Origin: a candidate division WOR-3 bacterium
GTDB taxonomy: Bacteria; Hydrothermota; Hydrothermia; UBA1063; CAJXJZ01
DNA: 64,000 nt
Assembly (NCBI GenBank): GCA_026986775.1
Contig: JALSNX010000004.1
Coordinates: 69,622-133,621 of the forward strand
Direction: 5' to 3'
This document shows, piece by piece, positions 1 to 64,000 of the stretch; position 1 is the stretch's first letter; each line of letters opens with the position of its first letter. A model generated the notes under the pieces. It made no database searches, was not told the origin of the DNA, and worked only from the letters and a program-made list of their open reading frames with translations. The position numbers were made by a program, and so were the translations under genes.

Positions 1-1224
1 TATATCTTTTGTGTGAAAATGGCTTTCCGCAGTGGAATATATATCAATTGATTGAGGGATGAGGGCAAGTAAAAAGAGAGAAAAATTTCCCGTTTCCTTA
101 ACACGCTTGAATATTTCATGGGGTTCTACCGGGTCTATCTTTAGATTAATTCCCATTTCTTCTAAATTTTTCTTTATTAATCTGGCATAAGTCAGTTTCG
201 TTTGGGAGACAAGGAATTCAATGGGTTCTCCTTTATACCCCGATTTTCCAAGAAGTGCTTTTATGGTATCGCGCAGGTTACAGTCGGCTGCCTTATAGAA
301 TACAAATCCTATTTGCGAAGGGAGGGCCACCTCATAGGCAGGAAGTACGGGAAAGTCATAAAGTTTTTTTATGGTATCAGCAATGCTCTTTCTACAAAGT
401 GCGAGGTATAGGGCTTTTCGGAACGATTTTTTATTCAAAAATTTTATTCTGGTATTGACTCCTATGTACCTGATAGCATTTAAAGGTCCGGGTATACCAA
501 TAAAGTTATATTTCTTACTCACATCTGAAGGTGGTGTGAATGTGTAAAGAAAATACTGGTTCTTGAAGGTGTGATCATCTGATGAAAATGGCAATTGTTC
601 TGAAGTAAATATTATTCTGTCAAACGCTATTTTTTTCCCGAAGTAGTTCGTATTGGGAACTGCATAAATTGCACCTTTTTTGTTAGTTTTCACGTATATC
701 AGAGCCCCTGTGCCGCAAGAATAATTTGCAAGCAATGTATCCGGACAGTTGTCCTGAATTATAAGTATCTGACTTATTCTTTCCAGATAGGTACTGCATG
801 GCTTTTTAAGTTTGAAGATAACGGTATAAGAATCAGGAGTAAATATTGTATCAATTGAGGATATATCTGTTCTATAGTCGCTTGATGTATCTTTGCTTAT
901 ACGTTTAAAGGTATAAAGAACATCTTTTGAAGTAAGGATTTTTCCGCTGGCGAATTTTATGTTTTTTCTGAGATGGAAGATCCAAGTTAGACTATCTGGA
1001 TTTTCCCAGTATTCTGCAAGCCCCGGAGATGGACGAAAGTCAGCATCAAATCTTATTAGTGGATCATAGAAGTTCATGAGTATACTGCTCGTGACTATTT
1101 CAGATTTTACATTTGGTATATATGTGAGAGGAGTATAACTGAATACTACATAAAGGGTTTTCTTCTCATGTCCACATGCAAGGCTGAAAAAAAAGAGTGT
1201 GAATAAGAGAGTGAGCTTTTTCAT
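1..1224 (-). CDS. ABC transporter substrate-binding lipoprotein, family 5 (peptide/nickel type), 3' end beyond window edge
   Basis: Minus-strand ATG at 1222-1224 overlaps the recR stop (ATGA). N-terminus MKKLTLLFTLFFFSLAC has a lipobox. YDPLIRFDADFRPSPGLAEYWENPDSLTWIFHLRKNIKFASGK matches the SBP_bac_5 signature region. The ORF stays open to position 1. Confidence 0.8.
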   Translation of the reverse strand, partial: MKKLTLLFTLFFFSLACGHEKKTLYVVFSYTPLTYIPNVKSEIVTSSILMNFYDPLIRFDADFRPSPGLAEYWENPDSLTWIFHLRKNIKFASGKILTSKDVLYTFKRISKDTSSDYRTDISSIDTIFTPDSYTVIFKLKKPCSTYLERISQILIIQDNCPDTLLANYSCGTGALIYVKTNKKGAIYAVPNTNYFGKKIAFDRIIFTSEQLPFSSDDHTFKNQYFLYTFTPPSDVSKKYNFIGIPGPLNAIRYIGVNTRIKFLNKKSFRKALYLALCRKSIADTIKKLYDFPVLPAYEVALPSQIGFVFYKAADCNLRDTIKALLGKSGYKGEPIEFLVSQTKLTYARLIKKNLEEMGINLKIDPVEPHEIFKRVKETGNFSLFLLALIPQSIDIYSTAESHFHTKDI

Positions 1225-1820
1225 GTTAATTCCTTTCGCTCTTCAAGTGCTTCTTTCAACGTCTGGCCATCCTGAAAAGAAAGGTCAGAACCACGTGGTA
1301 TACCCCGGGATATTCTCGTAATTTTAACGTTCAAATTGTGCTCTTTTAAAAGGTTTCTGATATAGTATCCGGTGGTGTCTCCTTCCACAGTGGGAGGCAG
1401 TGCGAGCACCACTTCTTTAAAGCCCTCTTCTTTAACTCTTTTGGGAATGTCATGTATGTACAATGTCTCAGGTGTTTTATTGTTAATGGGAGACAATACG
1501 CCACCTGTTATATGATAGTACCACTTTTTTCCCAGCACCCTTTCCAGGAGTATTACATCTTCAGGTTTTTCCACCACACACAGAACCTTCTCTCTTGAAG
1601 GGTCCCTGCAAATTTCACATAGTTCTTCTTCAGAGAAGGCATGACATTTGTTGCAGAATTTCACATGTTCTGTGGCATCTTTTATGGCCTCGGCTATTTC
1701 AGTGGCAACTTCTTTGTTGGAAAGGAGAAAAAATGTTATTCTCTCTGCGCTTTTTTCACCTATGGATGGCAATTTTGTGAGTGCTTTCTTCAGTTTCTCA
1801 AGATAAAAGACCCTGTACAT
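1221..1820 (-). CDS. recR: recombination protein RecR
   Basis: Cys4 zinc finger (CNKCHAFSEEELCEIC) and a Toprim region; the length (199 aa) is typical of RecR. Confidence 0.95.
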   Translation of the reverse strand: MYRVFYLEKLKKALTKLPSIGEKSAERITFFLLSNKEVATEIAEAIKDATEHVKFCNKCHAFSEEELCEICRDPSREKVLCVVEKPEDVILLERVLGKKWYYHITGGVLSPINNKTPETLYIHDIPKRVKEEGFKEVVLALPPTVEGDTTGYYIRNLLKEHNLNVKITRISRGIPRGSDLSFQDGQTLKEALEERKELT

Positions 1821-2103
1821 CTCTGGGGATTCCCTTCATATACTCGTTTGTCAGTTCTTTGATTCTTTTATCAATCTTTTTCCTTGCATCCTGAAAAGCC
1901 TCTTTTATAGCTTTTTGCAATTTTTTTGTATCCTTTGTATCTTTGATTTCTATGTTTTCAAGGTTAAATTCTCCATTAAGTGTGACTTTTACATTCTGGT
2001 CCTTAGAAAAGCCATCTTCCCTGATTTTTTTTATTTCTTTCTGGAGTTTTTTCATCTGTGCCTGCATTTTTCTTGCATCGTTCATGAGTTTAAAAAGGTC
2101 CAT
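1798..2103 (-). CDS. ybaB: nucleoid-associated protein YbaB/EbfC
   Basis: 101-aa coiled-coil protein in the conserved dnaX-ybaB-recR arrangement. Confidence 0.9.
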   Translation of the reverse strand: MDLFKLMNDARKMQAQMKKLQKEIKKIREDGFSKDQNVKVTLNGEFNLENIEIKDTKDTKKLQKAIKEAFQDARKKIDKRIKELTNEYMKGIPRDVQGLLS

Positions 2104-3313
2104 CTCTTACCTCCTTCAAATTAAGTTCTCTGATTAATTTGTTGACTGGTGAGTTATTTGAAAACTCACGTTTTTCTCTATCAGAATTGATTGTTTTTTC
2201 CATAGATGAAAAAGCACCTTTCTGTTCAGCTTCTCCCTGATATGAAAGGATCCTGGCGGGAGAAATTCTCTTGATATAGGCCAATTTAATAAGTTCATAT
2301 TCAAAGATGGCTCTGGGATAGTTGCTTAACCTGAGAGTCTGCTCCATATCTTTCAGTATTTTAAAGATATATAGGAGATCTATTTCAGAGAATTTACCTG
2401 CAAATTGGGTGTATGGATTCTGTTCACCCATAAGTATTGCTTCCATAAGCGACGATGCTGCTTTAACGAGACCTTTATGGAAATCAAACAGGCTATACCC
2501 CTTACTCAGTGCCTCGCGTAGTATCCTGAGTATTTGTGCTGTATTCTCCTTGAGTATTGTATTGAATAGTTTCAGAAAGATTTCATCTTCTATAATGCCG
2601 AGAACTTCCCTAAGTGTTGTTGCTTCTATTTTGCCATTTCCGTAAATATAGGCCTGCTCAAGGAGAGAAATAGCGTCTCTCATGCTACCTTCACTTGCCT
2701 CAAAGATTATTTTAAGCGATTCATCATCACATTCCATATGTTCTTTCTGGCATATGAATTTTAATCTGCTTATCAGGGTATTTGCAGAAAGTGGTCTGAA
2801 ATCAAATCTCTGTACTCTTGAGAGGACTGTTTCGGGGATTTTTCTTGGTTCAGTTGTGGCAAAAATGAATACAACATTCTCCGGAGGCTCTTCAAGTGTT
2901 TTTAAAAGAGCATTAAATGCTTCATTTGTTAGCATATGCACCTCATCAATGATAATTACCTTGTATCTTGCCTTTACAGGCATGAACCTTACATTTTCCC
3001 TCAGTTCTCTAATCTGGTCTATGCCTCTGTTGGATGCACCGTCTATTTCAATAACGTCAAGTGAGTTTCCGCTTTCTATTTCCTGACAGATCTCACATTT
3101 TCCACATGGGTCCGGGGTTATGCCTTTTTCGCAGTTAAGACCTTTCGCAAAAATGCGTGCTATGGTTGTTTTGCCAATACCCCTCTGTCCACTGAAGAGG
3201 TATGCATTGGATATCTGCCTGTGTCTTAAGGCATTCTGCAATGTTCTAACAACATGCTCCTGCCCCACAACATCACGAAAAGTCTTTGGCCTGTATTTTA
3301 CAGGAAGGTTCAT
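2090..3313 (-). CDS. dnaX: DNA polymerase III subunit gamma/tau (short form, 407 aa)
   Basis: N-terminal KYRPKTFRDVVGQEHV, Walker A GQRGIGKTT, zinc module CGKCEICQ, and DEVHML. Confidence 0.95.
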   Translation of the reverse strand: MNLPVKYRPKTFRDVVGQEHVVRTLQNALRHRQISNAYLFSGQRGIGKTTIARIFAKGLNCEKGITPDPCGKCEICQEIESGNSLDVIEIDGASNRGIDQIRELRENVRFMPVKARYKVIIIDEVHMLTNEAFNALLKTLEEPPENVVFIFATTEPRKIPETVLSRVQRFDFRPLSANTLISRLKFICQKEHMECDDESLKIIFEASEGSMRDAISLLEQAYIYGNGKIEATTLREVLGIIEDEIFLKLFNTILKENTAQILRILREALSKGYSLFDFHKGLVKAASSLMEAILMGEQNPYTQFAGKFSEIDLLYIFKILKDMEQTLRLSNYPRAIFEYELIKLAYIKRISPARILSYQGEAEQKGAFSSMEKTINSDREKREFSNNSPVNKLIRELNLKEVRDGPF

Positions 3314-3386
3314 AATAAAATAATTATAATGTGAGTTTCACAAATAGGCAATATAGATTCGGAAGGCAGAATTTGTGGTATATATT

Positions 3387-4568
3387 TCAGCTGGAGATTT
3401 CCCCTGCTTTCTTGATTGCCAGTTTTGTAAAGAATGGGCCCACAATTTCATAGATTATAGTTGTGGCAACAATCGTTGTGAGAAACGCATGACCTATTGT
3501 TGAACTGAATGCGTTTCTCACAAGTATGGCAAGTCCCAGTTCCACTCCTGCCTGTGGTACAAGCCCCAATCCAATTAGGTTTCTGATTCTTTTTGGCATT
3601 TTTCCTATTGTGGCACCAACGAAGGCGCCAATGTATTCTCCTAAAGGTCTTGCAATGAGGTATATTAAACCCATTAAACCAATGTCTTTCAATAATGGAA
3701 TTTCAAGGCCTGCTCCTGTTAGCACAAAGAAATAGAGATAAAAAAGCCAGTCAATTCTTTTCAGAGCATCAAAGAATCGCACAGGGTCTTCTTTTTTGAA
3801 ATTCATAAGGGCAGCACCCATCGCCATGTTGCATAAAAGGTCAGAGAGTCCCAGATATAAAGCGAAACCTGCCGCAACAAGTACAAAACCAAAACTCATT
3901 ATGAGGATATTGGTGTCGCTTTTAACAAATCTGCTTAAAATGGTGAAAATTATTCCCATGCCCATGCCGAGTAATAGAGAAAGAATGACGTGAATGACCG
4001 CCATGAGAAAATGGCGAAAAATCATTACGCCACTGTTTCCCGGCTCTATCAGTGCCCTGGCAACTGCCATAGATAGGGCAAAAACTATAATACCCCATGC
4101 ATCGTCTATGGCCACCACTCCAAGTAAAGTATCTGTAAAAAGTCCCTTTGCTCTATATTCCCTTATAACCATAACTGTGGCTGCTGGGGCAGTAGCAGGT
4201 GCTATACCGCCGTATAATAGTGCCTGATATAGAGGCATACCAGCGAGGTGAAGTAAAATGGTAACAAGCAGAAATGCTCCAATAACTTCTCCCCAGGAGA
4301 TAAACATAACATTATGCCCTATTTTACTGAGTTGTTTGCGTGAAAATGTCTGACCAAGAGAAAATGCCACCATACTCAGGATAACATTGGCAACAAGGGC
4401 AGTGGAGTGTATGAGAATTTCAGGGACTATATTTAATATGTAAGGCCCAATTATAACACCTGTAAGCAAGTAGGCTGTAACTGCAGGAAACCGGAATTTT
4501 TCAAGAATTTTAGATACAAAAAGGCCTAAAAGGAAAATAATGCCTGATATGAGGATAGAAATCGCCAT
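3387..4568 (-). CDS. cation:proton antiporter (CPA1/CPA2 family)
   Basis: 393-aa polytopic membrane protein with a Na+/H+ exchanger-like glycine-rich helix pattern. Confidence 0.75.
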   Translation of the reverse strand: MAISILISGIIFLLGLFVSKILEKFRFPAVTAYLLTGVIIGPYILNIVPEILIHSTALVANVILSMVAFSLGQTFSRKQLSKIGHNVMFISWGEVIGAFLLVTILLHLAGMPLYQALLYGGIAPATAPAATVMVIREYRAKGLFTDTLLGVVAIDDAWGIIVFALSMAVARALIEPGNSGVMIFRHFLMAVIHVILSLLLGMGMGIIFTILSRFVKSDTNILIMSFGFVLVAAGFALYLGLSDLLCNMAMGAALMNFKKEDPVRFFDALKRIDWLFYLYFFVLTGAGLEIPLLKDIGLMGLIYLIARPLGEYIGAFVGATIGKMPKRIRNLIGLGLVPQAGVELGLAILVRNAFSSTIGHAFLTTIVATTIIYEIVGPFFTKLAIKKAGEISS

Positions 4569-4570
4569 TT

Positions 4571-5059
4571 TCAGGTGGCTGTTCTGGTTAAAATATAGTA
4601 TATTATGTCAAAAGTGGTGAGTACTCCTTTTACTCGTCTGTCTTCAGAAAGTACTGGTAGAAGGCGAACGTTGTGTTTTTTCAGGATATCATATGCCTTC
4701 TGTAATGGTTCATTTTCGTAAACAAAAGGAAATTCTGTACGCATTATATCTTTCACTTTAGTGTTGAGGAGGGATTCTCTTGATAGTTTAATATCAAAAA
4801 TATCTTTTTCCTGCTCCTCGTAAATTCTTTCCCATGCATGTAAAATTCCCCTGTATTTTTCAAAGGTTTGTTCGTATGGATAAAAAACCTTGAATACATC
4901 GCTCAGAGATACAAGGCCTTTTATTATGCCATTTTTTACAACAGGGAAGCTCTGATAATTGGTTTTTCGTGCAAGATGAAGTAATTCCATTAAGGGGGTT
5001 AAAACATTTACTACAACTACACCTCTGGAGGCCACATCAATTACAGGTATATTTTTCAT
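4571..5059 (-). CDS. CBS-domain pair protein, likely partner of the antiporter
   Basis: Two CBS-like motifs (VKDIMRTEFPFV..., HNVRLLPVLSEDRRVKGVLTTFDII). Start chosen at the internal MKNIP, since the track start lies in AT-rich leader. Its stop abuts the antiporter start. Confidence 0.6.
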   Translation of the reverse strand: MKNIPVIDVASRGVVVVNVLTPLMELLHLARKTNYQSFPVVKNGIIKGLVSLSDVFKVFYPYEQTFEKYRGILHAWERIYEEQEKDIFDIKLSRESLLNTKVKDIMRTEFPFVYENEPLQKAYDILKKHNVRLLPVLSEDRRVKGVLTTFDIIYYILTRTAT

Positions 5060-5198
5060 GATTAATATTATTATAGGCGCAGTGTGCCGAAAATTGAAAG
5101 ATAACACATTATAGGTAATTTTAATTGATAGGCATTTCAAACATTACTTGTAGAGTTTGCACTTTGAGTGTATAATTACTCAAAATCAAGGAGGTATT

Positions 5199-8100
5199 AT
5201 GCGGTATATTGTAGCGTTGCTTCTGCTGCTTAAAGTGGTGGAAGGCGGGATTATCACAGATAGTCTCAGAAGTGTAATGGGAAGTGGTGATGGATACATA
5301 AAGGCCATGGTGATAATGAAAGATAGGGCTGATTTGAGAAAACTGGGAAAAGGTAAGTATAAAGAAAAAGCTGAACTTCTGAGAGAGGTGTCTAAAAAGA
5401 GCCAGCAGCGGGTTATAAATTACCTGAAATCTCACACCTCAGATGTTAAGAGTTTCAGATCTTACTGGGTTAGTAATGCCATTTATGTTAACGCTAAGGC
5501 AAATGTTTTGCGTGAAGTTGCAGATTTTCCAGAGGTTTATATGGTTAAGGAAGTAAGTACATGGCATATTCTTGGACGACCTTCGCCGAGTATGCTAAAA
5601 CAACATGTGAAAGATAAGGCTGTGGAGTGGAATATAGATAAGATAAAGGCAGATTCTGTATGGGAGTATTACGGTTATTCAGGTGATGGAGTTGATGTTG
5701 GTATTCTGGATACCGGCATAGATCCCTCACACCCGGCTCTATCGGGTAATTTCTCAGGGCATTTTCATGATGCAGTAAGCGGTAATACAGATCCATACGA
5801 TGACCATGGTCATGGGACTCATGTGGCAGGAACCATTGCAGGAGGGGATGGTCCCGGTCCATTCTCTGATGACATAGGCGTGGCTTACAATGCAAAGATT
5901 TCATCCTGTAAGGCTTTTGATTCAGGTGGTAGTGGTTCTGATACTTCTATACTGGACTGTTCCCAGTGGTTTGTTAGTCTTAAGGCTGATTCGGGTGTTG
6001 ATATAAGGGTTATCAGCAATTCCTGGGGTGGCGGACATGGAGAAACATGGATGTGGGACGATATATGGAATAACTGGCGTGGCATGGATATAATCCCTGT
6101 TTTTGCTGCTGGCAATTCAGGCCCTGGAGCAGAGACAGTGGGAAGTCCCGGGGATTATCCCATAGTTATAGGGGTCGGGGCAACTGATATAAATGATAGT
6201 ATTGCGAGTTTTTCAAGCAGGGGACCTGCTCCCAGTACAGGGCTGTATGCTGATACCACTTACTGGTCAAGGTCTGACTGGAATTTTATTAAACCAGACA
6301 TTTCTGCGCCTGGTGCAGGTATCCGTTCAAGTGTTCCAGGTGGAGGTTATGCGACATGGGATGGTACAAGTATGGCAACCCCTCATGTGACAGGGGTTAT
6401 TGCATTGATGCTTGAAAAGAATCCTGCCCTTGATTATGAAACAGTTTACGATATACTCACCAATTATGCAGTGGACCGTCTGGATAATGTAACCTATCCC
6501 AACAATGACTATGGATGGGGAAGGATAAATGCACTCCTTGCTGTGGAAAATACACCATCACTTACTGAGCCATTTATCAGAAGAATTGGAATTCTTATTG
6601 ATGATTCCTCTGGAAATGGTGATAGTATAGCAGACCCTGGTGAGGAAGTTCATCTGTACGTTTCACTCAGGAATTACGGTGTTGACTTGAATAATGTCAG
6701 TGCAACTCTGGATGTTTTACCCGAGTATGCCTCTAAAATTACAATAAGTGATAATAACTCTTTTTATGGCACCATCCAGCAGGACAGTATAAGACAGGGT
6801 GATGGCTTTGTATTTTCTACAGATACTTCATGGAGAGATGGTCTTGATGCTGAGTTTGTGCTTACCATTACAGGAGATGGAGGCTATATTAAGTATGACA
6901 CCTTTGTTCTTAGAATAGGTACTCCCAGGTATTACACCTGGTTTTCCTATGATTTTACCTCTGAGAGTGGGTGGACAACAAATGGTACGTGGGCTCTTAC
7001 TACATCTGAATATCATTCTGCACCCTCTTCATTTACTGATTCGCCAGGTGGAGACTATGCAGATAATACACACAATTATCTGGTATCCGGTGAAGTATTT
7101 GATCTCTCTGATGCATATTTTGCCCGCGTGATTTTGTGGCACAAATACAATTTTGAAAAGGGGTATGACTTTGGATATATTCAGGTTGCCACAGATTCAT
7201 CGGATAATGCAGCATGGCAAACTTTAGCATCTTACACTGATTCTGTTTCTGGTTGGGTTTGTGATACAGTTGATATACCTTCAGAATTTATGGGTCAGAG
7301 TGTGTATATAAGGTTTCTTGTAGAGAGTGATGGTAGTGTTAGCCGTGATGGATGGTATATAGATGACGTGAAATTTGAACAGGACGTTCCTCTTACTGGC
7401 GTAAGACTGACTAATATGGGATTCAACGTTGTAGATTCACTGGGTAATAACAATGGAAGGCTGGACCCCGGTGAGACTGCGACTTTAATATGGAAGATAA
7501 AGAACATTGGTACAGATACTGCCAGCAATGTTACAGCACAACTAATCTGTGATTATCAGGGCATAACACTTATTGATGACACTTCAGGAACAATCTTTAT
7601 GGAGCCGGATTCTGTTAAGAATTTTGTTTTTGAACTTCGGGCCGGACAGAATGTACCGCATGGTACACAGGTACCGGTGTCCCTTGTTTTAAATGGAGAT
7701 AATATAACGGATACCGTAAATGCTACCCTGCAGGTAGGTGAGATTTTCTGGACACAGGGGGATACACTGTACATTGCTCTTGACAATACTGATAGTGCCT
7801 TTACCTCTCTTGCTCCTGAGTATGAATTCATAGATTTATCTTTAGAAGGCACGTCGGTTAGTCTCGGTGATGATGATAGAACGGAGATTGTATTGCCATT
7901 TACCTTTAAATTCTATGGTAATGACTATACATCTATATGGTTAAGTTCCAATGGCTGGATATCTTTTGGAACAGACCCTGAAACCAATGCTTATTCAAAC
8001 GCTCCGATTCCATCTGCAGATGCTCCCAATGCCATTATTGCACCTTTATGGGATGACCTTAATCCTTCAAATGGAGGAAATATATATTACTTCTCTGATA

Positions 8101-8681
8101 CCACCAATCACAGGTTTATAATACAATTTAAGGATGTTCCATTTTATGGATCCACCACTGAAGTCGCATCATTTACGGTTGTGCTCTACGACCCTGATTA
8201 CTACACCACTCCAACCGGTGACGGTGATATACTAATAATGTATAATAAGACAGCAGGACAGACAGATTATAGTGTGGGAATTGAAGATGCATCAGGTACG
8301 TATGGATTGCAATACTATTACAACGGTAATTATTCAAGTGGAGCGGCAGTAATTGATAGTGGAAGGGCTGTGTTGTTCACAACGAGGAGTATTTCCGGCG
8401 TTGATGAAGACAGAATAAAGAAAGTTACTTTTGCGGCAAACGTATTGTATGGCAGAAGTTTCGCCCCTGTCCTCAAACTCTCGCTTCCAGAGAACATGAA
8501 TGTGCAGATTGCATTCTACGATATTTCCGGAAGAAGAGTTGGTGCCCCTTCAGTATATAAACTCTCTCGTGGATTACATACTGTTTCACTCAATGCTGAA
8601 CGACTGAGAAAGGGAATTTACTTTGTTATGATTAAAGCCGGAAAATACCATCTGGCCAGGAAATTTGTAAAACTCAGGTAA
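5199..8681 (+). CDS. subtilisin-like S8 serine protease with I9 propeptide and T9SS C-terminal sorting domain
   Basis: AGGAGG Shine-Dalgarno then ATG at 5199, followed by a signal peptide. Catalytic D (DTGIDPSHP), H (HGTHVAGT) and S (GTSMATPHV). The C-terminus KGIYFVMIKAGKYHLARKFVKLR is typical of a T9SS sorting domain. Confidence 0.9.
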   Translation: MRYIVALLLLLKVVEGGIITDSLRSVMGSGDGYIKAMVIMKDRADLRKLGKGKYKEKAELLREVSKKSQQRVINYLKSHTSDVKSFRSYWVSNAIYVNAKANVLREVADFPEVYMVKEVSTWHILGRPSPSMLKQHVKDKAVEWNIDKIKADSVWEYYGYSGDGVDVGILDTGIDPSHPALSGNFSGHFHDAVSGNTDPYDDHGHGTHVAGTIAGGDGPGPFSDDIGVAYNAKISSCKAFDSGGSGSDTSILDCSQWFVSLKADSGVDIRVISNSWGGGHGETWMWDDIWNNWRGMDIIPVFAAGNSGPGAETVGSPGDYPIVIGVGATDINDSIASFSSRGPAPSTGLYADTTYWSRSDWNFIKPDISAPGAGIRSSVPGGGYATWDGTSMATPHVTGVIALMLEKNPALDYETVYDILTNYAVDRLDNVTYPNNDYGWGRINALLAVENTPSLTEPFIRRIGILIDDSSGNGDSIADPGEEVHLYVSLRNYGVDLNNVSATLDVLPEYASKITISDNNSFYGTIQQDSIRQGDGFVFSTDTSWRDGLDAEFVLTITGDGGYIKYDTFVLRIGTPRYYTWFSYDFTSESGWTTNGTWALTTSEYHSAPSSFTDSPGGDYADNTHNYLVSGEVFDLSDAYFARVILWHKYNFEKGYDFGYIQVATDSSDNAAWQTLASYTDSVSGWVCDTVDIPSEFMGQSVYIRFLVESDGSVSRDGWYIDDVKFEQDVPLTGVRLTNMGFNVVDSLGNNNGRLDPGETATLIWKIKNIGTDTASNVTAQLICDYQGITLIDDTSGTIFMEPDSVKNFVFELRAGQNVPHGTQVPVSLVLNGDNITDTVNATLQVGEIFWTQGDTLYIALDNTDSAFTSLAPEYEFIDLSLEGTSVSLGDDDRTEIVLPFTFKFYGNDYTSIWLSSNGWISFGTDPETNAYSNAPIPSADAPNAIIAPLWDDLNPSNGGNIYYFSDTTNHRFIIQFKDVPFYGSTTEVASFTVVLYDPDYYTTPTGDGDILIMYNKTAGQTDYSVGIEDASGTYGLQYYYNGNYSSGAAVIDSGRAVLFTTRSISGVDEDRIKKVTFAANVLYGRSFAPVLKLSLPENMNVQIAFYDISGRRVGAPSVYKLSRGLHTVSLNAERLRKGIYFVMIKAGKYHLARKFVKLR

Positions 8682-8696
8682 AACAGACTGATGTAA

Positions 8697-8732
8697 AATA
8701 AAAAAAAGAGGGGTTTAGACCCCTCTTTTTTT
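8697..8732. terminator. bidirectional rho-independent terminator between convergent genes
   Basis: A-run, GAGGGGT-TTAG-ACCCCTC hairpin (7-bp stem), then T-run. Confidence 0.7.
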
Positions 8733-9647
8733 ATCTATAAATTCTTCTATTTTGTGTTTTGAATAAGTTTTCGGTTTGTCTCTGAGACCAGCAATCATTT
8801 CCCCTAAAGACCCCATTGAAAGCAGGATAAGTGCCCATATAAGGAACAGTATGGTTGCATACAGAAGTGGCCTGAATCCGTGTCCCATCAGTCTTAATAC
8901 AAATGCTATAAGAAAAAACAGCGTACCAAGTATGGCTGAAATCAGGCTCATGGTTCCAAAGAAAAGCATGGGGCTTTTGGTAAAACTCAATTGAAACTTG
9001 ACAGCAAGAAGGTCCATTGTTCCAACGATTATTCTCCATGGTCCTTTGAATTTGCTTTTACCTCCAACTCGTGGATACAGGGTTACCTCTATCTCAGTCA
9101 TTTTATAACCGTATTCATTTGCTATGGGTACAATGTATCTGTGCCAGCCTTTTCTGTGAGGTATAAGTTCAAAGATTTCCCTTTTCATGATTTTTATGGA
9201 GTTCATGTCGCTCACAGGTACTTTGAAGATTTTTCTTGAAAGTGTGTTGTATATGGATGAAACGAATTTCTTTTCGTATTTACCCTTTTTCTTTCCAGCA
9301 ACAAGATCATAACCTTCACTCAGTTTATCAGCCATACGTTTTACATCTTCAAGTCTGAACTGGAGGTCTGCTGGAAAGAAAACGAGTGCATCTCCACTTG
9401 AGTGCTCAAATCCAGAAAGAAGTGCCTCTGTAAGTCCGAAGTTACGTCTGTGTTTTACTATTTTCACATATGAATAATCTTTGTGCAGGTCTTTCAATAG
9501 TTCGTATGTTCCATCTGTGGAGCCATCATCAACAATAATAAATTCCCAGTCAGAACTGTTTTGTTTGTGAAATCTGTCTATATGTCTTAAGAGTTCCTTT
9601 ATGTTTTCTCTTTCATTGTATGCAGGAATAATGACACTTACTTTCAT
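8715..9647 (-). CDS. family 2 glycosyltransferase (polyprenol-phosphate glycosyltransferase-like) with C-terminal TM helices
   Basis: VIIPAYNERENI, FIIVDDGSTDGT and DxD-type motifs; two C-terminal TM helices. Confidence 0.85.
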   Translation of the reverse strand: MKVSVIIPAYNERENIKELLRHIDRFHKQNSSDWEFIIVDDGSTDGTYELLKDLHKDYSYVKIVKHRRNFGLTEALLSGFEHSSGDALVFFPADLQFRLEDVKRMADKLSEGYDLVAGKKKGKYEKKFVSSIYNTLSRKIFKVPVSDMNSIKIMKREIFELIPHRKGWHRYIVPIANEYGYKMTEIEVTLYPRVGGKSKFKGPWRIIVGTMDLLAVKFQLSFTKSPMLFFGTMSLISAILGTLFFLIAFVLRLMGHGFRPLLYATILFLIWALILLSMGSLGEMIAGLRDKPKTYSKHKIEEFIDKKRGV

Positions 9648-9758
9648 ATATTTAAAGATAAGGCAAAATACACAAAAAACAAATATATTCAGTCAATTAT
9701 ACGGTCTGTTTGAACTTACTGATGATTTCCATTATTATTTATACAGAAAGGAGGTAAT

Positions 9759-10940
9759 ATGGGCAAACTTGATTTTGTAAAAGAGGAAATAGAACGTCTC
9801 AAAAAGGAAGGCCTGTATGTTACAATAAGGACTCTTGAGAGTCCGCAGGGTGCCTGGATAAAGGTTGATGGAAAGGAGGTGTTGAATCTCTGTTCCAATA
9901 ACTATCTGGGATTTGCCAATCATCCTGTGCTCAAAGAGAGAGCGAAGAAAGCCATAGATGAACTTGGAGTTGGTCCTGGTGCTGTCAGGACAATCGCTGG
10001 CACCATGAAGATTCACAGGGAACTTGAAGAGAAATTGGCTAAATTTAAGGGTGCAGAAGCCACCCTGTCTTTTCAGTCCGGATTCAATACAAATCTTGCA
10101 GTAATTCCAGCTATAGTTGGCAGGGGTGATGTGATTTTTTCTGATGAACTCAATCACGCATCCATAATAGATGGATGCCGTCTATCAAGGGCTGAAATCG
10201 TGCGTTTCAACCATGCAGATCCTGAGGACCTCAAGAAAAAACTTGAAGAATATAAGGAGCATCCAGGCAAAAAACTCATAGTTACTGATGGTGTTTTTTC
10301 AATGGACGGTGACATTGCACCTCTTCCAGAAATAGTGGAGGTTGCTGAAAAGTACGATGCCATAACAATGGTTGATGATGCTCATGGAGAGGGTGTGCTC
10401 GGAAAAAGTGGAAGAGGAATAGTTGACCATTTTGGTCTGCACGGGAAGGTTGACCTTGAAGTTGGGACCCTTTCAAAGGCATTTGGAGTGGTGGGTGGTT
10501 ATGTTGCGGCAAAAGAGGAGCTTATTGATTATCTCAGACAGAAATCAAGGCCGTTTCTGTTTTCCAGTGCAGTTACACCACCCGATGTTGCAGCAGCGAT
10601 AGCAGCAGTTGATATTCTTTCTGATTCTGATGAGCTTGTGGTTAAACTCTGGGACAATGCCAATTACTTTAAAACAGAGATGAAATCACTTGGTTTTGAT
10701 ATAGGTATAAGTCAGACGCCAATCACACCTGTAATGCTTGGTGAGGCACCCTTAGCCCAGGAATTTTCAAAGAGACTGTTTAAAGAGGGCATTTTTGCAC
10801 AGGCAATAGGTTATCCCACTGTCCCCAGAGGAAAGGCAAGGATAAGGGTTATGATTTCTGCTGTGCATGAGAAAAAAGACCTTGATTTTGCACTTGAGAA
10901 GTTTGAAAAAGTTGGAAAAGAACTTGGAGTTATAAGTTAA
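9759..10940 (+). CDS. kbl: glycine C-acetyltransferase (2-amino-3-ketobutyrate CoA ligase)
   Basis: [33 protein letters not shown] (PLP lysine) and RSRPFLFS closely match Kbl/BioF-family enzymes. GGAGG Shine-Dalgarno upstream. Confidence 0.85.
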
Positions 10941-11013
10941 ATCGCCATAAGTATTTGAAGGGGCGTATCTTATACTTTATTATTCTTAACCATCAAATAA
11001 GGATGAGGTAGTT

Positions 11014-12930
11014 ATGGCAATTTTTAAATTCCCGGGCGGGAAAACGAAAGAGATTGATGATATTGAGGGTAAAACCATTATTGATGTGGTGGGCAGGCGA
11101 AAGGATTACCTTGTGGCCATTGTGGATGGTGTACCTAAAGATCTCACTTACAGGCTTACAGGCAGGGAAAATGAGATAGAGATCTGTGATTTCGCACACC
11201 CTGTTGGAAGGGAAACTTACTGGCATACGAGTTCACATATTCTTGCGCAGGCTGTCAAAGAACTCTTTCCCCATGTGAAGGTTACGATAGGGCCTGCCAT
11301 AGAAAATGGATTTTATTATGACTTTGATACAGGTGGATATGCATTTACACCAGAGGACCTTGTAAGAATAGAAGACAGAATGCGGGATATAATAAAGAGA
11401 GATCTTCCTATAAAAAGAAAGGAAATTTCTCGAAAAGAAGCCATAGAATTTTTCAAAAATCTGGGCGAAGAATATAAGGTTGAATTACTTGAAGAGATAG
11501 ATGCGGATACTGTTTCTATATATGAACAGGACGGTTTCAGTGACCTCTGCCGTGGTCCCCATCTTCCGTCAACAGGATATGTCAGGGCTGTCAAGGTATT
11601 GTCTTCCTCTGGAAGTTACTGGCGTGGAGATGAGCACAATGCCCGACTTCAGAGGATATACGGTATATCCTTCCCAAAAAAATCCATGCTTGACGAATAT
11701 CTTAAGAGGATTGAGGAGGCAAAGAAAAGGGATCACAGAAAATTGGGAAAAGAACTTGATTTATTCTCCATTCAGGAAGAGGTGGGTCCTGGACTTATAC
11801 TGTGGCATCCCAGAGGCGCTACCATCAGAATGGTAATAGAAGATTTCTGGAGAAAAGAGCATATAAAGAGAGGGTATCAGCTTGTTTATACGCCGCATGT
11901 GGGCAGGGCCAATCTCTGGCAGACATCCGGACATCTTGACTTTTACAGGGAGAACATGTTCCCTGTGATGAAGGTGGATGAGCAGGAATACTTTGTAAAA
12001 CCCATGAACTGTCCATTTCACATACTTATTTATAAGTCCAGACTCAGAAGTTACAGAGATTTTCCTATAAAGTATGCTGAATTAGGTACGGTTTACAGAT
12101 ATGAAAAGTCAGGAGTGTTGCATGGTCTTTTACGTGTGAGAGGATTTACGCAGGACGACGCCCATATATTTGCAAGAGCTGATCAGGTGGAAGAGGAGAT
12201 AAAGAAGGTTCTTGAATTTACTCTATTTATGCTCAAGAGCTTTGGATTTGAGGATTTCAGTGTTTACATTTCAACCATGCCTGAAAAGCATGTGGGTTCA
12301 GTGGAAATGTGGGCTCTTGCCACCAATTCTCTCAAAAAAGCGGCAGATGAAATGGGACTTAGTTATGAGATTGATGAAGGTGCTGGTGCCTTTTACGGCC
12401 CAAAAATAGATGTGGTGATAAAGGATGCCCTTGGCAGAGAGTGGCAGTGCTCCACAATACAGTTTGACTTCAATCTGCCTGAGAGATTTGATATTACTTA
12501 CAGAGATAAAGATGGAAAGGAAAAACGACCCTACATGATTCACAGAGCGCTTCTTGGTTCTTTTGAGAGGTTCCTTGGTACGTTAATAGAGCACTACAGT
12601 GGTAATCTTCCTGTCTGGCTTTCTCCCACTCAGGTGAGGGTTCTTCCAATAAGCGAGGAGAACGTTGAGTTTGCCAGAAAGGTTTATGAAATACTGATTA
12701 CTCATGATATAAGGGTGGAACTGGACGATAGAAACGAAAAGATTGGCTATAAGATAAGAGAAGCAGAGAACTTAAAGGTTCCCTATATGCTTGTTATCGG
12801 AAGAAAAGAGGAAAGTATGAATGGCGTGTCTCTCAGGGTGCATGGAGTAGGTGACAGGGGCTTTATTAAAGTTGATGAGTTTCTGAAATATATAAAAGAG
12901 AAAATTGAGAAAAAGGAGGTAGGATATTAG
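11014..12930 (+). CDS. thrS: threonine--tRNA ligase
   Basis: TGS N-domain, class II aaRS motifs (FRDF...[13 protein letters not shown]) and an anticodon-binding C-terminal domain; 638 aa. Confidence 0.95.
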
Positions 12931-13531
12931 TCCAATAAAAGGTTTCAGACCACAGGATAGACGTCCTCAGAGGGACAAGGAAAAGTATCAGGTGAACGAG
13001 AGAATCAGAGTAAAAGAGGTAAGGGTCATTGGTCCTGACGGAAAACAACTGGGCATAATGAGTACGAGAGATGCTCTGGAAATGGCCTATGATATGGGGC
13101 TTGACCTTGTGCTTATTGCTCCAAATGTAAGACCTCCGGTAGCGAAGATTCTGGATTACGGCAAGTTTAAGTATGAAGAAAAGAAACGCATGAAACAGGC
13201 AAAAAAGAAGTCTCATGGTGAGGTTAAAGAGATTTCCATGAGGCCCAACATTGGTGATAATGACCTTAAGGTCAAACTCAAGAAAATGAGGGAGTTCTTT
13301 GATGATGGGGCAAAGGTGAAAGTACGTATATTTTTCCGTGGTAGAGAGATGGTTCATACTGACAGAGGATTTGACCTTGCTGACAGGATCGTAAAAGAAC
13401 TGGAGGGGGAGGCGGCTTTAGAAGTAAAGCCAAAACTTGAAGGTAGAAATTTAACATTTATGTTAAGACCAATTAGAAAACAGGGAGGTAAGAAAAATGC
13501 CGAAAATGAAGACCAGAAGAGCGGCAGCTAA
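12926..13531 (+). CDS. infC: translation initiation factor IF-3, probable AUU start
   Basis: Homology ([29 protein letters not shown]) extends upstream of the track's GTG. The frame opens right after a TAG. In-frame ATT at 12926 sits 5 nt after AAGGAGGT and overlaps the thrS stop. Confidence 0.8.
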
Positions 13532-13700
13532 AAGATTTGAGGTCACAGGAAGTGGCAAGATTAGAAGGAGAAAGGCTTATAAAAGCCACCTTCTTTCAGA
13601 TAAAACAAGAAAGAGAAAGAGGAATTTGAAGAAAAAAGCAGTGGTGACAAAGGCTGATGAGAAGAGAGTAAGGGTGGCCCTGCCCTATATTAAAAAGTAG
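13497..13700 (+). CDS. rpmI: 50S ribosomal protein L35
   Basis: [14 protein letters not shown]... N-terminus; 67 aa; overlaps the infC 3' end. Confidence 0.9.
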
Positions 13701-14648
13701 ATGATAGAAGAGGCAAGGGGTAAGAAAATAGCCGTCCTCTATGGAGGATGGTCCTCAGAAAGGGAAGTATCTTTAAGGTCAGGGCGAAATGTCTATGAGG
13801 CATTGTTGCGTCTTGGTTACGAAAATGTGATACTTATTGATGTCAAAAGGACCATATCAGAGGATTTGAAAAGAGAAGGGGTTGATATAGCCCTCATAAT
13901 GCTTCATGGAAATCCTGGAGAGGACGGCAGCATTCAGGGACTTCTGGAAATAATGGGTATCCCCTATACGGGATCCGGTGTTGTTGCCTCCTCTGTGGGA
14001 ATAGACAAGTTTATTACAAAGCATGTTCTTTGGAGTCTGGGTATACCTTCTCCGCCGGCCGTCTTTGTTGCAAAGGGGGACAAAGTAGCTGATAGAATAA
14101 GAGAAGCAGAGGCTAAATTCGGTTATCCTGTGATAGTGAAACCGCGAAAGGAAGGCTCATCCGTTGGTGTGGCAATAGCAAGGACACATGAGGATCTGAT
14201 TGAAAAGGTTGAAAAAGACCTGAATCTTTATGGGGATGTTCTCATTGAAAAGTATATAGATGGAAAGAGTGTTACAGTGGGAATCCTTGGTACTGGAAAG
14301 AATGCCTTTTGTGTTCCCTCTCTGGAATTAAGGGTTAGGGGACGCGATTTTTACGATTATACCGCTAAATACACAGAAGGTTACACAGAATTTATCATCC
14401 CTGCTGAAATTCCTGCCAGGTCTGATGAAAAACTAAAAGAATATGCACTATTATTTTATAATACCATTGGAGGCAAAGGATTTGCAAGGGTGGATGCAGT
14501 TGTTGATAAAGACGGTAAAGTTTATGTACTTGAAATAAACACCATTCCAGGTATGACCAATCTATCTGATCTGCCAAAGGAAGCAGAGAAGATGGGTATA
14601 TCATACGATGAGGTTGTGGAATACATTTTAAAATCAGCATTTGAATAG
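13701..14648 (+). CDS. ddl: D-alanine--D-alanine ligase
   Basis: ATP-grasp fold; N-terminal KIAVLYGGWSSEREVSLRSG; the C-terminal EINTIPGMT motif. Confidence 0.9.
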   Translation: MIEEARGKKIAVLYGGWSSEREVSLRSGRNVYEALLRLGYENVILIDVKRTISEDLKREGVDIALIMLHGNPGEDGSIQGLLEIMGIPYTGSGVVASSVGIDKFITKHVLWSLGIPSPPAVFVAKGDKVADRIREAEAKFGYPVIVKPRKEGSSVGVAIARTHEDLIEKVEKDLNLYGDVLIEKYIDGKSVTVGILGTGKNAFCVPSLELRVRGRDFYDYTAKYTEGYTEFIIPAEIPARSDEKLKEYALLFYNTIGGKGFARVDAVVDKDGKVYVLEINTIPGMTNLSDLPKEAEKMGISYDEVVEYILKSAFE

Positions 14649-14650
14649 CC

Positions 14651-15949
14651 ATGATAGATGACAGCAAGTTGTTCAGAAACAGAGGAGAGGAAGGGCGTCC
14701 AGAGGTGATGCCCAGGGCACCTGAGAATGTGGAGGAGACAGGATTAAAACAGGATTTTATTGAAGAATTAATTCTTAAGTTTTTATACTACAAAGGTACA
14801 CTGTCCGGCAGTGAACTGGAAAATTCTATAAGGCTACCATATTTTGGGGTGCTTGATAAAGCACTCAAAGAACTGCGCAATCTTACACTGGTGGATGTAA
14901 AGAGGGGTATTTCAATTATTGAGTTACAGTGGGAGTTTACACTTACAGGTAAAGGTGTGGAAAGAGCCAAAGAGGCACTTGAGAGAAACGGATATGTGGG
15001 ACCTGCGCCAGTGCCGCTGCACACATATTTTGAGGTTTATAAAAAATACAGCAAGATTCTGCCTCTCAAGAAAGAAAAGGTCAGGGAATCACTCAGTGGT
15101 CTTATCTTTGATGACGAGACACTTAAAAAGGTAGGTATAGCCTTTCTGTCTGCTAAATCTGCCTTTCTCTATGGCGAACCGGGTAATGGTAAAACGTCAC
15201 TTGTTGAGGCAATAGCAAAAGTCATGGAAGGACACGTTCTTGTTCCCTATGCCATAGAGGTGTCAGGGCAGATTATTAGATTCTATGACCCCATGCACCA
15301 TAAGGAGATAGATATAGGACAGGGTGACAGGTACGACAAAAGGTGGATACCAATAAAAAGGCCTTTTGTTGAAGTGGGAGGAGAATTAAGGCTTGAAAAC
15401 CTTGAGCTTGCCTTTAATCCCGAGACCAATGAGTATCTTGCTCCTCTGCAGATGAAGGCAAATGGAGGCATCATGCTTGTTGATGACTTTGGACGGCAGC
15501 AAGTAAAGCCAGAGGACCTGTTAAACAGATGGATAGTTCCCCTTGAAAAGGGTGTTGACTATTATAATCTCAGAACAGGTGAACAGATAGCATTTCCATT
15601 TCTCGCAAAGGTTGTATTTTCAACGAACCTCACTGTAAGTGACCTTGTGGACGAGGCATTTTTGAGAAGAATTCCATTTAAGATACACATTAAGAACCCC
15701 ACAAGGGAGCTTTTTATAATAATTTTCAGGATGTACTGTGAGAAGTTTGAAATAGAATACAATGAAGAAAAACTGAATGCATTTATTGATAAATATTACA
15801 AAACAAGACCCATGCGCGGCTCACATGCCAGAGACCTCTTATTTTATATAAAGGCCCTTGCTTACTACCTTGATACAGAACCCAGCCTTGATTATCTTGA
15901 TGAAGCAGCAAAGAATCTGTTTGCTGAGGAGGAAGAGTTAGGGACCTGA
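14651..15949 (+). CDS. MoxR-like (AAA_5) AAA+ ATPase with N-terminal winged-helix-like extension
   Basis: Walker A GEPGNGKT, Walker B GGIMLVDDFGRQ, then LLNRWIVPLEKG...IAFPF..VVFSTNL...DEAFLRRIPFKIHI, resembling the MoxR/RavA core. Confidence 0.55.
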   Translation: MIDDSKLFRNRGEEGRPEVMPRAPENVEETGLKQDFIEELILKFLYYKGTLSGSELENSIRLPYFGVLDKALKELRNLTLVDVKRGISIIELQWEFTLTGKGVERAKEALERNGYVGPAPVPLHTYFEVYKKYSKILPLKKEKVRESLSGLIFDDETLKKVGIAFLSAKSAFLYGEPGNGKTSLVEAIAKVMEGHVLVPYAIEVSGQIIRFYDPMHHKEIDIGQGDRYDKRWIPIKRPFVEVGGELRLENLELAFNPETNEYLAPLQMKANGGIMLVDDFGRQQVKPEDLLNRWIVPLEKGVDYYNLRTGEQIAFPFLAKVVFSTNLTVSDLVDEAFLRRIPFKIHIKNPTRELFIIIFRMYCEKFEIEYNEEKLNAFIDKYYKTRPMRGSHARDLLFYIKALAYYLDTEPSLDYLDEAAKNLFAEEEELGT

Positions 15950-15982
15950 TATATGAAAGGACCGATACAGGATGTTTTGAAA

Positions 15983-16005
15983 GGGGGCATTCGCCCCCTT
16001 TTCTA
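15983..16005 (+). terminator. rho-independent terminator after the AAA+ gene
   Basis: GGGGGC-ATTC-GCCCCC hairpin followed by TTTTC. Confidence 0.55.
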
Positions 16006-16033
16006 TTTGTAAATCCTCCTTTATTATCTACCT

Positions 16034-16804
16034 ATGCACATAAAAATTGCCTATTATTCAGGAAGTGGAAATACCCAGTACGTTTCTATTTTATTGAGAA
16101 GATTTCTTTCAAAAGGCCATAAGGTTTCCATGTTTTACATCAAAAAGGGCAAAGTTATGGATGATGATTTTGATGCTCTTGTCCTTGGTATGCCCGTTTA
16201 TGCCTACAGGCCCCCACAGACGGTTGTGGATTTTTTAAAAGGACTTTCTGGTAATGGACGTTCAGTGTTTATTTTTATTACAAAAGGCCTTATTTCTGGC
16301 GATGCTGGAAGGATTGCCGCACTTATATTAAAAGAGAGAGGATTTAAGGTAAAGGGTGCAAACGACATTCTCATGGCAGACTCCCTGTTTGTGCTTCTTG
16401 CGAAGAAGGGGTCTTTACTTCATAAAATTATGCTCTTTCCCAATAGAGGAATAGAAAAAAAGGTTGAAAATCTGGCAGAGCACATCCAAAGGAGCCTTAT
16501 AGAAGAAGATGAGTATATTCCCAGAAAGAAGATTTACGTTCCTTTCACTTCACTGATTGCCACAATGTTCTGGAAAAAGGAGAAAATCTGGCAGACTGAA
16601 TTTTTTGCAGATGAACGGTGTGATTTGTGTGGTGCATGTGTTGGCTTATGTCCGACACATAATATTAATATAAAAAACGGGAGAGTTCTGTGGGGAAATG
16701 ACTGTGATTTTTGTATGAGATGTTTACACAGATGTCCGAAACAGGCCATACAGATAGGAAAATACACATTAAAAAGCCCGAGGTATAAAGGTCCTATCAA
16801 CTGA
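16034..16804 (+). CDS. EFR1-family ferredoxin (flavodoxin-like domain fused to 2x[4Fe-4S] ferredoxin)
   Basis: N-terminal flavodoxin-like IAYYSGSGNT; C-terminal CDLCGACVGLCP and CDFCMRCLHRCP clusters. Confidence 0.7.
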   Translation: MHIKIAYYSGSGNTQYVSILLRRFLSKGHKVSMFYIKKGKVMDDDFDALVLGMPVYAYRPPQTVVDFLKGLSGNGRSVFIFITKGLISGDAGRIAALILKERGFKVKGANDILMADSLFVLLAKKGSLLHKIMLFPNRGIEKKVENLAEHIQRSLIEEDEYIPRKKIYVPFTSLIATMFWKKEKIWQTEFFADERCDLCGACVGLCPTHNINIKNGRVLWGNDCDFCMRCLHRCPKQAIQIGKYTLKSPRYKGPIN

Positions 16805-16861
16805 CTTTACTTTACACCCTGAAGGCTTTATAAAATCTAACATAAAATAAAAGGAGTTTTT

Positions 16862-17581
16862 GTGGAGGATATTCTGCTGTCCATTATTATACCTGCCTAT
16901 AACGAAGAAAAGAGAATAAAGGACACACTTTATGATATTATAAGATGGCGTGAGGGGGCTGGTTTTAACTCAGAAATAATCGTAGTGAATGATGGTTCAA
17001 CAGATAGAACTGAAGATATTCTTAGAGAATACACCAGTATCCCCGATTTCAGGATAATTTCTTACAAAACCAACAAGGGTAAGGGGCATGCGGTGATGGT
17101 TGGAATGCTGAAGGCAAAGGGAAAAATTCGTCTTTTCATGGACGCAGATAACTCCACAACCATTGAACATTTTGAGCTCATGCTCCCTCTTTTTGAAAAA
17201 GGATATGACGTGGTTATCGGCTCAAGACATAACAAAGATGCAGAAGGGGCCATGCAGGTTGAACCTCAGTCTTTTATTAAGAGGATTTTAGGGCTCACAG
17301 GCAACTTTTTTATAAGAAAGGTCCTTGAACTTCCTTTTTATGATACTCAGTGTGGATTCAAGGCGTTTAAAGATAAGTCTGCTGTTTTGCTTTTTGGAAA
17401 CCTCAAAACCTATGGTTGGGCTTTTGATATGGAAATTTTGAGAAGGGCATATCTTCTGGGGCTGAAAATAGGGGTTGTCCCTGTTAAGTGGTACAATAAA
17501 GAGGGAAGCAAGGTTAAACCTTTAGATTATTTTAAAACACTGGTGGATGCGATAAAAATAAGAAAAATAACGGAGGTTTGA
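16862..17581 (+). CDS. family 2 glycosyltransferase (dolichyl-phosphate glycosyltransferase-like)
   Basis: GTG start 5 nt after AAGGAG. IIIPAYNEEKRI, VNDGSTDRT and DADN motifs. The stop abuts the A2M start. Confidence 0.85.
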   Translation: MEDILLSIIIPAYNEEKRIKDTLYDIIRWREGAGFNSEIIVVNDGSTDRTEDILREYTSIPDFRIISYKTNKGKGHAVMVGMLKAKGKIRLFMDADNSTTIEHFELMLPLFEKGYDVVIGSRHNKDAEGAMQVEPQSFIKRILGLTGNFFIRKVLELPFYDTQCGFKAFKDKSAVLLFGNLKTYGWAFDMEILRRAYLLGLKIGVVPVKWYNKEGSKVKPLDYFKTLVDAIKIRKITEV

Positions 17582-17582
17582 G

Positions 17583-20500
17583 ATGAGCAGGTTTTTCAAG
17601 GTTCTTATTGGAATTTCGGGGCTTCTGTCGTTGTTCCTTATCATTTACATTCTTTTAAGCAGTAAAAACACCAGGAAAAATTCTACATATTCTGTAACCT
17701 CACAGTTTGAGACAGTAAGCACAGAATCAAACAGTGTTAGTTTTGTTGGATTTAAAGGTCAGGATGAAAGAGCAGGCTTTTATTTCAACACAAGTGGTGA
17801 TGTGGTTTCAAAAACGCTTACAGGTGAGGTGATTCCCTATAATGAAGTAAGAGCGTGTATTAAAACAAATCCAGAGATAAAAGGACATCTTGAGTGGGTG
17901 GATGAGGAGGACTTTGTTTATTACCTTGATGCAGAAATTGAGCTTCCTCTAACTGTAAAATTTACAGTTTCCTGCATACCAGTAAGTAGTGGAATTAAAG
18001 TTGATGTGGAAAAAAAGACATTTAATTTGAGTGTGGGTGTTCTCAATCATTTATGGGTTGATTATATTTCTTTCGGAAAGGCACGTGTAAATTTGAGTTT
18101 TGTTTTACCTCTTAAGGATACCACAAAGGCAAAGGAGTTTATTTCACTTGTTTCTGAAGCAGGAAAAGTAGAGCCTGCGAGAATATACTGGATAAGTGAA
18201 AGGCTGCTTGCACTGGATATAGACCTATCGGATACATCTTTATTTAGAGGAAACGTTGTAATAGATAAAGGGCTTCAATTTAAGGGTAATGTGAAATCCA
18301 GGGAAAAGATTGTTAGAAAGGTGAAGATTATGCCGCTTCACGGATACCTGTGGGTGCAGAGTGTGAGTTTTAAGAGGCAGAATGAGGGTGGATATCTTGT
18401 ATGCCAGTTTAAAGGACAGGGCGGTGCAATACTGCATCTTGGAAAGAATATCAAAGATTACATAAGAATAGAGCCGGAAATTGATTTCAAAGTGACTGTT
18501 CTTGATAACAGGGTTTTTATAAATGCTGGTTTTGAGCCGGGGCAAGAATACACTCTGACAATCAAAAAGGGGCTTGTGTCAGAAGAAGGTTTTGCATTAC
18601 AAAATGACTATATTAAAACGTTTCGGGTTCCCCTCCCCGAGGCAAAACTGAGGTTCCTTGTGCGCGGACTTTATGTGGGAAGGAAAAAGGATATAAAGAT
18701 ACCATTTGCAATAAGGAGGATTAAGAATCTTAGAATGCGGGTGGCGTGGATGCCTCCTGAACATATTCCATTCTATTACTTTGCAGGAGATGGTAGTGTC
18801 TATAATTTCTACAAGTTCGGAAAAGACATAGCGAGGGATGTTAAACTGCCGTATGCCAATAAAGGATATCATGAAAGGGTGGAAAACCTGAATCTATCCC
18901 GAATGGTTAAACTTGACAAACCCGGCATTTATAAAATTACACTCACTGGTGATGTGACGGGCTCTAAATATCGTTATACTGAATCAAGCAGTGTTGTGGT
19001 TTCTATAACGGACCTCGCACTTGTGGCCAAGTATTACGACAAAAAACTGTATGTATGGGTTTTTGATGCAGATAAACTCTCACCTATAAGTGGTGCGGAG
19101 CTTACTGCTTATAGCCCAAACGGTTTTATAATTGGAAAAATGAAAAGTAATAAGTCTGGCATGGCGATACTTAAAGAACAGGATAGTGATCTTGAGCCCT
19201 ATCTGGTGACTGTGAAAAGTGGGGCAAGGTGGAGTTTTATTCCCCTTATACAAACACAGATAGGGACAGAAAAGTATGATGTGGCAGGCATGTATGAAAA
19301 AACACCGTATTCCGCATTTATCTATTCTCAAAGAGACCTGTATCGTCCCGGTGACACAGTTGATTTTAACGTGATTGTCAGAAAAGTGGGATTGTATAAT
19401 GGAGTGAGTATACCGGTGATAGTAAATCTCAAAGACCCACGCGGTAAACTTGTAAGAAAGTATACAGGCACCACAGATGAAAGTGGGTACTTTGGGGGAA
19501 AATACATATCCAATCCCACATCACCTACAGGAAGGTATTCCGTTGAACTATATATTGGAGGAAAGTTCTACACTTCTGAATTCATTAACATAGAGACCTT
19601 TGTTCCGGAACGGATGACGATAAGTATTGATGTAAGGGATAAAATAATAGGTGACAGTATCTACGGTAAATTAAGTGCCATGTATCTTTTTGGCTCTCCA
19701 TGTGCAGGGCTAAAATACAATTTAGAGATCTATGGGAAATCAGAAAGATACAGGTCTTTGAAATACAGGGACTATACCTTTGGTATCCCTCAAAACACAG
19801 AAGAGATGCAATATCTTGACGCTGTGTCGGGAACTCTTGATGAAAAGGGTGAGGCCAGGATGCACTTTGGCCTCAAAGAGTATATAAAGGAAAGGTCCAA
19901 TCCATTTAGAGTGAGGATAATATCTTCTGTCAATGAGTCAACAAGCGGAAGGGGAGCAGAGAAGACAAAAGATGTTGTCGTTTATTCTTCTCCTTACTAT
20001 GTTGGACTGAAATCAAACAAAAAGGCATACAGCGAAGGTGATGATGTTAAAATAGACGGTGTACTGGTTTCGCCGACTGATACGCTCTACAGCGGGACAA
20101 AGTATGTAAGAGTTACCCTCTATAAACTCTACTGGGTTTACTCCTATTATTATGATGATTATGACTATCAGGATGAATTGAGATGGGATAGATGGCAGAA
20201 GATGATGCCTGTTTTTTCCCTGGATAGTGTCCCTGTTAAAGATGGAAGGTTCAGTTTCACATTTAAGTACCCTGAAGGATGGGAAGATTATGTCGTGGAA
20301 GCAAAAACACCTTCAGGAATAAAGGCGAGAAAGCTTCTTGCAAATGAAAGCTGGTGGTGGTATTCAATGGAAGAAAATGAAGTTGAGTCTCCTGAATACC
20401 TGGACATTGTGCTTGAAAAAGATACAGCAGATGAAGACGAAATCATAATAGCAAAAGTCAAATTGCCATTTGAGGGAAAGATTTTATGGGCTTTAGAACT

Positions 20501-22949
20501 TGATAGTGTTTATGAGAATAAGTGGCAGGATGCAGTGGGAAAGACAGCAGAGTGGAAGTTTAAGGTACCTTATGGGATTCCCAATGTGTATGTCACCTGT
20601 CTTCTTGTTAGAAATCAGGGTAATTATCTTTTAAGGCGGGCTTTTGGCATAAAAAAACTCAGAATAAGGCCATCAAGGTTGAAATTAAACGTTGCTCTGA
20701 ATGTGCCTTCTAAAGTTAAATCAGGAGATTATATTGATATTGTGCTGAAGGGTGATGAAGAATTTTATGCGACTGTTTCTGTTGTTGACGAGGGTATTTT
20801 AAGTGTAACAGATTTTAAAACACCATCACCTGTTGAAGGCATTCTCAGGGATATAAGGCTGCTTCTTAGAACATCTGAGACCTTTGGATGGTTTTCTCCG
20901 GGGTATCTTGGTACGGGAGGCGGTTATGGAAGTAAAGAGTCTTCCGAACTTAAACCGAGATTCTTTACCACTGTAACGTATTTCTCGGGGCTTAGAAAAA
21001 GCAAAAACAGACTGATTAAACTGCGTGTTCCAACAGGTTCCTATCAGGGAAAAGTGAGGGTGATGGTTCAGGCCTTTAACAAAAACAAAATGACAAAACT
21101 TGAAAAGGATATTACTGTCAGTGATGATGTTATAGTTTTTGTTACCATGCCAAGATTTTTGTGTGCAAATGATACGTTCTTTTTGCCAGTAACTTTGATG
21201 AATACACAGGATGAGACAAAAGATGTATCACTCAAGGTGAAGTCTTCTCAGATTTATATAGGTAATTATCCCCACAGATTAAAACTCAAACCGAAAGGGA
21301 AAAAGACAGTGAGCATTAAGAGTTTTATAGGTGATGTTTCGGACAGTGCAACGTTAACTGTGAATGTCAATTTTGATAACGGTACATTTAAAGATAGATT
21401 CGTGGTGCCCGTGTATCCTGACAGACCCTATTTAACTGAAACCAGAACATATAAAATTAATCGGAAAGAAAGTACAAATATTGACAGTTTGCTTTCAGGG
21501 TTTTACAGAAAAGGTCATTTTGTGGACCTTTATCTTACCAGGAGTCCCATTTTGAGAGGACTATATACAGGCAGAGAACTCATTGGCTATCCTTATGGAT
21601 GTGTGGAACAGACATCTTCAAAACTCTATGTCCTCGTTGCTCTTTCGCCATATATTGATCTTTTCGGTAAAAGTTATTCAAAGAGCGATATTGACGATTA
21701 CATAAACTATGGAATATCACGTCTTATGACTATGCAGCTTTGGACAGGTGCCTTTGCCTTCTGGCCGGGGGGACATAGGGTTTACAAGGGATTTTCAGGT
21801 TACGCCCCCCTTGTGCTTGAGATTGCAAAAGAGCATGGATACTATGTTCCCGAACATGTTTTGAGTTCTGCTTACAATTATCTCAAAGACAATGAAATGG
21901 ACATTGGACTTTCCCTTTATGCCCTCGCTCATGGAGGCAAACTGAACAGTATCCCGGGCGGACTGGAGGCTGCAAAAAGACTGTTTAACAGGTCCCGGTA
22001 CTTACCTGATAAACTCTGGTCAATACTTGCTCTTTACGAGAGTGGAAAGGTTGAACTTGCAAGAGAGTATTTTGAAGACATAATGAAAACACAGATAAAA
22101 AACAGAGCCTTCTGGATACCTTATTGTTATGTTTATTATACCCCTCTTTTTGATAATGCATTAAAGTTCTATACAGCACAGAAACTTGAAATGCAGGAAA
22201 GTGTGATAGACTCTCTTGGATTTGTCGTGGATTCTCTTTTAAGGATAAAACCACCTTATATGAGATCAACACAGGAGATAATCTGGTCATTGTTGGGTAT
22301 AAGCGAGTATGCTAAAAAAGTTAATTTGAATCCGCCAGAGGCTGTGGTTTATGATGGAAAAAGAACTTATAAAGGCAAGAACATTAACAGCATGCTCCAT
22401 TTTAAACTCTCCAATCCTCCAGAAAGAGGTATAAGCATAAGGGCAAGCGATACAGGATACTATCTCATTGTTCAGAATACAGGGTTTAAAAAACATGGAG
22501 TTTTCAAAGAAGAATACAGTGGCCTTCTCATATCCAGCAGGCTGTTTACCTATAGTGGTAAGGCACTGGGAGATTCTATAATACCGAAGCCGGGGGATCT
22601 GGTAATTATGCAGGTTTCATGGCGTTCTCAAAAGGGCTGGATGAAAAATGTTGCCATTGAAGTTCCCATACCTGCTGGTATGGAAATTGAAAATCCAAGA
22701 CTCACTAAAGAAAGCCTTCCTTCCTGGACCAGAAGATACAGATGGAGTATTGCACACCCGGACTATGTTGATATAAGAGACGACAGGGTCATTATTTTCA
22801 CTGATGCCTATGATGGTACACAAATGTATTTTTTGCTTCTTCGTGCCAATCTTAAAGGTAGTTTCTTTATGTCACCTGTAAGAGGTGTGGTAATGTACAG
22901 GCCAACAATTTACTACAATGGAGTTCCCGGGAGGATTCATATACAATAA
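17583..22949 (+). CDS. bacterial alpha-2-macroglobulin family protein (thioester-containing)
   Basis: 1788 aa with an N-terminal membrane anchor. Thioester motif GCVEQ at about nt 21598-21612 (YPYGCVEQTSS). Classic pairing with pbpC downstream. Confidence 0.9.
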   Translation: MSRFFKVLIGISGLLSLFLIIYILLSSKNTRKNSTYSVTSQFETVSTESNSVSFVGFKGQDERAGFYFNTSGDVVSKTLTGEVIPYNEVRACIKTNPEIKGHLEWVDEEDFVYYLDAEIELPLTVKFTVSCIPVSSGIKVDVEKKTFNLSVGVLNHLWVDYISFGKARVNLSFVLPLKDTTKAKEFISLVSEAGKVEPARIYWISERLLALDIDLSDTSLFRGNVVIDKGLQFKGNVKSREKIVRKVKIMPLHGYLWVQSVSFKRQNEGGYLVCQFKGQGGAILHLGKNIKDYIRIEPEIDFKVTVLDNRVFINAGFEPGQEYTLTIKKGLVSEEGFALQNDYIKTFRVPLPEAKLRFLVRGLYVGRKKDIKIPFAIRRIKNLRMRVAWMPPEHIPFYYFAGDGSVYNFYKFGKDIARDVKLPYANKGYHERVENLNLSRMVKLDKPGIYKITLTGDVTGSKYRYTESSSVVVSITDLALVAKYYDKKLYVWVFDADKLSPISGAELTAYSPNGFIIGKMKSNKSGMAILKEQDSDLEPYLVTVKSGARWSFIPLIQTQIGTEKYDVAGMYEKTPYSAFIYSQRDLYRPGDTVDFNVIVRKVGLYNGVSIPVIVNLKDPRGKLVRKYTGTTDESGYFGGKYISNPTSPTGRYSVELYIGGKFYTSEFINIETFVPERMTISIDVRDKIIGDSIYGKLSAMYLFGSPCAGLKYNLEIYGKSERYRSLKYRDYTFGIPQNTEEMQYLDAVSGTLDEKGEARMHFGLKEYIKERSNPFRVRIISSVNESTSGRGAEKTKDVVVYSSPYYVGLKSNKKAYSEGDDVKIDGVLVSPTDTLYSGTKYVRVTLYKLYWVYSYYYDDYDYQDELRWDRWQKMMPVFSLDSVPVKDGRFSFTFKYPEGWEDYVVEAKTPSGIKARKLLANESWWWYSMEENEVESPEYLDIVLEKDTADEDEIIIAKVKLPFEGKILWALELDSVYENKWQDAVGKTAEWKFKVPYGIPNVYVTCLLVRNQGNYLLRRAFGIKKLRIRPSRLKLNVALNVPSKVKSGDYIDIVLKGDEEFYATVSVVDEGILSVTDFKTPSPVEGILRDIRLLLRTSETFGWFSPGYLGTGGGYGSKESSELKPRFFTTVTYFSGLRKSKNRLIKLRVPTGSYQGKVRVMVQAFNKNKMTKLEKDITVSDDVIVFVTMPRFLCANDTFFLPVTLMNTQDETKDVSLKVKSSQIYIGNYPHRLKLKPKGKKTVSIKSFIGDVSDSATLTVNVNFDNGTFKDRFVVPVYPDRPYLTETRTYKINRKESTNIDSLLSGFYRKGHFVDLYLTRSPILRGLYTGRELIGYPYGCVEQTSSKLYVLVALSPYIDLFGKSYSKSDIDDYINYGISRLMTMQLWTGAFAFWPGGHRVYKGFSGYAPLVLEIAKEHGYYVPEHVLSSAYNYLKDNEMDIGLSLYALAHGGKLNSIPGGLEAAKRLFNRSRYLPDKLWSILALYESGKVELAREYFEDIMKTQIKNRAFWIPYCYVYYTPLFDNALKFYTAQKLEMQESVIDSLGFVVDSLLRIKPPYMRSTQEIIWSLLGISEYAKKVNLNPPEAVVYDGKRTYKGKNINSMLHFKLSNPPERGISIRASDTGYYLIVQNTGFKKHGVFKEEYSGLLISSRLFTYSGKALGDSIIPKPGDLVIMQVSWRSQKGWMKNVAIEVPIPAGMEIENPRLTKESLPSWTRRYRWSIAHPDYVDIRDDRVIIFTDAYDGTQMYFLLLRANLKGSFFMSPVRGVVMYRPTIYYNGVPGRIHIQ

Positions 22950-25251
22950 AAAAGGGCATCTCCCGTTCTTTTTGATAATTGCGCCTCTTTTCTTGTACCT
23001 TATTCTGATATTTGTAATTCCGCTTCCAAGAAGGGCAATTTATGTCCCATACGGCAGAATAGTCCGCTATCGTGATGGAAGAATAATGAGGATGTATGTG
23101 TCTTCTGATGAAAAGTGGAGATTTTATGTGCCACTTGATTCTATTTCACCGATACTTATAAAAACAACCCTTGCTTATGAGGATAGACACTTTTTCTGGC
23201 ATTTGGGTATAAATCCCCTTACCATATTAAGAGCCCTGATTGTCAATGTGAGGCATGGGAGGATTGTTCAGGGCGGCTCAACATTGAGTATGCAGCTTGC
23301 AAGGATTATGGAGCCAAAGAAAAGAACCATCTGGGCGAAACTCGTGGAGGCATTCAGAGCAAATCAAATGGAAATAAGATTGGGCAAAAGACGTATCCTT
23401 GAACTTTATTTCAATCTTGCGCCCTACGGTGGGAATGTTGAAGGCATTAAGGCTGCATCGCTTTTCTATCTTGGTAAATCTCCAGAAGATATAAACACAT
23501 TTGAGGCCGCTTTTCTGGTGGCAATACCCCAGTCCCCCACGGAGAGGATGCCCCTGCCACATAACAGACACAGGATAAAGAAGGCTGTGAAAAAGGTTCT
23601 TTCTGCAATGCTGAAAGATGGCATCATAGACAGAAGGTCCTTTATGGAGATGATAGGGCGAGAGCCCGTTTTTTATGTTAGAAAGCCCATTATTGAAGCA
23701 CCTCATGCAGCAGATTTTATAAAGATGCTTTATCCAGATTCCCTTGATATAGTAAGTTCCATAGATAGAACTGTGCAGAAAAAGGCTGAAGGCATTTTAA
23801 ACTCTTATGCGGATTATCTCAAGAGTCATAGGGCAGAAGATGCAAGTATTGTGGTAATAGAGAACTCCACAAGAAAAGTTAGGGCGATTGTGGGTTCGCT
23901 TGACTATTTTGACAGAAGAGATGGGCAGGTTCTGGGATTTTACAGTTTCCGCTCCCCAGGCTCAGCGTTAAAGCCATTTTTATATACCCTCGCACTGGAA
24001 AAAGGGATAATTACGTCAGAAAGTCTCCTTCCAGATGCTCCTCTACAATTTGGAGATTTTTCACCGGAGGATTTTGATGAAAAATACAGGGGGCTTGTCA
24101 CGGCAGAATACGCCCTTTCTCATTCATTAAATATTCCCTTTGTTTATTTACTCCGTCTTGTGGGTTATAAGAGTTTCATAAAGATTCTGAATAGAGGTGG
24201 ACTTAAGGAAATGAAAAGAGGAAGATATTATGGTCTTCCTGTCATTACAGGTGCAAGGGAGGTAAGACTCATAGACCTTACCAATCTCTATGTTAGTCTC
24301 GCAAGAGGGGGAATGCATGGAAAATATATTTTACTTGAACATGAAAAACTCAATAAAGAATTCCCACTCTTTAAGAGCGGAGCCGTTTACATAACTTTAA
24401 AAGCGCTTTCTCTTCGTAACAGACCCGATAAGCCCGTGCTGGGAAATCTCATAAGAGAAGAATACGGTCCTGTTTACTGGAAGACAGGCACTTCGTGGGG
24501 AAGGAGGGATGCACTCTCAATAGGATTTAGAGAACATTATACAGTGGGTGTGTGGAGTGGAAACTTTGATGGTAGAGGTTTTAGAGATATAGTTGGCGCC
24601 ATACTTTCTGCTCCCATAATGTTTGATATTTTAAAAGCCATTGATGGAGGATACTTTATCGGGAATTTTTCCTGGACAGAGAAAGCACTTTCTGAAATTA
24701 CGCTGTTTGATGTCTGTGCTTTTTCCGGATACAGGCCCACTAAATACTGCAGAAAGCATAAAAAGGTAATGGTGCTCAAAAGCCAGTTGCCCTATAGATT
24801 ATGTCCCTACCATAAACTTTACAGAATTGAAAAACAAACAGGATACAGGGCGTGTCCGGAGAAACATTACAGAAAGGGAGAACTCATAGATAGCATCTTT
24901 CTTGTGCTTCCACAGCCTGCACGAAAGATTTTTGGGAAGTCTTATGCACCACCTTCCTTTGGGCCCGATTGCAGGCTCGTAACGGATAAAAAGGGGTTTT
25001 ATATAGCAAGTCCCGAGAACAATGCCCATTATTTTATTGAAAAAGACGTAAATTTTCAACAGGGTATTCCTCTAATTGCCTATACTGATAGCAAAAATCC
25101 AGAAATCTCATGGTTTGTTGATGGTGAATTTTACGGTAAAAGTAAAAGTGGAGAGGCTTTAAAACTCATAATTAACAGCGGCAGCCATACAGTTTACGCT
25201 CAGGACATGGATGGAAGAAGTGCCTCTGTTGATATTACTGTCAATAAGTGA
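22918..25251 (+). CDS. pbpC: penicillin-binding protein 1C (transglycosylase/transpeptidase)
   Basis: GT51 motifs (AYEDRHFFWHLGINP, GGSTLSMQLAR), a transpeptidase domain and a C-terminal PBP1C-type domain. Overlaps the A2M 3' end. Confidence 0.9.
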   Translation: MEFPGGFIYNKKGHLPFFLIIAPLFLYLILIFVIPLPRRAIYVPYGRIVRYRDGRIMRMYVSSDEKWRFYVPLDSISPILIKTTLAYEDRHFFWHLGINPLTILRALIVNVRHGRIVQGGSTLSMQLARIMEPKKRTIWAKLVEAFRANQMEIRLGKRRILELYFNLAPYGGNVEGIKAASLFYLGKSPEDINTFEAAFLVAIPQSPTERMPLPHNRHRIKKAVKKVLSAMLKDGIIDRRSFMEMIGREPVFYVRKPIIEAPHAADFIKMLYPDSLDIVSSIDRTVQKKAEGILNSYADYLKSHRAEDASIVVIENSTRKVRAIVGSLDYFDRRDGQVLGFYSFRSPGSALKPFLYTLALEKGIITSESLLPDAPLQFGDFSPEDFDEKYRGLVTAEYALSHSLNIPFVYLLRLVGYKSFIKILNRGGLKEMKRGRYYGLPVITGAREVRLIDLTNLYVSLARGGMHGKYILLEHEKLNKEFPLFKSGAVYITLKALSLRNRPDKPVLGNLIREEYGPVYWKTGTSWGRRDALSIGFREHYTVGVWSGNFDGRGFRDIVGAILSAPIMFDILKAIDGGYFIGNFSWTEKALSEITLFDVCAFSGYRPTKYCRKHKKVMVLKSQLPYRLCPYHKLYRIEKQTGYRACPEKHYRKGELIDSIFLVLPQPARKIFGKSYAPPSFGPDCRLVTDKKGFYIASPENNAHYFIEKDVNFQQGIPLIAYTDSKNPEISWFVDGEFYGKSKSGEALKLIINSGSHTVYAQDMDGRSASVDITVNK

Positions 25252-25253
25252 AT

Positions 25254-26327
25254 TTAACCCACATTCAGCAAAAATGCCTCTATAAATCCGTCAAGGTCTC
25301 CGTCCATAACAGCGTCAACATTACCGGTTTCATAACCCGTTCTGTGGTCTTTTACCATTTTATAAGGATGCATAACATAGGACCTTATCTGATGTCCCCA
25401 TGCAATATCACCCTTTTCTTTTTCAATATCCCCCATCTTTTCTTTCTCCTCCTGAAGTTTCAACTCATAAAGCCTTGAACGCAGAATTTTCAAAGCAGTC
25501 TGCTTGTTCTGAAACTGTGAGCGCTCTGACTGACATGTAACAACAATGCCTGTTGGTATGTGCGTTATTCTAACTGCTGTTTCGTTTTTCTGCATGTGCT
25601 GACCACCGGGACCGGATGAACGGAAGGTATCAATTTTAAGTTCATCCTCCTTTATTTCCACCTCCACATCCTCTGCTTCAGGATAAACAAACACAGAGGC
25701 AAAGGACGTATGTCTCCTTCTTGAGGCATCAAATGGAGAGATTCTCACTAATCTGTGAACACCTCTTTCCGCCTTTAAATACCCATAAGCATAGGGCCCC
25801 TCTACAAGTATTGTAACATCCTTTATTCCTGCCTCATCACCGGGCTGAAAGTTCAATATTTTGTGTTTGTAACCCTTTCTCTCTATCCATCTCAAATACA
25901 TGCGCATAAGCATCTGTGCCCAATCCTGTGATTCTGTGCCACCTGCACCGGGATGAATGGACAAAATAGCGTTCTTTTTATCCTCCGGCCTTTTGAGTGT
26001 GGCTTTTATTTTGAGGTCTTTTAGTAACTTTTCAAAGTCTTTGATTTCTTTTTCGTATTCCTCTGCAAGTTCCTCGTCTTCGTCCTTCATCTCCTCCAAT
26101 TCCAGAAGGTACTGCAGTTTTTCATCCATTTCCTCGTATTCTCTTATCTCATCGGACAGGTTTTTGTACTCAATGTTTATTCTTCTTGCCCTTTCCTGGT
26201 CCTTCCATATATTAGGATCTTCCCGCTTTTTCTCAAGTTCAGCAAGTTTCTTTCTTTTATCCTCTATTCTTGCAAACCTTCTCAGTTTTTCGTACTCTTC
26301 TTTTAAGTGCTCAAGACGGTTTTCCAT
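25254..26327 (-). CDS. prfB: peptide chain release factor 2 (contiguous ORF, no programmed frameshift)
   Basis: SPF tripeptide (RISPFDASRRRHTSF) and GGQ (SGPGGQHMQKNETAVRITH). The N-terminus reads through where E. coli carries the CUU UGA C shift site. Confidence 0.9.
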   Translation of the reverse strand: MENRLEHLKEEYEKLRRFARIEDKRKKLAELEKKREDPNIWKDQERARRINIEYKNLSDEIREYEEMDEKLQYLLELEEMKDEDEELAEEYEKEIKDFEKLLKDLKIKATLKRPEDKKNAILSIHPGAGGTESQDWAQMLMRMYLRWIERKGYKHKILNFQPGDEAGIKDVTILVEGPYAYGYLKAERGVHRLVRISPFDASRRRHTSFASVFVYPEAEDVEVEIKEDELKIDTFRSSGPGGQHMQKNETAVRITHIPTGIVVTCQSERSQFQNKQTALKILRSRLYELKLQEEKEKMGDIEKEKGDIAWGHQIRSYVMHPYKMVKDHRTGYETGNVDAVMDGDLDGFIEAFLLNVG

Positions 26328-26328
26328 T

Positions 26329-26784
26329 TTATCTTGATACTATTTCTATTACAACTTCCCTGTCTTTAATGTCAATGCTCTTTATTTTAAGGTCTTCTCT
26401 TATATCCTTTGCGGCGTTGTAAATAAGGTCCTGCGGGATAATAAGCGTGTTATTCTTGAGTATAATCGGTTTGAGCCTCTCCATGCCAAAGGTTGATACA
26501 AAGGATAAAAGTGCCTGGTTCATTTCAAGGGGTATAACAATCTCTTCATCACGAACAATGGGGGTCTTGAGTGTAATGTTAACAGGTACGAGGCTTGAAC
26601 CCGTAATATTTATGGCACCTTCTTTTACCTTAACCTGAATCTGAGTCATGTAATAACTCAGAAATGGATTGAGGACATGCTGAAGGAAGTCCTCAGGTAA
26701 GCGTATGAGAAAACGTCCTTCCTCGGCAATTTTGTGATACACATATGAAAGAATGCCGTCTCTCAGTCTTGTTTTAAATGCCAT
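26329..26784 (-). CDS. hypothetical protein (151 aa), translationally coupled between the aminotransferase gene and prfB
   Basis: Good ORF co-oriented with and overlapping both neighbours; I recognise no family. Confidence 0.5.
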   Translation of the reverse strand: MAFKTRLRDGILSYVYHKIAEEGRFLIRLPEDFLQHVLNPFLSYYMTQIQVKVKEGAINITGSSLVPVNITLKTPIVRDEEIVIPLEMNQALLSFVSTFGMERLKPIILKNNTLIIPQDLIYNAAKDIREDLKIKSIDIKDREVVIEIVSR

Positions 26785-27949
26785 GGTAAAATTCCTTTAT
26801 TTTTTCAACCACATAGTCCTGTTCTAAAGAAGTCAAAAACGGATGCATTGGAAGGGCAAGCACCTTTTTGCAGAGACTCTCTGTTACAGGAAGTTCACCT
26901 TCTCTATATCCAAGACTTTCAAAGCACTTCTGCATGTGAAGCCCCACAGGATAATAAACGTTTGTACCTATTCCCTTTTCCTTGAGGAAGTCTTTTAACT
27001 CATCCCGTTTTTCTGCTCGTATGACAAACTGATTCCAGACGTGTTTTGTAACCTTTTCGTGTGTCTCTGGCAGTTTTACAAATTCCAGAAGGCCTTTTTC
27101 TTCAAAGAGTTTCATGTATCTTGATGCATTTTCTGCACGTTTTCGTGCAAATTCATCAAGGAAATTGAATTTAACGAGCAGAATTGCCGCATGTATCTCA
27201 TCAAGTCTTGAATTTATACCTACGTAGGTATGATGGTATCTTTTCTCCGCCCCATGAACTCGGAGAATTTTCACCATGTGGTCAAGATGTTCGTTGTCTG
27301 TGACCACCATACCACCATCACCGTATGTTCCGAGGTTTTTGGTGGGAAAGAAGGAGTATATACCAAGGTCTCCAAAAGAGCAGACTTTTTTACCGTTGTA
27401 TTCAGCGCCTATGGACTGAGCCGCATCCTCTATGACACGCAGATTATACCTTCTGGCAATGTCCATTATTTTGTCCATCTCTGCACTCTGACCGAAAAGA
27501 TGCACGGGAATAATGGCTCTTACTTTGATTTCTTTACCTTTGTGGTTTATAACAGTTCCATCTTCTTCTATTTTACCGTTCTCAAGTATGTTTTCTATGG
27601 CAACAGGGGATATATTATAAGTTTTCTCATCTATATCCACAAAGATGGGAATACCACCAAGTCTGAAGGCTGCACTTGCAGTTGCAAAGAATGTAAACGG
27701 TGTGGTTATAACACCTTCGTTCTCTTTAAGATTTATAGCCATAAGAGACAGAAGAAGTGCATCACTTCCAGAAGCCACGCCTTTCGCAAATTTCACGCCG
27801 GTGTAGGAAGCAATCTTTTCCTCAAGTTCTTTAACATGTGGACCTAAAATATACCGTCCCGATTTCATAACCTTTATGACAGCCTCTTTCACCCTGTCCT
27901 CTATTAAAGCATACTCCCTTGTTAAGTCTATCTGGGGTACCCGCATCAC
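26774..27949 (-). CDS. DegT/DnrJ/EryC1/StrS-family PLP-dependent sugar aminotransferase
   Basis: N-terminal VPQIDLTREYALIEDRVKEAV...GRYILGP and the family's typical lysine region; 391 aa. Confidence 0.9.
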   Translation of the reverse strand: MMRVPQIDLTREYALIEDRVKEAVIKVMKSGRYILGPHVKELEEKIASYTGVKFAKGVASGSDALLLSLMAINLKENEGVITTPFTFFATASAAFRLGGIPIFVDIDEKTYNISPVAIENILENGKIEEDGTVINHKGKEIKVRAIIPVHLFGQSAEMDKIMDIARRYNLRVIEDAAQSIGAEYNGKKVCSFGDLGIYSFFPTKNLGTYGDGGMVVTDNEHLDHMVKILRVHGAEKRYHHTYVGINSRLDEIHAAILLVKFNFLDEFARKRAENASRYMKLFEEKGLLEFVKLPETHEKVTKHVWNQFVIRAEKRDELKDFLKEKGIGTNVYYPVGLHMQKCFESLGYREGELPVTESLCKKVLALPMHPFLTSLEQDYVVEKIKEFYHGI

Positions 27950-28064
27950 ATCCTCCTTATTGTATATTTAGAATTATCAGGCAAATCTGAAAGATACGCA
28001 ACGATTGCCCGAATAGAAAAACTTTCAACCATCCCCTGAATATGCACACGAAGTGTTCCAGTTT

Positions 28065-28081
28065 TTACATACTGTGCACAA
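28065..28081 (+). promoter_or_regulatory. 7-3-7 palindrome TGCACAA-TTT-TTGTGCA (NtrC-like operator/enhancer half-site pair)
   Basis: Perfect inverted repeat. Matches the NtrC consensus TGCACCA-N3-TGGTGCA at 15/17 positions. About 18 bp upstream of the sigma-54 -24 element. Confidence 0.5.
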
Positions 28082-28096
28082 TTTTTGTGCATATTA

Positions 28097-28113
28097 AGGG
28101 CTTTTTCTGGCAT
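28097..28113 (+). promoter_or_regulatory. sigma-54 (-24/-12) promoter CTGGCAT-N5-TTGCA
   Basis: GG at 28099-28100 and GC at 28111-28112 with exact 12-nt offset, matching TGGCAY-N5-TTGCW. About 38 nt upstream of the 28152 start. Confidence 0.55.
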
Positions 28114-28151
28114 AAATGTTGCAACATTGTAGGTGAAAAAGGAGGAATAAG

Positions 28152-28925
28152 ATGAAGGTATTGAAGATGGTCTTTATAGCAGGGGTAATAGGGTTTCTTG
28201 GGTGTCACAGGACAACCTATCCACTCCTTCCACCATCTGATGTGGAGAGCATAAGCTCTGACAATGAAATTATACTTCTGTGGTCAGATGTTGATAATCC
28301 CCATGTTGTCTCCTACAGGATATACAGAAGTGACAGGCCATACGGTTATTTTGAGTTAATAGACGAGGTTACCACAAACTCCTATGTTGACAGGGATGTG
28401 GTAAATGGAACAACATACTATTATGCACTATCAAGTGTTGACGAGTATGGAAATGAAAGCGACCTCACATCCTATCCCATATTTGATACACCGAGACCAG
28501 AAAGGCATAATCAGAGGGTCTTTTCATATTCTTACTCCCATGATACTCTTGGATATTCAGGATACCTTCTTTCCGAATTTACGCCTGTCAGAATGGATGA
28601 AGGGGATTTCTACTTTACCTATGAAAACGGCGTGCCCATGATAATCTGTGCTCCATCCACATACATACAGGACCTTGGTGAAACAGAGGACTTAACGGAT
28701 ATTAACTGGGCACCTGAAGATGGATGGACACAGGGGAGAGTTCAGGCTTTTTCAGGTCATTCCTATGTTATATGGACACAGGATAACCACTTTGCTCAGA
28801 TAAGGATACTGAGCATTACAGATGAATATATGCTCTTTGATGTTGCATACCAGACTGACCCCGGCAATCATGAACTTTCAATAAGTAAAAGCAAAACACT
28901 TATAATCAGGAAAACAGGGAGGTGA
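28152..28925 (+). CDS. lipoprotein with fibronectin type III-like domain
   Basis: Signal peptide with lipobox FLGC. FN3-like block VVSYRIYRSD...NGTTYYYALSSVDEYGNES. GGAGG Shine-Dalgarno. Confidence 0.7.
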   Translation: MKVLKMVFIAGVIGFLGCHRTTYPLLPPSDVESISSDNEIILLWSDVDNPHVVSYRIYRSDRPYGYFELIDEVTTNSYVDRDVVNGTTYYYALSSVDEYGNESDLTSYPIFDTPRPERHNQRVFSYSYSHDTLGYSGYLLSEFTPVRMDEGDFYFTYENGVPMIICAPSTYIQDLGETEDLTDINWAPEDGWTQGRVQAFSGHSYVIWTQDNHFAQIRILSITDEYMLFDVAYQTDPGNHELSISKSKTLIIRKTGR

Positions 28926-28928
28926 GTT

Positions 28929-30494
28929 ATGTTCTGGACTATTTTACTTGGACTTTCGCTCTTTTCCTATGAAGGGAACGTGGCGAGGGTAAGAACAGTG
29001 TACGGCGATGCAATGATATTGCCGTACGGGGCTGATGACTGGGAGTATCTCTTCAGAAACGATGTTATTACAGAAGGTGACGTGGTAAAAACTCTTGAGG
29101 ATTCAAGACTGGTGTTTACTTTTGGAAGAGGCAATGTTGTCTCTATGGGTGAGGATACAAAGGTTGAGGTCAATGCTCTTGATGATCATTTTTCTTTAAG
29201 ATTGCAGAGAGGGAAAATAAGGGTTATGTCAAGAGATGCTGAAGGTGCTGTTGATATTATGAGCACAGAGGTCTATGTGTATTCCTACAGTACAGTAAGA
29301 TTCCAGCGGCACGGAGCAATGGCAAAGGTTTCGGTAATAAGGGGCGAGGCTGATGTGGAAGGTGAAATTGTAAGAGCAGGTGAGATGGCAAGGATTTATC
29401 CAGATGGCAGAATTGTTGTAAGGAGAGAGTTTCATCACGACGATTTTGACAGATGGGCTTCAGGGTATGAAAGGCAGTACATAGTGATAAGAGAGGTAAG
29501 ATACGTTCCCGATGATATTTACATAGGCGTATATGACCTTGATAATTACGGACACTGGAGATACATAAGAGGATACGGCTGGGTCTGGATACCCGATGTT
29601 GGTCCGGACTGGAGACCCTATTATTACGGTCACTGGGTTTTCAGGGTGCGTTTTGGCTGGGTATGGGTCTCCTATGAAGAATGGGGTTGGGTGCCATATC
29701 ATTACGGTAGATGGGCATGGGTTTCAGGTGTCGGCTGGGTCTGGGTTCCGGGCTCTGAGTGGAGAGGCGCGTGGGTTGTATGGTATGAAGGGCCTTCATG
29801 GGTTTCCTGGGCACCCCTTGACCCATATGGAAACCCCATTGTTTATATAAATTATCGGGGCAGAAGAAGATGGGTGGCACCTGTGGTGGATTATCGCAGT
29901 TTCAGGAAACCTGTTTACAGATACAAACCTCCCAGAAATGGTGTGTATAAAAAGCCCGTTTATAGAACTGTCAATCTCAAACTCAACAAAGTAAATCTTA
30001 AAAAGTACGAAAAGCCCGTAATTTCGGATGTGCCATCCCACATAAAACCCGTATTCAGAGAAGAATGGAAACAGAAGGCAGAGAAAATCATAAAAAACCC
30101 GCAGATTGTCAAAAAACCTGTGTTCAAAGAAAAAGTGGAGAGAAGAAAAGATTACAGCATAAAAGTGGATAGGAATGTCAGAAAGGACAGAAGAGAACGA
30201 GTGAGAGATGAGGACAGAAATACCAGAGTAAAAATTAAAAATCCAGAAAGAGTCAGGAAAGAAGATAGAAGAAGAAATAAGAAGGATACCGTATTGCGGG
30301 ATTTTTCTAAGGAAAGACGCATTGACAGGGATAAAAGGGACTCAAGAAGAGAAAAAGACACCACGATAAGGAGAAAGCCGCATATACCTCAAAAGAGTAA
30401 AAAGGTCAGGAACAAAAGGAAGAAAGACAGAAAAGATAGAGAGAAAGAAGTTGATTTAATGAAGGTTAAGGTAAATAATAAAATAACGCCATGA
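28929..30494 (+). CDS. FecR-domain protein with three Trp-rich YxGxW...GWVWVP repeats and a ~190-aa polyampholyte (K/R/D/E) tail
   Basis: FecR-like N-domain; repeats YGHWRYIRGYGWVWIPD, YYGHWVFRVRFGWVWVS and HYGRWAWVSGVGWVWVPG. The C-terminal third is almost pure K/R/D/E. GGGAGGTGA Shine-Dalgarno, coupled to the upstream gene. Confidence 0.7.
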   Translation: MFWTILLGLSLFSYEGNVARVRTVYGDAMILPYGADDWEYLFRNDVITEGDVVKTLEDSRLVFTFGRGNVVSMGEDTKVEVNALDDHFSLRLQRGKIRVMSRDAEGAVDIMSTEVYVYSYSTVRFQRHGAMAKVSVIRGEADVEGEIVRAGEMARIYPDGRIVVRREFHHDDFDRWASGYERQYIVIREVRYVPDDIYIGVYDLDNYGHWRYIRGYGWVWIPDVGPDWRPYYYGHWVFRVRFGWVWVSYEEWGWVPYHYGRWAWVSGVGWVWVPGSEWRGAWVVWYEGPSWVSWAPLDPYGNPIVYINYRGRRRWVAPVVDYRSFRKPVYRYKPPRNGVYKKPVYRTVNLKLNKVNLKKYEKPVISDVPSHIKPVFREEWKQKAEKIIKNPQIVKKPVFKEKVERRKDYSIKVDRNVRKDRRERVRDEDRNTRVKIKNPERVRKEDRRRNKKDTVLRDFSKERRIDRDKRDSRREKDTTIRRKPHIPQKSKKVRNKRKKDRKDREKEVDLMKVKVNNKITP

Positions 30495-30703
30495 GGAAGA
30501 TACTGCTTGTTGCGATACTTTTAACTTCCGTGCCCCTTTATGCGGGGCACGGTTCATCAAAACCACGAGATTCAAAAGGTGGCCTTGTAAAAACCGTAAT
30601 AGAACTTTTAAATTCAAAGAGGAAGAAAGACACAGTTAAAAAGAAAAAGAAGAATGACAGAAGGAAGAAAAAGAAAAAGAGCAGGAATAAGAGGACTCGT
30701 TAA
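30491..30703 (+). CDS. small secreted polybasic protein (70 aa)
   Basis: ATGA overlap with the upstream stop (translational coupling). Signal peptide MRKILLVAILLTSVPLYAG, then a Lys/Arg-rich tail. Confidence 0.45.
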   Translation: MRKILLVAILLTSVPLYAGHGSSKPRDSKGGLVKTVIELLNSKRKKDTVKKKKKNDRRKKKKKSRNKRTR

Positions 30704-31112
30704 CTTTACTTTTTTACTGCTAATTTTAGTCTTTACAGGCTGTGGCTCAAGAATGCCACCACCCGGAAAGCCTGACATAGACCCACCAGAGATTAAAATC
30801 ACGTATCCTGCCCCCCAGGATACTGTGAAAGGCACAATCTACATAAAGTATTCCATTAAAGACAAGAGCCCAATTCAATGGATAGGTCTCTATGTAGATG
30901 GCATAAAGCAAATTCTGGACTCTATCCTTAGAGATTCTCTATTTTTTAAAAGTGACACCCTGTATGACGGCGTTCATAAAATAATGCTGAAGGCAAAGGA
31001 CAAATGGGACAATACAGGACAATCAAATGTGGTTCAGGTTGTAACCCTTAATGGCAATAAAAAGGAAGAAAAAGATGAAAGAATGGATAGAGAGCATAAG
31101 GGAGTTAGGTAA
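30654..31112 (+). CDS. lipoprotein (Ig-like/beta-sandwich predicted)
   Basis: Basic n-region, h-region LLLILVF and lipobox FTGC. Overlaps the previous small gene out of frame. Confidence 0.5.
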   Translation: MTEGRKRKRAGIRGLVNFTFLLLILVFTGCGSRMPPPGKPDIDPPEIKITYPAPQDTVKGTIYIKYSIKDKSPIQWIGLYVDGIKQILDSILRDSLFFKSDTLYDGVHKIMLKAKDKWDNTGQSNVVQVVTLNGNKKEEKDERMDREHKGVR

Positions 31113-31383
31113 AAGAGCAGAAAAAGAGTACGAGGAAGGAGATTTTGTTGACCTGTGCATAATCGGAAGAAAGATGTCAGAACATCTTGCGATGCTGATA
31201 GAAGATAATGGCATTGAAGAAGACATATCCGTAATAAGGGAGTTTTTTGCCAGGTATATCGGAGAAGAGGATATGTTCAAACCCTATCTCGCTCAGTTAT
31301 GGGGAGGCATACCTGATGAGGACACTGGAAAAAGGTGTATGGAGTTTATAGGGAAAATCATGGAGATTATTGAAAAATTTTGA
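31075..31383 (+). CDS. small acidic cytoplasmic hypothetical protein
   Basis: Start chosen at MKEWIES, preceded by AAGGAAGAAAAAGATG; last gene of the co-oriented run. Confidence 0.4.
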   Translation: MKEWIESIRELGKRAEKEYEEGDFVDLCIIGRKMSEHLAMLIEDNGIEEDISVIREFFARYIGEEDMFKPYLAQLWGGIPDEDTGKRCMEFIGKIMEIIEKF

Positions 31384-31462
31384 CTTATGAAAGAAGAAAA
31401 AGCGCCGTGGCAATTTTTTATCTAAAAACAATCTTACTGAAAGAAAATTTTTGAAAATAAAT

Positions 31463-31491
31463 TTGACTTTTTGTGTTCCTCGCTGTATATT
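31463..31491 (+). promoter_or_regulatory. near-consensus sigma-70 promoter TTGACT-N17-TATATT
   Basis: Exact 17-nt spacer. Sits at the left edge of the AT-rich island, upstream of a 57-codon ORF and the methyltransferase. Confidence 0.4.
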
Positions 31492-31909
31492 ATTAAAAGT
31501 GAGGGTAAAGTGTGATAAACCCTATCAATTGCAGAATAATATGAATTTATACGAAAGAGAGTAAAGAAATAATGACATATCATGATGCTTCAAACTCTTA
31601 TCAATATGCATTAAGAGATAGATACACTTTGTTATCCGGAACAGGTTTAACGATTTTGAGAGAATATCGGGAAAGGTATCATCCGAAAAAGTGGTTATTT
31701 GAAGGGGCGAAAGAAGGAGATGAAAATAATGATATTTTATGAGAGTCTAACGTATTCAGGCAGATGCAGTTTATCCGGATGCAGTTCGGAAATCACTCCA
31801 CAGAAGCATTATATACGACCCCGTAGTTCGGATATAACCTAGTTAGGCGTAATCGGGCGGTGTGGCCAAATCTACACTTATAAACTCATATGAGGGAGGT
31901 GTGATAACA

Positions 31910-32824
31910 ATGAGAATAAAAAGGATTTATAAGTGGTTCCTTTGGCAACTTTACAGAAAATCGTTCTCGTTTTGGCAAAAGTTGGGCATTCATATAACAC
32001 CTAATCATTACTATTTTCCTATTCCAGACACAAGAACCCTGAAGGATGATTTATGGCAGAAAGAATCTGAACTTGTTGGCATTAACATTAATGAACAGGG
32101 ACAACTAAACCTCCTTTCTATCTTTTCTTCCAAATTTAAAGAAGAATATGAAAGATTCCCCAGAAGTAAGACTTCTGTCCCATATCAGTATTATGTAAAT
32201 AATGGCAAATTTGAATCTGTCGATGGTGAAATTTTATATTGTATGATCCGATATTTTAAGCCAAAAAAGATTTTTGAAATAGGCTTAGGCTATTCAACTT
32301 ATTTATCTGCTCAAGCAATTCTAAAGAATAAAGAAGAAGATAGTGGTTATGAATGTGAATTGGTAGCAATTGATCCATATCCAAATGATATTCTAAGGGC
32401 CGGCTTTCCGGGTATGTCCAAGCTAATACCTAAAAAAGTCCAAGATATTCCTTTATCAGAATTTAAGAAACTAACAAAGAATGATATTCTTTTCATTGAT
32501 TCAAGTCATGTCTTAAAAATTGGAAGTGATGTTCAATATGAATACCTTGAAATACTCCCAAGACTTAACAAAGGAGTAATTGTTCATATTCATGATATGT
32601 TTTTACCAGCAGAATATCCTAAAGATTGGGTTTTGAAATACTTCAGATTTTGGAATGAACAATACTTAGTTCAAGCATTTTTGACTTTTAATGATCACTT
32701 TGAGGTATTATGGGCCGGAAGTTATATGCACTTAAAACATCCTGACAAACTAGAAGAGGCTTTCAGTTCGTACAAAAGAACTGAAAGATGGCCAGGAAGT
32801 TTTTGGATAAGAAAGATAAAATGA
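31910..32824 (+). CDS. class I SAM-dependent methyltransferase (TylF/MycF / Methyltransf_24-like)
   Basis: GGGAGGTG Shine-Dalgarno 7 nt before ATG at 31910. SAM motif FEIGLGYSTYLSAQAI, acidic/His residues (FIDSSHV, VHIHDMF). Locally AT-rich codon usage. Confidence 0.75.
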   Translation: MRIKRIYKWFLWQLYRKSFSFWQKLGIHITPNHYYFPIPDTRTLKDDLWQKESELVGININEQGQLNLLSIFSSKFKEEYERFPRSKTSVPYQYYVNNGKFESVDGEILYCMIRYFKPKKIFEIGLGYSTYLSAQAILKNKEEDSGYECELVAIDPYPNDILRAGFPGMSKLIPKKVQDIPLSEFKKLTKNDILFIDSSHVLKIGSDVQYEYLEILPRLNKGVIVHIHDMFLPAEYPKDWVLKYFRFWNEQYLVQAFLTFNDHFEVLWAGSYMHLKHPDKLEEAFSSYKRTERWPGSFWIRKIK

Positions 32825-33550
32825 CGTCGCACCGCCCGACTCTCCGTCACTTACGCTCACTTCGGGGCTTATGTTCCCGCCTAACAGGTGTGTATGCGGT
32901 TTCACTCCCTACGGTAGCTACTCCCAAATTGCGTCGCTTCGCTCCGCAACTTCGCATACGCTCGTAATGTTAAGTGAAACTTACGATTTTACTCGGCAAA
33001 GCTTAGATTAAAAGTATAACAGTGATATTTGTGGCTTACGAGTATTATCTAATAGGAGCTATAGTGAATAAGTTATTGTATATTTGGTTTAATTTCACCA
33101 CATAACCGCAAGCCTTTTACGCTCTATTTGTTAGCATCTAAATATACATCTCTCAAAGCAGCTCACCCCAATTTGCGGATGAAAAAATCCATTTGCAAAA
33201 ATTTTTTGGGTCTCTTCTATCAGAAGAGTCAAATAGAATTTGAAAAATGGGGTTGTTAGTATGTTCTCGTCATAGTTTCATGTTAGTATTTCCACGAATC
33301 TCTTTACAGCTGCTGGTTTGAGTGCTTTAAATGAGTTGTTATTTCAGATGATGGAAGGTTCAATTTCTAATCCTCCACCGGCAAGTTCTACTATGGATTG
33401 GAACATATACTGGCGTATGGTAGCAGAGTATCTGAGAGACATCGGTTTTACATCGCCTCCACCATTTTGTCCTGAGCCTTCTGATAATACATACTGGTGG
33501 TGGTATGGACAGCACGGGTAATTTAAAATTTATAAAAGGGAGTAAATAAC

Positions 33551-33775
33551 ATGGCTGGTGAAGAGTTAAAAAGATTGTACAGAACCTTCTCAATAGTTTT
33601 TGCCATCGTGTTGACAGGCCTTACTGCATGGTGGATATTAAGTGGGGAAACGGGCTTTCTTACCGATTTTTCCATAATATGGTGGGTGTTTCTTTTCTTT
33701 ATGGGAATTGAACATATGGTGGAATGGGCTTTTGGTGGTAAACTTGTTAAGAGTGTGATAGATTTATCAATATAA
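33551..33775 (+). CDS. small membrane protein (74 aa, 2-3 TM)
   Basis: AAAGGGAG Shine-Dalgarno 8 nt upstream of the ATG; hydrophobic helices IVFAIVLTGLTAWWIL and IIWWVFLFFMGI. Confidence 0.4.
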   Translation: MAGEELKRLYRTFSIVFAIVLTGLTAWWILSGETGFLTDFSIIWWVFLFFMGIEHMVEWAFGGKLVKSVIDLSI

Positions 33776-33861
33776 CGCTTCTTCTTATTTTTATATTCCT
33801 GTTATCCACACCATATTTGAAGAAGTTTTTCTTGTGGCGAGCTTATGTGCCATCAGGAAGT

Positions 33862-34074
33862 ATGAATTCGTGTTTAGTTCTCCTGCTGTTTCTTCTTGTT
33901 GTGGTGGTTTATGGGGTACTGTGGATTTCGGTTGCACACCTCCGCATAACCTATCTCAAGCGTTTGGGAAGAGAGATTACGTTTTCAGAAAGACTAAAAA
34001 TTGTCGCTGTGGTTTTAAGTGAATTTGTATTTGTTCTGGTGATGTTAAAGATGATACAGTTTGCATTGTGGTGA
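33862..34074 (+). CDS. small membrane protein (about 70 aa, 2 TM)
   Basis: Internal ATG (MNSCLVLLLFLLVVVVYGVLWI...) followed by a second hydrophobic helix; weak ribosome-binding site. Confidence 0.3.
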   Translation: MNSCLVLLLFLLVVVVYGVLWISVAHLRITYLKRLGREITFSERLKIVAVVLSEFVFVLVMLKMIQFALW

Positions 34075-34268
34075 TTGTTTAACTTTACGAAGTCTAAAAT
34101 GTAAGTTATATTGGAAAATACAGGAAAATCTCTTGTTTTGACTCATATTTTTCCATAAGGAAAGACCTATGGAGTTTCCTTAACACACTCTGTATGAGCA
34201 ATGTCTGCTTTTTCCTGTTCGCATAACCCGAGATTTCTCCTTCTTATTATTTCATAAATTATCAAAAC

Positions 34269-34297
34269 TTGACAAATCCCCCCCCCTGTGTTATAAT
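34269..34297 (+). promoter_or_regulatory. perfect consensus sigma-70 promoter TTGACA-N17-TATAAT with TGn extended -10
   Basis: TTGACA at 34269-34274, exact 17-nt spacer, TGT then TATAAT at 34292-34297. Predicted transcription start is about 34304. Confidence 0.6.
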
Positions 34298-34304
34298 AAA
34301 AATG

Positions 34305-34318
34305 TCACCTGCAGGTGA
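34305..34318 (+). promoter_or_regulatory. 14-bp perfect palindrome TCACCTGCAGGTGA at the predicted +1 (candidate repressor operator)
   Basis: Perfect dyad immediately downstream of the consensus promoter and upstream of the Shine-Dalgarno and ATG at 34348. Confidence 0.5.
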
Positions 34319-34347
34319 TAAAAATAAAACTTAAAAAGGAGGAAGTC

Positions 34348-35280
34348 ATGAAAATGTTCAGGATAGTGTTTCTGGGTATGATTGTGTCTCTATCGTGTTC
34401 AAAGAATATGAAATTGGAGGATGATGCAGTCAGCAGTTTAAAGATTTTGAAAAACATCACGGAAGAATTATCATTTAGTCTGAATCATGGCAAAAGTAGA
34501 ATGTTCATGTTCAATGATTTCAAACTCACGGATATGAAAAATGATAGAAAAATGCCATTGAAAAAGGCGGTGAATATTGGCCTTGTGAGCAGGGATGCAT
34601 ATGATAGATTAAGGGCATTAATGCCAGAAGATAGTTTTGTCATGATAATGTGGGAAAGGTGGTTTAAGGCGTGGAAAGAAGGCAGGGTTGAACCCTATAT
34701 CACTTACGACCCCTTGAAAGATGAAAGAGAGATAAAAAAGATTCCTCTTTACAGGAATGGCGTTATTGAAAAATGGATAGATTTAAGGGATTTTGATAAG
34801 TATCCGGTGATAGTTATTTCACCTGAGTGGTGGGAAGGGGATGAAAGTGCTGAGTATCTTACAGGAGACAAAGGGCCGTTTAAAAATCGTGGTGACTTTA
34901 AGACGTTTTCCAGGCCGTATATATCCCAGATCAAAATTTATGGATGGTATGATGGAAGGAAGAGCTGGACCAATCCGGGATGGAGAATGGAAATATATAC
35001 TATTACTTATCCATTGGTAGCAGATTCATTAAACCATATACAGGAAGATCACAGAGATTTTGATGGTGTAGACGAGGGATACAAAACGTATAATGTGCAT
35101 GGCAATATACACTCAGGTTACAATGGATATGCCAGATTCAGGGTAAAAGTTATGGAGCAAGATGGCGGCCTTAGGTTCAATGATGACTATGTGGGGACTA
35201 TTACCATAAGTGGGTCGTACTGGCACGGTGTAAGAGGGCAAAATGTCTGGGTAAAATGTATAGATTTTTTCTCTCACTGA
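34348..35280 (+). CDS. lipoprotein, hypothetical (about 310 aa)
   Basis: GGAGG Shine-Dalgarno 5 nt before ATG at 34348. Signal peptide MKMFRIVFLGMIVSLSCSK with lipobox. Confidence 0.6.
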   Translation: MKMFRIVFLGMIVSLSCSKNMKLEDDAVSSLKILKNITEELSFSLNHGKSRMFMFNDFKLTDMKNDRKMPLKKAVNIGLVSRDAYDRLRALMPEDSFVMIMWERWFKAWKEGRVEPYITYDPLKDEREIKKIPLYRNGVIEKWIDLRDFDKYPVIVISPEWWEGDESAEYLTGDKGPFKNRGDFKTFSRPYISQIKIYGWYDGRKSWTNPGWRMEIYTITYPLVADSLNHIQEDHRDFDGVDEGYKTYNVHGNIHSGYNGYARFRVKVMEQDGGLRFNDDYVGTITISGSYWHGVRGQNVWVKCIDFFSH

Positions 35281-35281
35281 A

Positions 35282-37123
35282 ATGTTATTGCTATTAATTA
35301 TGATTATCACTCTTCCTGCGGCATTTTTGCCGCAGGAAGATACTGTTAAAGATACTGTTAAGTTTACATATGTATTACCAGAGATAAGCGTTGTATCCAC
35401 AAGTGAGCACCAGCTTGTGGGGCAAGTAAGGATAAAACAAAGGGATATATTAAACACCCCTTCTGCTATACTTCCTGACCCACTCCGATTAATAACAGTA
35501 TTTCCTTTTGTTGATGTAGAGGATGAGTTGTTTCCTGTAAACCTTTATATAAAAGGTGGAAGGCCTGAGGAAAACGCTGTATTTATAGAAGATTTTCCGG
35601 TTATATCTCCATACCACTTTGGATTTACAACCATCCTTCCATTAACGGCAATAGATTATTATGATTTCTATACCCTTGATATGCCACCCTATTTATCAAC
35701 TTCGATGACTTCTGCAATTAATTTCCATCTCGTAACAAAAAGATCTAAGAAGATTTATATTGACCCCACCTCCTCTTTAAGTTTTGCTATGTATAACAAT
35801 AACCTTTTTAAAAGTTTTAGATTTACAACACTATCATTACCCATTATGCTTGCATATAAAATGAAGTATATACAATATTTCTGGGATATTGCTTTAAAAT
35901 ATAAGATGGATAAAAATCGTAATGTAGTATTATTTGCAGGGTATGATAAATACCAAGACTCTTATGTGGAAAATATAGATTACCACAACTTCTCCCTTAC
36001 ACTTGGAGCTCATGTGTCCAGCGTTTCAGGCCTTTATCTTGGCGCTGATTTTTTTATATCACATGACCTCAAGGATACTATGGATTTAGCTCGTTTGAAA
36101 AAAATTATCATTGGTTATACTTTTAAACGTCTGAGAATTTCAGACAGAATTTCGTTGTATTCGGGATTTCAATTTTTAAAACCTATCATAAAACTAAGAA
36201 CACTTAGTGAAACGGATAGTTTATGGATTAAGAGAGTAAACACAGAGCCATATATCAGAACTTATTTTTCTTTTGTTTATACCCCTTTTATGAGTTTGAA
36301 ACTATATTCAGGAGCCAATATATATCTTGATAAAAATAAAAAATTCGCGGTTTTTACGCCAAAAATGAGCTACACTCTTTTAAAACTGGAAGATACCAGC
36401 TTCTTGAAAGTAAGTGCAGGTATAAATTCACAGTTTGAATCAGCAGTAAGCCTTTTGCCTGTGAAAGTAAGATTTAAAAACACATTTCCAATGCAATCAA
36501 TTTATTTGCAGGGCGAATTGTTTGGAAATAAAAGTAATGCTGGTGTATTTTATAGGTACTATCCTTCAATTTATTTTATGAGGGAATGTGCTCATGAATT
36601 TCTGGATGAAGGTGAAAAATATACCGAAGTAATTGACACCCTTGTTTTTGCCCGTAAAAGAGTAATTGGAGCGTATTTATCTTTTCATAAAGATATTAAA
36701 AAATTGAGCCTGTGGGGAGATTTTTCATACATGAAAGCCTCCATCACAGAGAATGAAGGTATTTCATATCAAATGCCTTTTACGTCCGCTTTTTCGGGCA
36801 AATTTTTTGCTCAGTTGCACATAAGTAGAAAGATAGATCTAAGCATTACTGCTATCGGAAGAAGTAATGTGATGCAACCTGTGTTTTATGCATTAAGGGG
36901 AGAAGATATTATAGGTTATAGTAAACCTATTATAAAATCGCTTGGACCCTACTTTAGACTTGATGCAGGTCTCACAATACACATCCGGGTTTTTAAGCGG
37001 AAAGGTTTGCTCAGCACAGGTCTGTACAACATTATTTTTAGAAAACCAGAAGTAAGTGATATTTATGATAAAACATATTTAAAATTTCCAGTACCCTATG
37101 CAGGGCTGGAAGTAAATCTATGA
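35282..37123 (+). CDS. TonB-dependent receptor-like outer-membrane protein (plug-like N-domain plus beta-barrel), divergent
   Basis: N-terminal plug-like block (ILPDPLRLITVFPFVDVED...VNLYIKGGRPEENAVFIEDFPVIS) followed by about 500 aa of alternating beta-strand-like sequence. The C-terminus is atypical (ends NL). Confidence 0.5.
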   Translation: MLLLLIMIITLPAAFLPQEDTVKDTVKFTYVLPEISVVSTSEHQLVGQVRIKQRDILNTPSAILPDPLRLITVFPFVDVEDELFPVNLYIKGGRPEENAVFIEDFPVISPYHFGFTTILPLTAIDYYDFYTLDMPPYLSTSMTSAINFHLVTKRSKKIYIDPTSSLSFAMYNNNLFKSFRFTTLSLPIMLAYKMKYIQYFWDIALKYKMDKNRNVVLFAGYDKYQDSYVENIDYHNFSLTLGAHVSSVSGLYLGADFFISHDLKDTMDLARLKKIIIGYTFKRLRISDRISLYSGFQFLKPIIKLRTLSETDSLWIKRVNTEPYIRTYFSFVYTPFMSLKLYSGANIYLDKNKKFAVFTPKMSYTLLKLEDTSFLKVSAGINSQFESAVSLLPVKVRFKNTFPMQSIYLQGELFGNKSNAGVFYRYYPSIYFMRECAHEFLDEGEKYTEVIDTLVFARKRVIGAYLSFHKDIKKLSLWGDFSYMKASITENEGISYQMPFTSAFSGKFFAQLHISRKIDLSITAIGRSNVMQPVFYALRGEDIIGYSKPIIKSLGPYFRLDAGLTIHIRVFKRKGLLSTGLYNIIFRKPEVSDIYDKTYLKFPVPYAGLEVNL

Positions 37124-37660
37124 ACGGTTATGGAATAGCTGTTGCTGAAAAGAAGGAGAGTTTTAAACTCGGTATTGTAATTATTAAAGAAATGGAGATG
37201 GCAAGGTTTATATGGGAATTAAACATATCCGGGAAAAGGTCATATTGTTGCCTGCCACCGAGGAAGATAATGGCAGTATTTTCAGCAGGGAGAATTTGCA
37301 AAAGATACAATATTTTATGGCGTATTGGTGTACCTCAACTAATCCTGGTTCGCACATTGTAGGTGAAGATGTATAAGGTTTGCCGCAAAGATTTACTTTT
37401 TAAAAGACGGGGTATGGTATTTGCCTATCCCATGTCAGAATCACTTTACAGGAAAAGGACAGATGTAATATTGCAGAATACAGAAGAGGGCTCTTCGTTC
37501 TATATGTGAGGAAAAAGTAATAAAGATTATTATATGTATTACAGGCCTTCCTTTCGGGATTCAATGTTTCAGAGTATACTCTCTTTGGTGGAAAAACACA
37601 TGAATGAACTTAGATATGTTTAAAAACTTTAGAGATGTAACGGGGAGATTTTGAACTGTC

Positions 37661-39421
37661 ATGTGGTTTTTATTATTTATTATCCTAAATGGTGTGGATG
37701 GCGATACGCTTCCCACCTACACATTTGATACGCTCAAGATAAAGGCAAAGCAGGGTTGTTCGTTTACTGGAGAGGTATTTTCCACAAACGACATAAAGAG
37801 ATTCCCGTATTTTCTTGAACCTGATATTACAAGATACATAGAACGCTTACCCGGTGTAATATCAGGAAGTGATTTTGTTTATCCCTCCGGTTTATACATT
37901 AAAGGTGCATCTCCATGGGAAAGCGATTTTTATTTTGACGGTATTCCTGTTATAGCGCCCTTTCATTTTATAAGTATTACAGGAATACCAATAAGCAGTG
38001 CCGAAAGGATAATATATTTTGAGAACTTCCACTCTTTTTCGGTATATGAGACACCTCAGTCTGCCTTCAATATTATTCCTTATTTTCGCGATGGTAAAAA
38101 TGAAATATACCAGAGTTTACTTAACACAACAGTTTCCCTGAATACCGGACATCTTAATTTTACAGGTAGATTCTTTTATCCATCTTTGATTCTTGATATA
38201 CTTAAGAAGAACGATTATTCTCTCTCAACATACGACCTCTTATTTGCCATGAAAGCAAAATCCATGAATGTTTCAGGTTTTTTTATGAGGGAACATATAG
38301 AAAAGAAAGATACCTCTTCAGATAATCTTTTTTCCAGTGGATATTCTCTTGGAGTAAGGGCAGGAATCGGAATTTTTGCTTTTCTATATTCAGAGGCAAA
38401 AAGATATGGAATGGCTGAAAGGGATACTCTTTATAACTATTTTCTTAAAGTTTTTGAGACGCAAATCAAACCGACTAAAAATATTGCCTTCAGAATAAGA
38501 AGGTATGAAGATACTAAAAATTCCCTGAATCTCGCACGAGTATGGTTCGGAAAAGAGATTGAAGAGATGGCGTTTAATACATCTTTCGTGGTCTATTACC
38601 ACAAAAAACATATTTTTCCGTTTCTAAGTGGCGAAATATACAAAAAATTTACTTTTAAGGATAGAGCAAGTGCCAGACTCTCTCTGAGTTTAAGGAGCGA
38701 ATACAAAAGCGGATACGATATGCTGTATGAAGGACCCCTTATACCCTCAAAACCTTTTGCGCCCGATAAGATAATAAGGTCAGATATAAGCCTCAGGAAA
38801 ATTATGAAAAAGGGCACATGGGAAATGAATATGTATTTTTCACACCATTTTAATTACAGATTTTACCATGTTGACAGGTTTATTAGGTTGAGGTCACCGT
38901 TTTCTTTTTTAGAAGGTAATTTCACACGGGAGAGGGATTCTATAAGTTTATGGAGTGGTGCCAAGGATGTGGCAGGGATTAGCCTGAAATTAACATATCT
39001 ACTTTCAAGATACGCCGGATTTGAATTCCTTATCGGTGGTAATATGGTGGTGGTGGTGAATGCACAGGGTTACAGATATTATCCGTCCTATAATACGCCT
39101 TTTAAATTGAATGCAGGGTTGTTTTTCAAAAAGCATGACTTTAGAGCTTCCATGGATGTTTCCTATAATTATGGTGGCTGGTATGCCACGAGGGTAATCA
39201 ATTACAATTTTACACCGGTGATTGAAAACGGGTTTTATTACTATAAACTTCCTTCCGAATTGTGGATATCTTTAGCTTTTTCCAGAAAATTTCCGGTGGG
39301 TAAAAGAGAGGTGGAGGCTGGAATTTCCATGAATAGACTTGGCATAAAAAAGAGTTTTTCATTTTACCTGTTCCCTAAATTGTATAACATTCCATCGTTG
39401 TTTGTTAATATGGAGTTTTAG
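37661..39421 (+). CDS. TonB-dependent receptor-like outer-membrane protein, paralog of 35282..37123
   Basis: Plug-like block (IERLPGVISGSDFVYPSGLYIKGASPWESDFYFDGIPVIAPFHF), beta-strand-rich body and a C-terminal Phe (NMEF). Confidence 0.5.
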   Translation: MWFLLFIILNGVDGDTLPTYTFDTLKIKAKQGCSFTGEVFSTNDIKRFPYFLEPDITRYIERLPGVISGSDFVYPSGLYIKGASPWESDFYFDGIPVIAPFHFISITGIPISSAERIIYFENFHSFSVYETPQSAFNIIPYFRDGKNEIYQSLLNTTVSLNTGHLNFTGRFFYPSLILDILKKNDYSLSTYDLLFAMKAKSMNVSGFFMREHIEKKDTSSDNLFSSGYSLGVRAGIGIFAFLYSEAKRYGMAERDTLYNYFLKVFETQIKPTKNIAFRIRRYEDTKNSLNLARVWFGKEIEEMAFNTSFVVYYHKKHIFPFLSGEIYKKFTFKDRASARLSLSLRSEYKSGYDMLYEGPLIPSKPFAPDKIIRSDISLRKIMKKGTWEMNMYFSHHFNYRFYHVDRFIRLRSPFSFLEGNFTRERDSISLWSGAKDVAGISLKLTYLLSRYAGFEFLIGGNMVVVVNAQGYRYYPSYNTPFKLNAGLFFKKHDFRASMDVSYNYGGWYATRVINYNFTPVIENGFYYYKLPSELWISLAFSRKFPVGKREVEAGISMNRLGIKKSFSFYLFPKLYNIPSLFVNMEF

Positions 39422-39422
39422 A

Positions 39423-40136
39423 ATGAGAAAAGGTATTCTGTTCCTGATAGTTATGCTATTGGCAGGGTGCATGAAGCATGATGTTCCGCCTTATGGTGTT
39501 GTTCTCAGTATTTCGCAGGAAGGTTTGCGGCTCTTTACCAGAGAGCCATCCTTACCTGTAAGATATGACTCGCTTTATACCATGGAAGGCCTGCCCCTGA
39601 ATTTAAATTCTGCTTTTTTAATTTTCAAGGATTTCAACGATACTCTTTACTTCGCAGATAGCGGAAACTTCCTTTTTTTGAATATCTATCCCGAAACTAT
39701 CTATGAAAGGGAGGTTGAACTCAATATATTTACTGAAAACGGCCTTTTGAAAGAAAATTTTAGACTTCCTGAAAAGTTGAATCTTAACTTTGATAAAGAT
39801 ACTCTGTTCATTTCGGATACTCTCCGTTTTAATCGTCGTCTCCTTGAAAATGAGTATTGTGAGGTTGTGTTTACAGCAGGTTCTGATAGTTTTTACGCAA
39901 GTGCAAGGGACAGTGCCGGGCCTTTTGATGGTTTTATTGTTCTGTGCCCGGATAGTTTTTACAGAGTCAATGCTAACGGAAGAACCGAAAGGGGTCTTTC
40001 ACCGGGTATATACGAGTTGAATATAAACTTACATACGGTTTATACAAAACCCTTTACAGATTTTCCCGGTTTTTTATTCTGGGATTTTTACAGGGTGGAA
40101 GAGAAGATTCTGATCGTTGACAAAGAATCCTTTTGA
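39423..40136 (+). CDS. lipoprotein, hypothetical
   Basis: ATG at 39423 gives MRKGILFLIVMLLAGC with lipobox. Overlaps the stop of the upstream receptor-like gene. Confidence 0.55.
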   Translation: MRKGILFLIVMLLAGCMKHDVPPYGVVLSISQEGLRLFTREPSLPVRYDSLYTMEGLPLNLNSAFLIFKDFNDTLYFADSGNFLFLNIYPETIYEREVELNIFTENGLLKENFRLPEKLNLNFDKDTLFISDTLRFNRRLLENEYCEVVFTAGSDSFYASARDSAGPFDGFIVLCPDSFYRVNANGRTERGLSPGIYELNINLHTVYTKPFTDFPGFLFWDFYRVEEKILIVDKESF

Positions 40137-40241
40137 TAATATTTTGTGAATATCAAACCGTTATTATAAGATAGATTTTTCTTGTCATTTCCCATTAAAT
40201 GATTTAAAATATGGATAAGTGCTTTTAAAGGAGGCTAAGTA

Positions 40242-41240
40242 ATGATGATTGTACTGCTCGGATTTTTATTTGGCGTCTTTATAATGCTCTCAGAACTCAA
40301 TAAATTTGATACAATAAGTGGGATGGCTATTTTAAATGATCTAAGAATTGCCAAGGCTCTCCTTGTGGCGATAGGGATAGGCATTATCCTTATATTTTTT
40401 GAGGTTAAATTAAATGTTGCATCCTATCATTTAAAGCCTTTTAATCTGGGTGGAGTTGTTATAGGGGGTATTTTATTTGGAGTTGGCATGGCTATCCTTG
40501 GTTACTGTCCTGGAACCCTGATAATATCAGCAGGCGAAGGCTCGCTTGATGCTATGATTGGAATTGTTGGGGGACTCGTCGGTGGGCTTGTATTTACACT
40601 TTTACTGCCTTTTGTGAAGATTTTTATTGGCCCGCATTTTGGAAAAATCTCAATTTTTACTCTACTTGGGAACAATACTACTTTTACATTCCTTGTTTCT
40701 CTTGTTATATCTCTGTTTATGATCTATTCAGCATTTTTACTGAATAAGAAAGATGAAAATAAGAGTATGGACTGGTTTTATGCCGGACTTTTACTTGGAC
40801 TTCTAAATCCGATTATTTTCCTGAAATTCGTACAAAATAGACCCATAGGAGCTTCAACTGCCTATCCATATATAATAGATCGGCTGTTAGGGTTGACCTC
40901 AAATCCATACTTTTTAAAAATTCAAAAACCTGGTGAATGGGAAGTGCTATTCCTGCTCGGTGCTTTTGTAGCCGGATTTACTTTCTCTATCTTGAGAAGA
41001 AAGTTTGAATTAAAGTTAATTCAGCCACGGTGGGAGAAGTATAAAGGCAACCTGCCATTAAAACGGATTTTTTATGCCTTTGTAGGTGGATTTATCCTTA
41101 TTTTCGGAGCAAGGTTGGCAGGTGGTTGCACCAGTGGTCATATTCTCTCTGGGGGTATGCAACTTTCAATAAGCAGTATAGTTTTTGCTGTATTTGTATT
41201 TCTTAGTCTCGTTATTACAGGAAGGATTTTTTACAGATAA
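40242..41240 (+). CDS. YeeE/YedE-family inner-membrane protein (putative thiosulfate/sulfur-compound transporter)
   Basis: Two pseudo-repeated halves, each with a conserved Cys motif (LGYCPGT and AGGCTSGH); polytopic; AAAGGAGG Shine-Dalgarno. Confidence 0.8.
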   Translation: MMIVLLGFLFGVFIMLSELNKFDTISGMAILNDLRIAKALLVAIGIGIILIFFEVKLNVASYHLKPFNLGGVVIGGILFGVGMAILGYCPGTLIISAGEGSLDAMIGIVGGLVGGLVFTLLLPFVKIFIGPHFGKISIFTLLGNNTTFTFLVSLVISLFMIYSAFLLNKKDENKSMDWFYAGLLLGLLNPIIFLKFVQNRPIGASTAYPYIIDRLLGLTSNPYFLKIQKPGEWEVLFLLGAFVAGFTFSILRRKFELKLIQPRWEKYKGNLPLKRIFYAFVGGFILIFGARLAGGCTSGHILSGGMQLSISSIVFAVFVFLSLVITGRIFYR

Positions 41241-41254
41241 AAGGAGGAGATATT

Positions 41255-42034
41255 ATGCTAAAGGAAAATAGATGGAAAATAATTGTTGGTGTCAGTTTAG
41301 CAGTTGTATCATGGCTAACTCCTGTCCAGGCCATGGCTACTGAGAAAGTCTATGTGTATGGCCCCGGTGGACCATTTCCTGCTGTAAATGAAGTTGCAAA
41401 GGTGTTTTCTAACAGGTATAATGTGGATGTAATTGTTGTAAAAGGTCCAACATCCAGATGGCTGAAAAAAGCACAGGATAATGCTGATATTATTTATAGT
41501 GGAGCAGAGTTTATGATGCAGAATTTCGTATGGCTTATGAAAGGAAAAATAGATGAAAAGACTATACAACCTTTGTATCTCAGACCTTCTGGCATTTTGG
41601 TTAGAAAAGGTAATCCAAGACATATTAAAGGATTTGAAGATTTATTGAAACCGGGTATTAGAGTGATGGTTGTGAATGGTGCGGGACAGATGGGACTATG
41701 GGAGGATATGGCAGGAAAACAGGGAAATATTGAGACTATAAGAGCATTAAGAAAAAATATTGTATACTATGCGCATAATAGTGCTGAGGCAAAGGAAAAA
41801 TGGATAAAGGATACCACAATAGATGCATGGTTAATATGGAATATCTGGCAGGTATCCAACCCTGATATAGCTGATTTTATTGCTGTTTCAGATAAATACG
41901 TAATATACAGGGATTGTGGAGTTGCATTGACATTTAAAGGTGAAAAAAATCCGTTTGCTAAAAAGTTTTATGAATTTCTACAATCAGAAGAGGCAAAGAA
42001 AATTTTTAAAAAATGGGGCTGGATTGTGGAATAG
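41255..42034 (+). CDS. periplasmic substrate-binding protein, ModA/WtpA-like (oxyanion-binding PBP2 fold)
   Basis: Signal peptide, 259 aa, ModA-like pattern (VYVYGPGGPFPAVNEVAKVF...ADIIYSGAEF...GIRVMVVNGAG...). AAGGAGG Shine-Dalgarno. No permease/ATPase genes adjacent. Confidence 0.6.
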   Translation: MLKENRWKIIVGVSLAVVSWLTPVQAMATEKVYVYGPGGPFPAVNEVAKVFSNRYNVDVIVVKGPTSRWLKKAQDNADIIYSGAEFMMQNFVWLMKGKIDEKTIQPLYLRPSGILVRKGNPRHIKGFEDLLKPGIRVMVVNGAGQMGLWEDMAGKQGNIETIRALRKNIVYYAHNSAEAKEKWIKDTTIDAWLIWNIWQVSNPDIADFIAVSDKYVIYRDCGVALTFKGEKNPFAKKFYEFLQSEEAKKIFKKWGWIVE

Positions 42035-42094
42035 GGCAATCTTGGCATATTAGTCTGAAGATAAATCTCTTTATGCCCAATAGTCATTAAATTT

Positions 42095-42122
42095 TTGACA
42101 TTCATTTTGTGTGATTTATACT
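42095..42122 (+). promoter_or_regulatory. sigma-70 promoter TTGACA-N16-TATACT for tRNA-Thr
   Basis: Consensus -35, good -10, about 9 nt before the tRNA 5' end. Confidence 0.45.
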
Positions 42123-42131
42123 ATACTAAAT

Positions 42132-42204
42132 GCTGGCGTAGCTCAATCGGCAGAGCAGCGCATTCGTAATGCGCAGGTTGGCGGTTCAAGTCCGCCCGCC
42201 AGCT
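42132..42204 (+). tRNA. tRNA-Thr (anticodon CGT)
   Basis: Cloverleaf: acceptor GCTGGCG/CGCCAGC, D-arm GCTC..GAGC, anticodon stem GCGCA/TGCGC with loop TTCGTAA, T-arm GGCGG-TTCAAGT-CCGCC; 73 nt, CCA not encoded. Confidence 0.9.
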
Positions 42205-42215
42205 TGTAATATGCT

Positions 42216-43490
42216 ATGCTTATAGAATCTGTCTCCGGTATGAGAGGTATAGTCGGGAAGGATCTTCTTCCCGATGTGGTAGTTGACAGAGTCCTTCGCT
42301 TTGCAGCATTCACCGGAGGCAGAAGGTTCCTTATTGCTCGGGATACGAGAAAGTCCGGTGAGGCCATATCTTCCATTGTAAAAGGTGTGCTCACATTTTA
42401 TGGGATGGATGTCTATGATGCAGGGATAGTTCCCACTCCCACTGCACTTTTTTATGTAAGGGATAGAAATCTTGATGGTGGTTTTATAATAACGGCAAGT
42501 CATAACCCTTCTGAGTATAACGGTATTAAATTTGTAACTGAAGATGGATTGTTTCCTCTGGCATGGGAAAGTAAGTATTATCCTGAATACAGTGGTGCCT
42601 CTGGAAGAGAAATCAATGTCCGTGATGCTGTGGAGGTGCATTTGAATCGTATTCTCAGACACTTTGATGGCCAAAAGAAGAAACTGAGAATCTGTGTGGA
42701 TACAAATGGAGGTGCTGCCTTTTTCGCACTGCCTGAACTTTTAAGAAGAATGGGTCATGATGCGATTACACTGAACAGTGAACCGAGCGGTGTATTTGTT
42801 CACAATCCAGAGCCAAGAAAGGAACATCTTGTTGAACTGGACTATCTTTTAAGAAGTGGGGCATGTGATATTGGGTTTGGCACTGACCCTGATGCGGATA
42901 GACTTATATGCGGGATAAAAGGCATGGGTATTCTGAGCGAGGAATTTACTCTTCCCCTTGCATTATTGGGATACGGAAAGAAGGCAACCAATGTGGTTGT
43001 TAATTATTCAACATCCATGCTGGTTGAGTTTGCTGCAGAGAAACTTGGTGCCCGGGTTATAAGAACAAAGGTTGGTGAGGCCAATGTGGTGAGTAAAATG
43101 AAAGAAGTTGATGCCTTTCTTGGGGGTGAAGGAAATGGTGGTGTTATTTTCTCCCATATAAACTCTGCGAGGGATTCGCTTGTGGGAGCGTTTTATATAA
43201 CAAAACTCGCTGAAAATGAGGATATTGGTGAAATTGTATCGGAATTTCCAGGATATTATCTTGCGAAGGAAAAAATAGGTATTGATGACAATGTGGACCT
43301 TTCGGTTCTGGAAAGCAAAATCAAGGCTGATTTTGTAAGTAAGGACGATGGTTTTTATTTTAAGTGGAAAAATGCATGGTTGCACGTAAGAAAGTCAAAT
43401 ACAGAGCCCATTATAAGGATTTACGCTGAAGCCGATAGTGAAGACAGGGCAAGAGAACTTGTGAGAAAAGCCATTTCCATTATAGCGTAA
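42216..43490 (+). CDS. phosphohexomutase (GlmM/ManB family phosphoglucosamine/phosphomanno-mutase)
   Basis: Active-site serine motif ITASHNPSEYNGIKF, the metal-binding DPDADR loop and GEGNGG. The true start may be the internal MRGIVG Met, since the track start abuts the tRNA. Confidence 0.85.
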   Translation: MLIESVSGMRGIVGKDLLPDVVVDRVLRFAAFTGGRRFLIARDTRKSGEAISSIVKGVLTFYGMDVYDAGIVPTPTALFYVRDRNLDGGFIITASHNPSEYNGIKFVTEDGLFPLAWESKYYPEYSGASGREINVRDAVEVHLNRILRHFDGQKKKLRICVDTNGGAAFFALPELLRRMGHDAITLNSEPSGVFVHNPEPRKEHLVELDYLLRSGACDIGFGTDPDADRLICGIKGMGILSEEFTLPLALLGYGKKATNVVVNYSTSMLVEFAAEKLGARVIRTKVGEANVVSKMKEVDAFLGGEGNGGVIFSHINSARDSLVGAFYITKLAENEDIGEIVSEFPGYYLAKEKIGIDDNVDLSVLESKIKADFVSKDDGFYFKWKNAWLHVRKSNTEPIIRIYAEADSEDRARELVRKAISIIA

Positions 43491-46400
43491 TGCTGTTTTT
43501 CGTCCTCTTACAATTCCTGTTTGCTCAAGTTGATTCGGTTTCCTGTAAACTCTCTCAGTTTGAGAACTGGGGGCTTTATACTGTGGGAGATTATTCTGAT
43601 TCTGTTTTCATGGATACTGAAAATGGGGTGGTTTTCTTTGTAAGATTTTACAGAGGGCTTCCTGTTGATACATACAGGATAGAGCCGCTTTCTTTTTATC
43701 TGGACAGCATCCGCTCTGAATTGTTGCTGAATGAGTATCTTAAGATTACTCCTGAAAGCACCAGGGCAAAAGCATCACAGTCAGGGCTTATTCCAACCAT
43801 TGATGTTCCAATAAGATTTCCTAAAGCACTCAGTTTCCTCGGAGAGGGAGGAAAACTTGATATAAGGGGTTCTGAGGATATTTTACTTGGTGGTCAGTCA
43901 ACATACATGCATGACCCGTCAATGGGTGCTGATACAGGAAGTTCCTTCCCCACACTTAATTTAGAAAGTTCAATGAACGTGCTTCTTACAGGCACAGTGG
44001 GAACAAAACTACATATTACGCTGGATTATGACCAGAAAAGAGAAAATCAGAATAAAAATATTGTGAGGCTTAAATACACAGGTGACGAAGACGAGGTCGT
44101 GCAGAGTATAGAGGCAGGGCAGACGAGTTTTTCCATACAGGGAACACAGTTTGCGAGTTTTGCAGGGGGTGGAAGTAAGGCAGGACTTTTCGGCCTTAAA
44201 GGGATATTTAATTTTGGTGGTGTTGAGGTTCAGGCCGTTCTTACAAGGGAAACAGGTGAAGCCTCTCAGGGCACATTCGTTGGAGGTGCAAGGCAGGATA
44301 CCCTTGTTCTTTATGACAGGGATTATCTCAAAAATAAGTTCTTTTATATTGATGAGCCTGATTCTATAATCAAGATATATGTTCTTGTGCACGATGGTTC
44401 CGGAGTTCAGTATGGTGAAATATATCACTGTGTTGCCATCTACTATGACCCTCTTACGAGAAGTTTTGATAGTACTCTGATGGAAGATACGAGGTTCAAG
44501 CTCCTTGAGGACCAGACCGATTTTTATTTTTACCCCTCCAGTAAGGTTCTTGAGCTTAAAAATCCTCTGGATGAAGGAAATATCATGGGGGTGGCTTATG
44601 AGACCCAGGATGGCAGATGGGTGGGCACTCCATTTGATACTACGATGGATACGTATACATTGAGGCTTATTAGACCTCAGAGGTACATGAACAATCTTGA
44701 TACGCTCACCTCCCGTGTTGATACATTGAAGGCGAATCTGTTTAAACTGGAACTTAAGAACATCTATGCTCTTAACTTTTACGGGGTATCTGAATATGAG
44801 GGGCTTTCAATTGATGATATAACACTCACCATATACAAGGATTCTCTTGGTTCCAATGTGTGGAAATCTGCAGAAAATGGTAAAACCTACTTGCAGCTTC
44901 TTGGTCTTGATAATGACGGTGATGGCAGGATAGACCCGACAGTAACGGTGAATGGTCGTATAATTCAGGTATTTGATGGAATAAGGAAGTATCTTATTTT
45001 CCCTCAACCTTATCCTTTCATGTCTGATTCACTACAGGATCCTGATTCCATTATATACAAGAAGCCGGAACTGAGATATAATGAAGGCCAGAAATACAAA
45101 CTTGTTTTTGTAAGAAGGGCACGCCTGAGCAGGGTTATTAATCTCAATCAGATGGATATAGTTGAAGGCTCGGAAGTGGTAAAGTACAATGGTCGTATCC
45201 TCCAGCGAAATAGGGACTACACAATAGATTACAATATGGGAACGATAACACTGCTTGACAGTTCTATATTGAATGACCCCACCGCAAGAATAGAGATAAA
45301 CTATGAGTATACTCCTCTGTTTCAATCAACATCACGTTCTCTTTATGGTTTTCGTGCGAAGTATGGAGATGAACGTTTTAGAATAGGGGCCACGTTGCTT
45401 GGAAGAAGTGAAACACAGGATGCAAAAAGGCCTAAAATAGGGCAGGAGCCAGTAAAGAACATGATACTTGAAAGCGATTTTCAGATAAATCAGGACATAA
45501 ACTTTCTTGAGCCTGTTTTGAGGAAGATTACCTGGAATACACAGACGAGAGCACCCAACCTGAGATTGCAGGGGGAGATTGCAAGGTCAATACCCAATTT
45601 AAATACAGCAGGTTATGGCTATATTGATGACATGGACAATTCCAAAACATCAAGGAGTGTGTATCTTAATTATACTTACTGGAAATACGGTTCAAGACCC
45701 GTGCTTTCTGATAACACATACGCACCGCTGGACCTTCTGTGTGATAAAGTAAACTGGTTTACCTTTACGAATTTATTTACGCGCGGTGATATATACGATA
45801 ATCTCACTCCAGAAGAATCAAGACAGAGTGCAACTGTCCTTGCTATAAGGGTGAAGCCACACAATAATGATACTGCTTCTTATGCTTCACTTTCCCAGCT
45901 TGTTGATGACAGAGGTGTGGACGTTTCTGATATGGAATATCTTGAGGTTATTGTTCGTGGAGATAGGGGAAAAATACACATCGACCTTGGCTCATATATT
46001 TCTGAGGATGCTATCTGGAGGGATAGAAATGGAAATATAAAGGGATGGCATCATGATTCACTTTCTGTGATAGATACTGAGGATAAAAATAATGATGGTC
46101 AGTGGATTGCCGGTGAGGAGGATACGGGGCTTGATGGTGTTTATGGTGATGACGATGACTGGACCTCTTCTTCTCCTGACGATGGGAACGACGATTTTAA
46201 AGGGTATGATTCCCGCACAGGAGACTGGTCACATGTAAACGGAACGGAGCATAATGGCATATTTGATACAGAGGAACTGAAGGTTGATGGAGTACTTGAC
46301 ACAACCAATGACTATTTTGAATACGTGATAGACCTTTCTGACACAAATTCTCCATATCTTAAATCCATAAATGAAAGAGGGTTCAGACATTATCTCATAC

Positions 46401-49075
46401 CTCTGAAGGACCCATCAGTGTTCAGAAAGGTTGGTAACCCGTATTTTGAAAATATAAGGGTTGCAAGAATCTGGATTTCAGGGATTGAGTCAGAGGAAAC
46501 GTACTATTTTGCAAACATAGAGATTGTCGGTTCAAAATGGCATAAGATAGGAATTTTTGCACAGGATAGCACCATACCGGTTGATTCAACAGAGGGGATT
46601 GGCGTCAGAACTGTGAGTGTGAGAGAGGACCATGCCTATACTTCGCCTCCTGGTGTAGAACTTGAAAGGGACCCTATTACAGGTCAACTTGAGATAGAGA
46701 GGTCTCTTGGAATTTCCTATTCAAATCTGAAAGAGGGGCATTATGCTGTAATAAGACTTTACCCTGACAATCCAGAGGACCTGCTCGGATATAGCGTATT
46801 AAATTTATTTATAAAGCCTTCTCCTTCCACTTCGCCGCCGTATCCAGAGTTCAGAATAAGGATAGGTGACACCGTAAACTACTATGAATATCGGGTTAAG
46901 ATTACAGAACCTGACTGGCATGAGATTGATATACCTCTTGATTCTCTTACAAGGTACAAAATGCGGGTACAGGACAGTCTTGGAACTCTGTTCAGTAACG
47001 ATTCCCTATATACTGATGGCAGGTATGGTTTTAAAGGGTCTCCCAATTTAAGGGCAGTCAGGAACTATGACATTATCATTGTAAATGATACAAATACGGT
47101 GATAAATGGTGAGTTGTGGATAGATGAACTCAGGCTCAAAAATCCGCGCAATGAGACTGGTATGGCCTATTCTTTCAGGGGGCGGCTGCAATTCGGGAAC
47201 CTGTTAAATGCAAGTTACAATTTAACTCAGAAGGATGAGGCTTTTAAGAGTTTCTCACAGGCTCTCACCCGTTTTAATAACAGTTCAAGAAACATAAGCT
47301 ATCAGATTTCCTTTAAGCCCTCTTTATTTTTACCACCTGATTGGGGGGTCAGCATGAATACTAATTATTCACGTACTGTTTCACTCTCTTTACCAAGATA
47401 TAAGCCCAATACCGATATTATTCTTGATAAAAATCAGAAAGAAAAGAATAGAACACTGAACTTTTCAGAGAGATATGGTTTCCAGTATTCCAAACAGCGT
47501 TCAAAAAACGTATTTTTAAACATATTGCTTGATCCTATCACTTTTTCTGCATCAAGGTCAAAAAGCAGGGTTACTTCACCAACCGCAATAAATGAAAACC
47601 TATCAAATTCTCTGACAGCAGGGTATAACTATTCTCCCAATTTAAGTTTCAAGGTTCTTGGTCATACCATAACACCTCTTCCCACAAGGATTTCTCTGGG
47701 AGCATCTTATGCATATTCCTTTGCAGTCAACAATGACCTTTTTTCAAATGTTATAAGAAGGGATAGCAACAAAACCATTGGGTTTAACTATGGTATTGAT
47801 TTCAGACCATTTCAGTCCATACAGGCGAGGTTTTCCAGAAACATGGCACGTGATTTTTACTGGGACACATTGAATGTGGAAAAATATGGTCATTTAAGTC
47901 AGATGTCTCAGAATTTCAACATTTCCTATGGGGTAAATGTCTTCAGTGTGGCAAGGCCAAATATTTCATTTAGTTCATCATTCACCCAGCGATTTGATAA
48001 GAATCTTCAGAGTGATACACTTGACAATGTCAGCAATATCAACAACTCATCCAATCTCAGCATCCAGAGTAATTTTGATATAAGGAGAGTTATGCGGTGG
48101 ATTCTGGGAGAGGAAAAACATGAAAAGAAGGATACGCTTCTTTCACCCATGGAATATCTTGCATCTACACTGAGAAAAATTACCGGATATTTTGCCGCCC
48201 CCAGTGCAAGTTATAGCATACAGCAACAGTCAAATTACCAGTATGTGGTTGGTAATGTCAGCGATAAATACAAATTTGGACTTGATTTCAGACCCGATAT
48301 TGTTACTCTTATGGAGAACCAGTTGACTTTTGGTAAGGCTCGCACCTTTAATCTGAATGAAAATATCAATATACCCCTGGGCAATTTCCGACTTAACTAT
48401 AGCTGGAATGAAAACAGAAGTTATAATTATACTCAGGAGCAGACGACAAAACAGGTTACGTGGCCCAATATTTCATTTACTTTAAATCAGAGGTATCTGA
48501 AGCCGATTGTAGGGAAAGGTAATATAATTGCAAATCCCAGTCTGAGTATTTCTTATAATGCCAAACGTCAGACTCAGGGAATTCAGGGAGAGCCAGTAAG
48601 GAGTCTTTCCCGAAGTTTAAATCTTGTTCCTCAGACAAGTTTCAGGTTGTTAAAAAAGATAAGCTTCAACGCAAATTACAATTATAGCCTTCAGGTGGAT
48701 ACCTCACTGGTAGGTACGCCTCTTGAGACCAGCACGAGGAGAAAGGGAATAACCACCTCCATGTCATATTCTTTCAGGAGTCCCCATGGCATAAAAATTC
48801 CAGGGCTTGGCAGACTGAAAATGAAAAATGAGATGACAATTAGCTTTTCTTATTCACTGAATACCACTCAATCTGACAGAACCAATCTGGATACACTGGA
48901 GAAAACGCCAATCACCCATAATGTTACATATAATATGAACCTATCGGCGAGTTATAACTTCTCAAGGGATATAACCGGTACGTTAACTTTTTCAAGGAAC
49001 GGTAATGAGGATAAAATACATGGCAGAAAGACTGTAAATACGAATTTAAACATAAAAGCGAGTTTCAGGTTTTAA
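43490..49075 (+). CDS. sprA: SprA/Sov-like giant outer-membrane protein (type IX secretion translocon family)
   Basis: 1861 aa, N-terminal signal, Asn/Ser/Thr-rich beta-strand-rich body ending in aromatic RF. The N-terminal region resembles SprA (IQGTQFASFAGGGSKAGLFGLKGIFNFGGVEVQAVLTRE). T9SS sorting-domain cargo proteins are present in the same window. Confidence 0.6.
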   Translation: MLFFVLLQFLFAQVDSVSCKLSQFENWGLYTVGDYSDSVFMDTENGVVFFVRFYRGLPVDTYRIEPLSFYLDSIRSELLLNEYLKITPESTRAKASQSGLIPTIDVPIRFPKALSFLGEGGKLDIRGSEDILLGGQSTYMHDPSMGADTGSSFPTLNLESSMNVLLTGTVGTKLHITLDYDQKRENQNKNIVRLKYTGDEDEVVQSIEAGQTSFSIQGTQFASFAGGGSKAGLFGLKGIFNFGGVEVQAVLTRETGEASQGTFVGGARQDTLVLYDRDYLKNKFFYIDEPDSIIKIYVLVHDGSGVQYGEIYHCVAIYYDPLTRSFDSTLMEDTRFKLLEDQTDFYFYPSSKVLELKNPLDEGNIMGVAYETQDGRWVGTPFDTTMDTYTLRLIRPQRYMNNLDTLTSRVDTLKANLFKLELKNIYALNFYGVSEYEGLSIDDITLTIYKDSLGSNVWKSAENGKTYLQLLGLDNDGDGRIDPTVTVNGRIIQVFDGIRKYLIFPQPYPFMSDSLQDPDSIIYKKPELRYNEGQKYKLVFVRRARLSRVINLNQMDIVEGSEVVKYNGRILQRNRDYTIDYNMGTITLLDSSILNDPTARIEINYEYTPLFQSTSRSLYGFRAKYGDERFRIGATLLGRSETQDAKRPKIGQEPVKNMILESDFQINQDINFLEPVLRKITWNTQTRAPNLRLQGEIARSIPNLNTAGYGYIDDMDNSKTSRSVYLNYTYWKYGSRPVLSDNTYAPLDLLCDKVNWFTFTNLFTRGDIYDNLTPEESRQSATVLAIRVKPHNNDTASYASLSQLVDDRGVDVSDMEYLEVIVRGDRGKIHIDLGSYISEDAIWRDRNGNIKGWHHDSLSVIDTEDKNNDGQWIAGEEDTGLDGVYGDDDDWTSSSPDDGNDDFKGYDSRTGDWSHVNGTEHNGIFDTEELKVDGVLDTTNDYFEYVIDLSDTNSPYLKSINERGFRHYLIPLKDPSVFRKVGNPYFENIRVARIWISGIESEETYYFANIEIVGSKWHKIGIFAQDSTIPVDSTEGIGVRTVSVREDHAYTSPPGVELERDPITGQLEIERSLGISYSNLKEGHYAVIRLYPDNPEDLLGYSVLNLFIKPSPSTSPPYPEFRIRIGDTVNYYEYRVKITEPDWHEIDIPLDSLTRYKMRVQDSLGTLFSNDSLYTDGRYGFKGSPNLRAVRNYDIIIVNDTNTVINGELWIDELRLKNPRNETGMAYSFRGRLQFGNLLNASYNLTQKDEAFKSFSQALTRFNNSSRNISYQISFKPSLFLPPDWGVSMNTNYSRTVSLSLPRYKPNTDIILDKNQKEKNRTLNFSERYGFQYSKQRSKNVFLNILLDPITFSASRSKSRVTSPTAINENLSNSLTAGYNYSPNLSFKVLGHTITPLPTRISLGASYAYSFAVNNDLFSNVIRRDSNKTIGFNYGIDFRPFQSIQARFSRNMARDFYWDTLNVEKYGHLSQMSQNFNISYGVNVFSVARPNISFSSSFTQRFDKNLQSDTLDNVSNINNSSNLSIQSNFDIRRVMRWILGEEKHEKKDTLLSPMEYLASTLRKITGYFAAPSASYSIQQQSNYQYVVGNVSDKYKFGLDFRPDIVTLMENQLTFGKARTFNLNENINIPLGNFRLNYSWNENRSYNYTQEQTTKQVTWPNISFTLNQRYLKPIVGKGNIIANPSLSISYNAKRQTQGIQGEPVRSLSRSLNLVPQTSFRLLKKISFNANYNYSLQVDTSLVGTPLETSTRRKGITTSMSYSFRSPHGIKIPGLGRLKMKNEMTISFSYSLNTTQSDRTNLDTLEKTPITHNVTYNMNLSASYNFSRDITGTLTFSRNGNEDKIHGRKTVNTNLNIKASFRF

Positions 49076-49076
49076 G

Positions 49077-49469
49077 ATGCTTTACAGAGTTCAGAAAGAA
49101 GTTCTTGTGTTGTTCTTTCTTATTCTCATTGCATACCCATCTTACAGGGCTTACAGAATCTACAGGGAACAGGTAAAGCGCGCCGTGCAGAGTACAGAGG
49201 CAATTTCAAAGGGTATTATAAGCGGGTTTCTAAAAGACACTGTAGCAAGTGGCGAAAATGAACCCCGGGATACTTTCAGATTTAACCTCAATGAGGTTTC
49301 ATGGGAGGCGCTTACTTTAATCCCTGGAATAGGTGAGAACACTGCAAAAAAGATTATAACATACAGATTCAGGAATGGAAAATTTCGCAGTGTAGAGGAT
49401 ATTATGAGGATTAAGGGAATTGGCAAAAAGACCTATGAAAAATTAAAACCCTATGTGTATGTGAAATGA
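49077..49469 (+). CDS. comEA: ComEA-like helix-hairpin-helix DNA-binding protein
   Basis: N-terminal anchor, then tandem helix-hairpin-helix motifs (LTLIPGIGENTAKKIITYR, IMRIKGIGKKTYEKLKPYV). Confidence 0.8.
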   Translation: MLYRVQKEVLVLFFLILIAYPSYRAYRIYREQVKRAVQSTEAISKGIISGFLKDTVASGENEPRDTFRFNLNEVSWEALTLIPGIGENTAKKIITYRFRNGKFRSVEDIMRIKGIGKKTYEKLKPYVYVK

Positions 49470-52400
49470 CTATAAACCATATTTTTCTGCGCTCATTATG
49501 ATGGATTTTAGTTTGTCATCTGCCCCGATGTTCTGAAGTTTTTCTATGAGTTTTTGATAGTATTTTCTTGCTTTTTCTTTTTCTTCATTTTCAGCGAGCA
49601 CTTTAAAAACACGTTCAAGAAAAACTATCTTCTGGTCTTCTGGTAATTTGTCTTCCATGTCTTTCAAGATGTTGAGGTAATATTCGGCCTTTTTATCCTT
49701 TCCTGCTTTTTTCATGACGTTGTATATGCCTGCGTAAATATAAATATGCCATTCAAGTGTATCCATTTTCCTTGCGGTTCTGTAGGTATGTCTTAATATT
49801 GTCAGTGCTTCCTTTAAGAGGCAGTTGTTGATAAAACTGTATGCAGCGCTTATAGCACCGTAGTTCTTTATTGCCCCATCTTCCATGTTTTTTAAGAGGT
49901 GCAGGAGTTCCCCGCTCCAGTAAAGTGCCTCCTTGCAGTTGTCCGTGAGGTTTGCATACTCAATTTCGTTTATGTAGGTAAGTACACGCGTCTCGTTTTC
50001 GGTGGAGGTACCCGTAAATGCATGGATTCTGTTGAGTACTCTGCGCACGTATGAAAGAGGAATTTTACCTGTTTCAATCATTCCTGACTCAATTAGCATC
50101 TCCAGCATATTGTTCATGTGGAATGCGGCACTGTCAAATACTCCCATTGATGTGAGAATACTTATTGCCTCTTCAAAACACTCACGGGCCTTGTTGTATT
50201 CGTATTTATCCCAGTAAACAAGTGCTATATTTCCCAGAAGGGTTGCAAGAGAGTGAGGAATACCCCGTTTCTTCGCATTTTCTATGGCCATGTTGAATGC
50301 TTTTAAAGATTCATCGTATTTTCCGATGCTTCTCAGAGAAAGTGCAAGGGTATTTAGTGCACCAAATGGTACTTTTTCCTGTTTCTCGTAGAACTCTATT
50401 ACCTTTCTGGCAATGTCTATTGCTTTTTCATACTGGCCTTTTGAATAGTACAGGGTGGCAAGATAGTGAAGGATGCGATGGTATTCCTGAGGGTCTCTGT
50501 CTTTGAGATGAAGAAGTACCTTATCAAGCAGGTTCTGGGCTTCTGTGTATCTTCCCATGACCATCAAAAGCCATGCCTTGTCTGATTGAAGCCTGTAGTA
50601 AAGCAGGTTATCCTTTGTGTTGATACTGTCAAGTATTTCAATGGCTCCCTTAATATTACCTTTTCTTTCTTCAATTTCAGATAAGAGCTGAAGCGCTCTG
50701 GGGGTCCTGCCATACTTTTCCATATACTTTTCAAGCGTAAGTCTGGCTTTTTCATTGCTTTCAGTTTCCATTTTGAGCTCCACAAGTCTCAATAGATTTT
50801 GTGGATCTTCTTCTATACTTAGAATTTTTTCCAGAAAGTCCCTTGCAAGTTTGAGGGACTTAACTTTTTCGGCTCTTTCGTAGGCCAGCTTCAAATATTT
50901 TAAGGCCTTTTTCTTTTCGCCACCTTCAAAGTAGTGATAGGCTATTTTTTCTATATACTCGTTGTTCTCTGGAAGAATATGCTCAAGTATTGAGGCCAGA
51001 CGCCTGTGAATGGCCATTTTCTTTGCAGATGTCATCCCCTTTATGATTATATTTCTTATAGCAGCGGCAGATAGGTAATACAGAGATTTCTTTGTGGAAA
51101 CGAGTTTGAGATACTCCATTTTGTCAAGATTAAAAAGAATTTCCCCTTCGTCTATTCCAGTTAATATGGACAGTGTACGCACGTCAATGGGTGCATCCCA
51201 CAGGGCCATAATCTCCATGAGTCTTATAGCTGTCTTTGAAAGCTCACGTATCTTTCTTAGAACCACATCCTCAAGACTCCCACTCACAAGTACTTTATCA
51301 GGTTCATTAAACTGCCATTCTCCGTCAATTACCTTGAGGTATCCCTGTTCAAAGAGTTCCCTTAAAGTCTCTTCCATGAAAAAGGGATTGCCACCTGTGT
51401 GTTTCATTATGTATCTGAGCAGTTTTGAGGGATATTTAGTTCCAAGGATAATTTTCAAAAGGTCCTTTGTGTCATCTTCTGAGAGTGGCGGAACTTCAAG
51501 TCTATTAAGGTGAGAAAGTTTGTTGAGAACGTCTAAAAAATTAGAAAGTGCTTCAGAGTTCTCCTCTATGCGCTTAATAAAGACACCTTTGAATAGTGGT
51601 TCCCTTTCCGTAATATAAAGGAGTAACCTTAAACTTTCGGGGGAGGCCCACTGGATATCATCAAGAAATAGCACAAATGGCTCTCCTTTAAAATATTTTG
51701 AATAGAAAAGCCTGAGTCCCTCAAAAAGGCTATATTCGTTTTCTACAGCAGGAGTCTCTCTTGGTGCTACATATGGTAATATAGAGTATACCGCATTCCG
51801 TGCGAAGTCTTCAATCTCTGAGAGTGTGCTCTGAAATCTTGTGCGATCACTTCTATAGAGTTGTTTCAGACTCTCTTTTATTTCAAAATACGGTATGTTC
51901 ATTCCAAATACGGAAGCATAGGCTTTTATTACATTTGAAAGAGTTTTAAGGGATTCTTCAACCAGTCGGGTTTTACCAACACCAACAGGCCCTTCAATCA
52001 AAATGATTTTACTGTGTTTTGATGTGTAAAGTTCTCTGAGTTTGTTAAGTACCTCTTTCCTTCCAATGAAGTCTTTCGCAGGGATTACAGGCTTTAAGTT
52101 AATGTCTCCACTGTAAAATGAAAATCTGCCTTTGCCGCTACGTTTTGCATCATACAGTGCCTGGTCAGCCTTTCTCAAGAGTTCTTTAAGACTCTTTCCA
52201 TCCTCGGGATATCCTGATATACCTATGCTGACTCCAACTCCCAATTCCTGCATTACGGCTGAATCCGCAACACCACTTATTATTCTTTCAGCCACATAAT
52301 GAGCCATTTCTTTGGGGGTATCTGTAAGTACAAGTATAAATTCATCACCACCATAGCGTGCCACAATATCCGAGCTTCGTATACTTTGTTGAAGAAGTTT

Positions 52401-52610
52401 TGCAAAATAAACGAGTATTTCATCGCCTTTCAGGTGGCCGTAAGCGTCGTTCACATTCTTGAAGTTGTCAAGGTCGCATATCAAAAGGGAGAGATGTCCA
52501 CCATACCGTTTTTTTCTCTGAAGTTCAAAGTCAATGAATTCCTTGAGAAAATATCTGTTATAAACTCCAGTCAGTGTATCTTTATTGTGAGCAGCAACTA
52601 TTTCTTCCAT
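49470..52610 (-). CDS. N-terminal GGDEF diguanylate cyclase fused to STAND (AAA_16) NTPase and C-terminal TPR array
   Basis: GGDEF domain at residues 1-165 with DTLTGVYNRYF, an intact RYGGDEF motif and an RxxD feedback-inhibition site (I-site; RSSD). P-loop EGPVGVGKTRL and Walker B LFLDDIQWASPESL. About 650 aa of TPR-like helical repeats to the end. Confidence 0.85.
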   Translation of the reverse strand: MEEIVAAHNKDTLTGVYNRYFLKEFIDFELQRKKRYGGHLSLLICDLDNFKNVNDAYGHLKGDEILVYFAKLLQQSIRSSDIVARYGGDEFILVLTDTPKEMAHYVAERIISGVADSAVMQELGVGVSIGISGYPEDGKSLKELLRKADQALYDAKRSGKGRFSFYSGDINLKPVIPAKDFIGRKEVLNKLRELYTSKHSKIILIEGPVGVGKTRLVEESLKTLSNVIKAYASVFGMNIPYFEIKESLKQLYRSDRTRFQSTLSEIEDFARNAVYSILPYVAPRETPAVENEYSLFEGLRLFYSKYFKGEPFVLFLDDIQWASPESLRLLLYITEREPLFKGVFIKRIEENSEALSNFLDVLNKLSHLNRLEVPPLSEDDTKDLLKIILGTKYPSKLLRYIMKHTGGNPFFMEETLRELFEQGYLKVIDGEWQFNEPDKVLVSGSLEDVVLRKIRELSKTAIRLMEIMALWDAPIDVRTLSILTGIDEGEILFNLDKMEYLKLVSTKKSLYYLSAAAIRNIIIKGMTSAKKMAIHRRLASILEHILPENNEYIEKIAYHYFEGGEKKKALKYLKLAYERAEKVKSLKLARDFLEKILSIEEDPQNLLRLVELKMETESNEKARLTLEKYMEKYGRTPRALQLLSEIEERKGNIKGAIEILDSINTKDNLLYYRLQSDKAWLLMVMGRYTEAQNLLDKVLLHLKDRDPQEYHRILHYLATLYYSKGQYEKAIDIARKVIEFYEKQEKVPFGALNTLALSLRSIGKYDESLKAFNMAIENAKKRGIPHSLATLLGNIALVYWDKYEYNKARECFEEAISILTSMGVFDSAAFHMNNMLEMLIESGMIETGKIPLSYVRRVLNRIHAFTGTSTENETRVLTYINEIEYANLTDNCKEALYWSGELLHLLKNMEDGAIKNYGAISAAYSFINNCLLKEALTILRHTYRTARKMDTLEWHIYIYAGIYNVMKKAGKDKKAEYYLNILKDMEDKLPEDQKIVFLERVFKVLAENEEKEKARKYYQKLIEKLQNIGADDKLKSIIMSAEKYGL

Positions 52611-52656
52611 ATTTTGAATTTTATTATAAGATTTTTTGCCCGTGCTTCCAAGATTT

Positions 52657-53994
52657 TTACTTTTTGATAATCAAAATAAGAGTATTATCGGATTTTTGGT
52701 TGAGTTTGAGAAAGTATATTCCGCTGTGCAGGGTTTTGGGGTGAATATTCTTTCCTTCTGCAACTTTCCTTCCAAAAACATCGTAAAGTTCACAAAAACT
52801 GCAGTCTGAATGCAATTTGTAATCCGATGACCATATGATTGTTCTTGTAGGCTTTTTACCTGCTGAGTAATACCTTTCAGTTATATTGAGAAATGTTATA
52901 TCCTGTGAATCACGCGGTTCTATTTTGAAAAAACCATAGGTGAACGTTATGACGCCCAGAATAGAGTAATGTCCACCCACCACGGGTGTATAACTTACAC
53001 CCATATCGTCAACATGAAGAAATGTATCCTTCGTAGTGGATCTGAACCGGTAATTTATTTCCCATTCTCCGTATCCGAGGCTGTCATCAATGCATTCTGC
53101 ATCAGTGAGCATTACATATACACCTTCGTGGTCTTCAGTTATGGTATCAAGTGGTGTGAGTTGTATGGGGTCAGGAAGTGGATGTCCGCTCTCAAGTATT
53201 TCTATACCGAAAATGTTTTTCAGTTGAGTGTTTCCAAAATACTCTGCTACGGTTCCTTTGACAATCAGGCTATCTCCAACGTGAACAACCGGAGAAGATG
53301 CAGTTCCTCTGTAAACATACAGCCCCTTTCTAAGTCCTCCAGGATACTCCTCTATAAAGAAGTTATTGCCGAATACCGCTGTCACAATACCAGAGGTTTT
53401 AACCATGGAATCAACAAAAGGGGATGAAGTAGTAAATCCCTGAATTTCTGATATGGAATGATATGGTGGCTCTGGAGCAGGCCCTAAATCTACAAGAGAT
53501 AGACTGTCAACCCATATAACAGCACTATCCCCTGATGTCCAGGTACCCTCATCATAAAGTCGTATTTCCACGTGAAGTGTTTCTGCGTTTTGTGGACATA
53601 TAAACGTATCTGTTTGTAAAAGTTCCCAGTCGGGATAATCGTCATCAGAGTATGAGGTGTAGAAGGATGCTACCTGTTCCCCGGCTCCATCAAAAAATCT
53701 TAAATATCCTCTGATTTTCCCCATACTGTCATTATCAAGCACGTGGAGTTTGTAAATATACATATTCCCGGGAGTAATTGGATATACAAACTGAGTGAGT
53801 TTCTGGGTAGATGTTGACCTCAACACGAATTTAGCAGAGTAATTCCCTGAGTATATAGTCTGGGAGTCCTGATATATCTCGTATTCAGAGGTTTCTTTTG
53901 TCCAGTAGTCAGGTAGATAATTTGTCCAGTTTTCAAGGTCACCATTTTGAAGTAGTTCAGTCTGAGTTACAAAAAACATGACAAATAAAAACAT
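52657..53994 (-). CDS. secreted protein with N-terminal binding-like domain and T9SS C-terminal sorting domain
   Basis: Signal peptide; the C-terminal 80 aa (KTLHSGIYFLKLNQKSDNTLILIIKK) are typical of a T9SS sorting domain. Confidence 0.7.
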   Translation of the reverse strand: MFLFVMFFVTQTELLQNGDLENWTNYLPDYWTKETSEYEIYQDSQTIYSGNYSAKFVLRSTSTQKLTQFVYPITPGNMYIYKLHVLDNDSMGKIRGYLRFFDGAGEQVASFYTSYSDDDYPDWELLQTDTFICPQNAETLHVEIRLYDEGTWTSGDSAVIWVDSLSLVDLGPAPEPPYHSISEIQGFTTSSPFVDSMVKTSGIVTAVFGNNFFIEEYPGGLRKGLYVYRGTASSPVVHVGDSLIVKGTVAEYFGNTQLKNIFGIEILESGHPLPDPIQLTPLDTITEDHEGVYVMLTDAECIDDSLGYGEWEINYRFRSTTKDTFLHVDDMGVSYTPVVGGHYSILGVITFTYGFFKIEPRDSQDITFLNITERYYSAGKKPTRTIIWSSDYKLHSDCSFCELYDVFGRKVAEGKNIHPKTLHSGIYFLKLNQKSDNTLILIIKK

Positions 53995-54142
53995 CCTGAC
54001 CTCCTTTTCAATGTTACCACCCCACGACTTTGTAAAGCAGAGTCATGGGAACCAGATGTATAGCTAATTAGAATATAACGTAGTTCTGTCGTATAAAAAA
54101 GTTTTTGTCACGACATAGATACTGTATATTATTTATGTCATT

Positions 54143-55846
54143 ATGAGGAGAACATTTGTTTATGTGGTAGTGGGGATTTTGTTATTCACATATGCATATA
54201 CGGTTCTGCTTGTGCGTAACAATACCAGAAGTATAATAGAAAAGGATATGCAGAGCGTATCGGGCATTCTTTATGCTGCAAATATTGTACTTCTGGATGT
54301 TGAGCAGAGCATTGAGGAAAAATATGCTGACATGCTCTATCAAGCAGCTATTGAAATAGCGAATAGTGGTAAGATGAATCTTAGTGGGCTGGATGTTGCT
54401 TTTTTTGTGAAAAATGACAGGGTACATACTTTGCAGGGCAGACGGTTTGTTCACGCGATAAAAGCCTGTATTGATACAGTAAATGACCTGCCGGTTGCAT
54501 TGAACTGTGGAAGTTTTTATGTTTATGCGTATTCCGGGGGTGAGAGAGTGGCTGTAGTGGGAGTATTGAGAAAAAGGGTAGAAGATGAGAAAGCTGAAGT
54601 AGGACTTGACAGGTTTTTTAATGAGCTATCACGGGTTGGACTTTTTTTCTATGTTGCCCTTGAGGATATGAATAAAGTGGCATATTCAACAGTGGATGAG
54701 AGGTATCTCAGTTTAATGAAAGAAGATAGCACCCTACTTGATGTGTATGTTGAGGGAAAAGAGAAAACAAGAATTATAGAATTCCTCGGTAAAAAGGTTC
54801 TTGAGACAATAATGCCGTTTTCTTATGGGAGTTTCAGGGGGATAATGCGTGTTGGTATGGATGCCTCGGAATATATTACTATGGAAAAGCGTATGCTCAT
54901 TGAAATTACAGTTCTATACTTCGTTCTACTTTTAACGCTTATCTTTGCTTACATGTATCTTGAAAAGGCCAGAAAGGCACAGACAGGCTACAGAAATATT
55001 AGAAAAGCGCTTGAAAAAGCCTCTGTACCTGTTGTGGTAAAGCGGGGTGATAAATTGATTACTCTTTCTGGTAAAAGAAGTTTTGAAGAAGCCGTAAAAG
55101 CAGGAGTACATAAAGACGGTGAGGTGTTTATTGAGGGCAGGAGGTATCTCGTAGAAAGAATAGATACCGATGATGAGACATATTTCCTGTTCATATCCAT
55201 GGAGAAGGAGGATATGAAGAGAAAAATAATGGAATATGAGGCTTTGGGCAGGCTTATTGGAGAGGTGGCACATGAAATAAAAAACCCATTAAACGGTATA
55301 GCCCTTCTTGTTCAAACACTTGATATGGAAATGCCAAAGAATGAATACAGGGATATAATGGAACAGGTCAAAAGAATAGAGGAAAGCCTTAATCGTTTTG
55401 TTGCGCTTATTGCTCCCCTGCGTCTTTCAAAAGAGTGTATTTCTCAAAGAGAGATTATTCAAGAAGCCATGGGAGTCCTGGGGTTATTTAATAATGAGAA
55501 GGTAAAGATAGTGGGTGATGTTAGGCTTTTATGCGACAAAAGCAAGATGAAAGAGGTTTATGTGAATCTTTTAAAAAACGCCCGGGAAGCGCAGGATAAA
55601 GGTGATGGCAAAATAGACATAGAGATACAGAAAAACAGCATAGTTTTCAGAAACAGGGGCAACATCCCGAAAGATGTTATTGATAAAATATTTGAGCCGT
55701 TTTTCACCACAAAGGATAAGGGAAGTGGAGTTGGGCTGTATTATGTTAAAAAAATCGTAGAGTCTCATGGATGGCGAATTGGTGTTAGGAATGTAAATGG
55801 TGAGGTGGAGGTACAAATTGAATTTACTGAAGATTCTCGTTGTTGA
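54143..55846 (+). CDS. sensor histidine kinase (NtrB/ZraS-like) with two TM segments and an extracytoplasmic sensor domain
   Basis: H-box EVAHEIKNPLNGI, N/G boxes (NLLKNAREA, GSGVGLYYVKKIVESHGW); TM helices at the N-terminus and about residue 250. Confidence 0.85.
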   Translation: MRRTFVYVVVGILLFTYAYTVLLVRNNTRSIIEKDMQSVSGILYAANIVLLDVEQSIEEKYADMLYQAAIEIANSGKMNLSGLDVAFFVKNDRVHTLQGRRFVHAIKACIDTVNDLPVALNCGSFYVYAYSGGERVAVVGVLRKRVEDEKAEVGLDRFFNELSRVGLFFYVALEDMNKVAYSTVDERYLSLMKEDSTLLDVYVEGKEKTRIIEFLGKKVLETIMPFSYGSFRGIMRVGMDASEYITMEKRMLIEITVLYFVLLLTLIFAYMYLEKARKAQTGYRNIRKALEKASVPVVVKRGDKLITLSGKRSFEEAVKAGVHKDGEVFIEGRRYLVERIDTDDETYFLFISMEKEDMKRKIMEYEALGRLIGEVAHEIKNPLNGIALLVQTLDMEMPKNEYRDIMEQVKRIEESLNRFVALIAPLRLSKECISQREIIQEAMGVLGLFNNEKVKIVGDVRLLCDKSKMKEVYVNLLKNAREAQDKGDGKIDIEIQKNSIVFRNRGNIPKDVIDKIFEPFFTTKDKGSGVGLYYVKKIVESHGWRIGVRNVNGEVEVQIEFTEDSRC

Positions 55847-57155
55847 TGACGAGGAGGTTCAGAACCGTGCGCTGGTCAAATTTTTAAAGAGCAGGGGTTA
55901 CAGTGTTAAAGGCGCATACTCGTTTGATGAGGCACTACATCTCCATGAGATAGAGAATTTTGATATAGCTCTCATTGACCTGCGACTTGGAAAAAAAAGC
56001 GGTATAGACCTTCTTACGAAGTTAAGAGAAAAAAATCCTCTGCTTAAAGGCATCATTATTACCGCATTTGGAACAATTGATAGTGCTGTGCAATCCATGA
56101 AAAGCGGAGCAGTGGAATTTCTCACCAAACCCATAAATCTTGAGGAACTTATGGAAATCGTAAAAAAAATTGAGAGTGAAGTCATTCTGGATGAGTCTGT
56201 TGTGTTAAAAGACCATAACCATCTGGATTTTGATAGAAGTGGCATTGTCTTTAAATCCTCTATAATGCGTAGAGTTCTGTTTCTTGCTTACAGAGCATCA
56301 AAAAGCATGGCTCCTGTGCTTATAACGGGGGAAAGTGGTACGGGTAAGGAAGAGGTGGCGAGATTCATTCACCGTGTTTCCGGGAGAATGGGTGAGTTTG
56401 TTGCAATATCATGTGCATCTATACCTGATAACCTTCTTGAATCAGAACTCTTTGGTTATGAGAAGGGTGCATTTACAGGTGCCGAGACCTCAAAGAGGGG
56501 AAAGATAGAGATGGCAGATGGAGGCACATTGTTCCTTGATGAGATAGGTGAGATGTCCCCACCACTTCAGGCAAAACTCCTGAGATTCCTTGAGAGTGGT
56601 GAATACTGGAAACTTGGTGGAGAAAAGGTAAAAAAGGCCAATGTAAGGCTCATATCAGCCACAAACAGGGACCTTGAGAAGATGATTGAACAGGGTCTAT
56701 TCAGGGAAGACCTTTATTACAGGATAAATACCATACATATACATATTCCACCTTTGAGAGAGAGGCGGGAGGACATTATTCCTCTTGCTGAACATTTTCT
56801 GAAAAGATTTTCAAAAAGGTCACATAAACGTATAAAGGGCTTTACAAAAGAGGCAAAGTATCATCTTCTATCACTGCCATACAGAGGAAATGTAAGAGAA
56901 CTCAGAAATATTGTTGAACGTGCAGTTGTCCTCGCTGATGGCGAATATATAACAACGGACATGCTAACGGGCTTTGAGGGGGAAGAAAAAAAGATTCTAC
57001 TCAGACTTCTGGATGTGGAAAAAGAGCATATAAAAAAGGTTCTGCTTCTTACTGGAGGTAATATCAAAGAGGCTGCAGAGATTCTGGGTATTCACAGAAA
57101 TACTCTTTCCAAAAAAATAAAAGAATACTTTGGAAAGTTGGAGGATTTAAAATGA
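55818..57155 (+). CDS. sigma-54-dependent response regulator (NtrC/ZraR family)
   Basis: Receiver domain (ILVVDDEE...DIALIDLRLG), AAA+ sigma-54 activator (ITGESGTGKEEVARFIH, ESELFGYEKGAFTGA) and a Fis-type helix-turn-helix (NIKEAAEILGIHRNTLSKKIKEY). TTG start chosen after a GGAGGT Shine-Dalgarno. Confidence 0.9.
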   Translation: MNLLKILVVDDEEVQNRALVKFLKSRGYSVKGAYSFDEALHLHEIENFDIALIDLRLGKKSGIDLLTKLREKNPLLKGIIITAFGTIDSAVQSMKSGAVEFLTKPINLEELMEIVKKIESEVILDESVVLKDHNHLDFDRSGIVFKSSIMRRVLFLAYRASKSMAPVLITGESGTGKEEVARFIHRVSGRMGEFVAISCASIPDNLLESELFGYEKGAFTGAETSKRGKIEMADGGTLFLDEIGEMSPPLQAKLLRFLESGEYWKLGGEKVKKANVRLISATNRDLEKMIEQGLFREDLYYRINTIHIHIPPLRERREDIIPLAEHFLKRFSKRSHKRIKGFTKEAKYHLLSLPYRGNVRELRNIVERAVVLADGEYITTDMLTGFEGEEKKILLRLLDVEKEHIKKVLLLTGGNIKEAAEILGIHRNTLSKKIKEYFGKLEDLK

Positions 57156-57976
57156 ATTTTCTACTGTCAGGTCTTTCCGGTTCATCGCCAGTTCTACTTG
57201 CTTTTATTGCAACGCTTTTTACATGGTTTGTCACGCTTCTTGGCTCTGCAGTTGTATTTTTTAAAAAGGATATGAGTAGAAAGGTGCTTGATGCGTCACT
57301 GGGATTTGCCGCAGGAATAATGATTTCTGCAAGTTTCTGGTCGTTACTCCTTCCATCTGTTGAAATGGCCAGAGGAATGCAGGGTATTCCTGTCTGGTTC
57401 CCACCTGTTCTGGGATTTGTTGTTGGAGGTGTCTTTTTGAGGTTAATAGACTTTTTAACCCCACATCTCCATCTGTTTTTGCCAGAAGAAAAGAAGGAAG
57501 GTGTAATAAGGGCAGGTCTGAAAAAGACCACGCTTCTTATTCTTGCAATTACAATTCATAATTTCCCGGAGGGACTCGCTGTTGGTGTCGCATTCGGCGC
57601 TGTTGGAAAAGGAAATGAAGAGGCACTACTTGGAGCATTTGCCCTGGCGCTTGGCATTGGAATACAGAATTTTCCTGAAGGTATGGCTGTTTCATTACCA
57701 CTCAGGCGTGAAGGGCTTTCTCCACTTAAAAGTTTTTTCTTTGGACAGCTATCTGCGGTTGTTGAACCACTTGGAGGTATTCTGGGTGCATGGCTTGTAA
57801 GTGTTTTCCACTATCTTTTGCCTTATGCCCTCTCCTTTGCAGCAGGAGCCATGATTTTTGTCGTTGTGGAGGAGCTTGTGCCTGAGTCCCAGGCAGGTGA
57901 TCACTCGGATATTGCCACTATGGGTGTAATTCTTGGGTTTGCGCTTATGATGTTGCTTGATGTAGCTTTTTCTTGA
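57152..57976 (+). CDS. zupT: ZIP-family metal cation transporter (ZupT-like)
   Basis: HNFPEGLAVGVAF and GIQNFPEGMAVS motifs, 8 TM helices. Overlaps the regulator stop (ATGA). Confidence 0.85.
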   Translation: MNFLLSGLSGSSPVLLAFIATLFTWFVTLLGSAVVFFKKDMSRKVLDASLGFAAGIMISASFWSLLLPSVEMARGMQGIPVWFPPVLGFVVGGVFLRLIDFLTPHLHLFLPEEKKEGVIRAGLKKTTLLILAITIHNFPEGLAVGVAFGAVGKGNEEALLGAFALALGIGIQNFPEGMAVSLPLRREGLSPLKSFFFGQLSAVVEPLGGILGAWLVSVFHYLLPYALSFAAGAMIFVVVEELVPESQAGDHSDIATMGVILGFALMMLLDVAFS

Positions 57977-58001
57977 CGGTGCACTGTATTGCATGTATAA
58001 T
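57973..58001 (+). promoter_or_regulatory. sigma-70 promoter TTGACG-N17-TATAAT for tRNA-Leu
   Basis: Exact 17-nt spacer and a consensus -10; about 17 nt upstream of the tRNA 5' end. Confidence 0.45.
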
Positions 58002-58018
58002 TTAGAAACTTCAGTTCT

Positions 58019-58103
58019 GCCGGGGTGGCGGAATTGGCAGACGCGCATGGTTGAGGGCCATGTGGGAGTTGATCCTGTGCGGGTTCGAGTCCCGCCCCCG
58101 GCA
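58019..58103 (+). tRNA. tRNA-Leu (anticodon GAG), long variable arm
   Basis: Acceptor GCCGGGG/CCCCGGC, anticodon stem CATGG/CCATG with loop TTGAGGG, variable stem-loop, T-arm GCGGG-TTCGAGT-CCCGC; 85 nt. Confidence 0.9.
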
Positions 58104-58151
58104 TTTTGAAGTCTTGCAATTTTCCCCCTTGTGCTTTACCCTATATATACT

Positions 58152-58469
58152 ATGAATAAAGAAAAGGTTTTTGTCCATTTTGATCCCATTCTTAAAGCCA
58201 TTGCGAGTGTCAGGGAAGTTCGTGATGTCAGGGTGGTAAGAAGGCCCCTTAATTATGTAACCTGGAAACTTAAAAACCACAAACTTGACGTTTATTTTCC
58301 CGTAACAGATAGATATTTAACAAGGGCTGCTCTGCGGGTTACCTTTGAAATAGATACTTTTAATATGCGAGAGATTAAAAGAATTGTAAGTGTTATCTGG
58401 AGATTTATTTACTATTACAGTATTTTCCCGTTTGAAATGATAAAAACCATGTTGAGTACAGAAAAATAG
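58152..58469 (+). CDS. hypothetical protein (about 105 aa) immediately downstream of tRNA-Leu
   Basis: ORF with internal start MNKEKVFV; no recognisable family; weak ribosome-binding site. Confidence 0.3.
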   Translation: MNKEKVFVHFDPILKAIASVREVRDVRVVRRPLNYVTWKLKNHKLDVYFPVTDRYLTRAALRVTFEIDTFNMREIKRIVSVIWRFIYYYSIFPFEMIKTMLSTEK

Positions 58470-58516
58470 AGGATTTTATCTTTTATCTTCTCAAAAGTTC
58501 GCTTTTCTATCTGGAC

Positions 58517-59872
58517 ATGGATGAGGCAAGTTTCCTGCTTCTTGCGGAGAACCAGAAGAGCGTTAAACGTGCCTTTTCGCTCAGTAGAGAACAGAATGAT
58601 TTGACTGAATACCAATCCACAGCGAGACTTGTAAGAGGACTTTCCAGAAAAGTGCTTGACGCAAAAGAACCCGTGGTAATAAAGGATGTTTATTTTGAAG
58701 ACGATATAAACCCCAAAATAGTAGAAAAGGCAAGAAGAACGGTTGTAGCATACCCACTTATCTACAACGATAAGGTTATAGGAATTGTATATATGAACAG
58801 CAAGAAGGTACGGGAAGTAGATGAAAGACTCATACTGTTTTTAAAACACTCATTTGAAGTTGTGAGCACTCAACTTTTCAGAATGTTGCTCAATGAAAGA
58901 TATGAGGATACAATTGAAAAGCTTAGCCTTCTGAATAAGATATCCAGTGTACTTGTGAAAAAAGAGAAGATAGACGATGATACAGTACGCGAGATACTTG
59001 GTATGTTGAAAAAACACCTCAACCTTTTACAGATTGCCATACTCGTGCCAGAGGGAGACAGACTCGTGGTTAAGGCAGAATATGGGTACAAGATAGATAA
59101 GGAGAAGTTTGCCCTTAAGATATTTGGTAAGGGAATAACTCCATATGTGTATATAACAGGCGAAAAATATTATTCTCCCGATGTCAGATTTGACGATAAG
59201 TATTTCTTTTATGATAAAAAGGTCCGTTCAGAAGCAGCGTTCCCTTTATACAGAGGAGGCAGTGTAAGAGGGGTGCTTGATGTTACAAGCAGTAGAGTTA
59301 ATGCCTTTTCTGAAAAAGATTTGAGCTTGCTGGAGTCAGTTGCTGATATTATATCCCTTGCCCTTGTAAGGAGTTTCTCTTTTGAAAAATTTGAAAGGGA
59401 CTCAATGCAGGACCCACTCACTGGATTGAAAAACAGAAGGGCTCTTGAGCTTGAGGTGCCAGAAGTTCTTAAGGATGTCAAATATTCTAATTCAACATGT
59501 GCCTTTGTTTTTATTGACCTTGACGGTTTTAAGCGATTTAATGACACACACGGCCATGCAAAAGGAGATAGGGTTTTGAAGGACCTCGGTAAAATAATAC
59601 TTGATTCAATTAGGGGCTATGACATAGCCATAAGGTATGGAGGTGATGAGTTTTTACTTGTACTACCGGGGATAAAGAAGGACATGGTGGAATCAGTGCT
59701 TGAGAGGGTGAGGGAGAGTCTGAAAGTAAGGTATCCCGAGATTGATTTTAGCTATGGAATAGCCTGTTTCCCTGAGGATGGTATTACACTTAAAGAACTC
59801 CTTGAAAAGGGTGATGCCGAACTTTACAAAAGCAAGAAATTGAAAAAGAATAATCGGGGTGGTATTTTATAA
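58517..59872 (+). CDS. GAF-domain diguanylate cyclase (GAF-GAF-GGDEF)
   Basis: Two GAF-like N-domains, then a GGDEF domain with DPLTGLKNRR and an intact RYGGDEF active-site motif. Confidence 0.85.
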   Translation: MDEASFLLLAENQKSVKRAFSLSREQNDLTEYQSTARLVRGLSRKVLDAKEPVVIKDVYFEDDINPKIVEKARRTVVAYPLIYNDKVIGIVYMNSKKVREVDERLILFLKHSFEVVSTQLFRMLLNERYEDTIEKLSLLNKISSVLVKKEKIDDDTVREILGMLKKHLNLLQIAILVPEGDRLVVKAEYGYKIDKEKFALKIFGKGITPYVYITGEKYYSPDVRFDDKYFFYDKKVRSEAAFPLYRGGSVRGVLDVTSSRVNAFSEKDLSLLESVADIISLALVRSFSFEKFERDSMQDPLTGLKNRRALELEVPEVLKDVKYSNSTCAFVFIDLDGFKRFNDTHGHAKGDRVLKDLGKIILDSIRGYDIAIRYGGDEFLLVLPGIKKDMVESVLERVRESLKVRYPEIDFSYGIACFPEDGITLKELLEKGDAELYKSKKLKKNNRGGIL

Positions 59873-59931
59873 CTGCTTGATTAAATTGAACTTTCCCTTT
59901 ATCATTTACCACTGCAATAAAGGAGTAAGGG

Positions 59932-60372
59932 ATGCGTACATTTATACCTTCAGATAAGGACATTGAGAGAAAGTGGTTCCTTGTAGATGCGGAGGGCATT
60001 CCTCTGGGGCGACTTGCCACAAGAGTGGCTTTAATTTTATCTGGTAAGAGGAAGCCCATTTTCACGTATCATCAGGATACAGGTGATTTTGTGGTGGTTG
60101 TAAATGCCGAAAAAGTAAAGGTTACAGGCAAGAAATACGAGCAGAAAAGATACTACTGGCATTCTGGTTATCCCGGTGGGCTCAAATCAAGAACCTTTGC
60201 ACAGATGATAGAAAAACACCCTGATAGAGTAATTAAACTTGCCGTAAAGAGAATGCTTCCGAAGAATCAGCTTGGCAGAAGGATGTTGAAGAGACTTAAA
60301 GTATATGCAGGTCCGGAGCATCCACACAGGGCTCAGAGACCAGAAAAAATTGATATTATGAAGATTAATTAG
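59932..60372 (+). CDS. rplM: 50S ribosomal protein L13
   Basis: [22 protein letters not shown]...; 146 aa; AAAGGAG Shine-Dalgarno. Confidence 0.95.
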
Positions 60373-60380
60373 GAGGTAGT

Positions 60381-60779
60381 ATGGAGGGTGCAAGAATAAT
60401 ATTTGCCACTGGAAGTAGAAAAAGGTCAGTAGCCCGTCTTCGTTTGAAAGAGAATGGAAAAGGTAGAGTTTATGTGAATGGAAAAAGACCAATTGAATAT
60501 TTTGGCAGGGAGGACCTTGTTATCCACGCGCTTGAACCTGCCAAGGTAACGTCTCGCCTACAGGATTTTGATATAGTGGTGAAGGTAAGAGGTGGGGGAA
60601 AATCAGGGCAGGCCGGTGCCATGAGGCTCGCACTTGCCAGAGCCCTTTATCAGTTTGACGAAGAACTTGCAGAAACATTAAAGAAATACGGTATGCTTTC
60701 AAGAGACCCAAGAGAAAAGGAGAGGATGAAGTATGGAAAGAGCAAGAGAAGAAGATCTCCGCAGTTCTCAAAGCGTTAA
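60381..60779 (+). CDS. rpsI: 30S ribosomal protein S9
   Basis: [12 protein letters not shown]...[14 protein letters not shown]-terminus; follows rplM as in the conserved operon. Confidence 0.95.
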
Positions 60780-60786
60780 TTATACT

Positions 60787-61515
60787 TTGCCTGTAAGTAT
60801 TAAAGACTTACTTGAGGCCGGGGTTCACTTTGGCCACAAGAGAAGAAGATGGAACCCCAAGATGAAACCCTATATTTTTACCCGCAAGAACAAGGTGGAT
60901 ATTATTGATATACGGAAAACGCTTGTGCAACTTCAGAAGGCTTACAACTTTGTGAGGGATGTGGCTGCAAGGGGTGGTAAAATCCTTTTTGTATGCACCA
61001 AGAAACAGGGTAAGGATGTGGTGAGAGAAGAGGCTGAAAGAGCGGGTGTTTATTATGTTGTGGAAAGGTGGCCGGGGGGTCTTCTCACCAATTTTGAGAC
61101 CATACTCACCAGAATATATGCCCTTGAAGACCTTGAAATGGCGGAGCAGAACGGTACATTTGATAAACTCCCGAAGAAGGAAGTGGTGCTTCTGAAAAAG
61201 AAGATGGAAAAATTGCAGAAAGTTCTTGGAGGTATAAGGGAACTCAGAGGACTTCCTGACCTCATGTTCATAGTTGACATTGTTCATGATGAGATTGCCC
61301 TCAAAGAGGCAAAGAAACTTGGAATTCCTGTTGTGGCCATAGTGGATACAAATGGTGACCCCACTGTCGTTGATTATCCAATCCCCGGAAATGATGATGC
61401 AATAAGGTCCATCAAACTTATTACAAAGACAATTGCAGATGCTGTGCTTGAGGGGCGGCAGGGTAAGGACCACCTTGTTACAGAAAAAGAGTTTGAAAAA
61501 GGAGAGAATGAATAA
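60787..61515 (+). CDS. rpsB: 30S ribosomal protein S2 (TTG start)
   Basis: S2 homology begins at [24 protein letters not shown]. The in-frame TTG at 60787 gives the canonical N-terminus; the longer track ORF would overlap rpsI. Confidence 0.9.
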
Positions 61516-62111
61516 TGAAGATTGATACTGAACTTATTAAAGAATTAAGGGCAAGAACCGGTGCCGGTATAATGGCCTGTAAAAAGGCACTTGAAAAAAC
61601 CGGTGGCGATATAGAAAAGGCTGTTGAGGAACTTAAGAAAGAAGGACTTCTGAAGGCTGAGAAAAAGTTAGACAGGGCTGCAAAAGATGGCCTTGTCTAT
61701 GCTTATATCCATCCAGGCTCCAAGGTTGGGGCAATGGTTGAACTCAACTGTGAAACCGATTTTGTAGCAAATACAGATGAGTTCAAGCAACTTGCTCATG
61801 ATATAGCAATGCAGATTGCAGCCATGAGCCCAATAGCTGTATCCAGAGATGATATACCCAAAGATGTACTTGAGAAGGAAAAGGAGATTTATAAGGAACA
61901 ACTCAGGAAAGAAGGCAAACCAGAGCATATTCTTGATAAGATTGTTGAGGGTAAGATGGAGAAATTCTTCAAGGAAAAAGTACTCCTTGAGCAGGATTTC
62001 ATAAAAGACTCATCCATTACCATTGAGCAGTTAATAAAACTTCATATATCAAAATTTGGTGAGAATATAAGAGTGAGAAGATTCTGTAGATTCAGAATTG
62101 GCGAAGAGTAA
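61515..62111 (+). CDS. tsf: elongation factor Ts
   Basis: UBA-like N-terminus ELIKELRARTGAGIMACKKALEKTGGDIEKA; follows rpsB. Confidence 0.95.
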   Translation: MKIDTELIKELRARTGAGIMACKKALEKTGGDIEKAVEELKKEGLLKAEKKLDRAAKDGLVYAYIHPGSKVGAMVELNCETDFVANTDEFKQLAHDIAMQIAAMSPIAVSRDDIPKDVLEKEKEIYKEQLRKEGKPEHILDKIVEGKMEKFFKEKVLLEQDFIKDSSITIEQLIKLHISKFGENIRVRRFCRFRIGEE

Positions 62112-62814
62112 TACCTTTCTTTTAAAACTCTCGGGAGAGATTCTGGGCGATGAGAATGCCATTTTCTCTCCCGAGAAAATAGACTACCTCGTAACAGAAT
62201 TAACGGAAGCACTTACAGATTTCAAGGGTAAATTTGCAATAGTCATAGGAGGGGGCAATATAGCTCGTGGTAGAGAACTTTCTTCCCTCGGAATACCACG
62301 CATCAGAGCTGACCATATGGGGATGCTTGCTACCTGTATTAATGGTATACTCCTTTGTGAAAGCCTCAAAAAGAAAGGATTAAAATCAAAGGTTATGTCC
62401 GCACTGTCCTGTGGCAATTTTACAGAGGTTTATTCGGTGGAAACAGCTCAGGAATATCTTGAGAAAGGTTATCTTCTTATTTTCACTATGGGTACAGGTA
62501 ATCCTCTTTTTTCCACAGATACAGTCTCAGTACTCAGAGCCATTGAACTCGGGCTTAAAACAGTTCTAAAAGCAACAAAGGTGGATGGAGTCTACGATAA
62601 GGACCCAAAAAAGTTTAAAAATGCAAAAATGTTCAGAACACTTACCTTTGATGAAGCCATCATGCATGACCTGAAAGTAATGGACAGGGAAGCTTTTATG
62701 CTTGCAAAAGACCACAACCTTGAAATACGTGTGTTCAATGCCCTTACAAAGGGTAATATAAAGAGAGTAATTAATGGAAAAGACGTGGGAACTCTTGTAA
62801 AGAATGCCGTTTAG
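62098..62814 (+). CDS. pyrH: UMP kinase
   Basis: FLLKLSGEILGDE, GGGNIARG; conserved rpsB-tsf-pyrH order. Confidence 0.9.
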   Translation: MAKSNTFLLKLSGEILGDENAIFSPEKIDYLVTELTEALTDFKGKFAIVIGGGNIARGRELSSLGIPRIRADHMGMLATCINGILLCESLKKKGLKSKVMSALSCGNFTEVYSVETAQEYLEKGYLLIFTMGTGNPLFSTDTVSVLRAIELGLKTVLKATKVDGVYDKDPKKFKNAKMFRTLTFDEAIMHDLKVMDREAFMLAKDHNLEIRVFNALTKGNIKRVINGKDVGTLVKNAV

Positions 62815-63571
62815 TTTTGGAATAAAAGACCTTATTGATATACTGATTGTCTGGTACATTCTGTATGTAATACTTAAACTCTTTAAAGGCACGAGAACCC
62901 TCTATATGTTAATAGGTCTCGGGTTTATCATTGTTATTTCTGCCCTATCTGTTTTTGTTAATTTAAATGCCCTCAACTGGCTTATCTCCGCCTTTGCAAA
63001 ATACGGTCTTTTAGCACTTATAGTGATTTTTCAGCCTGAAATAAGGCGTGGTCTTGCACTACTCGGAAAAAATCCTTTTTTCAGAGGGAGTTTTATTGGA
63101 CAGAGTACCATAGATGAGGTTGTCAGAGCTGCATTACAGCTCAGGGATAGGGGACTTGGTGCAATTATGGTGCTTGAAAGAAGGATACAGCTAAATGATT
63201 ATATTGAAGAATCCGGTGTATCGCTCAATGCCAAGGTTAATGCTCCATTGCTGGTCAGTATTTTCACACCTCCCTCTCCACTTCACGATGGTGCGGTTAT
63301 CATACGCGGTGACACAATTGTTGCAGCGAGGGTGATACTCCCTCTTGCTCAGAGTGAGGATATTGACCCTGCTCTGGGAACAAGGCACAGAGCCGCAATA
63401 GGGATAACACGGGTGACAGATGCCATAGCCGTTGTTATTTCGGAAGAAAGAAAATCTATAAGGATTGCGGAAGACGGTGTTATATCAAAGCCTCTTACTT
63501 CTGATGAATTCCGGGCATACCTCAGAAAAGCCATGAGACTCGTTGAGGAAAATGAAAATGAAGAAGAATGA
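62804..63571 (+). CDS. cdaA: diadenylate cyclase CdaA (c-di-AMP synthase), membrane-anchored
   Basis: Three N-terminal TM helices, then a diadenylate cyclase domain with DGA (HDGAVIIRG) and RHR (GTRHRAAIG) motifs. Confidence 0.9.
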   Translation: MPFSFGIKDLIDILIVWYILYVILKLFKGTRTLYMLIGLGFIIVISALSVFVNLNALNWLISAFAKYGLLALIVIFQPEIRRGLALLGKNPFFRGSFIGQSTIDEVVRAALQLRDRGLGAIMVLERRIQLNDYIEESGVSLNAKVNAPLLVSIFTPPSPLHDGAVIIRGDTIVAARVILPLAQSEDIDPALGTRHRAAIGITRVTDAIAVVISEERKSIRIAEDGVISKPLTSDEFRAYLRKAMRLVEENENEEE

Positions 63572-64000
63572 TTTCTTTGAAGACCTCGGCATAAAGGTTG
63601 TAGCGCTTTTTCTATCGCTTATCATATGGTTCCATGCCACCACGGAAAAGAATTATACGCAGATAATAGAATTGCCCGTCCATTACAGTTACAGTGTGTC
63701 GGATTCATTGGTTCTTATATCAACGCCGCCCAGAAAAGTCAGGTTACGCATAAATGCTAAGGGCAAAACCATACTCAAGCTTAAGTATACAAAGTCGTTC
63801 TATGAAGTGGATGTTGGTCGTCTTGACATGGGTAAGAATATTATTGATATGTCCCAGGGTGCAGTTCCACAGGTTGAAGACCTGGAGATTATGGAAGTCA
63901 TTCCCCGAAAGGTGCTCTTTCTGGTTGATAGATATTCTACCAAAGTTCTTTACTCAATAAAACCAGTTTTTGTATATGACTCTTTGAAAACAAAAGTTAA
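63552..64000 (+). CDS. cdaR: CdaR/YbbR-like regulator of CdaA, 5' partial (continues beyond window)
   Basis: Starts overlapping the cdaA stop. N-terminal TM anchor, then YbbR-like beta-rich repeats. The ORF is open to the window end. Confidence 0.65.
   Translation, partial: MKMKKNDFFEDLGIKVVALFLSLIIWFHATTEKNYTQIIELPVHYSYSVSDSLVLISTPPRKVRLRINAKGKTILKLKYTKSFYEVDVGRLDMGKNIIDMSQGAVPQVEDLEIMEVIPRKVLFLVDRYSTKVLYSIKPVFVYDSLKTKV

Follow-up and report, generated by a model that had tools for sequence, protein, structure and literature searches.

The window analysed here is a 64,000-nt stretch of DNA from a candidate division WOR-3 bacterium (GCA_026986775.1 JALSNX010000004.1:69622-133621). Coordinates count from its first letter, and individual features given below are on the + strand unless noted. 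Attention had been drawn to positions 31384-34310, initially annotated as an AT-rich accessory island. This stretch begins directly after the stop codon (31383) of a 110-aa gene. In three relatives (L097, L099, and L100), a 105-aa orthologue of that gene is followed within no more than ~45 nt by tRNA-Thr and then by PGM and SprA_N, and BLAST colinearity with them leaps from ~31379 to ~42101 in the window. Since these relatives join the 110-aa gene directly to tRNA-Thr and PGM, all of 31384-~42090, up to the tRNA-Thr promoter, is a lineage-specific insertion (~10.7 kb; no strand assigned). The comparison with syntenic regions that the initial annotation called for therefore reveals a 10.7-kb block, just upstream of tRNA-Thr, that is missing from all three. 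The left edge drawn for the island stands, but the right one, at 34310, does not: by synteny, the flagged region is the left quarter of the insertion. The reported drop in GC content is present (0.359; the window averages 0.396), but it is modest, and equal over the whole of 31384-42090 (0.36). Presence or absence among relatives at a tRNA locus, together with deviant GC, are the marks of a genomic island at a tRNA gene. At the ends of the block, neither an integrase nor a direct repeat of a tRNA fragment was found; a short AAATTTT(T)GAC repeat is the only one at both. In this lineage, the sequence upstream of tRNA-Thr seems to be a recombination hotspot: 11 kb contain three separate structural differences, counted against both close and distant relatives.

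Within the flagged stretch, the sequence features listed in the initial annotation are all found where it placed them, with its boundaries and most of its labels altered here. Searches of 31384-34310 against Pfam, NCBIfam, and PHROGs recognized no family besides Methyltransf_24, and no known RNA was found in the region with Rfam, at gathering or permissive cutoffs, or with a search for tRNAs. The promoter-like site said to open the island (TTGACT-N17-TATATT, 31463-31491) does exist, with 10 of 12 matches, but such sites are not above chance regionally (15, against 11.9 +/- 3 in shuffles); it is the sole candidate promoter upstream of the methyltransferase unit described below.

Next comes a relic of a TnpF-like (IS91-associated) tyrosine recombinase: 35 internal codons (31614-31718) inside an ORF at 31572-31742. 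By tblastn its 35 aa are 60% identical to genes that 281 plasmid records annotate as tyrosine-type recombinase/integrase (E 1e-4), and it aligns with residues 105-139 of WP_015060916.1 (E 2.6e-6). With the TnpF-like recombinases found beside IS91-family elements (for example WP_015060916.1, by ISVsa3 and tet(X3)) it shares a KDRYTxLS...LRxY...PKxxLFEG segment; unlike them, it represents only ~16% of the protein, and the catalytic residues are missing. No other pieces of a WP_015060916.1-like gene are present, and no remnant of an IS91 transposase was found nearby. The identification is supported by the tblastn search against plasmids; the three forward frames of 31384-31862 have no Pfam match, and the 56-aa ORF gave only spurious T-cell-receptor matches against the PDB. 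The relic, although it neighbors the unit described below, is not of the IntI type. Pfam searches of ORFs between 22.9 and 43.5 kb found no tyrosine recombinase.

The gene at 31910-32824 encodes a class I SAM-dependent methyltransferase of 304 aa (Pfam Methyltransf_24, E 2.8e-12), as initially proposed. It is preceded by a Shine-Dalgarno sequence (GAGGGAGG) 9 nt before the ATG. The gene is intact and, with dN/dS values of 0.12-0.18 against its homologues in L015, L032, and L030, under purifying selection. At the sequence level there is no match in the PDB, but the AlphaFold model (pLDDT 80) has cation-dependent O-methyltransferases as its nearest PDB folds: CCoAOMT/COMT, MeT1, and CmcI-type enzymes (Foldseek E 1e-6 to 1e-4). 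As part of the explanation developed here, the product is likely a SAM O-methyltransferase of the cation-dependent type. Its resemblance to CCoAOMT/COMT-like enzymes, CmcI, and the mycobacterial sugar 3-O-methyltransferase MeT1 lies in predicted fold and in the Methyltransf_24 family; sequence identity is just 12-19%, and the window enzyme has an extra N-terminal region of ~110 residues.

The closest relatives of the methyltransferase (75-85% aa identity) are in unrelated genomic contexts, and homologues at 70-77% aa identity occur in both Bacteria and Archaea, the latter represented by MAGs of Methanomassiliicoccales, Korarchaeota, Altiarchaeota, and Bathyarchaeia. In other lineages, many homologues lie within glycosyltransferase, Wzt, or Polysacc_synt clusters. 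Judging by these neighborhoods, the family appears normally to reside in polysaccharide or glycan gene clusters, and the substrate may be a sugar. The ~1.1-kb length of many homologue-bearing contigs was considered as evidence of unit size and rejected, because the median contig of the collection is ~1 kb in any case.

Comparison with four of the homologous loci (L015, L027, L028, and L032) shows that the gene belongs to a unit with sharp ends. Homology with the window starts exactly at G↓TTAGGCG in all of them (the arrow marking the cassette boundary), with unrelated sequence upstream. After the stop codon, AAATGAC..GC..GCCTAAC is common to all five, as is a 3' motif that comes next, ..AACTTC..[stem]..AAC↓GTT; beyond this second GTT they diverge again, and L015 has CTT at that point. 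In the window the unit so defined measures 1,126 nt (31844-32969), its first letters being the TT of GTTAGGC and its last the G of GTTAAGT, and it is built as an integron-type gene cassette. It is the sole intact, self-contained unit in the flagged stretch, with a short 5' leader and its own Shine-Dalgarno sequence. The initial suggestion of a small horizontally acquired cargo element is thereby borne out for the methyltransferase: it lies in a cassette-like unit that is missing in related genomes, has its relatives in unrelated contexts, and shares with the closest of them a common G↓TT boundary at which homology begins.

The 3' end of this unit falls in an attC-like site (32879-32975), with R'' GCCTAAC at 32879-32885, R' GTTAAGT at 32969-32975, and between them L'' (GTGTATGCG, 32890-32898) and L' (CGCATACGC, 32953-32961), forming a 9-bp L stem. 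In a scan for RYYYAAC...GTTRRRY pairs 50-150 nt apart whose inner stem scores 10 or more, the window has no other canonical match (0.05 expected), and in 707 kb of other loci only the site following the methyltransferase gene of L027 equals its score. The cassette start, TTAGGCG, pairs perfectly with the R'' box CGCCTAA near the cassette end; over the 5' end GTTAGGCG (31843-31850) and the R''-side sequence CGCCTAAC (32878-32885), complementarity is 8/8, and the corresponding figures are 7/7 for L015 and 6/7 for L027 and L028. When the bottom strand of attC is rebuilt as it would be in a circular cassette, an R stem and an L stem form, with z scores of -2.7 for the window, -5.0 for L015, and -2.1 for L028; that of L032 folds poorly. 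As integrated, with a hybrid R' box, the window's attC-like site folds no better than shuffles (z -0.1 to -0.8), and its folding signal emerges only once the cassette's own R' box is restored. The L stems occupy the same position but are wholly different in sequence (GTGTATGCG/CGCATACGC in the window, TGGTATATCTG/CAGATATACCA in L015).

A second pair of boxes, GTCTAAC and GTTAGGC, 104 nt apart, lies across the upstream end of the cassette (31746-31849). Direct repeats (GCAGTTCGGA and GTAGTTCGGA) lie between them, pairing is poor, and the DNA fold has a z score of -0.18; the pair is best described as a decayed attC-like site. By eye it is like the attC-like sites upstream of the cassettes in L027 and L028; same-strand BLAST returned nothing significant.

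Besides the R boxes, the methyltransferase ORF is flanked by a 10-bp inverted repeat, noted from the start as perfect. It is indeed exact, and its two copies are the only ones in 64 kb (0.02 expected): the left arm, TCGGGCGGTG, at 31853-31862, is 3 nt inside the R' box GTTAGGCG, and the right arm, CACCGCCCGA, at 32830-32839, is its complement. The homologues have TTGCGG at the left-arm position and CCGCAA at the right, in place of TCGGGCGGTG and CACCGCCCGA, from which it follows that both arms changed together. The window also has ~38 extra nucleotides between the right arm and R'' that the homologues are without. With reasonable confidence, as one element of the overall explanation, the repeat can be seen as a nested extension of the cassette palindrome, just outside the R boxes.

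Perfect repeats bracketing a whole gene (GTTAGGCG/CGCCTAAC as well as TCGGGCGGTG/CACCGCCCGA) could also belong to an invertible, phase-variable switch, in which a tyrosine recombinase flips the methyltransferase between inverted repeats and so connects it to, or disconnects it from, the promoter at 31463; a tyrosine recombinase relic in the same orientation ~100 nt upstream and a promoter-like site upstream would suit such a device. That recombinase, however, is a dead 35-codon fragment. The repeats accompany the gene into unrelated contexts, with homology breaking at GTT, which speaks for mobility rather than local inversion, and the 3' hairpin runs ~95 nt past the repeat, needlessly for an inversion site. 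A single orientation is seen in two assemblies (the window and the independent Logan contig L001), and orientation relative to the GTTAG boundary is likewise the same in L015, L027, L028, and L032. A switch of this kind is very improbable.

A more general alternative accepts an acquired unit and takes the palindromes for something other than attC: a terminator, a REP/MITE-like hairpin, or ends used by another mobilization system, such as single-strand transposition of IS91/TnpF or IS200/IS605 type, with any likeness to integrons coincidental. An IntI1 probe had no match to an integron integrase in the window or in 101 related loci, and the neighboring relic is TnpF-like. A relaxed scan for AAC...GTT hairpins gave 68 matches, against ~66 in shuffles, and is thus non-specific, and several homologous sites depart from the GTTRRRY consensus, including the R' boxes of L028 and L032. 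Yet in L015, L027, L028, and L032 the cassette has no remnant of TnpF-like or IS91 type beside it, and the hairpin is followed by no T run and is therefore not an intrinsic terminator. G↓TT on both sides, R''/R' complementarity divided between the two ends of the unit, L stems that vary in sequence and not in position, and a variable loop make up the defining anatomy of a cassette, and their combination in canonical form is unlikely by chance. On balance this alternative seems distinctly unlikely, and the site is better read as a putative attC, whose specificity comes from its consensus boxes and from the comparative data.

Beyond the cassette, the sequence was initially described as a 500-bp noncoding stretch; it contains instead the attC-like site and a pseudogene relic. 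Between these are ~180 nt (32976-33158, no strand assigned) for which BLAST and tblastx gave no match, either to the fetched loci or to other parts of the window. At 33159-33259 an SBP_bac_11 gene has left its final ~30 codons, decayed by a frameshift and internal stops, which match the window's own SBP gene (78% nucleotide identity to 41944-42021, E 3e-10); alignment and blastx also back this assignment. The three TGTTAG(T/C)AT copies previously noted are at 33129, 33254, and 33281 (TGTTAGYAT occurs four times in the window, against 1.3 expected); the SBP_bac_11 relic encloses one TGTTAGTAT copy as well as the GGAT-N6-ATCC dyad (33178-33191).

Directly after this, at 33271-33521, is the 3' remnant (~80 codons) of a gene for a protein of ~217 aa, with an in-frame TAG at 33273. 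The gene is intact in a 97%-identical relative, whose contig L101 matches 33271-33546 at 93.8% identity (L101 positions 5799-6073); the first ~135 codons are found only there. That relative shares window sequence only from 33271 on, the methyltransferase cassette lying outside the shared part. Its L101 contig reaches 33546, and a second contig, L094, takes up again in the 3' part of an 85-aa ORF (33929-34074, two substitutions), with neither spanning the interval between them. Residues 151-184 of P0131 are 82% identical to the first 34 residues of the Trp/Cys-rich ORF, which has no Shine-Dalgarno sequence before its internal starts. What had been annotated as the gene for a Cys/Trp-rich peptide is accordingly the tail of a truncated gene, with an in-frame stop just upstream. 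The small ORFs of 67, 74, and 85 aa do exist. The 74-aa ORF (33551-33775), 3' of the truncated gene and, like it, placed in the part shared with the close relative, has two hydrophobic segments and a GGGAG Shine-Dalgarno sequence 9 nt before its ATG; the 85-aa ORF (33817-34074) also has two hydrophobic segments. Neither matches a family. A paralogy test of these two against the operon proteins found no relationship.

These ORFs were the basis for the initial comparison with a bacteriocin or RiPP locus: a Trp/Cys-rich precursor, a methyltransferase to tailor it, and mini-proteins with two transmembrane segments for immunity or export. The ORFs are in the stated order, the 74-aa ORF has a strong Shine-Dalgarno sequence, and in a distant relative (L096) the homologous operon lies 6-9 kb from a YcaO/nitroreductase/methyltransferase cluster, an adjacency and no more. 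The supposed precursor, however, corresponds to the C-terminal third of a ~217-aa protein, cut at 33271 and with the in-frame TAG at 33273; searches in and beside the flagged region detected no RiPP enzyme, no domain for leader recognition, and no transporter family; and the methyltransferase, from a family whose homologues sit in glycan clusters, forms a mobile unit apart, bounded on its own. The RiPP reading is extremely improbable, and a false lead is thus removed.

The flagged stretch ends near a consensus promoter, TTGACA-N17-TATAAT (12 of 12 matches), followed by the palindrome TCACCTGCAGGTGA (together 34269-34318). This element is retained in a relative with 49% aa identity (L095) and doubled in L101. 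It is part of the downstream operon (321, 613, 586, and 244 aa), outside the flagged island; this operon and the 109- and 184-aa genes have no NCBIfam or PHROGs match.

Taken together, the flagged stretch is probably a recombination scar, the mosaic left end of the insertion, in which a cassette lies amid dead gene fragments; its sole intact unit, we think it quite likely, is an integron-type methyltransferase cassette. An integron cassette is a promoterless circular unit that an integron integrase inserts and excises by recombination at G↓TT, acting on attC as a folded bottom strand. By analogy, an integron integrase would have moved the cassette and inserted it here by such a recombination, which would account for the TTAGGCG start, for its complementarity to the R'' sequence CGCCTAA, and for the halting of homology at two GTTs. 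Since no IntI was detected in the window or the 101 loci, we infer recombination by IntI from anatomy alone. The 10-bp inverted repeat may add a second, nested palindrome layer that lengthens the stem in the excised circular form. The cassette would now be stranded, as an orphan attC or a degraded array, because no integrase is present, and its transcription, if any, would have to start at an upstream promoter. Its surroundings would be debris or native genes: the recombinase relic, the decayed attC-like site, the SBP relic, the 3' third of the ~217-aa gene, and then two small membrane-protein genes. What looked like an island in the raw sequence thus resolves into one live mobile unit and several dead fragments.

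A broader proposal can be made, although we consider it rather unlikely: that the methyltransferase family is a glycan-tailoring gene exchanged by Archaea and Bacteria in the form of an integron cassette, captured in this case at a non-integron chromosomal hotspot beside tRNA-Thr, and that the nested inverted repeat is a second stem layer, conserved and extending into the 5' leader. If so, the repeat would be an extension of attC outside the standard model.

In comparison with known systems, the unit shares with integron cassettes a lone ORF that has a short leader and no promoter of its own, and behind it an imperfect palindrome containing RYYYAAC, GTTRRRY, and L stems; G↓TT boundaries; a 5' end that complements R''; and attC sequences that have diverged with structure kept. 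It differs in its additional nested 10-bp inverted repeat and in the ~38-nt insertion between stop codon and R''. A complete integron has intI, attI, and Pc; here the sole recombinase trace is the TnpF-like relic, and, unlike cassettes in integron arrays, this one is in a chromosomal scar beside tRNA-Thr and is known from its boxes and by comparison. The locus would in this respect resemble a CALIN, a cluster of attC sites lacking an integrase. Most CALINs have no nearby integrase (PMC9024848, PMC9668308), and IntegronFinder 2 by default needs two attC sites to call one (PMC9024848); the window has one canonical site (32879-32975) and one decayed, poorly paired pair of boxes (31746-31849). It may therefore serve as an example of an orphan integron-type cassette with an O-methyltransferase of surface-glycan type in an uncultivated bacterium.

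Integron cassettes that cross domains have been described in a study which reports that CALINs account for the majority of integrons in Archaea (Ghaly et al., 2022, PMC9668308). The methyltransferase family resembles these in being common to bacterial and archaeal MAGs at 70-77% aa identity. It differs in that the archaeal copies are mostly inside glycan clusters without attC; the cassette-borne copies found are bacterial or unassigned. An enzyme family so exceptionally conserved (>70% aa identity) in phyla of both domains fits the cross-domain cassette transfer that has been proposed.

The AT-rich stretch at 31384-34310, initially annotated as a possible RiPP or bacteriocin locus or a small acquired cargo element, is a real observation, but it resolves into one known kind of mobile unit and debris. 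The acquired-cargo reading holds, in that homology breaks at the cassette boundaries and the methyltransferase is missing in relatives. Three related genomes (L097, L099, and L100; ~68-72% nt identity), located via homologues of the 110-aa protein ending at 31383, share the gene order DegT, 257 aa, DUF6600, 69 aa, Big_7, 105 aa, then tRNA-Thr(CGT), PGM, and SprA_N, with the tRNA within ~45 nt of the 105-aa gene. By BLAST, colinearity of the window with these three skips from ~31379 to ~42101, which indicates that the whole of 31384 to ~42090, some four times the size of the flagged stretch, is an insertion relative to them. Its GC content is 0.36 throughout; the composition drop first described is real but only modest (0.359 vs. 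0.396 for the window), and within the flagged stretch GC is 0.32 in the methyltransferase gene and 0.56 in the segment directly after it. The sequence AAATTTT(T)GAC is present at both insertion ends (31374-31384 and 42089-42099), and may reflect either duplication of a target or homologous exchange at this site; the 105-aa gene of the relatives has its stop codon within the -35 box (TTGAAA) of the tRNA-Thr promoter.

In a much closer relative (GCA_054027995.1, 97% nt identity to the window), the arrangement differs again. One of its contigs (L094) covers 33929-40132 and 42088-47238; another (L101) has just 33271-33546 in common with the window, along with a second copy of the downstream operon's promoter, and upstream of the matching part carries ThyX, Maf, and other genes not in the window. 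By this coverage, 31384-33270 is particular to the window's genome. A Logan contig of independent origin is 100% identical to the window across 27978-33321, and the left junction is thus seen in more than one assembly. The block missing from L094 (40133-42087) is a clean 1,955 bp directly upstream of the tRNA-Thr promoter, encoding a TsuA/YedE-like sulphur transporter (40242-41240) and an SBP_bac_11 protein (41255-42034): a second strain-level indel inside the same 10.7-kb insertion.

The methyltransferase ORF runs from an ATG at 31910 to a stop at 32824, between the arms of the repeat as described, and matches Pfam Methyltransf_24. It is intact and constrained (dN/dS 0.12-0.18). Homologues number in the thousands; the top 120 are 69-85% identical and come from MAGs named as bacteria (including Bacteroidales, Deltaproteobacteria, Syntrophales, Aquificaceae, Phycisphaerae, and Cyanobacteriota) and archaea (including Methanomassiliicoccales, Korarchaeota, Altiarchaeota, and Bathyarchaeia). 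Many homologues are embedded in polysaccharide gene clusters alongside glycosyltransferases, Wzt/ABC transporters, and Polysacc_synt genes. The copies nearest to the window's (75-85% aa identity; locus L015 with its duplicates L002-L004, and in addition L027, L028, L032, and L056) are in contexts unlike these clusters.

It is these closest copies that delimit the unit (31844-32969 in the window). Homology to them starts exactly at GTTAG(G/A/T)CG, with unrelated flanks upstream. Downstream of the stop codon all share AAATGAC..GC..GCCTAAC, followed by an imperfect palindrome, a common 3' motif ..AACTTC..[stem]..AAC|GTT, and renewed divergence beyond. In the window this 3' element, at 32879-32975, reads GCCTAAC-N4-GTGTATGCG...CGCATACGC-N7-GTTAAGT, resembling attC, the recombination site of integron cassettes. 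When the window was scanned for RYYYAAC...GTTRRRY pairs whose inner stem scores 10 or more, this site alone came up, where 0.05 were expected from 200 shuffles; across 707 kb of fetched loci, an equal score occurs only at the L027 site following its methyltransferase gene. The cassette 5' end GTTAGGCG is complementary in 8/8 positions to CGCCTAAC at 32878-32885, on the R'' side, which is the signature expected of a cassette opened at G|TT. Rebuilt as in an excised circle, the bottom strands fold as an R stem, an asymmetric internal loop, an L stem, and a variable loop (z-scores -2.7 for the window, -5.0 for L015, and -2.1 for L028), with L-stem sequences unrelated between the window and L015 and their position identical. 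The site as integrated, with a hybrid R' box, folds no better than chance, and a relaxed hairpin scan is also not specific; the case that the methyltransferase unit is an integron-type cassette therefore depends on the consensus boxes and comparative boundaries, which argue for it. Upstream of the methyltransferase cassette in L027 (~830-1080), a GTTAAGC box stands ~250 nt ahead of the next attC-like site, suggesting a short extra cassette, and hence a real multi-attC array, on this metagenomic contig.

The 10-bp inverted repeat around the gene, TCGGGCGGTG at 31853-31862 with its reverse complement at 32830-32839, was likewise confirmed; the sequence occurs nowhere else in the 64 kb, with 0.02 copies expected. 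The homologues have TTGCGG at 3-4 nt inward of the R' box and CCGCAA at 4 nt ahead of R''; the matching arms in the window are TCGGGCGGTG and CACCGCCCGA. Both arms are thus altered together with pairing retained, and by this five-sequence alignment the repeat is probably a further layer nested with the palindrome that ends the cassette. The window alone has ~38 additional nt between the right arm and R''.

As to function, a PDB sequence search found no relative of the methyltransferase. Its AlphaFold model (pLDDT 80) has as nearest folds the cation-dependent O-methyltransferases CCoAOMT/COMT, the sugar 3-O-methyltransferase MeT1, and CmcI. From the gene neighborhoods of its homologues, the best guess is a sugar or glycan O-methyltransferase; since it is missing in the relatives, it is not part of a conserved pathway in this lineage.

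Pfam searches of ORFs between 22.9 and 43.5 kb found housekeeping genes only (PBP1, RF-1, DegT, DUF6600/FecR, Big_7, Sulf_transp, SBP, PGM), and a probe with the integron integrase IntI1 had no match in the window or in 101 loci. Upstream of the cassette, 35 codons (31614-31718) within an ORF at 31572-31742 share 60% identity with tyrosine recombinases of the TnpF-like kind, annotated on 281 plasmids, aligning to residues 105-139 of a 221-aa protein adjoining an IS91-family element. Nothing remains of the rest of that gene or of the IS, and no such relic lies beside the cassette in the other loci. Between relic and cassette, a GTCTAAC...GTTAGGC box pair, 104 nt apart and pairing poorly, may be read as a decayed attC. 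The promoter said to open the island (TTGACT-N17-TATATT) is present at 31463-31491, but promoter-like sites are no commoner here than in shuffles.

The remainder of the flagged stretch is largely debris. ORFs of 67, 74, and 85 aa are present as described, none with a Pfam, NCBIfam, or PHROGs assignment. In a profile-free search of 1.8 billion representative proteins, the 67-aa ORF has one meaningful match, at 82% over 34 residues, to the C-terminus of a protein (P0131) encoded by a 184-aa gene on L101 of the 97% relative, and 33271-33546 aligns to the 3' end of that gene at 93.8%. In the window a TAG at 33273 closes the frame, and the first ~135 codons are absent; the supposed Trp/Cys-rich peptide is therefore a remnant, without its own Shine-Dalgarno, of a gene that is fuller in L101. 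With it the RiPP reading fails. The relative's ORF stops 33 codons sooner because of a 1-nt indel. Of the four substitutions over this tail, as read from the sequences, three leave the amino acid unchanged in the window's frame, pointing to a true gene length of ~217 aa. The 74- and 85-aa ORFs come after the remnant, and the 3' part of the latter is present in the relative.

Nor is the preceding "noncoding stretch" simply that: 33159-33259 repeats the last ~30 codons of the window's SBP_bac_11 gene (78% nt identity to 41944-42021) in a form broken by a frameshift and stops, and the GGAT-N6-ATCC dyad is what is left of its codons for G-E-K-N-P. The three reported copies of TGTTAG(C/T)AT do fall within 160 nt (33129, 33254, and 33281; four in the window vs. 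1.3 expected). Two flank the junction of the SBP relic with the 217-aa-gene remnant; the motif is missing from the paralogous copy (42020-42054) and from the relative's gene, and its core, GTTAG, is similar to the motif at the cassette boundary. Just past the SBP gene, the 3' flank (42035-42073) shows an indel-free alignment to 33260-33306 and holds ~13 codons of this ~217-aa gene as well (H.S...NLF). The two copies thus have in common the point where the SBP 3' end meets codon ~137 of that gene, which implies that a duplication or recombination took place earlier.

Both the consensus promoter at 34269-34297 and the palindrome that follows are elements of the downstream operon (34315-40136; 321, 613, 586, and 244 aa), and their conservation extends to a relative with 49% aa identity. 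None of the four proteins matches Pfam, NCBIfam, or PHROGs; the first has only three homologues among 5.8 billion proteins, and weak paralogy links the 613-aa protein to the 586-aa protein (26% identity, E 2e-10). A second copy of 34247-34391, at 85% identity, lies at 4874-5019 of L101, ahead of 109-aa and 184/217-aa genes; it includes the promoter, the TCACCTGCAGGTGA palindrome, the Shine-Dalgarno, and the first codons, so promoter and leader have been duplicated as a module. In a distant relative (L096; 43% aa identity for the 321-aa protein), genes for a YcaO protein, a nitroreductase-family dehydrogenase, and a methyltransferase (776-3877) look, taken together, like a RiPP set of the thiazole/oxazole type, and a homologous operon follows 6-9 kb downstream of them; the link is one of adjacency alone, and 9221-10001 showed no precursor gene.

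In IntegronFinder terms, the window element is at best a single-attC element, a class that version 2 does not report by default and that is acknowledged as possibly genuine (PMC9024848). CALINs, attC clusters lacking an integrase, are common, including in Archaea (PMC9668308).

What the first reader, a model, noticed from the sequence alone, without database searches (positions are those of the whole stretch)
34269..34318. Perfect consensus promoter with a palindromic operator at +1
TTGACA-N17-TGT-TATAAT is an ideal sigma-70 promoter and predicts very strong transcription. The perfect 14-bp dyad TCACCTGCAGGTGA sits exactly on the predicted transcription start. This fits tight repression and conditional high-level expression of the lipoprotein / TonB-dependent-receptor-like operon. 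No regulator gene is adjacent, so the repressor is encoded elsewhere.
Basis: seen in the sequence. Interest (0 to 1): 0.5.

Follow-up and report, generated by a model that had tools for sequence, protein, structure and literature searches.

The report
Poly-C-tuned promoter of receptor operon

Summary
TTGACA-N17-TATAAT (34269-34297, with a TG extended -10) is the only 12/12 site in the window, and the perfect dyad TCACCTGCAGGTGA (34305-34318) begins one base after the predicted start (G34304). It is the only C/G homopolymer of 7 or more in the 64 kb.

In a 97%-identical strain the promoter is unchanged except that the run is C7, giving a 15-nt spacer. A paralogous operon has C8 (16 nt) in two other assemblies and an interrupted CCCCTCCC in a third. 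About 65 bp (-35, C run, -10, dyad, A-rich leader) is roughly 91% conserved between paralogs whose proteins are only 37-49% identical.

Best reading: a canonical sigma-70 promoter whose strength is set by a slippage-prone poly-C spacer. This is transcriptional phase variation of the Neisseria fetA/porA type. It drives a lipoprotein plus divergent TonB-dependent-receptor-like operon in an uncultured bacterium that carries type IX secretion genes.

The dyad is conserved, but its role is unresolved. I put a 5'-terminal mRNA stem-loop at about 0.45 and a repressor operator at about 0.35. No regulator gene is adjacent. This is a new member of a known kind, of moderate interest.

The parts
34240..34268 (+). 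A/T-rich stretch upstream of the -35, a possible UP element
   Evidence: Read from the sequence: CTTATTATTTCATAAATTATCAAAAC. Inference only. This stretch is not conserved in the paralogous promoters, which are also A/T-rich there.
34269..34274 (+). -35 hexamer TTGACA
   Evidence: Invariant in all five related promoters, within ACTTGACAAAT.
34278..34286 (+). C9 homopolymer inside the 17-nt spacer (34275-34291); the proposed slippage tract
   Evidence: It is the only C/G run of 7 or more in 64 kb and in about 106 kb of related loci. It is C7 in the 97%-identical strain L002, C8 in L009 and L013, and CCCCTCCC in L010 and L003. It is the only one of 18 homopolymers of 6 or more that differs in length between the window and L002.
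34289..34297 (+). Extended -10, TGT-TATAAT (hexamer 34292-34297)
   Evidence: TATAAT is also present in L002, L009 and L013. It is degenerate in L010 after a 3-nt deletion.
34304..34304 (+). Predicted transcription start (G, the 7th base after the -10)
   Evidence: Inference from the standard -10 to +1 distance. Not mapped. The TG before the dyad and the 7-nt distance are the same in both paralog types.
34305..34318 (.). Perfect 14-bp dyad TCACCTGCAGGTGA. As RNA the stem extends to 34303-34320 through a G-U pair.
   Evidence: The 15 bases TGTCACCTGCAGGTG are invariant in the window, L002, L009, L013 and L010. The RNA hairpin has -8.1 kcal/mol, z = -4.0. The consensus fold has 6 pairs, with one U-A to U-G change and no compensatory change.
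34319..34335 (+). A-rich leader TAAAAATAAAACTTAAA
   Evidence: ATAAAAATAAAA is conserved between the paralog promoters.
34336..34342 (+). Shine-Dalgarno AAGGAGG, 5 nt before the ATG
34348..35280 (+). 310-aa probable lipoprotein (signal peptide, invariant Cys17-Ser-Lys); no known family
35282..37123 (+). 613-aa divergent TonB-dependent-receptor-like outer-membrane protein
   Evidence: No Pfam or NCBIfam hit of its own. A family profile hits 289 proteins; 7 of 10 checked carry Plug and/or TonB_dep_Rec barrel domains, aligned to residues about 30-230.
37661..39421 (+). 586-aa second receptor-like protein, related to the 613-aa protein at its N-terminal region
   Evidence: ortholog of L013_592, and N-terminal similarity to the homologs of the 613-aa protein (L013_624, L004_620, L011_647).
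39402..40136 (+). Second probable lipoprotein of about 237-244 aa (MRKGILFLIVMLLAGC)

Best explanation
The interval is the core of a conserved promoter-and-leader cassette of about 65-80 bp. The cassette transcribes an operon for cell-surface proteins: two lipoprotein-like genes and two TonB-dependent-receptor-like genes.

RNA polymerase with the housekeeping sigma factor recognises a consensus -35, an extended consensus -10 and, in this strain, the optimal 17-nt spacing.

That spacing is set by a run of nine C's. Homopolymer runs of this length gain and lose bases by slipped-strand mispairing during replication. Descendants would then carry 16-, 15- or 18-nt spacers and transcribe the operon much less. 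This is heritable, reversible phase (or 'volume') variation of a surface receptor. The window carries the high-expression allele.

The dyad immediately after the start site is part of the conserved cassette. I think it is most likely transcribed as a stem-loop with no unpaired 5' nucleotides, which protects the mRNA from 5'-end-dependent decay and so maximises output in the ON state (sub-claim, about 0.45). It could instead, or also, bind a dimeric repressor encoded elsewhere (about 0.35).

Shown here: the sequence features, their conservation, and the tract-length polymorphism between strains.

Inferred: the start site, slippage within a lineage, the effect of spacer length on expression, and the role of the dyad.
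For: Promoter:
- It is the only 12/12 site in the window, with a TG extension.
- Both tRNA genes in the window have TTGACA-16-TATACT or TTGACG-17-TATAAT upstream, so the consensus applies in this organism.
- A strong Shine-Dalgarno and an ATG follow.

Poly-C tract:
- C9 is the only C/G run of 7 or more in 64 kb. Runs of 7 or more in all related loci lie only in this spacer.
- The window and L002 are 97.0% identical over 6.2 kb with five indels, and one of these is CC in the tract.
- Of 18 homopolymers of 6 or more in the aligned 7.3 kb, only this one changes length.
- Spacers are 17 (window), 15 (L002) and 16 (L009 and L013). In L010 and L003 the tract is interrupted and a 3-nt deletion lies next to it.

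Cassette conservation:
- About 91% identity over 65 nt between paralogs. The proteins are 37-49% identical, and the DNA upstream of the -35 is unrelated.

Surface products:
- Signal peptide with an invariant Cys.
- Profile links to Plug-domain receptors.
- The C-terminal half of the lipoprotein is hypervariable between L013 and P0002.

Precedent:
- Poly-C between -35 and -10 of fetA, and the porA spacer tract (PMC5320596).

Hairpin:
- -8.1 kcal/mol, z = -4.0.
- The 7-nt distance from the -10 is kept while the intervening bases differ, AAAAATG against AATTCTG.
- The one change at a predicted pair in L010 is A to G opposite U, which keeps an RNA pair but breaks the DNA symmetry. A second A to G opposite U lies at the outer extension of the stem, as read.
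- 5'-terminal stem-loops stabilise mRNA (review PMC3997798).
Against: - Only differences between strains and between assemblies are seen. Switching within a lineage is not shown.
- There are only two alleles at this exact locus. Homopolymer lengths in metagenome assemblies can be wrong, although no other homopolymer differs.
- C7-C9 is at the short end of tracts known to switch fast. The mismatch-repair status of the organism is unknown.
- The TG extended -10 may buffer the effect of spacer length, so the result could be modulation and not on/off.
- No second C/G tract was seen in about 106 kb. Classic phase-variable genomes have many, but only a few percent of this genome was seen.
- For the hairpin: there is no compensatory double change. 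The loop TGCA is itself palindromic, which a hairpin does not need and an operator would favour. The whole 5' UTR does not fold better than shuffles (z = -0.7 to -1.9). The start site is only predicted.
Confidence: 0.6

Rival explanations
1. The dyad is an operator for a dimeric repressor encoded elsewhere. The repressor sits on +1 to +15 and blocks RNA polymerase, so the operon is expressed strongly only when an unknown signal lifts repression. The C run is then incidental spacer filling.
For: - A perfect 14-bp palindrome, centre included, overlaps the predicted start.
- The 15-nt core is invariant in five promoters of three diverged lipoprotein lineages, while the 5 bases between the -10 and the core differ.
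- From memory only: the extended half-site TATCACC matches the phage lambda operator half-site, so this is a plausible helix-turn-helix target.
- Phase-variable promoters that also carry repressor sites are known (NadR at nadA, PMC2791445).
Against: - No regulator gene is adjacent at any of the three loci. The TetR gene near L010 belongs to an efflux operon and is absent at the other loci.
- No other copy of the dyad was found in about 106 kb of related genome. None was found next to this promoter type in 185,579 species genomes or in viral contigs.
- There is no Fur box (best match 12/19).
- This model does not explain the maintained and polymorphic C run.
- The dyad starts exactly at +1/+2. 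An operator does not need that position.
Confidence: 0.35
2. This is a fixed, constitutive strong promoter. The C-run length differences are assembly or sequencing errors, or neutral drift between strains. The cassette is similar between paralogs only because of recent gene conversion. The dyad has no function.
For: - 14-bp palindromes are not rare in the window: 6 seen against about 4 expected.
- All sequences come from metagenome assemblies.
- One short-read contig (L001) starts 5 bases after the C run, which could reflect poor sequence quality there.
- Uniform conservation of the whole cassette, including the leader and the loop, is what recent copying would give.
Against: - None of the other 17 homopolymers of 6 or more differs between the two strains.
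- The tract region differs in both ortholog pairs.
- The same C8 is found in two independent assemblies.
- A C9 run is very improbable by composition in this 40% G+C DNA, and it is the only long C/G run.
- Gene conversion limited to 65 bp at three loci in different genomic contexts would itself imply selection for this module.
Confidence: 0.15
3. On/off switching works by DNA inversion, as in fimS or Bacteroides-type invertible promoters, or by differential methylation of the CTGCAG/CCTGCAGG site in the dyad. Tract slippage plays no part.
For: - Surface receptor operons in relatives of Bacteroidota are often controlled by invertible promoters (general knowledge).
- The dyad contains PstI, SbfI and BspMI-type recognition sequences (read from the sequence).
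Against: - No inverted repeats bracket the promoter. The two pairs found lie wholly upstream.
- No recombinase gene lies nearby.
- CTGCAG, CCTGCAGG and CACCTGC are not clearly avoided in the window (12 against 20 +/- 4.4; 2 against 1.4; 7 against 8.5).
- All five alleles have the promoter in the same orientation.
Confidence: 0.03

Closest known systems
Neisseria fetA (frpB) promoter, with a poly-C tract between -35 and -10 (Carson et al. 2000, as cited in PMC5320596); also the porA poly-G spacer (van der Ende et al. 1995)
   Same: - A C homopolymer forms most of the -35/-10 spacer.
- Its length differs between strains.
- The gene product is a TonB-dependent outer-membrane receptor.
- Spacing sets the level of transcription.
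   Different: - The tract here is shorter: C7-C9 against C10-C14.
- The organism is an uncultured bacterium with type IX secretion genes and is not a host-adapted Neisseria.
- There is no Fur box.
- The promoter hexamers are perfect consensus with an extended -10.
- Switching and the effect on expression are not demonstrated here.
Neisseria hpuAB, tbpBA and lbpBA bipartite receptors, in which a lipoprotein gene precedes a TonB-dependent receptor gene (my own knowledge)
   Same: - The operon order is surface lipoprotein, then receptor.
- hpuAB is phase-variable through a homopolymer.
   Different: - There is no detectable sequence homology. The lipoprotein here has no known family.
- The hpuA tract lies in the coding sequence, not in the promoter.
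- The operon here carries two receptor-like genes and two lipoprotein-like genes.
5'-terminal stabilising stem-loops of ompA and papA mRNAs (Emory, Bouvet and Belasco 1992; Bricker and Belasco 1999; listed in PMC3997798)
   Same: - A short, stable hairpin sits at the very 5' end of the mRNA of an abundant surface protein.
- It is followed by an A/U-rich leader and a strong ribosome-binding site.
   Different: - The 5' end is not mapped here.
- There is no half-life data.
- The stem is only 5-7 bp.
- The loop is itself palindromic, so the DNA is a perfect dyad.
Operators overlapping +1, such as lacO1; also lambda OR/OL half-sites TATCACC (from memory)
   Same: - Dyad symmetry overlaps the start site of a strong promoter.
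- The extended half-site TATCACC is identical to the lambda consensus half-site.
   Different: - The centre is 4 bp, against 3 bp in lambda operators.
- No cognate repressor has been identified.
- There is a single site, not tandem sites.
- There is no phage context, and the pattern has no match in viral contigs.

Membership tests
Transcriptional phase variation by a homopolymer in the promoter spacer (fetA/porA/opc type) | A homopolymer tract lies between the -35 and -10 hexamers | tested here: met
   C9 at 34278-34286, inside the 17-nt spacer.
Transcriptional phase variation by a homopolymer in the promoter spacer (fetA/porA/opc type) | Tract length is polymorphic among close relatives while the flanks stay the same | tested here: met
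   C9 against C7 with otherwise identical promoter DNA. C8 and an interrupted tract occur in the paralogous promoter.
Transcriptional phase variation by a homopolymer in the promoter spacer (fetA/porA/opc type) | High-frequency, reversible length change within one lineage or population | not testable with these tools
   This needs read pile-ups or cultures. The only hint is that the short-read contig L001 starts 5 bases after the tract, which is weak.
Transcriptional phase variation by a homopolymer in the promoter spacer (fetA/porA/opc type) | Expression level depends on tract length | not testable with these tools
   Inferred from the known dependence of sigma-70 promoters on spacing (17 nt is optimal). 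No expression data.
Transcriptional phase variation by a homopolymer in the promoter spacer (fetA/porA/opc type) | The controlled gene encodes a surface-exposed structure | tested here: met
   Lipoprotein-type signal peptide with an invariant Cys. The 613-aa protein's profile hits Plug and TonB_dep_Rec proteins. Surface exposure itself is inferred.
Repressor operator overlapping the transcription start | A dyad-symmetric site overlaps the core promoter or +1 | tested here: met
   A 14-bp perfect palindrome at predicted +2 to +15. The start site is predicted, not mapped.
Repressor operator overlapping the transcription start | The site is conserved in orthologous or paralogous promoters | tested here: met
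   TGTCACCTGCAGGTG is invariant in five promoters.
Repressor operator overlapping the transcription start | A cognate DNA-binding protein is identified | tested here: inconclusive
   No regulator gene next to the window locus, L013 or L002. A TetR gene 5.4 kb upstream in L010 belongs to an efflux operon. The rest of the genome was not available.
Repressor operator overlapping the transcription start | Further copies elsewhere in the genome (a regulon) | tested here: inconclusive
   In about 106 kb of related DNA the dyad occurs only at these promoters. The collection scans required the -35 context, so they do not test this.
5'-terminal mRNA stabilising stem-loop (ompA/papA type) | A stem-loop begins within 0-2 nt of the mRNA 5' end | tested here: inconclusive
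   With the predicted +1 at G34304 the stem starts at +1/+2. The 7-nt distance from the -10 is conserved. The start site is not mapped.
5'-terminal mRNA stabilising stem-loop (ompA/papA type) | The hairpin is thermodynamically stable | tested here: met
   -8.1 kcal/mol, z = -4.0, with 0 of 200 shuffles as good for the 20-nt element. It is weaker in L010, at -4.6.
5'-terminal mRNA stabilising stem-loop (ompA/papA type) | Covariation preserves base pairs | tested here: inconclusive
   Six pairs, with one one-sided change (U-A to U-G) and no compensatory change among four sequences.
TonB-dependent receptor (the 613-aa product) | The protein itself passes the Plug (PF07715) and barrel (PF00593) models | tested here: not met
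   No Pfam or NCBIfam family at E <= 0.01 and no meaningful PDB sequence match. The AlphaFold model is unusable, with pLDDT 25.8.
TonB-dependent receptor (the 613-aa product) | Remote homology to bona fide receptors over the plug and the start of the barrel | tested here: met
   The family profile gives 289 hits at E <= 1e-3. Residues about 30-230 align to the plug regions of 700-800-aa proteins that carry Plug and/or TonB_dep_Rec domains.
Invertible promoter (fimS or Bacteroides type) | Inverted repeats bracket the promoter | tested here: not met
   Only two weak pairs were found, both entirely upstream of the promoter.
Fur-regulated receptor promoter | A Fur box overlaps the promoter | tested here: not met
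   The best match to GATAATGATAATCATTATC is 12/19, in the A-rich leader.

The most novel reading that the evidence does not exclude
The roughly 65-bp unit is a portable 'contingency expression cassette' that this uncultured lineage places in front of diversifying surface-receptor operons in different genomic contexts. It consists of a consensus -35, a slippery poly-C spacer, a consensus -10, a +1 dyad and an A-rich leader. It would combine stochastic on/off switching (poly-C) with a second layer at the dyad: mRNA protection, or a lambda-like repressor site with a 4-bp centre. That would make it a case of pathogen-style contingency loci in a free-living, uncultured bacterium, plausibly used to escape phages or predators that use the receptor.
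Probability: 0.3. Interest if true: 0.6.

Novelty: new member of a known kind. Interest (0 to 1): 0.45.

Why it matters
Promoter-spacer homopolymers that switch surface proteins on and off are textbook biology in a few host-adapted pathogens (Neisseria, Haemophilus, Bordetella, Mycoplasma). They are rarely documented in uncultured lineages known only from metagenomes.

If read-level data confirm switching here, three things follow:
- Contingency loci would be shown to operate in such a bacterium, on a receptor family with no annotated function.
- The lipoprotein/receptor pair would be flagged as being under fluctuating selection, for example as a phage receptor or a nutrient-uptake trade-off.
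- Annotators would gain a compact, recognisable promoter module for this lineage.

There is also a practical point. Metagenome bins collapse such tracts to one length, so expression state cannot be read from a consensus assembly.

Tried and rejected
- **Species-genome scan.** I scanned 185,579 species genomes for TTGACAAAT-N(10-38)-CACCTGCAGGTG. The four hits all lie inside coding DNA of unrelated bacteria and are chance matches. The organism could therefore not be named.
- **Viral contig scan.** No match.
- **Metagenome scan.** Only two loci, L009 and L010.
- **Protein searches.** The lipoprotein and the receptor each gave only 2-3 relatives, so deep comparative analysis was impossible.
- **AlphaFold models.** Both proteins came out too poor to use, with pLDDT 51.6 and 25.8. 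No fold search was run.
- **Solved structures and NCBIfam.** Nothing useful.
- **Rfam.** Only noise on the promoter and leader at a relaxed threshold. At gathering thresholds the window has just the two tRNAs.
- **Short-read contig on the upstream side of the C run.** Look-ups of the two small upstream ORFs found nothing on record.
- **A +1 hairpin as a general feature of distant homologous operons.** L004 has an 18-bp palindrome before its Shine-Dalgarno. L011 has a short inverted repeat after a TATAAT. L014 has none and shares different upstream motifs with L004. I rejected this as evidence either way.
- **Other regulatory models.** Invertible promoter, Fur box and restriction-site avoidance were all negative.
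- **Literature search for the sample and assembly accessions.** Nothing found.

Full report
**1. The observation**

The sequence at 34269-34318 is as described:
- TTGACA at 34269-34274
- a 17-nt spacer, AATCCCCCCCCCTGTGT, at 34275-34291
- TATAAT at 34292-34297, preceded by TGT (an extended -10)
- seven bases, AAAAATG
- the perfect 14-bp palindrome TCACCTGCAGGTGA at 34305-34318

After the dyad come an A-rich leader, the Shine-Dalgarno AAGGAGG (34336-34342) and an ATG at 34348.

The scan scores the site 12/12 with a TG. It is the only 12/12 site in the window, against 0.16 expected per shuffled window. Only four sites reach 11/12 or better, and two of the other three lie directly upstream of tRNA-Thr and tRNA-Leu. 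The organism therefore uses the canonical -35/-10 consensus, and the site is very likely a real promoter.

The dyad by itself is not rare. The window has six perfect 14-bp palindromes against about four expected.

**2.

Nine of the 17 spacer bases are a C homopolymer (34278-34286). This is the only C or G run of 7 or more in the 64-kb window; the next longest are 6. In all related DNA fetched later, about 106 kb with the window, the only C/G runs of 7 or more are in this same spacer.

**3. Related sequences**

The downstream protein is very rare, with three relatives among 5.8 billion proteins.

| Locus | Source | Relation | C tract | Spacer |
|---|---|---|---|---|
| window | - | reference | C9 | 17 nt |
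| L002 | GCA_054027995.1 | same locus, 97.0% identical strain | C7 | 15 nt |
| L009 | JGI contig | paralogous operon | C8 | 16 nt |
| L013 | GCA_053996815.1 | paralogous operon | C8 | 16 nt |
| L010 / L003 | JGI contig / short-read contig | paralogous operon | CCCCTCCC, with an adjacent 3-nt deletion | -10 degraded |

- **Window against L002.** The two are 97.0% identical over 6.2 kb with five indels, one of which is CC in the tract. From within the upstream gene to the Shine-Dalgarno region the DNA is otherwise identical. Of 18 homopolymers of 6 or more in the 7.3 kb shared by the two strains, only this one changes length. General homopolymer error in the assemblies is therefore unlikely.
- **Paralogous loci.** The lipoprotein is 37-49% identical to the window's. 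L009 and L013 have a consensus TATAAT, the same 7-nt distance to the same dyad, and the same leader.
- **The likely second locus of the window's own genome.** L010 and L003 carry the interrupted tract but keep the dyad, with its last base changed from A to G. L003 comes from the short-read sample that also holds a contig (L001) 100% identical to the window. The window's own genome therefore probably carries this second locus.
- **Extent of the cassette.** Similarity between paralog promoters runs from ACTTGACAAAT to ATAAAAATAAAA, about 91% over 65 nt. DNA upstream of the -35 is unrelated, and the three loci sit in different genomic contexts: small membrane ORFs, fmt-def-yajC, and a TetR-OEP-HlyD-AcrB operon.

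**4. The operon**

- Gene 1 (34348-35280) has a signal peptide and an invariant Cys-Ser-Lys, so it is a probable lipoprotein. It has no Pfam, NCBIfam or PDB match.
- Gene 2 (35282-37123, 613 aa) has no direct family hit. A three-sequence profile finds 289 proteins at E <= 1e-3. Among the hits checked, 700-900-aa proteins carry CarboxypepD_reg, Plug and TonB_dep_Rec barrel domains, and these align to residues about 30-230 of the query. I read it as a divergent TonB-dependent-receptor-like protein. By Pfam's own threshold it is not a member.
- Genes at 37661-39421 and 39402-40136 are a second receptor-like protein and a second probable lipoprotein. Orthologs occur in a different gene order in L013.
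- The C-terminal half of the lipoprotein is almost unalignable between L013 and P0002, while the N-terminal half is well conserved. This is what a surface domain under diversifying selection would show.
- The window also encodes a type IX secretion SprA homolog and a protein with a type IX sorting tail. This suggests the Fibrobacteres-Chlorobi-Bacteroidetes group. The strong Shine-Dalgarno sites and sigma-70 consensus argue against Bacteroidia proper (inference). The species could not be named.

**5. Mechanism**

The best-supported model is transcriptional phase variation by slipped-strand mispairing in the poly-C spacer.
- The window carries the optimal 17-nt allele.
- The C8 and C7 alleles give 16 and 15 nt. 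For sigma-70 promoters these are progressively weaker (established knowledge).
- The TG extension may leave residual activity, so this may be modulation rather than strict on/off.
- The precedent is exact. The poly-C tract between the -35 and -10 of the gonococcal TonB-dependent receptor gene fetA varies between strains (C10-C14) and sets expression. The porA spacer tract behaves likewise (PMC5320596).

Shown here: the tract, its uniqueness, its conservation as a tract, and its length polymorphism between close relatives. Not shown: switching within a lineage and the effect on expression.

**6. The dyad**

The dyad is clearly part of the conserved cassette, but the data do not settle its role.

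For an RNA role:
- With +1 at G34304 the transcript starts GUCACCUGCAGGUGAU and folds with no unpaired 5' base. The energy is -8.1 kcal/mol, z = -4.0.
- The 7-nt distance from the -10 is kept in both paralog types although the bases in between differ.
- The stem extends beyond the DNA palindrome through a G-U pair.
- In L010 the one change at a predicted pair is A to G opposite U, which keeps RNA pairing but breaks DNA symmetry. A second A to G opposite U sits at the outer extension of the stem (read).
- 5'-terminal stem-loops protect ompA and papA mRNAs (PMC3997798).

For an operator:
- The palindrome is perfect through its centre (TGCA), which a hairpin loop does not require.
- There is no compensatory covariation.
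- The extended half-site TATCACC equals the lambda operator half-site (from memory).

Against an operator:
- No regulator gene is adjacent at any locus.
- No other copies were found in about 106 kb.
- There is no Fur box.

I put the hairpin at about 0.45, the operator at about 0.35, and both or neither for the rest. The two are not mutually exclusive. An invertible-promoter design is excluded.

**7. Verdict**

The main regulatory feature was missed.

This is a new member of a known kind, the promoter-spacer homopolymer contingency locus, in an unusual organism and on an uncharacterised receptor family. Interest is moderate. The decisive test is a read-level count of tract lengths in the source samples.

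Noticed in passing
window 40133-42087: A 1,955-bp segment carrying a sulphur-transport gene (PF04143, 40242-41240) and a solute-binding protein gene (PF13531, 41255-42034) is absent from the 97%-identical strain L002. There the second lipoprotein gene is followed directly by the tRNA-Thr region and the phosphoglucomutase gene. This is a two-gene indel just upstream of tRNA-Thr (42132-42204).
   Followed up: partly
window about 39036-39050 (inside the 586-aa receptor-like gene): A (TGG)n trinucleotide repeat differs by one in-frame unit between the window and L002. It is a second slippage-type polymorphism in the same operon.
   Followed up: no
window 37283 and 37419: Two 1-nt indels relative to L002 (A against AA, and T3 against T4) change the small ORFs between the two receptor-like genes: one 80-aa ORF here, against 85-aa and 75-aa ORFs in L002. 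None has a Pfam match. These may be decaying or variable small genes.
   Followed up: partly
L013 6439-7383 against P0002 (L010/L003): The paralogous lipoproteins are highly similar in the N-terminal 170 residues or so and almost unalignable in the C-terminal half. This suggests a hypervariable exposed domain. In contrast, the window's lipoprotein and P0001 differ almost only in the signal peptide.
   Followed up: partly
L004 5690-5870 and L014 2790-2930: Distant homologous operons share other upstream motifs: AAATAGTACAAAAGTACTGTAA, TTACACTTTGCA(A/G)ACTT, and repeated TGTCACAAAAATGTGACA-like inverted repeats in L004. L004 also has an 18-bp perfect palindrome, TTGATAGCGCGCTATCAA, just before its ribosome-binding site, which L014 lacks. 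These loci appear to use a different regulatory scheme.
   Followed up: no
L011 3920-3960: Upstream of the receptor homolog P0007, a TATAAT is followed after 3 nt by the inverted repeat ATGTGG-TT-CCACAT. Two G+C-rich hairpins lie further upstream. It may be another dyad at a start site, or chance.
   Followed up: no
L010 12431-12470: In the paralog with the degraded promoter, the left arm of the dyad (UCACCU) can pair with the Shine-Dalgarno region (AGGUGA) instead of with its own right arm, at -7.8 kcal/mol. The arm sequences also resemble the 3' end of 16S rRNA and its complement (from memory).
   Followed up: no
window 28929-30494 and 43490-49075: A FecR-like/DUF6600 protein lies 4 kb upstream of the promoter, and a type IX secretion SprA homolog lies downstream. 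Neither is linked to the promoter, but both help place the organism.
   Followed up: no
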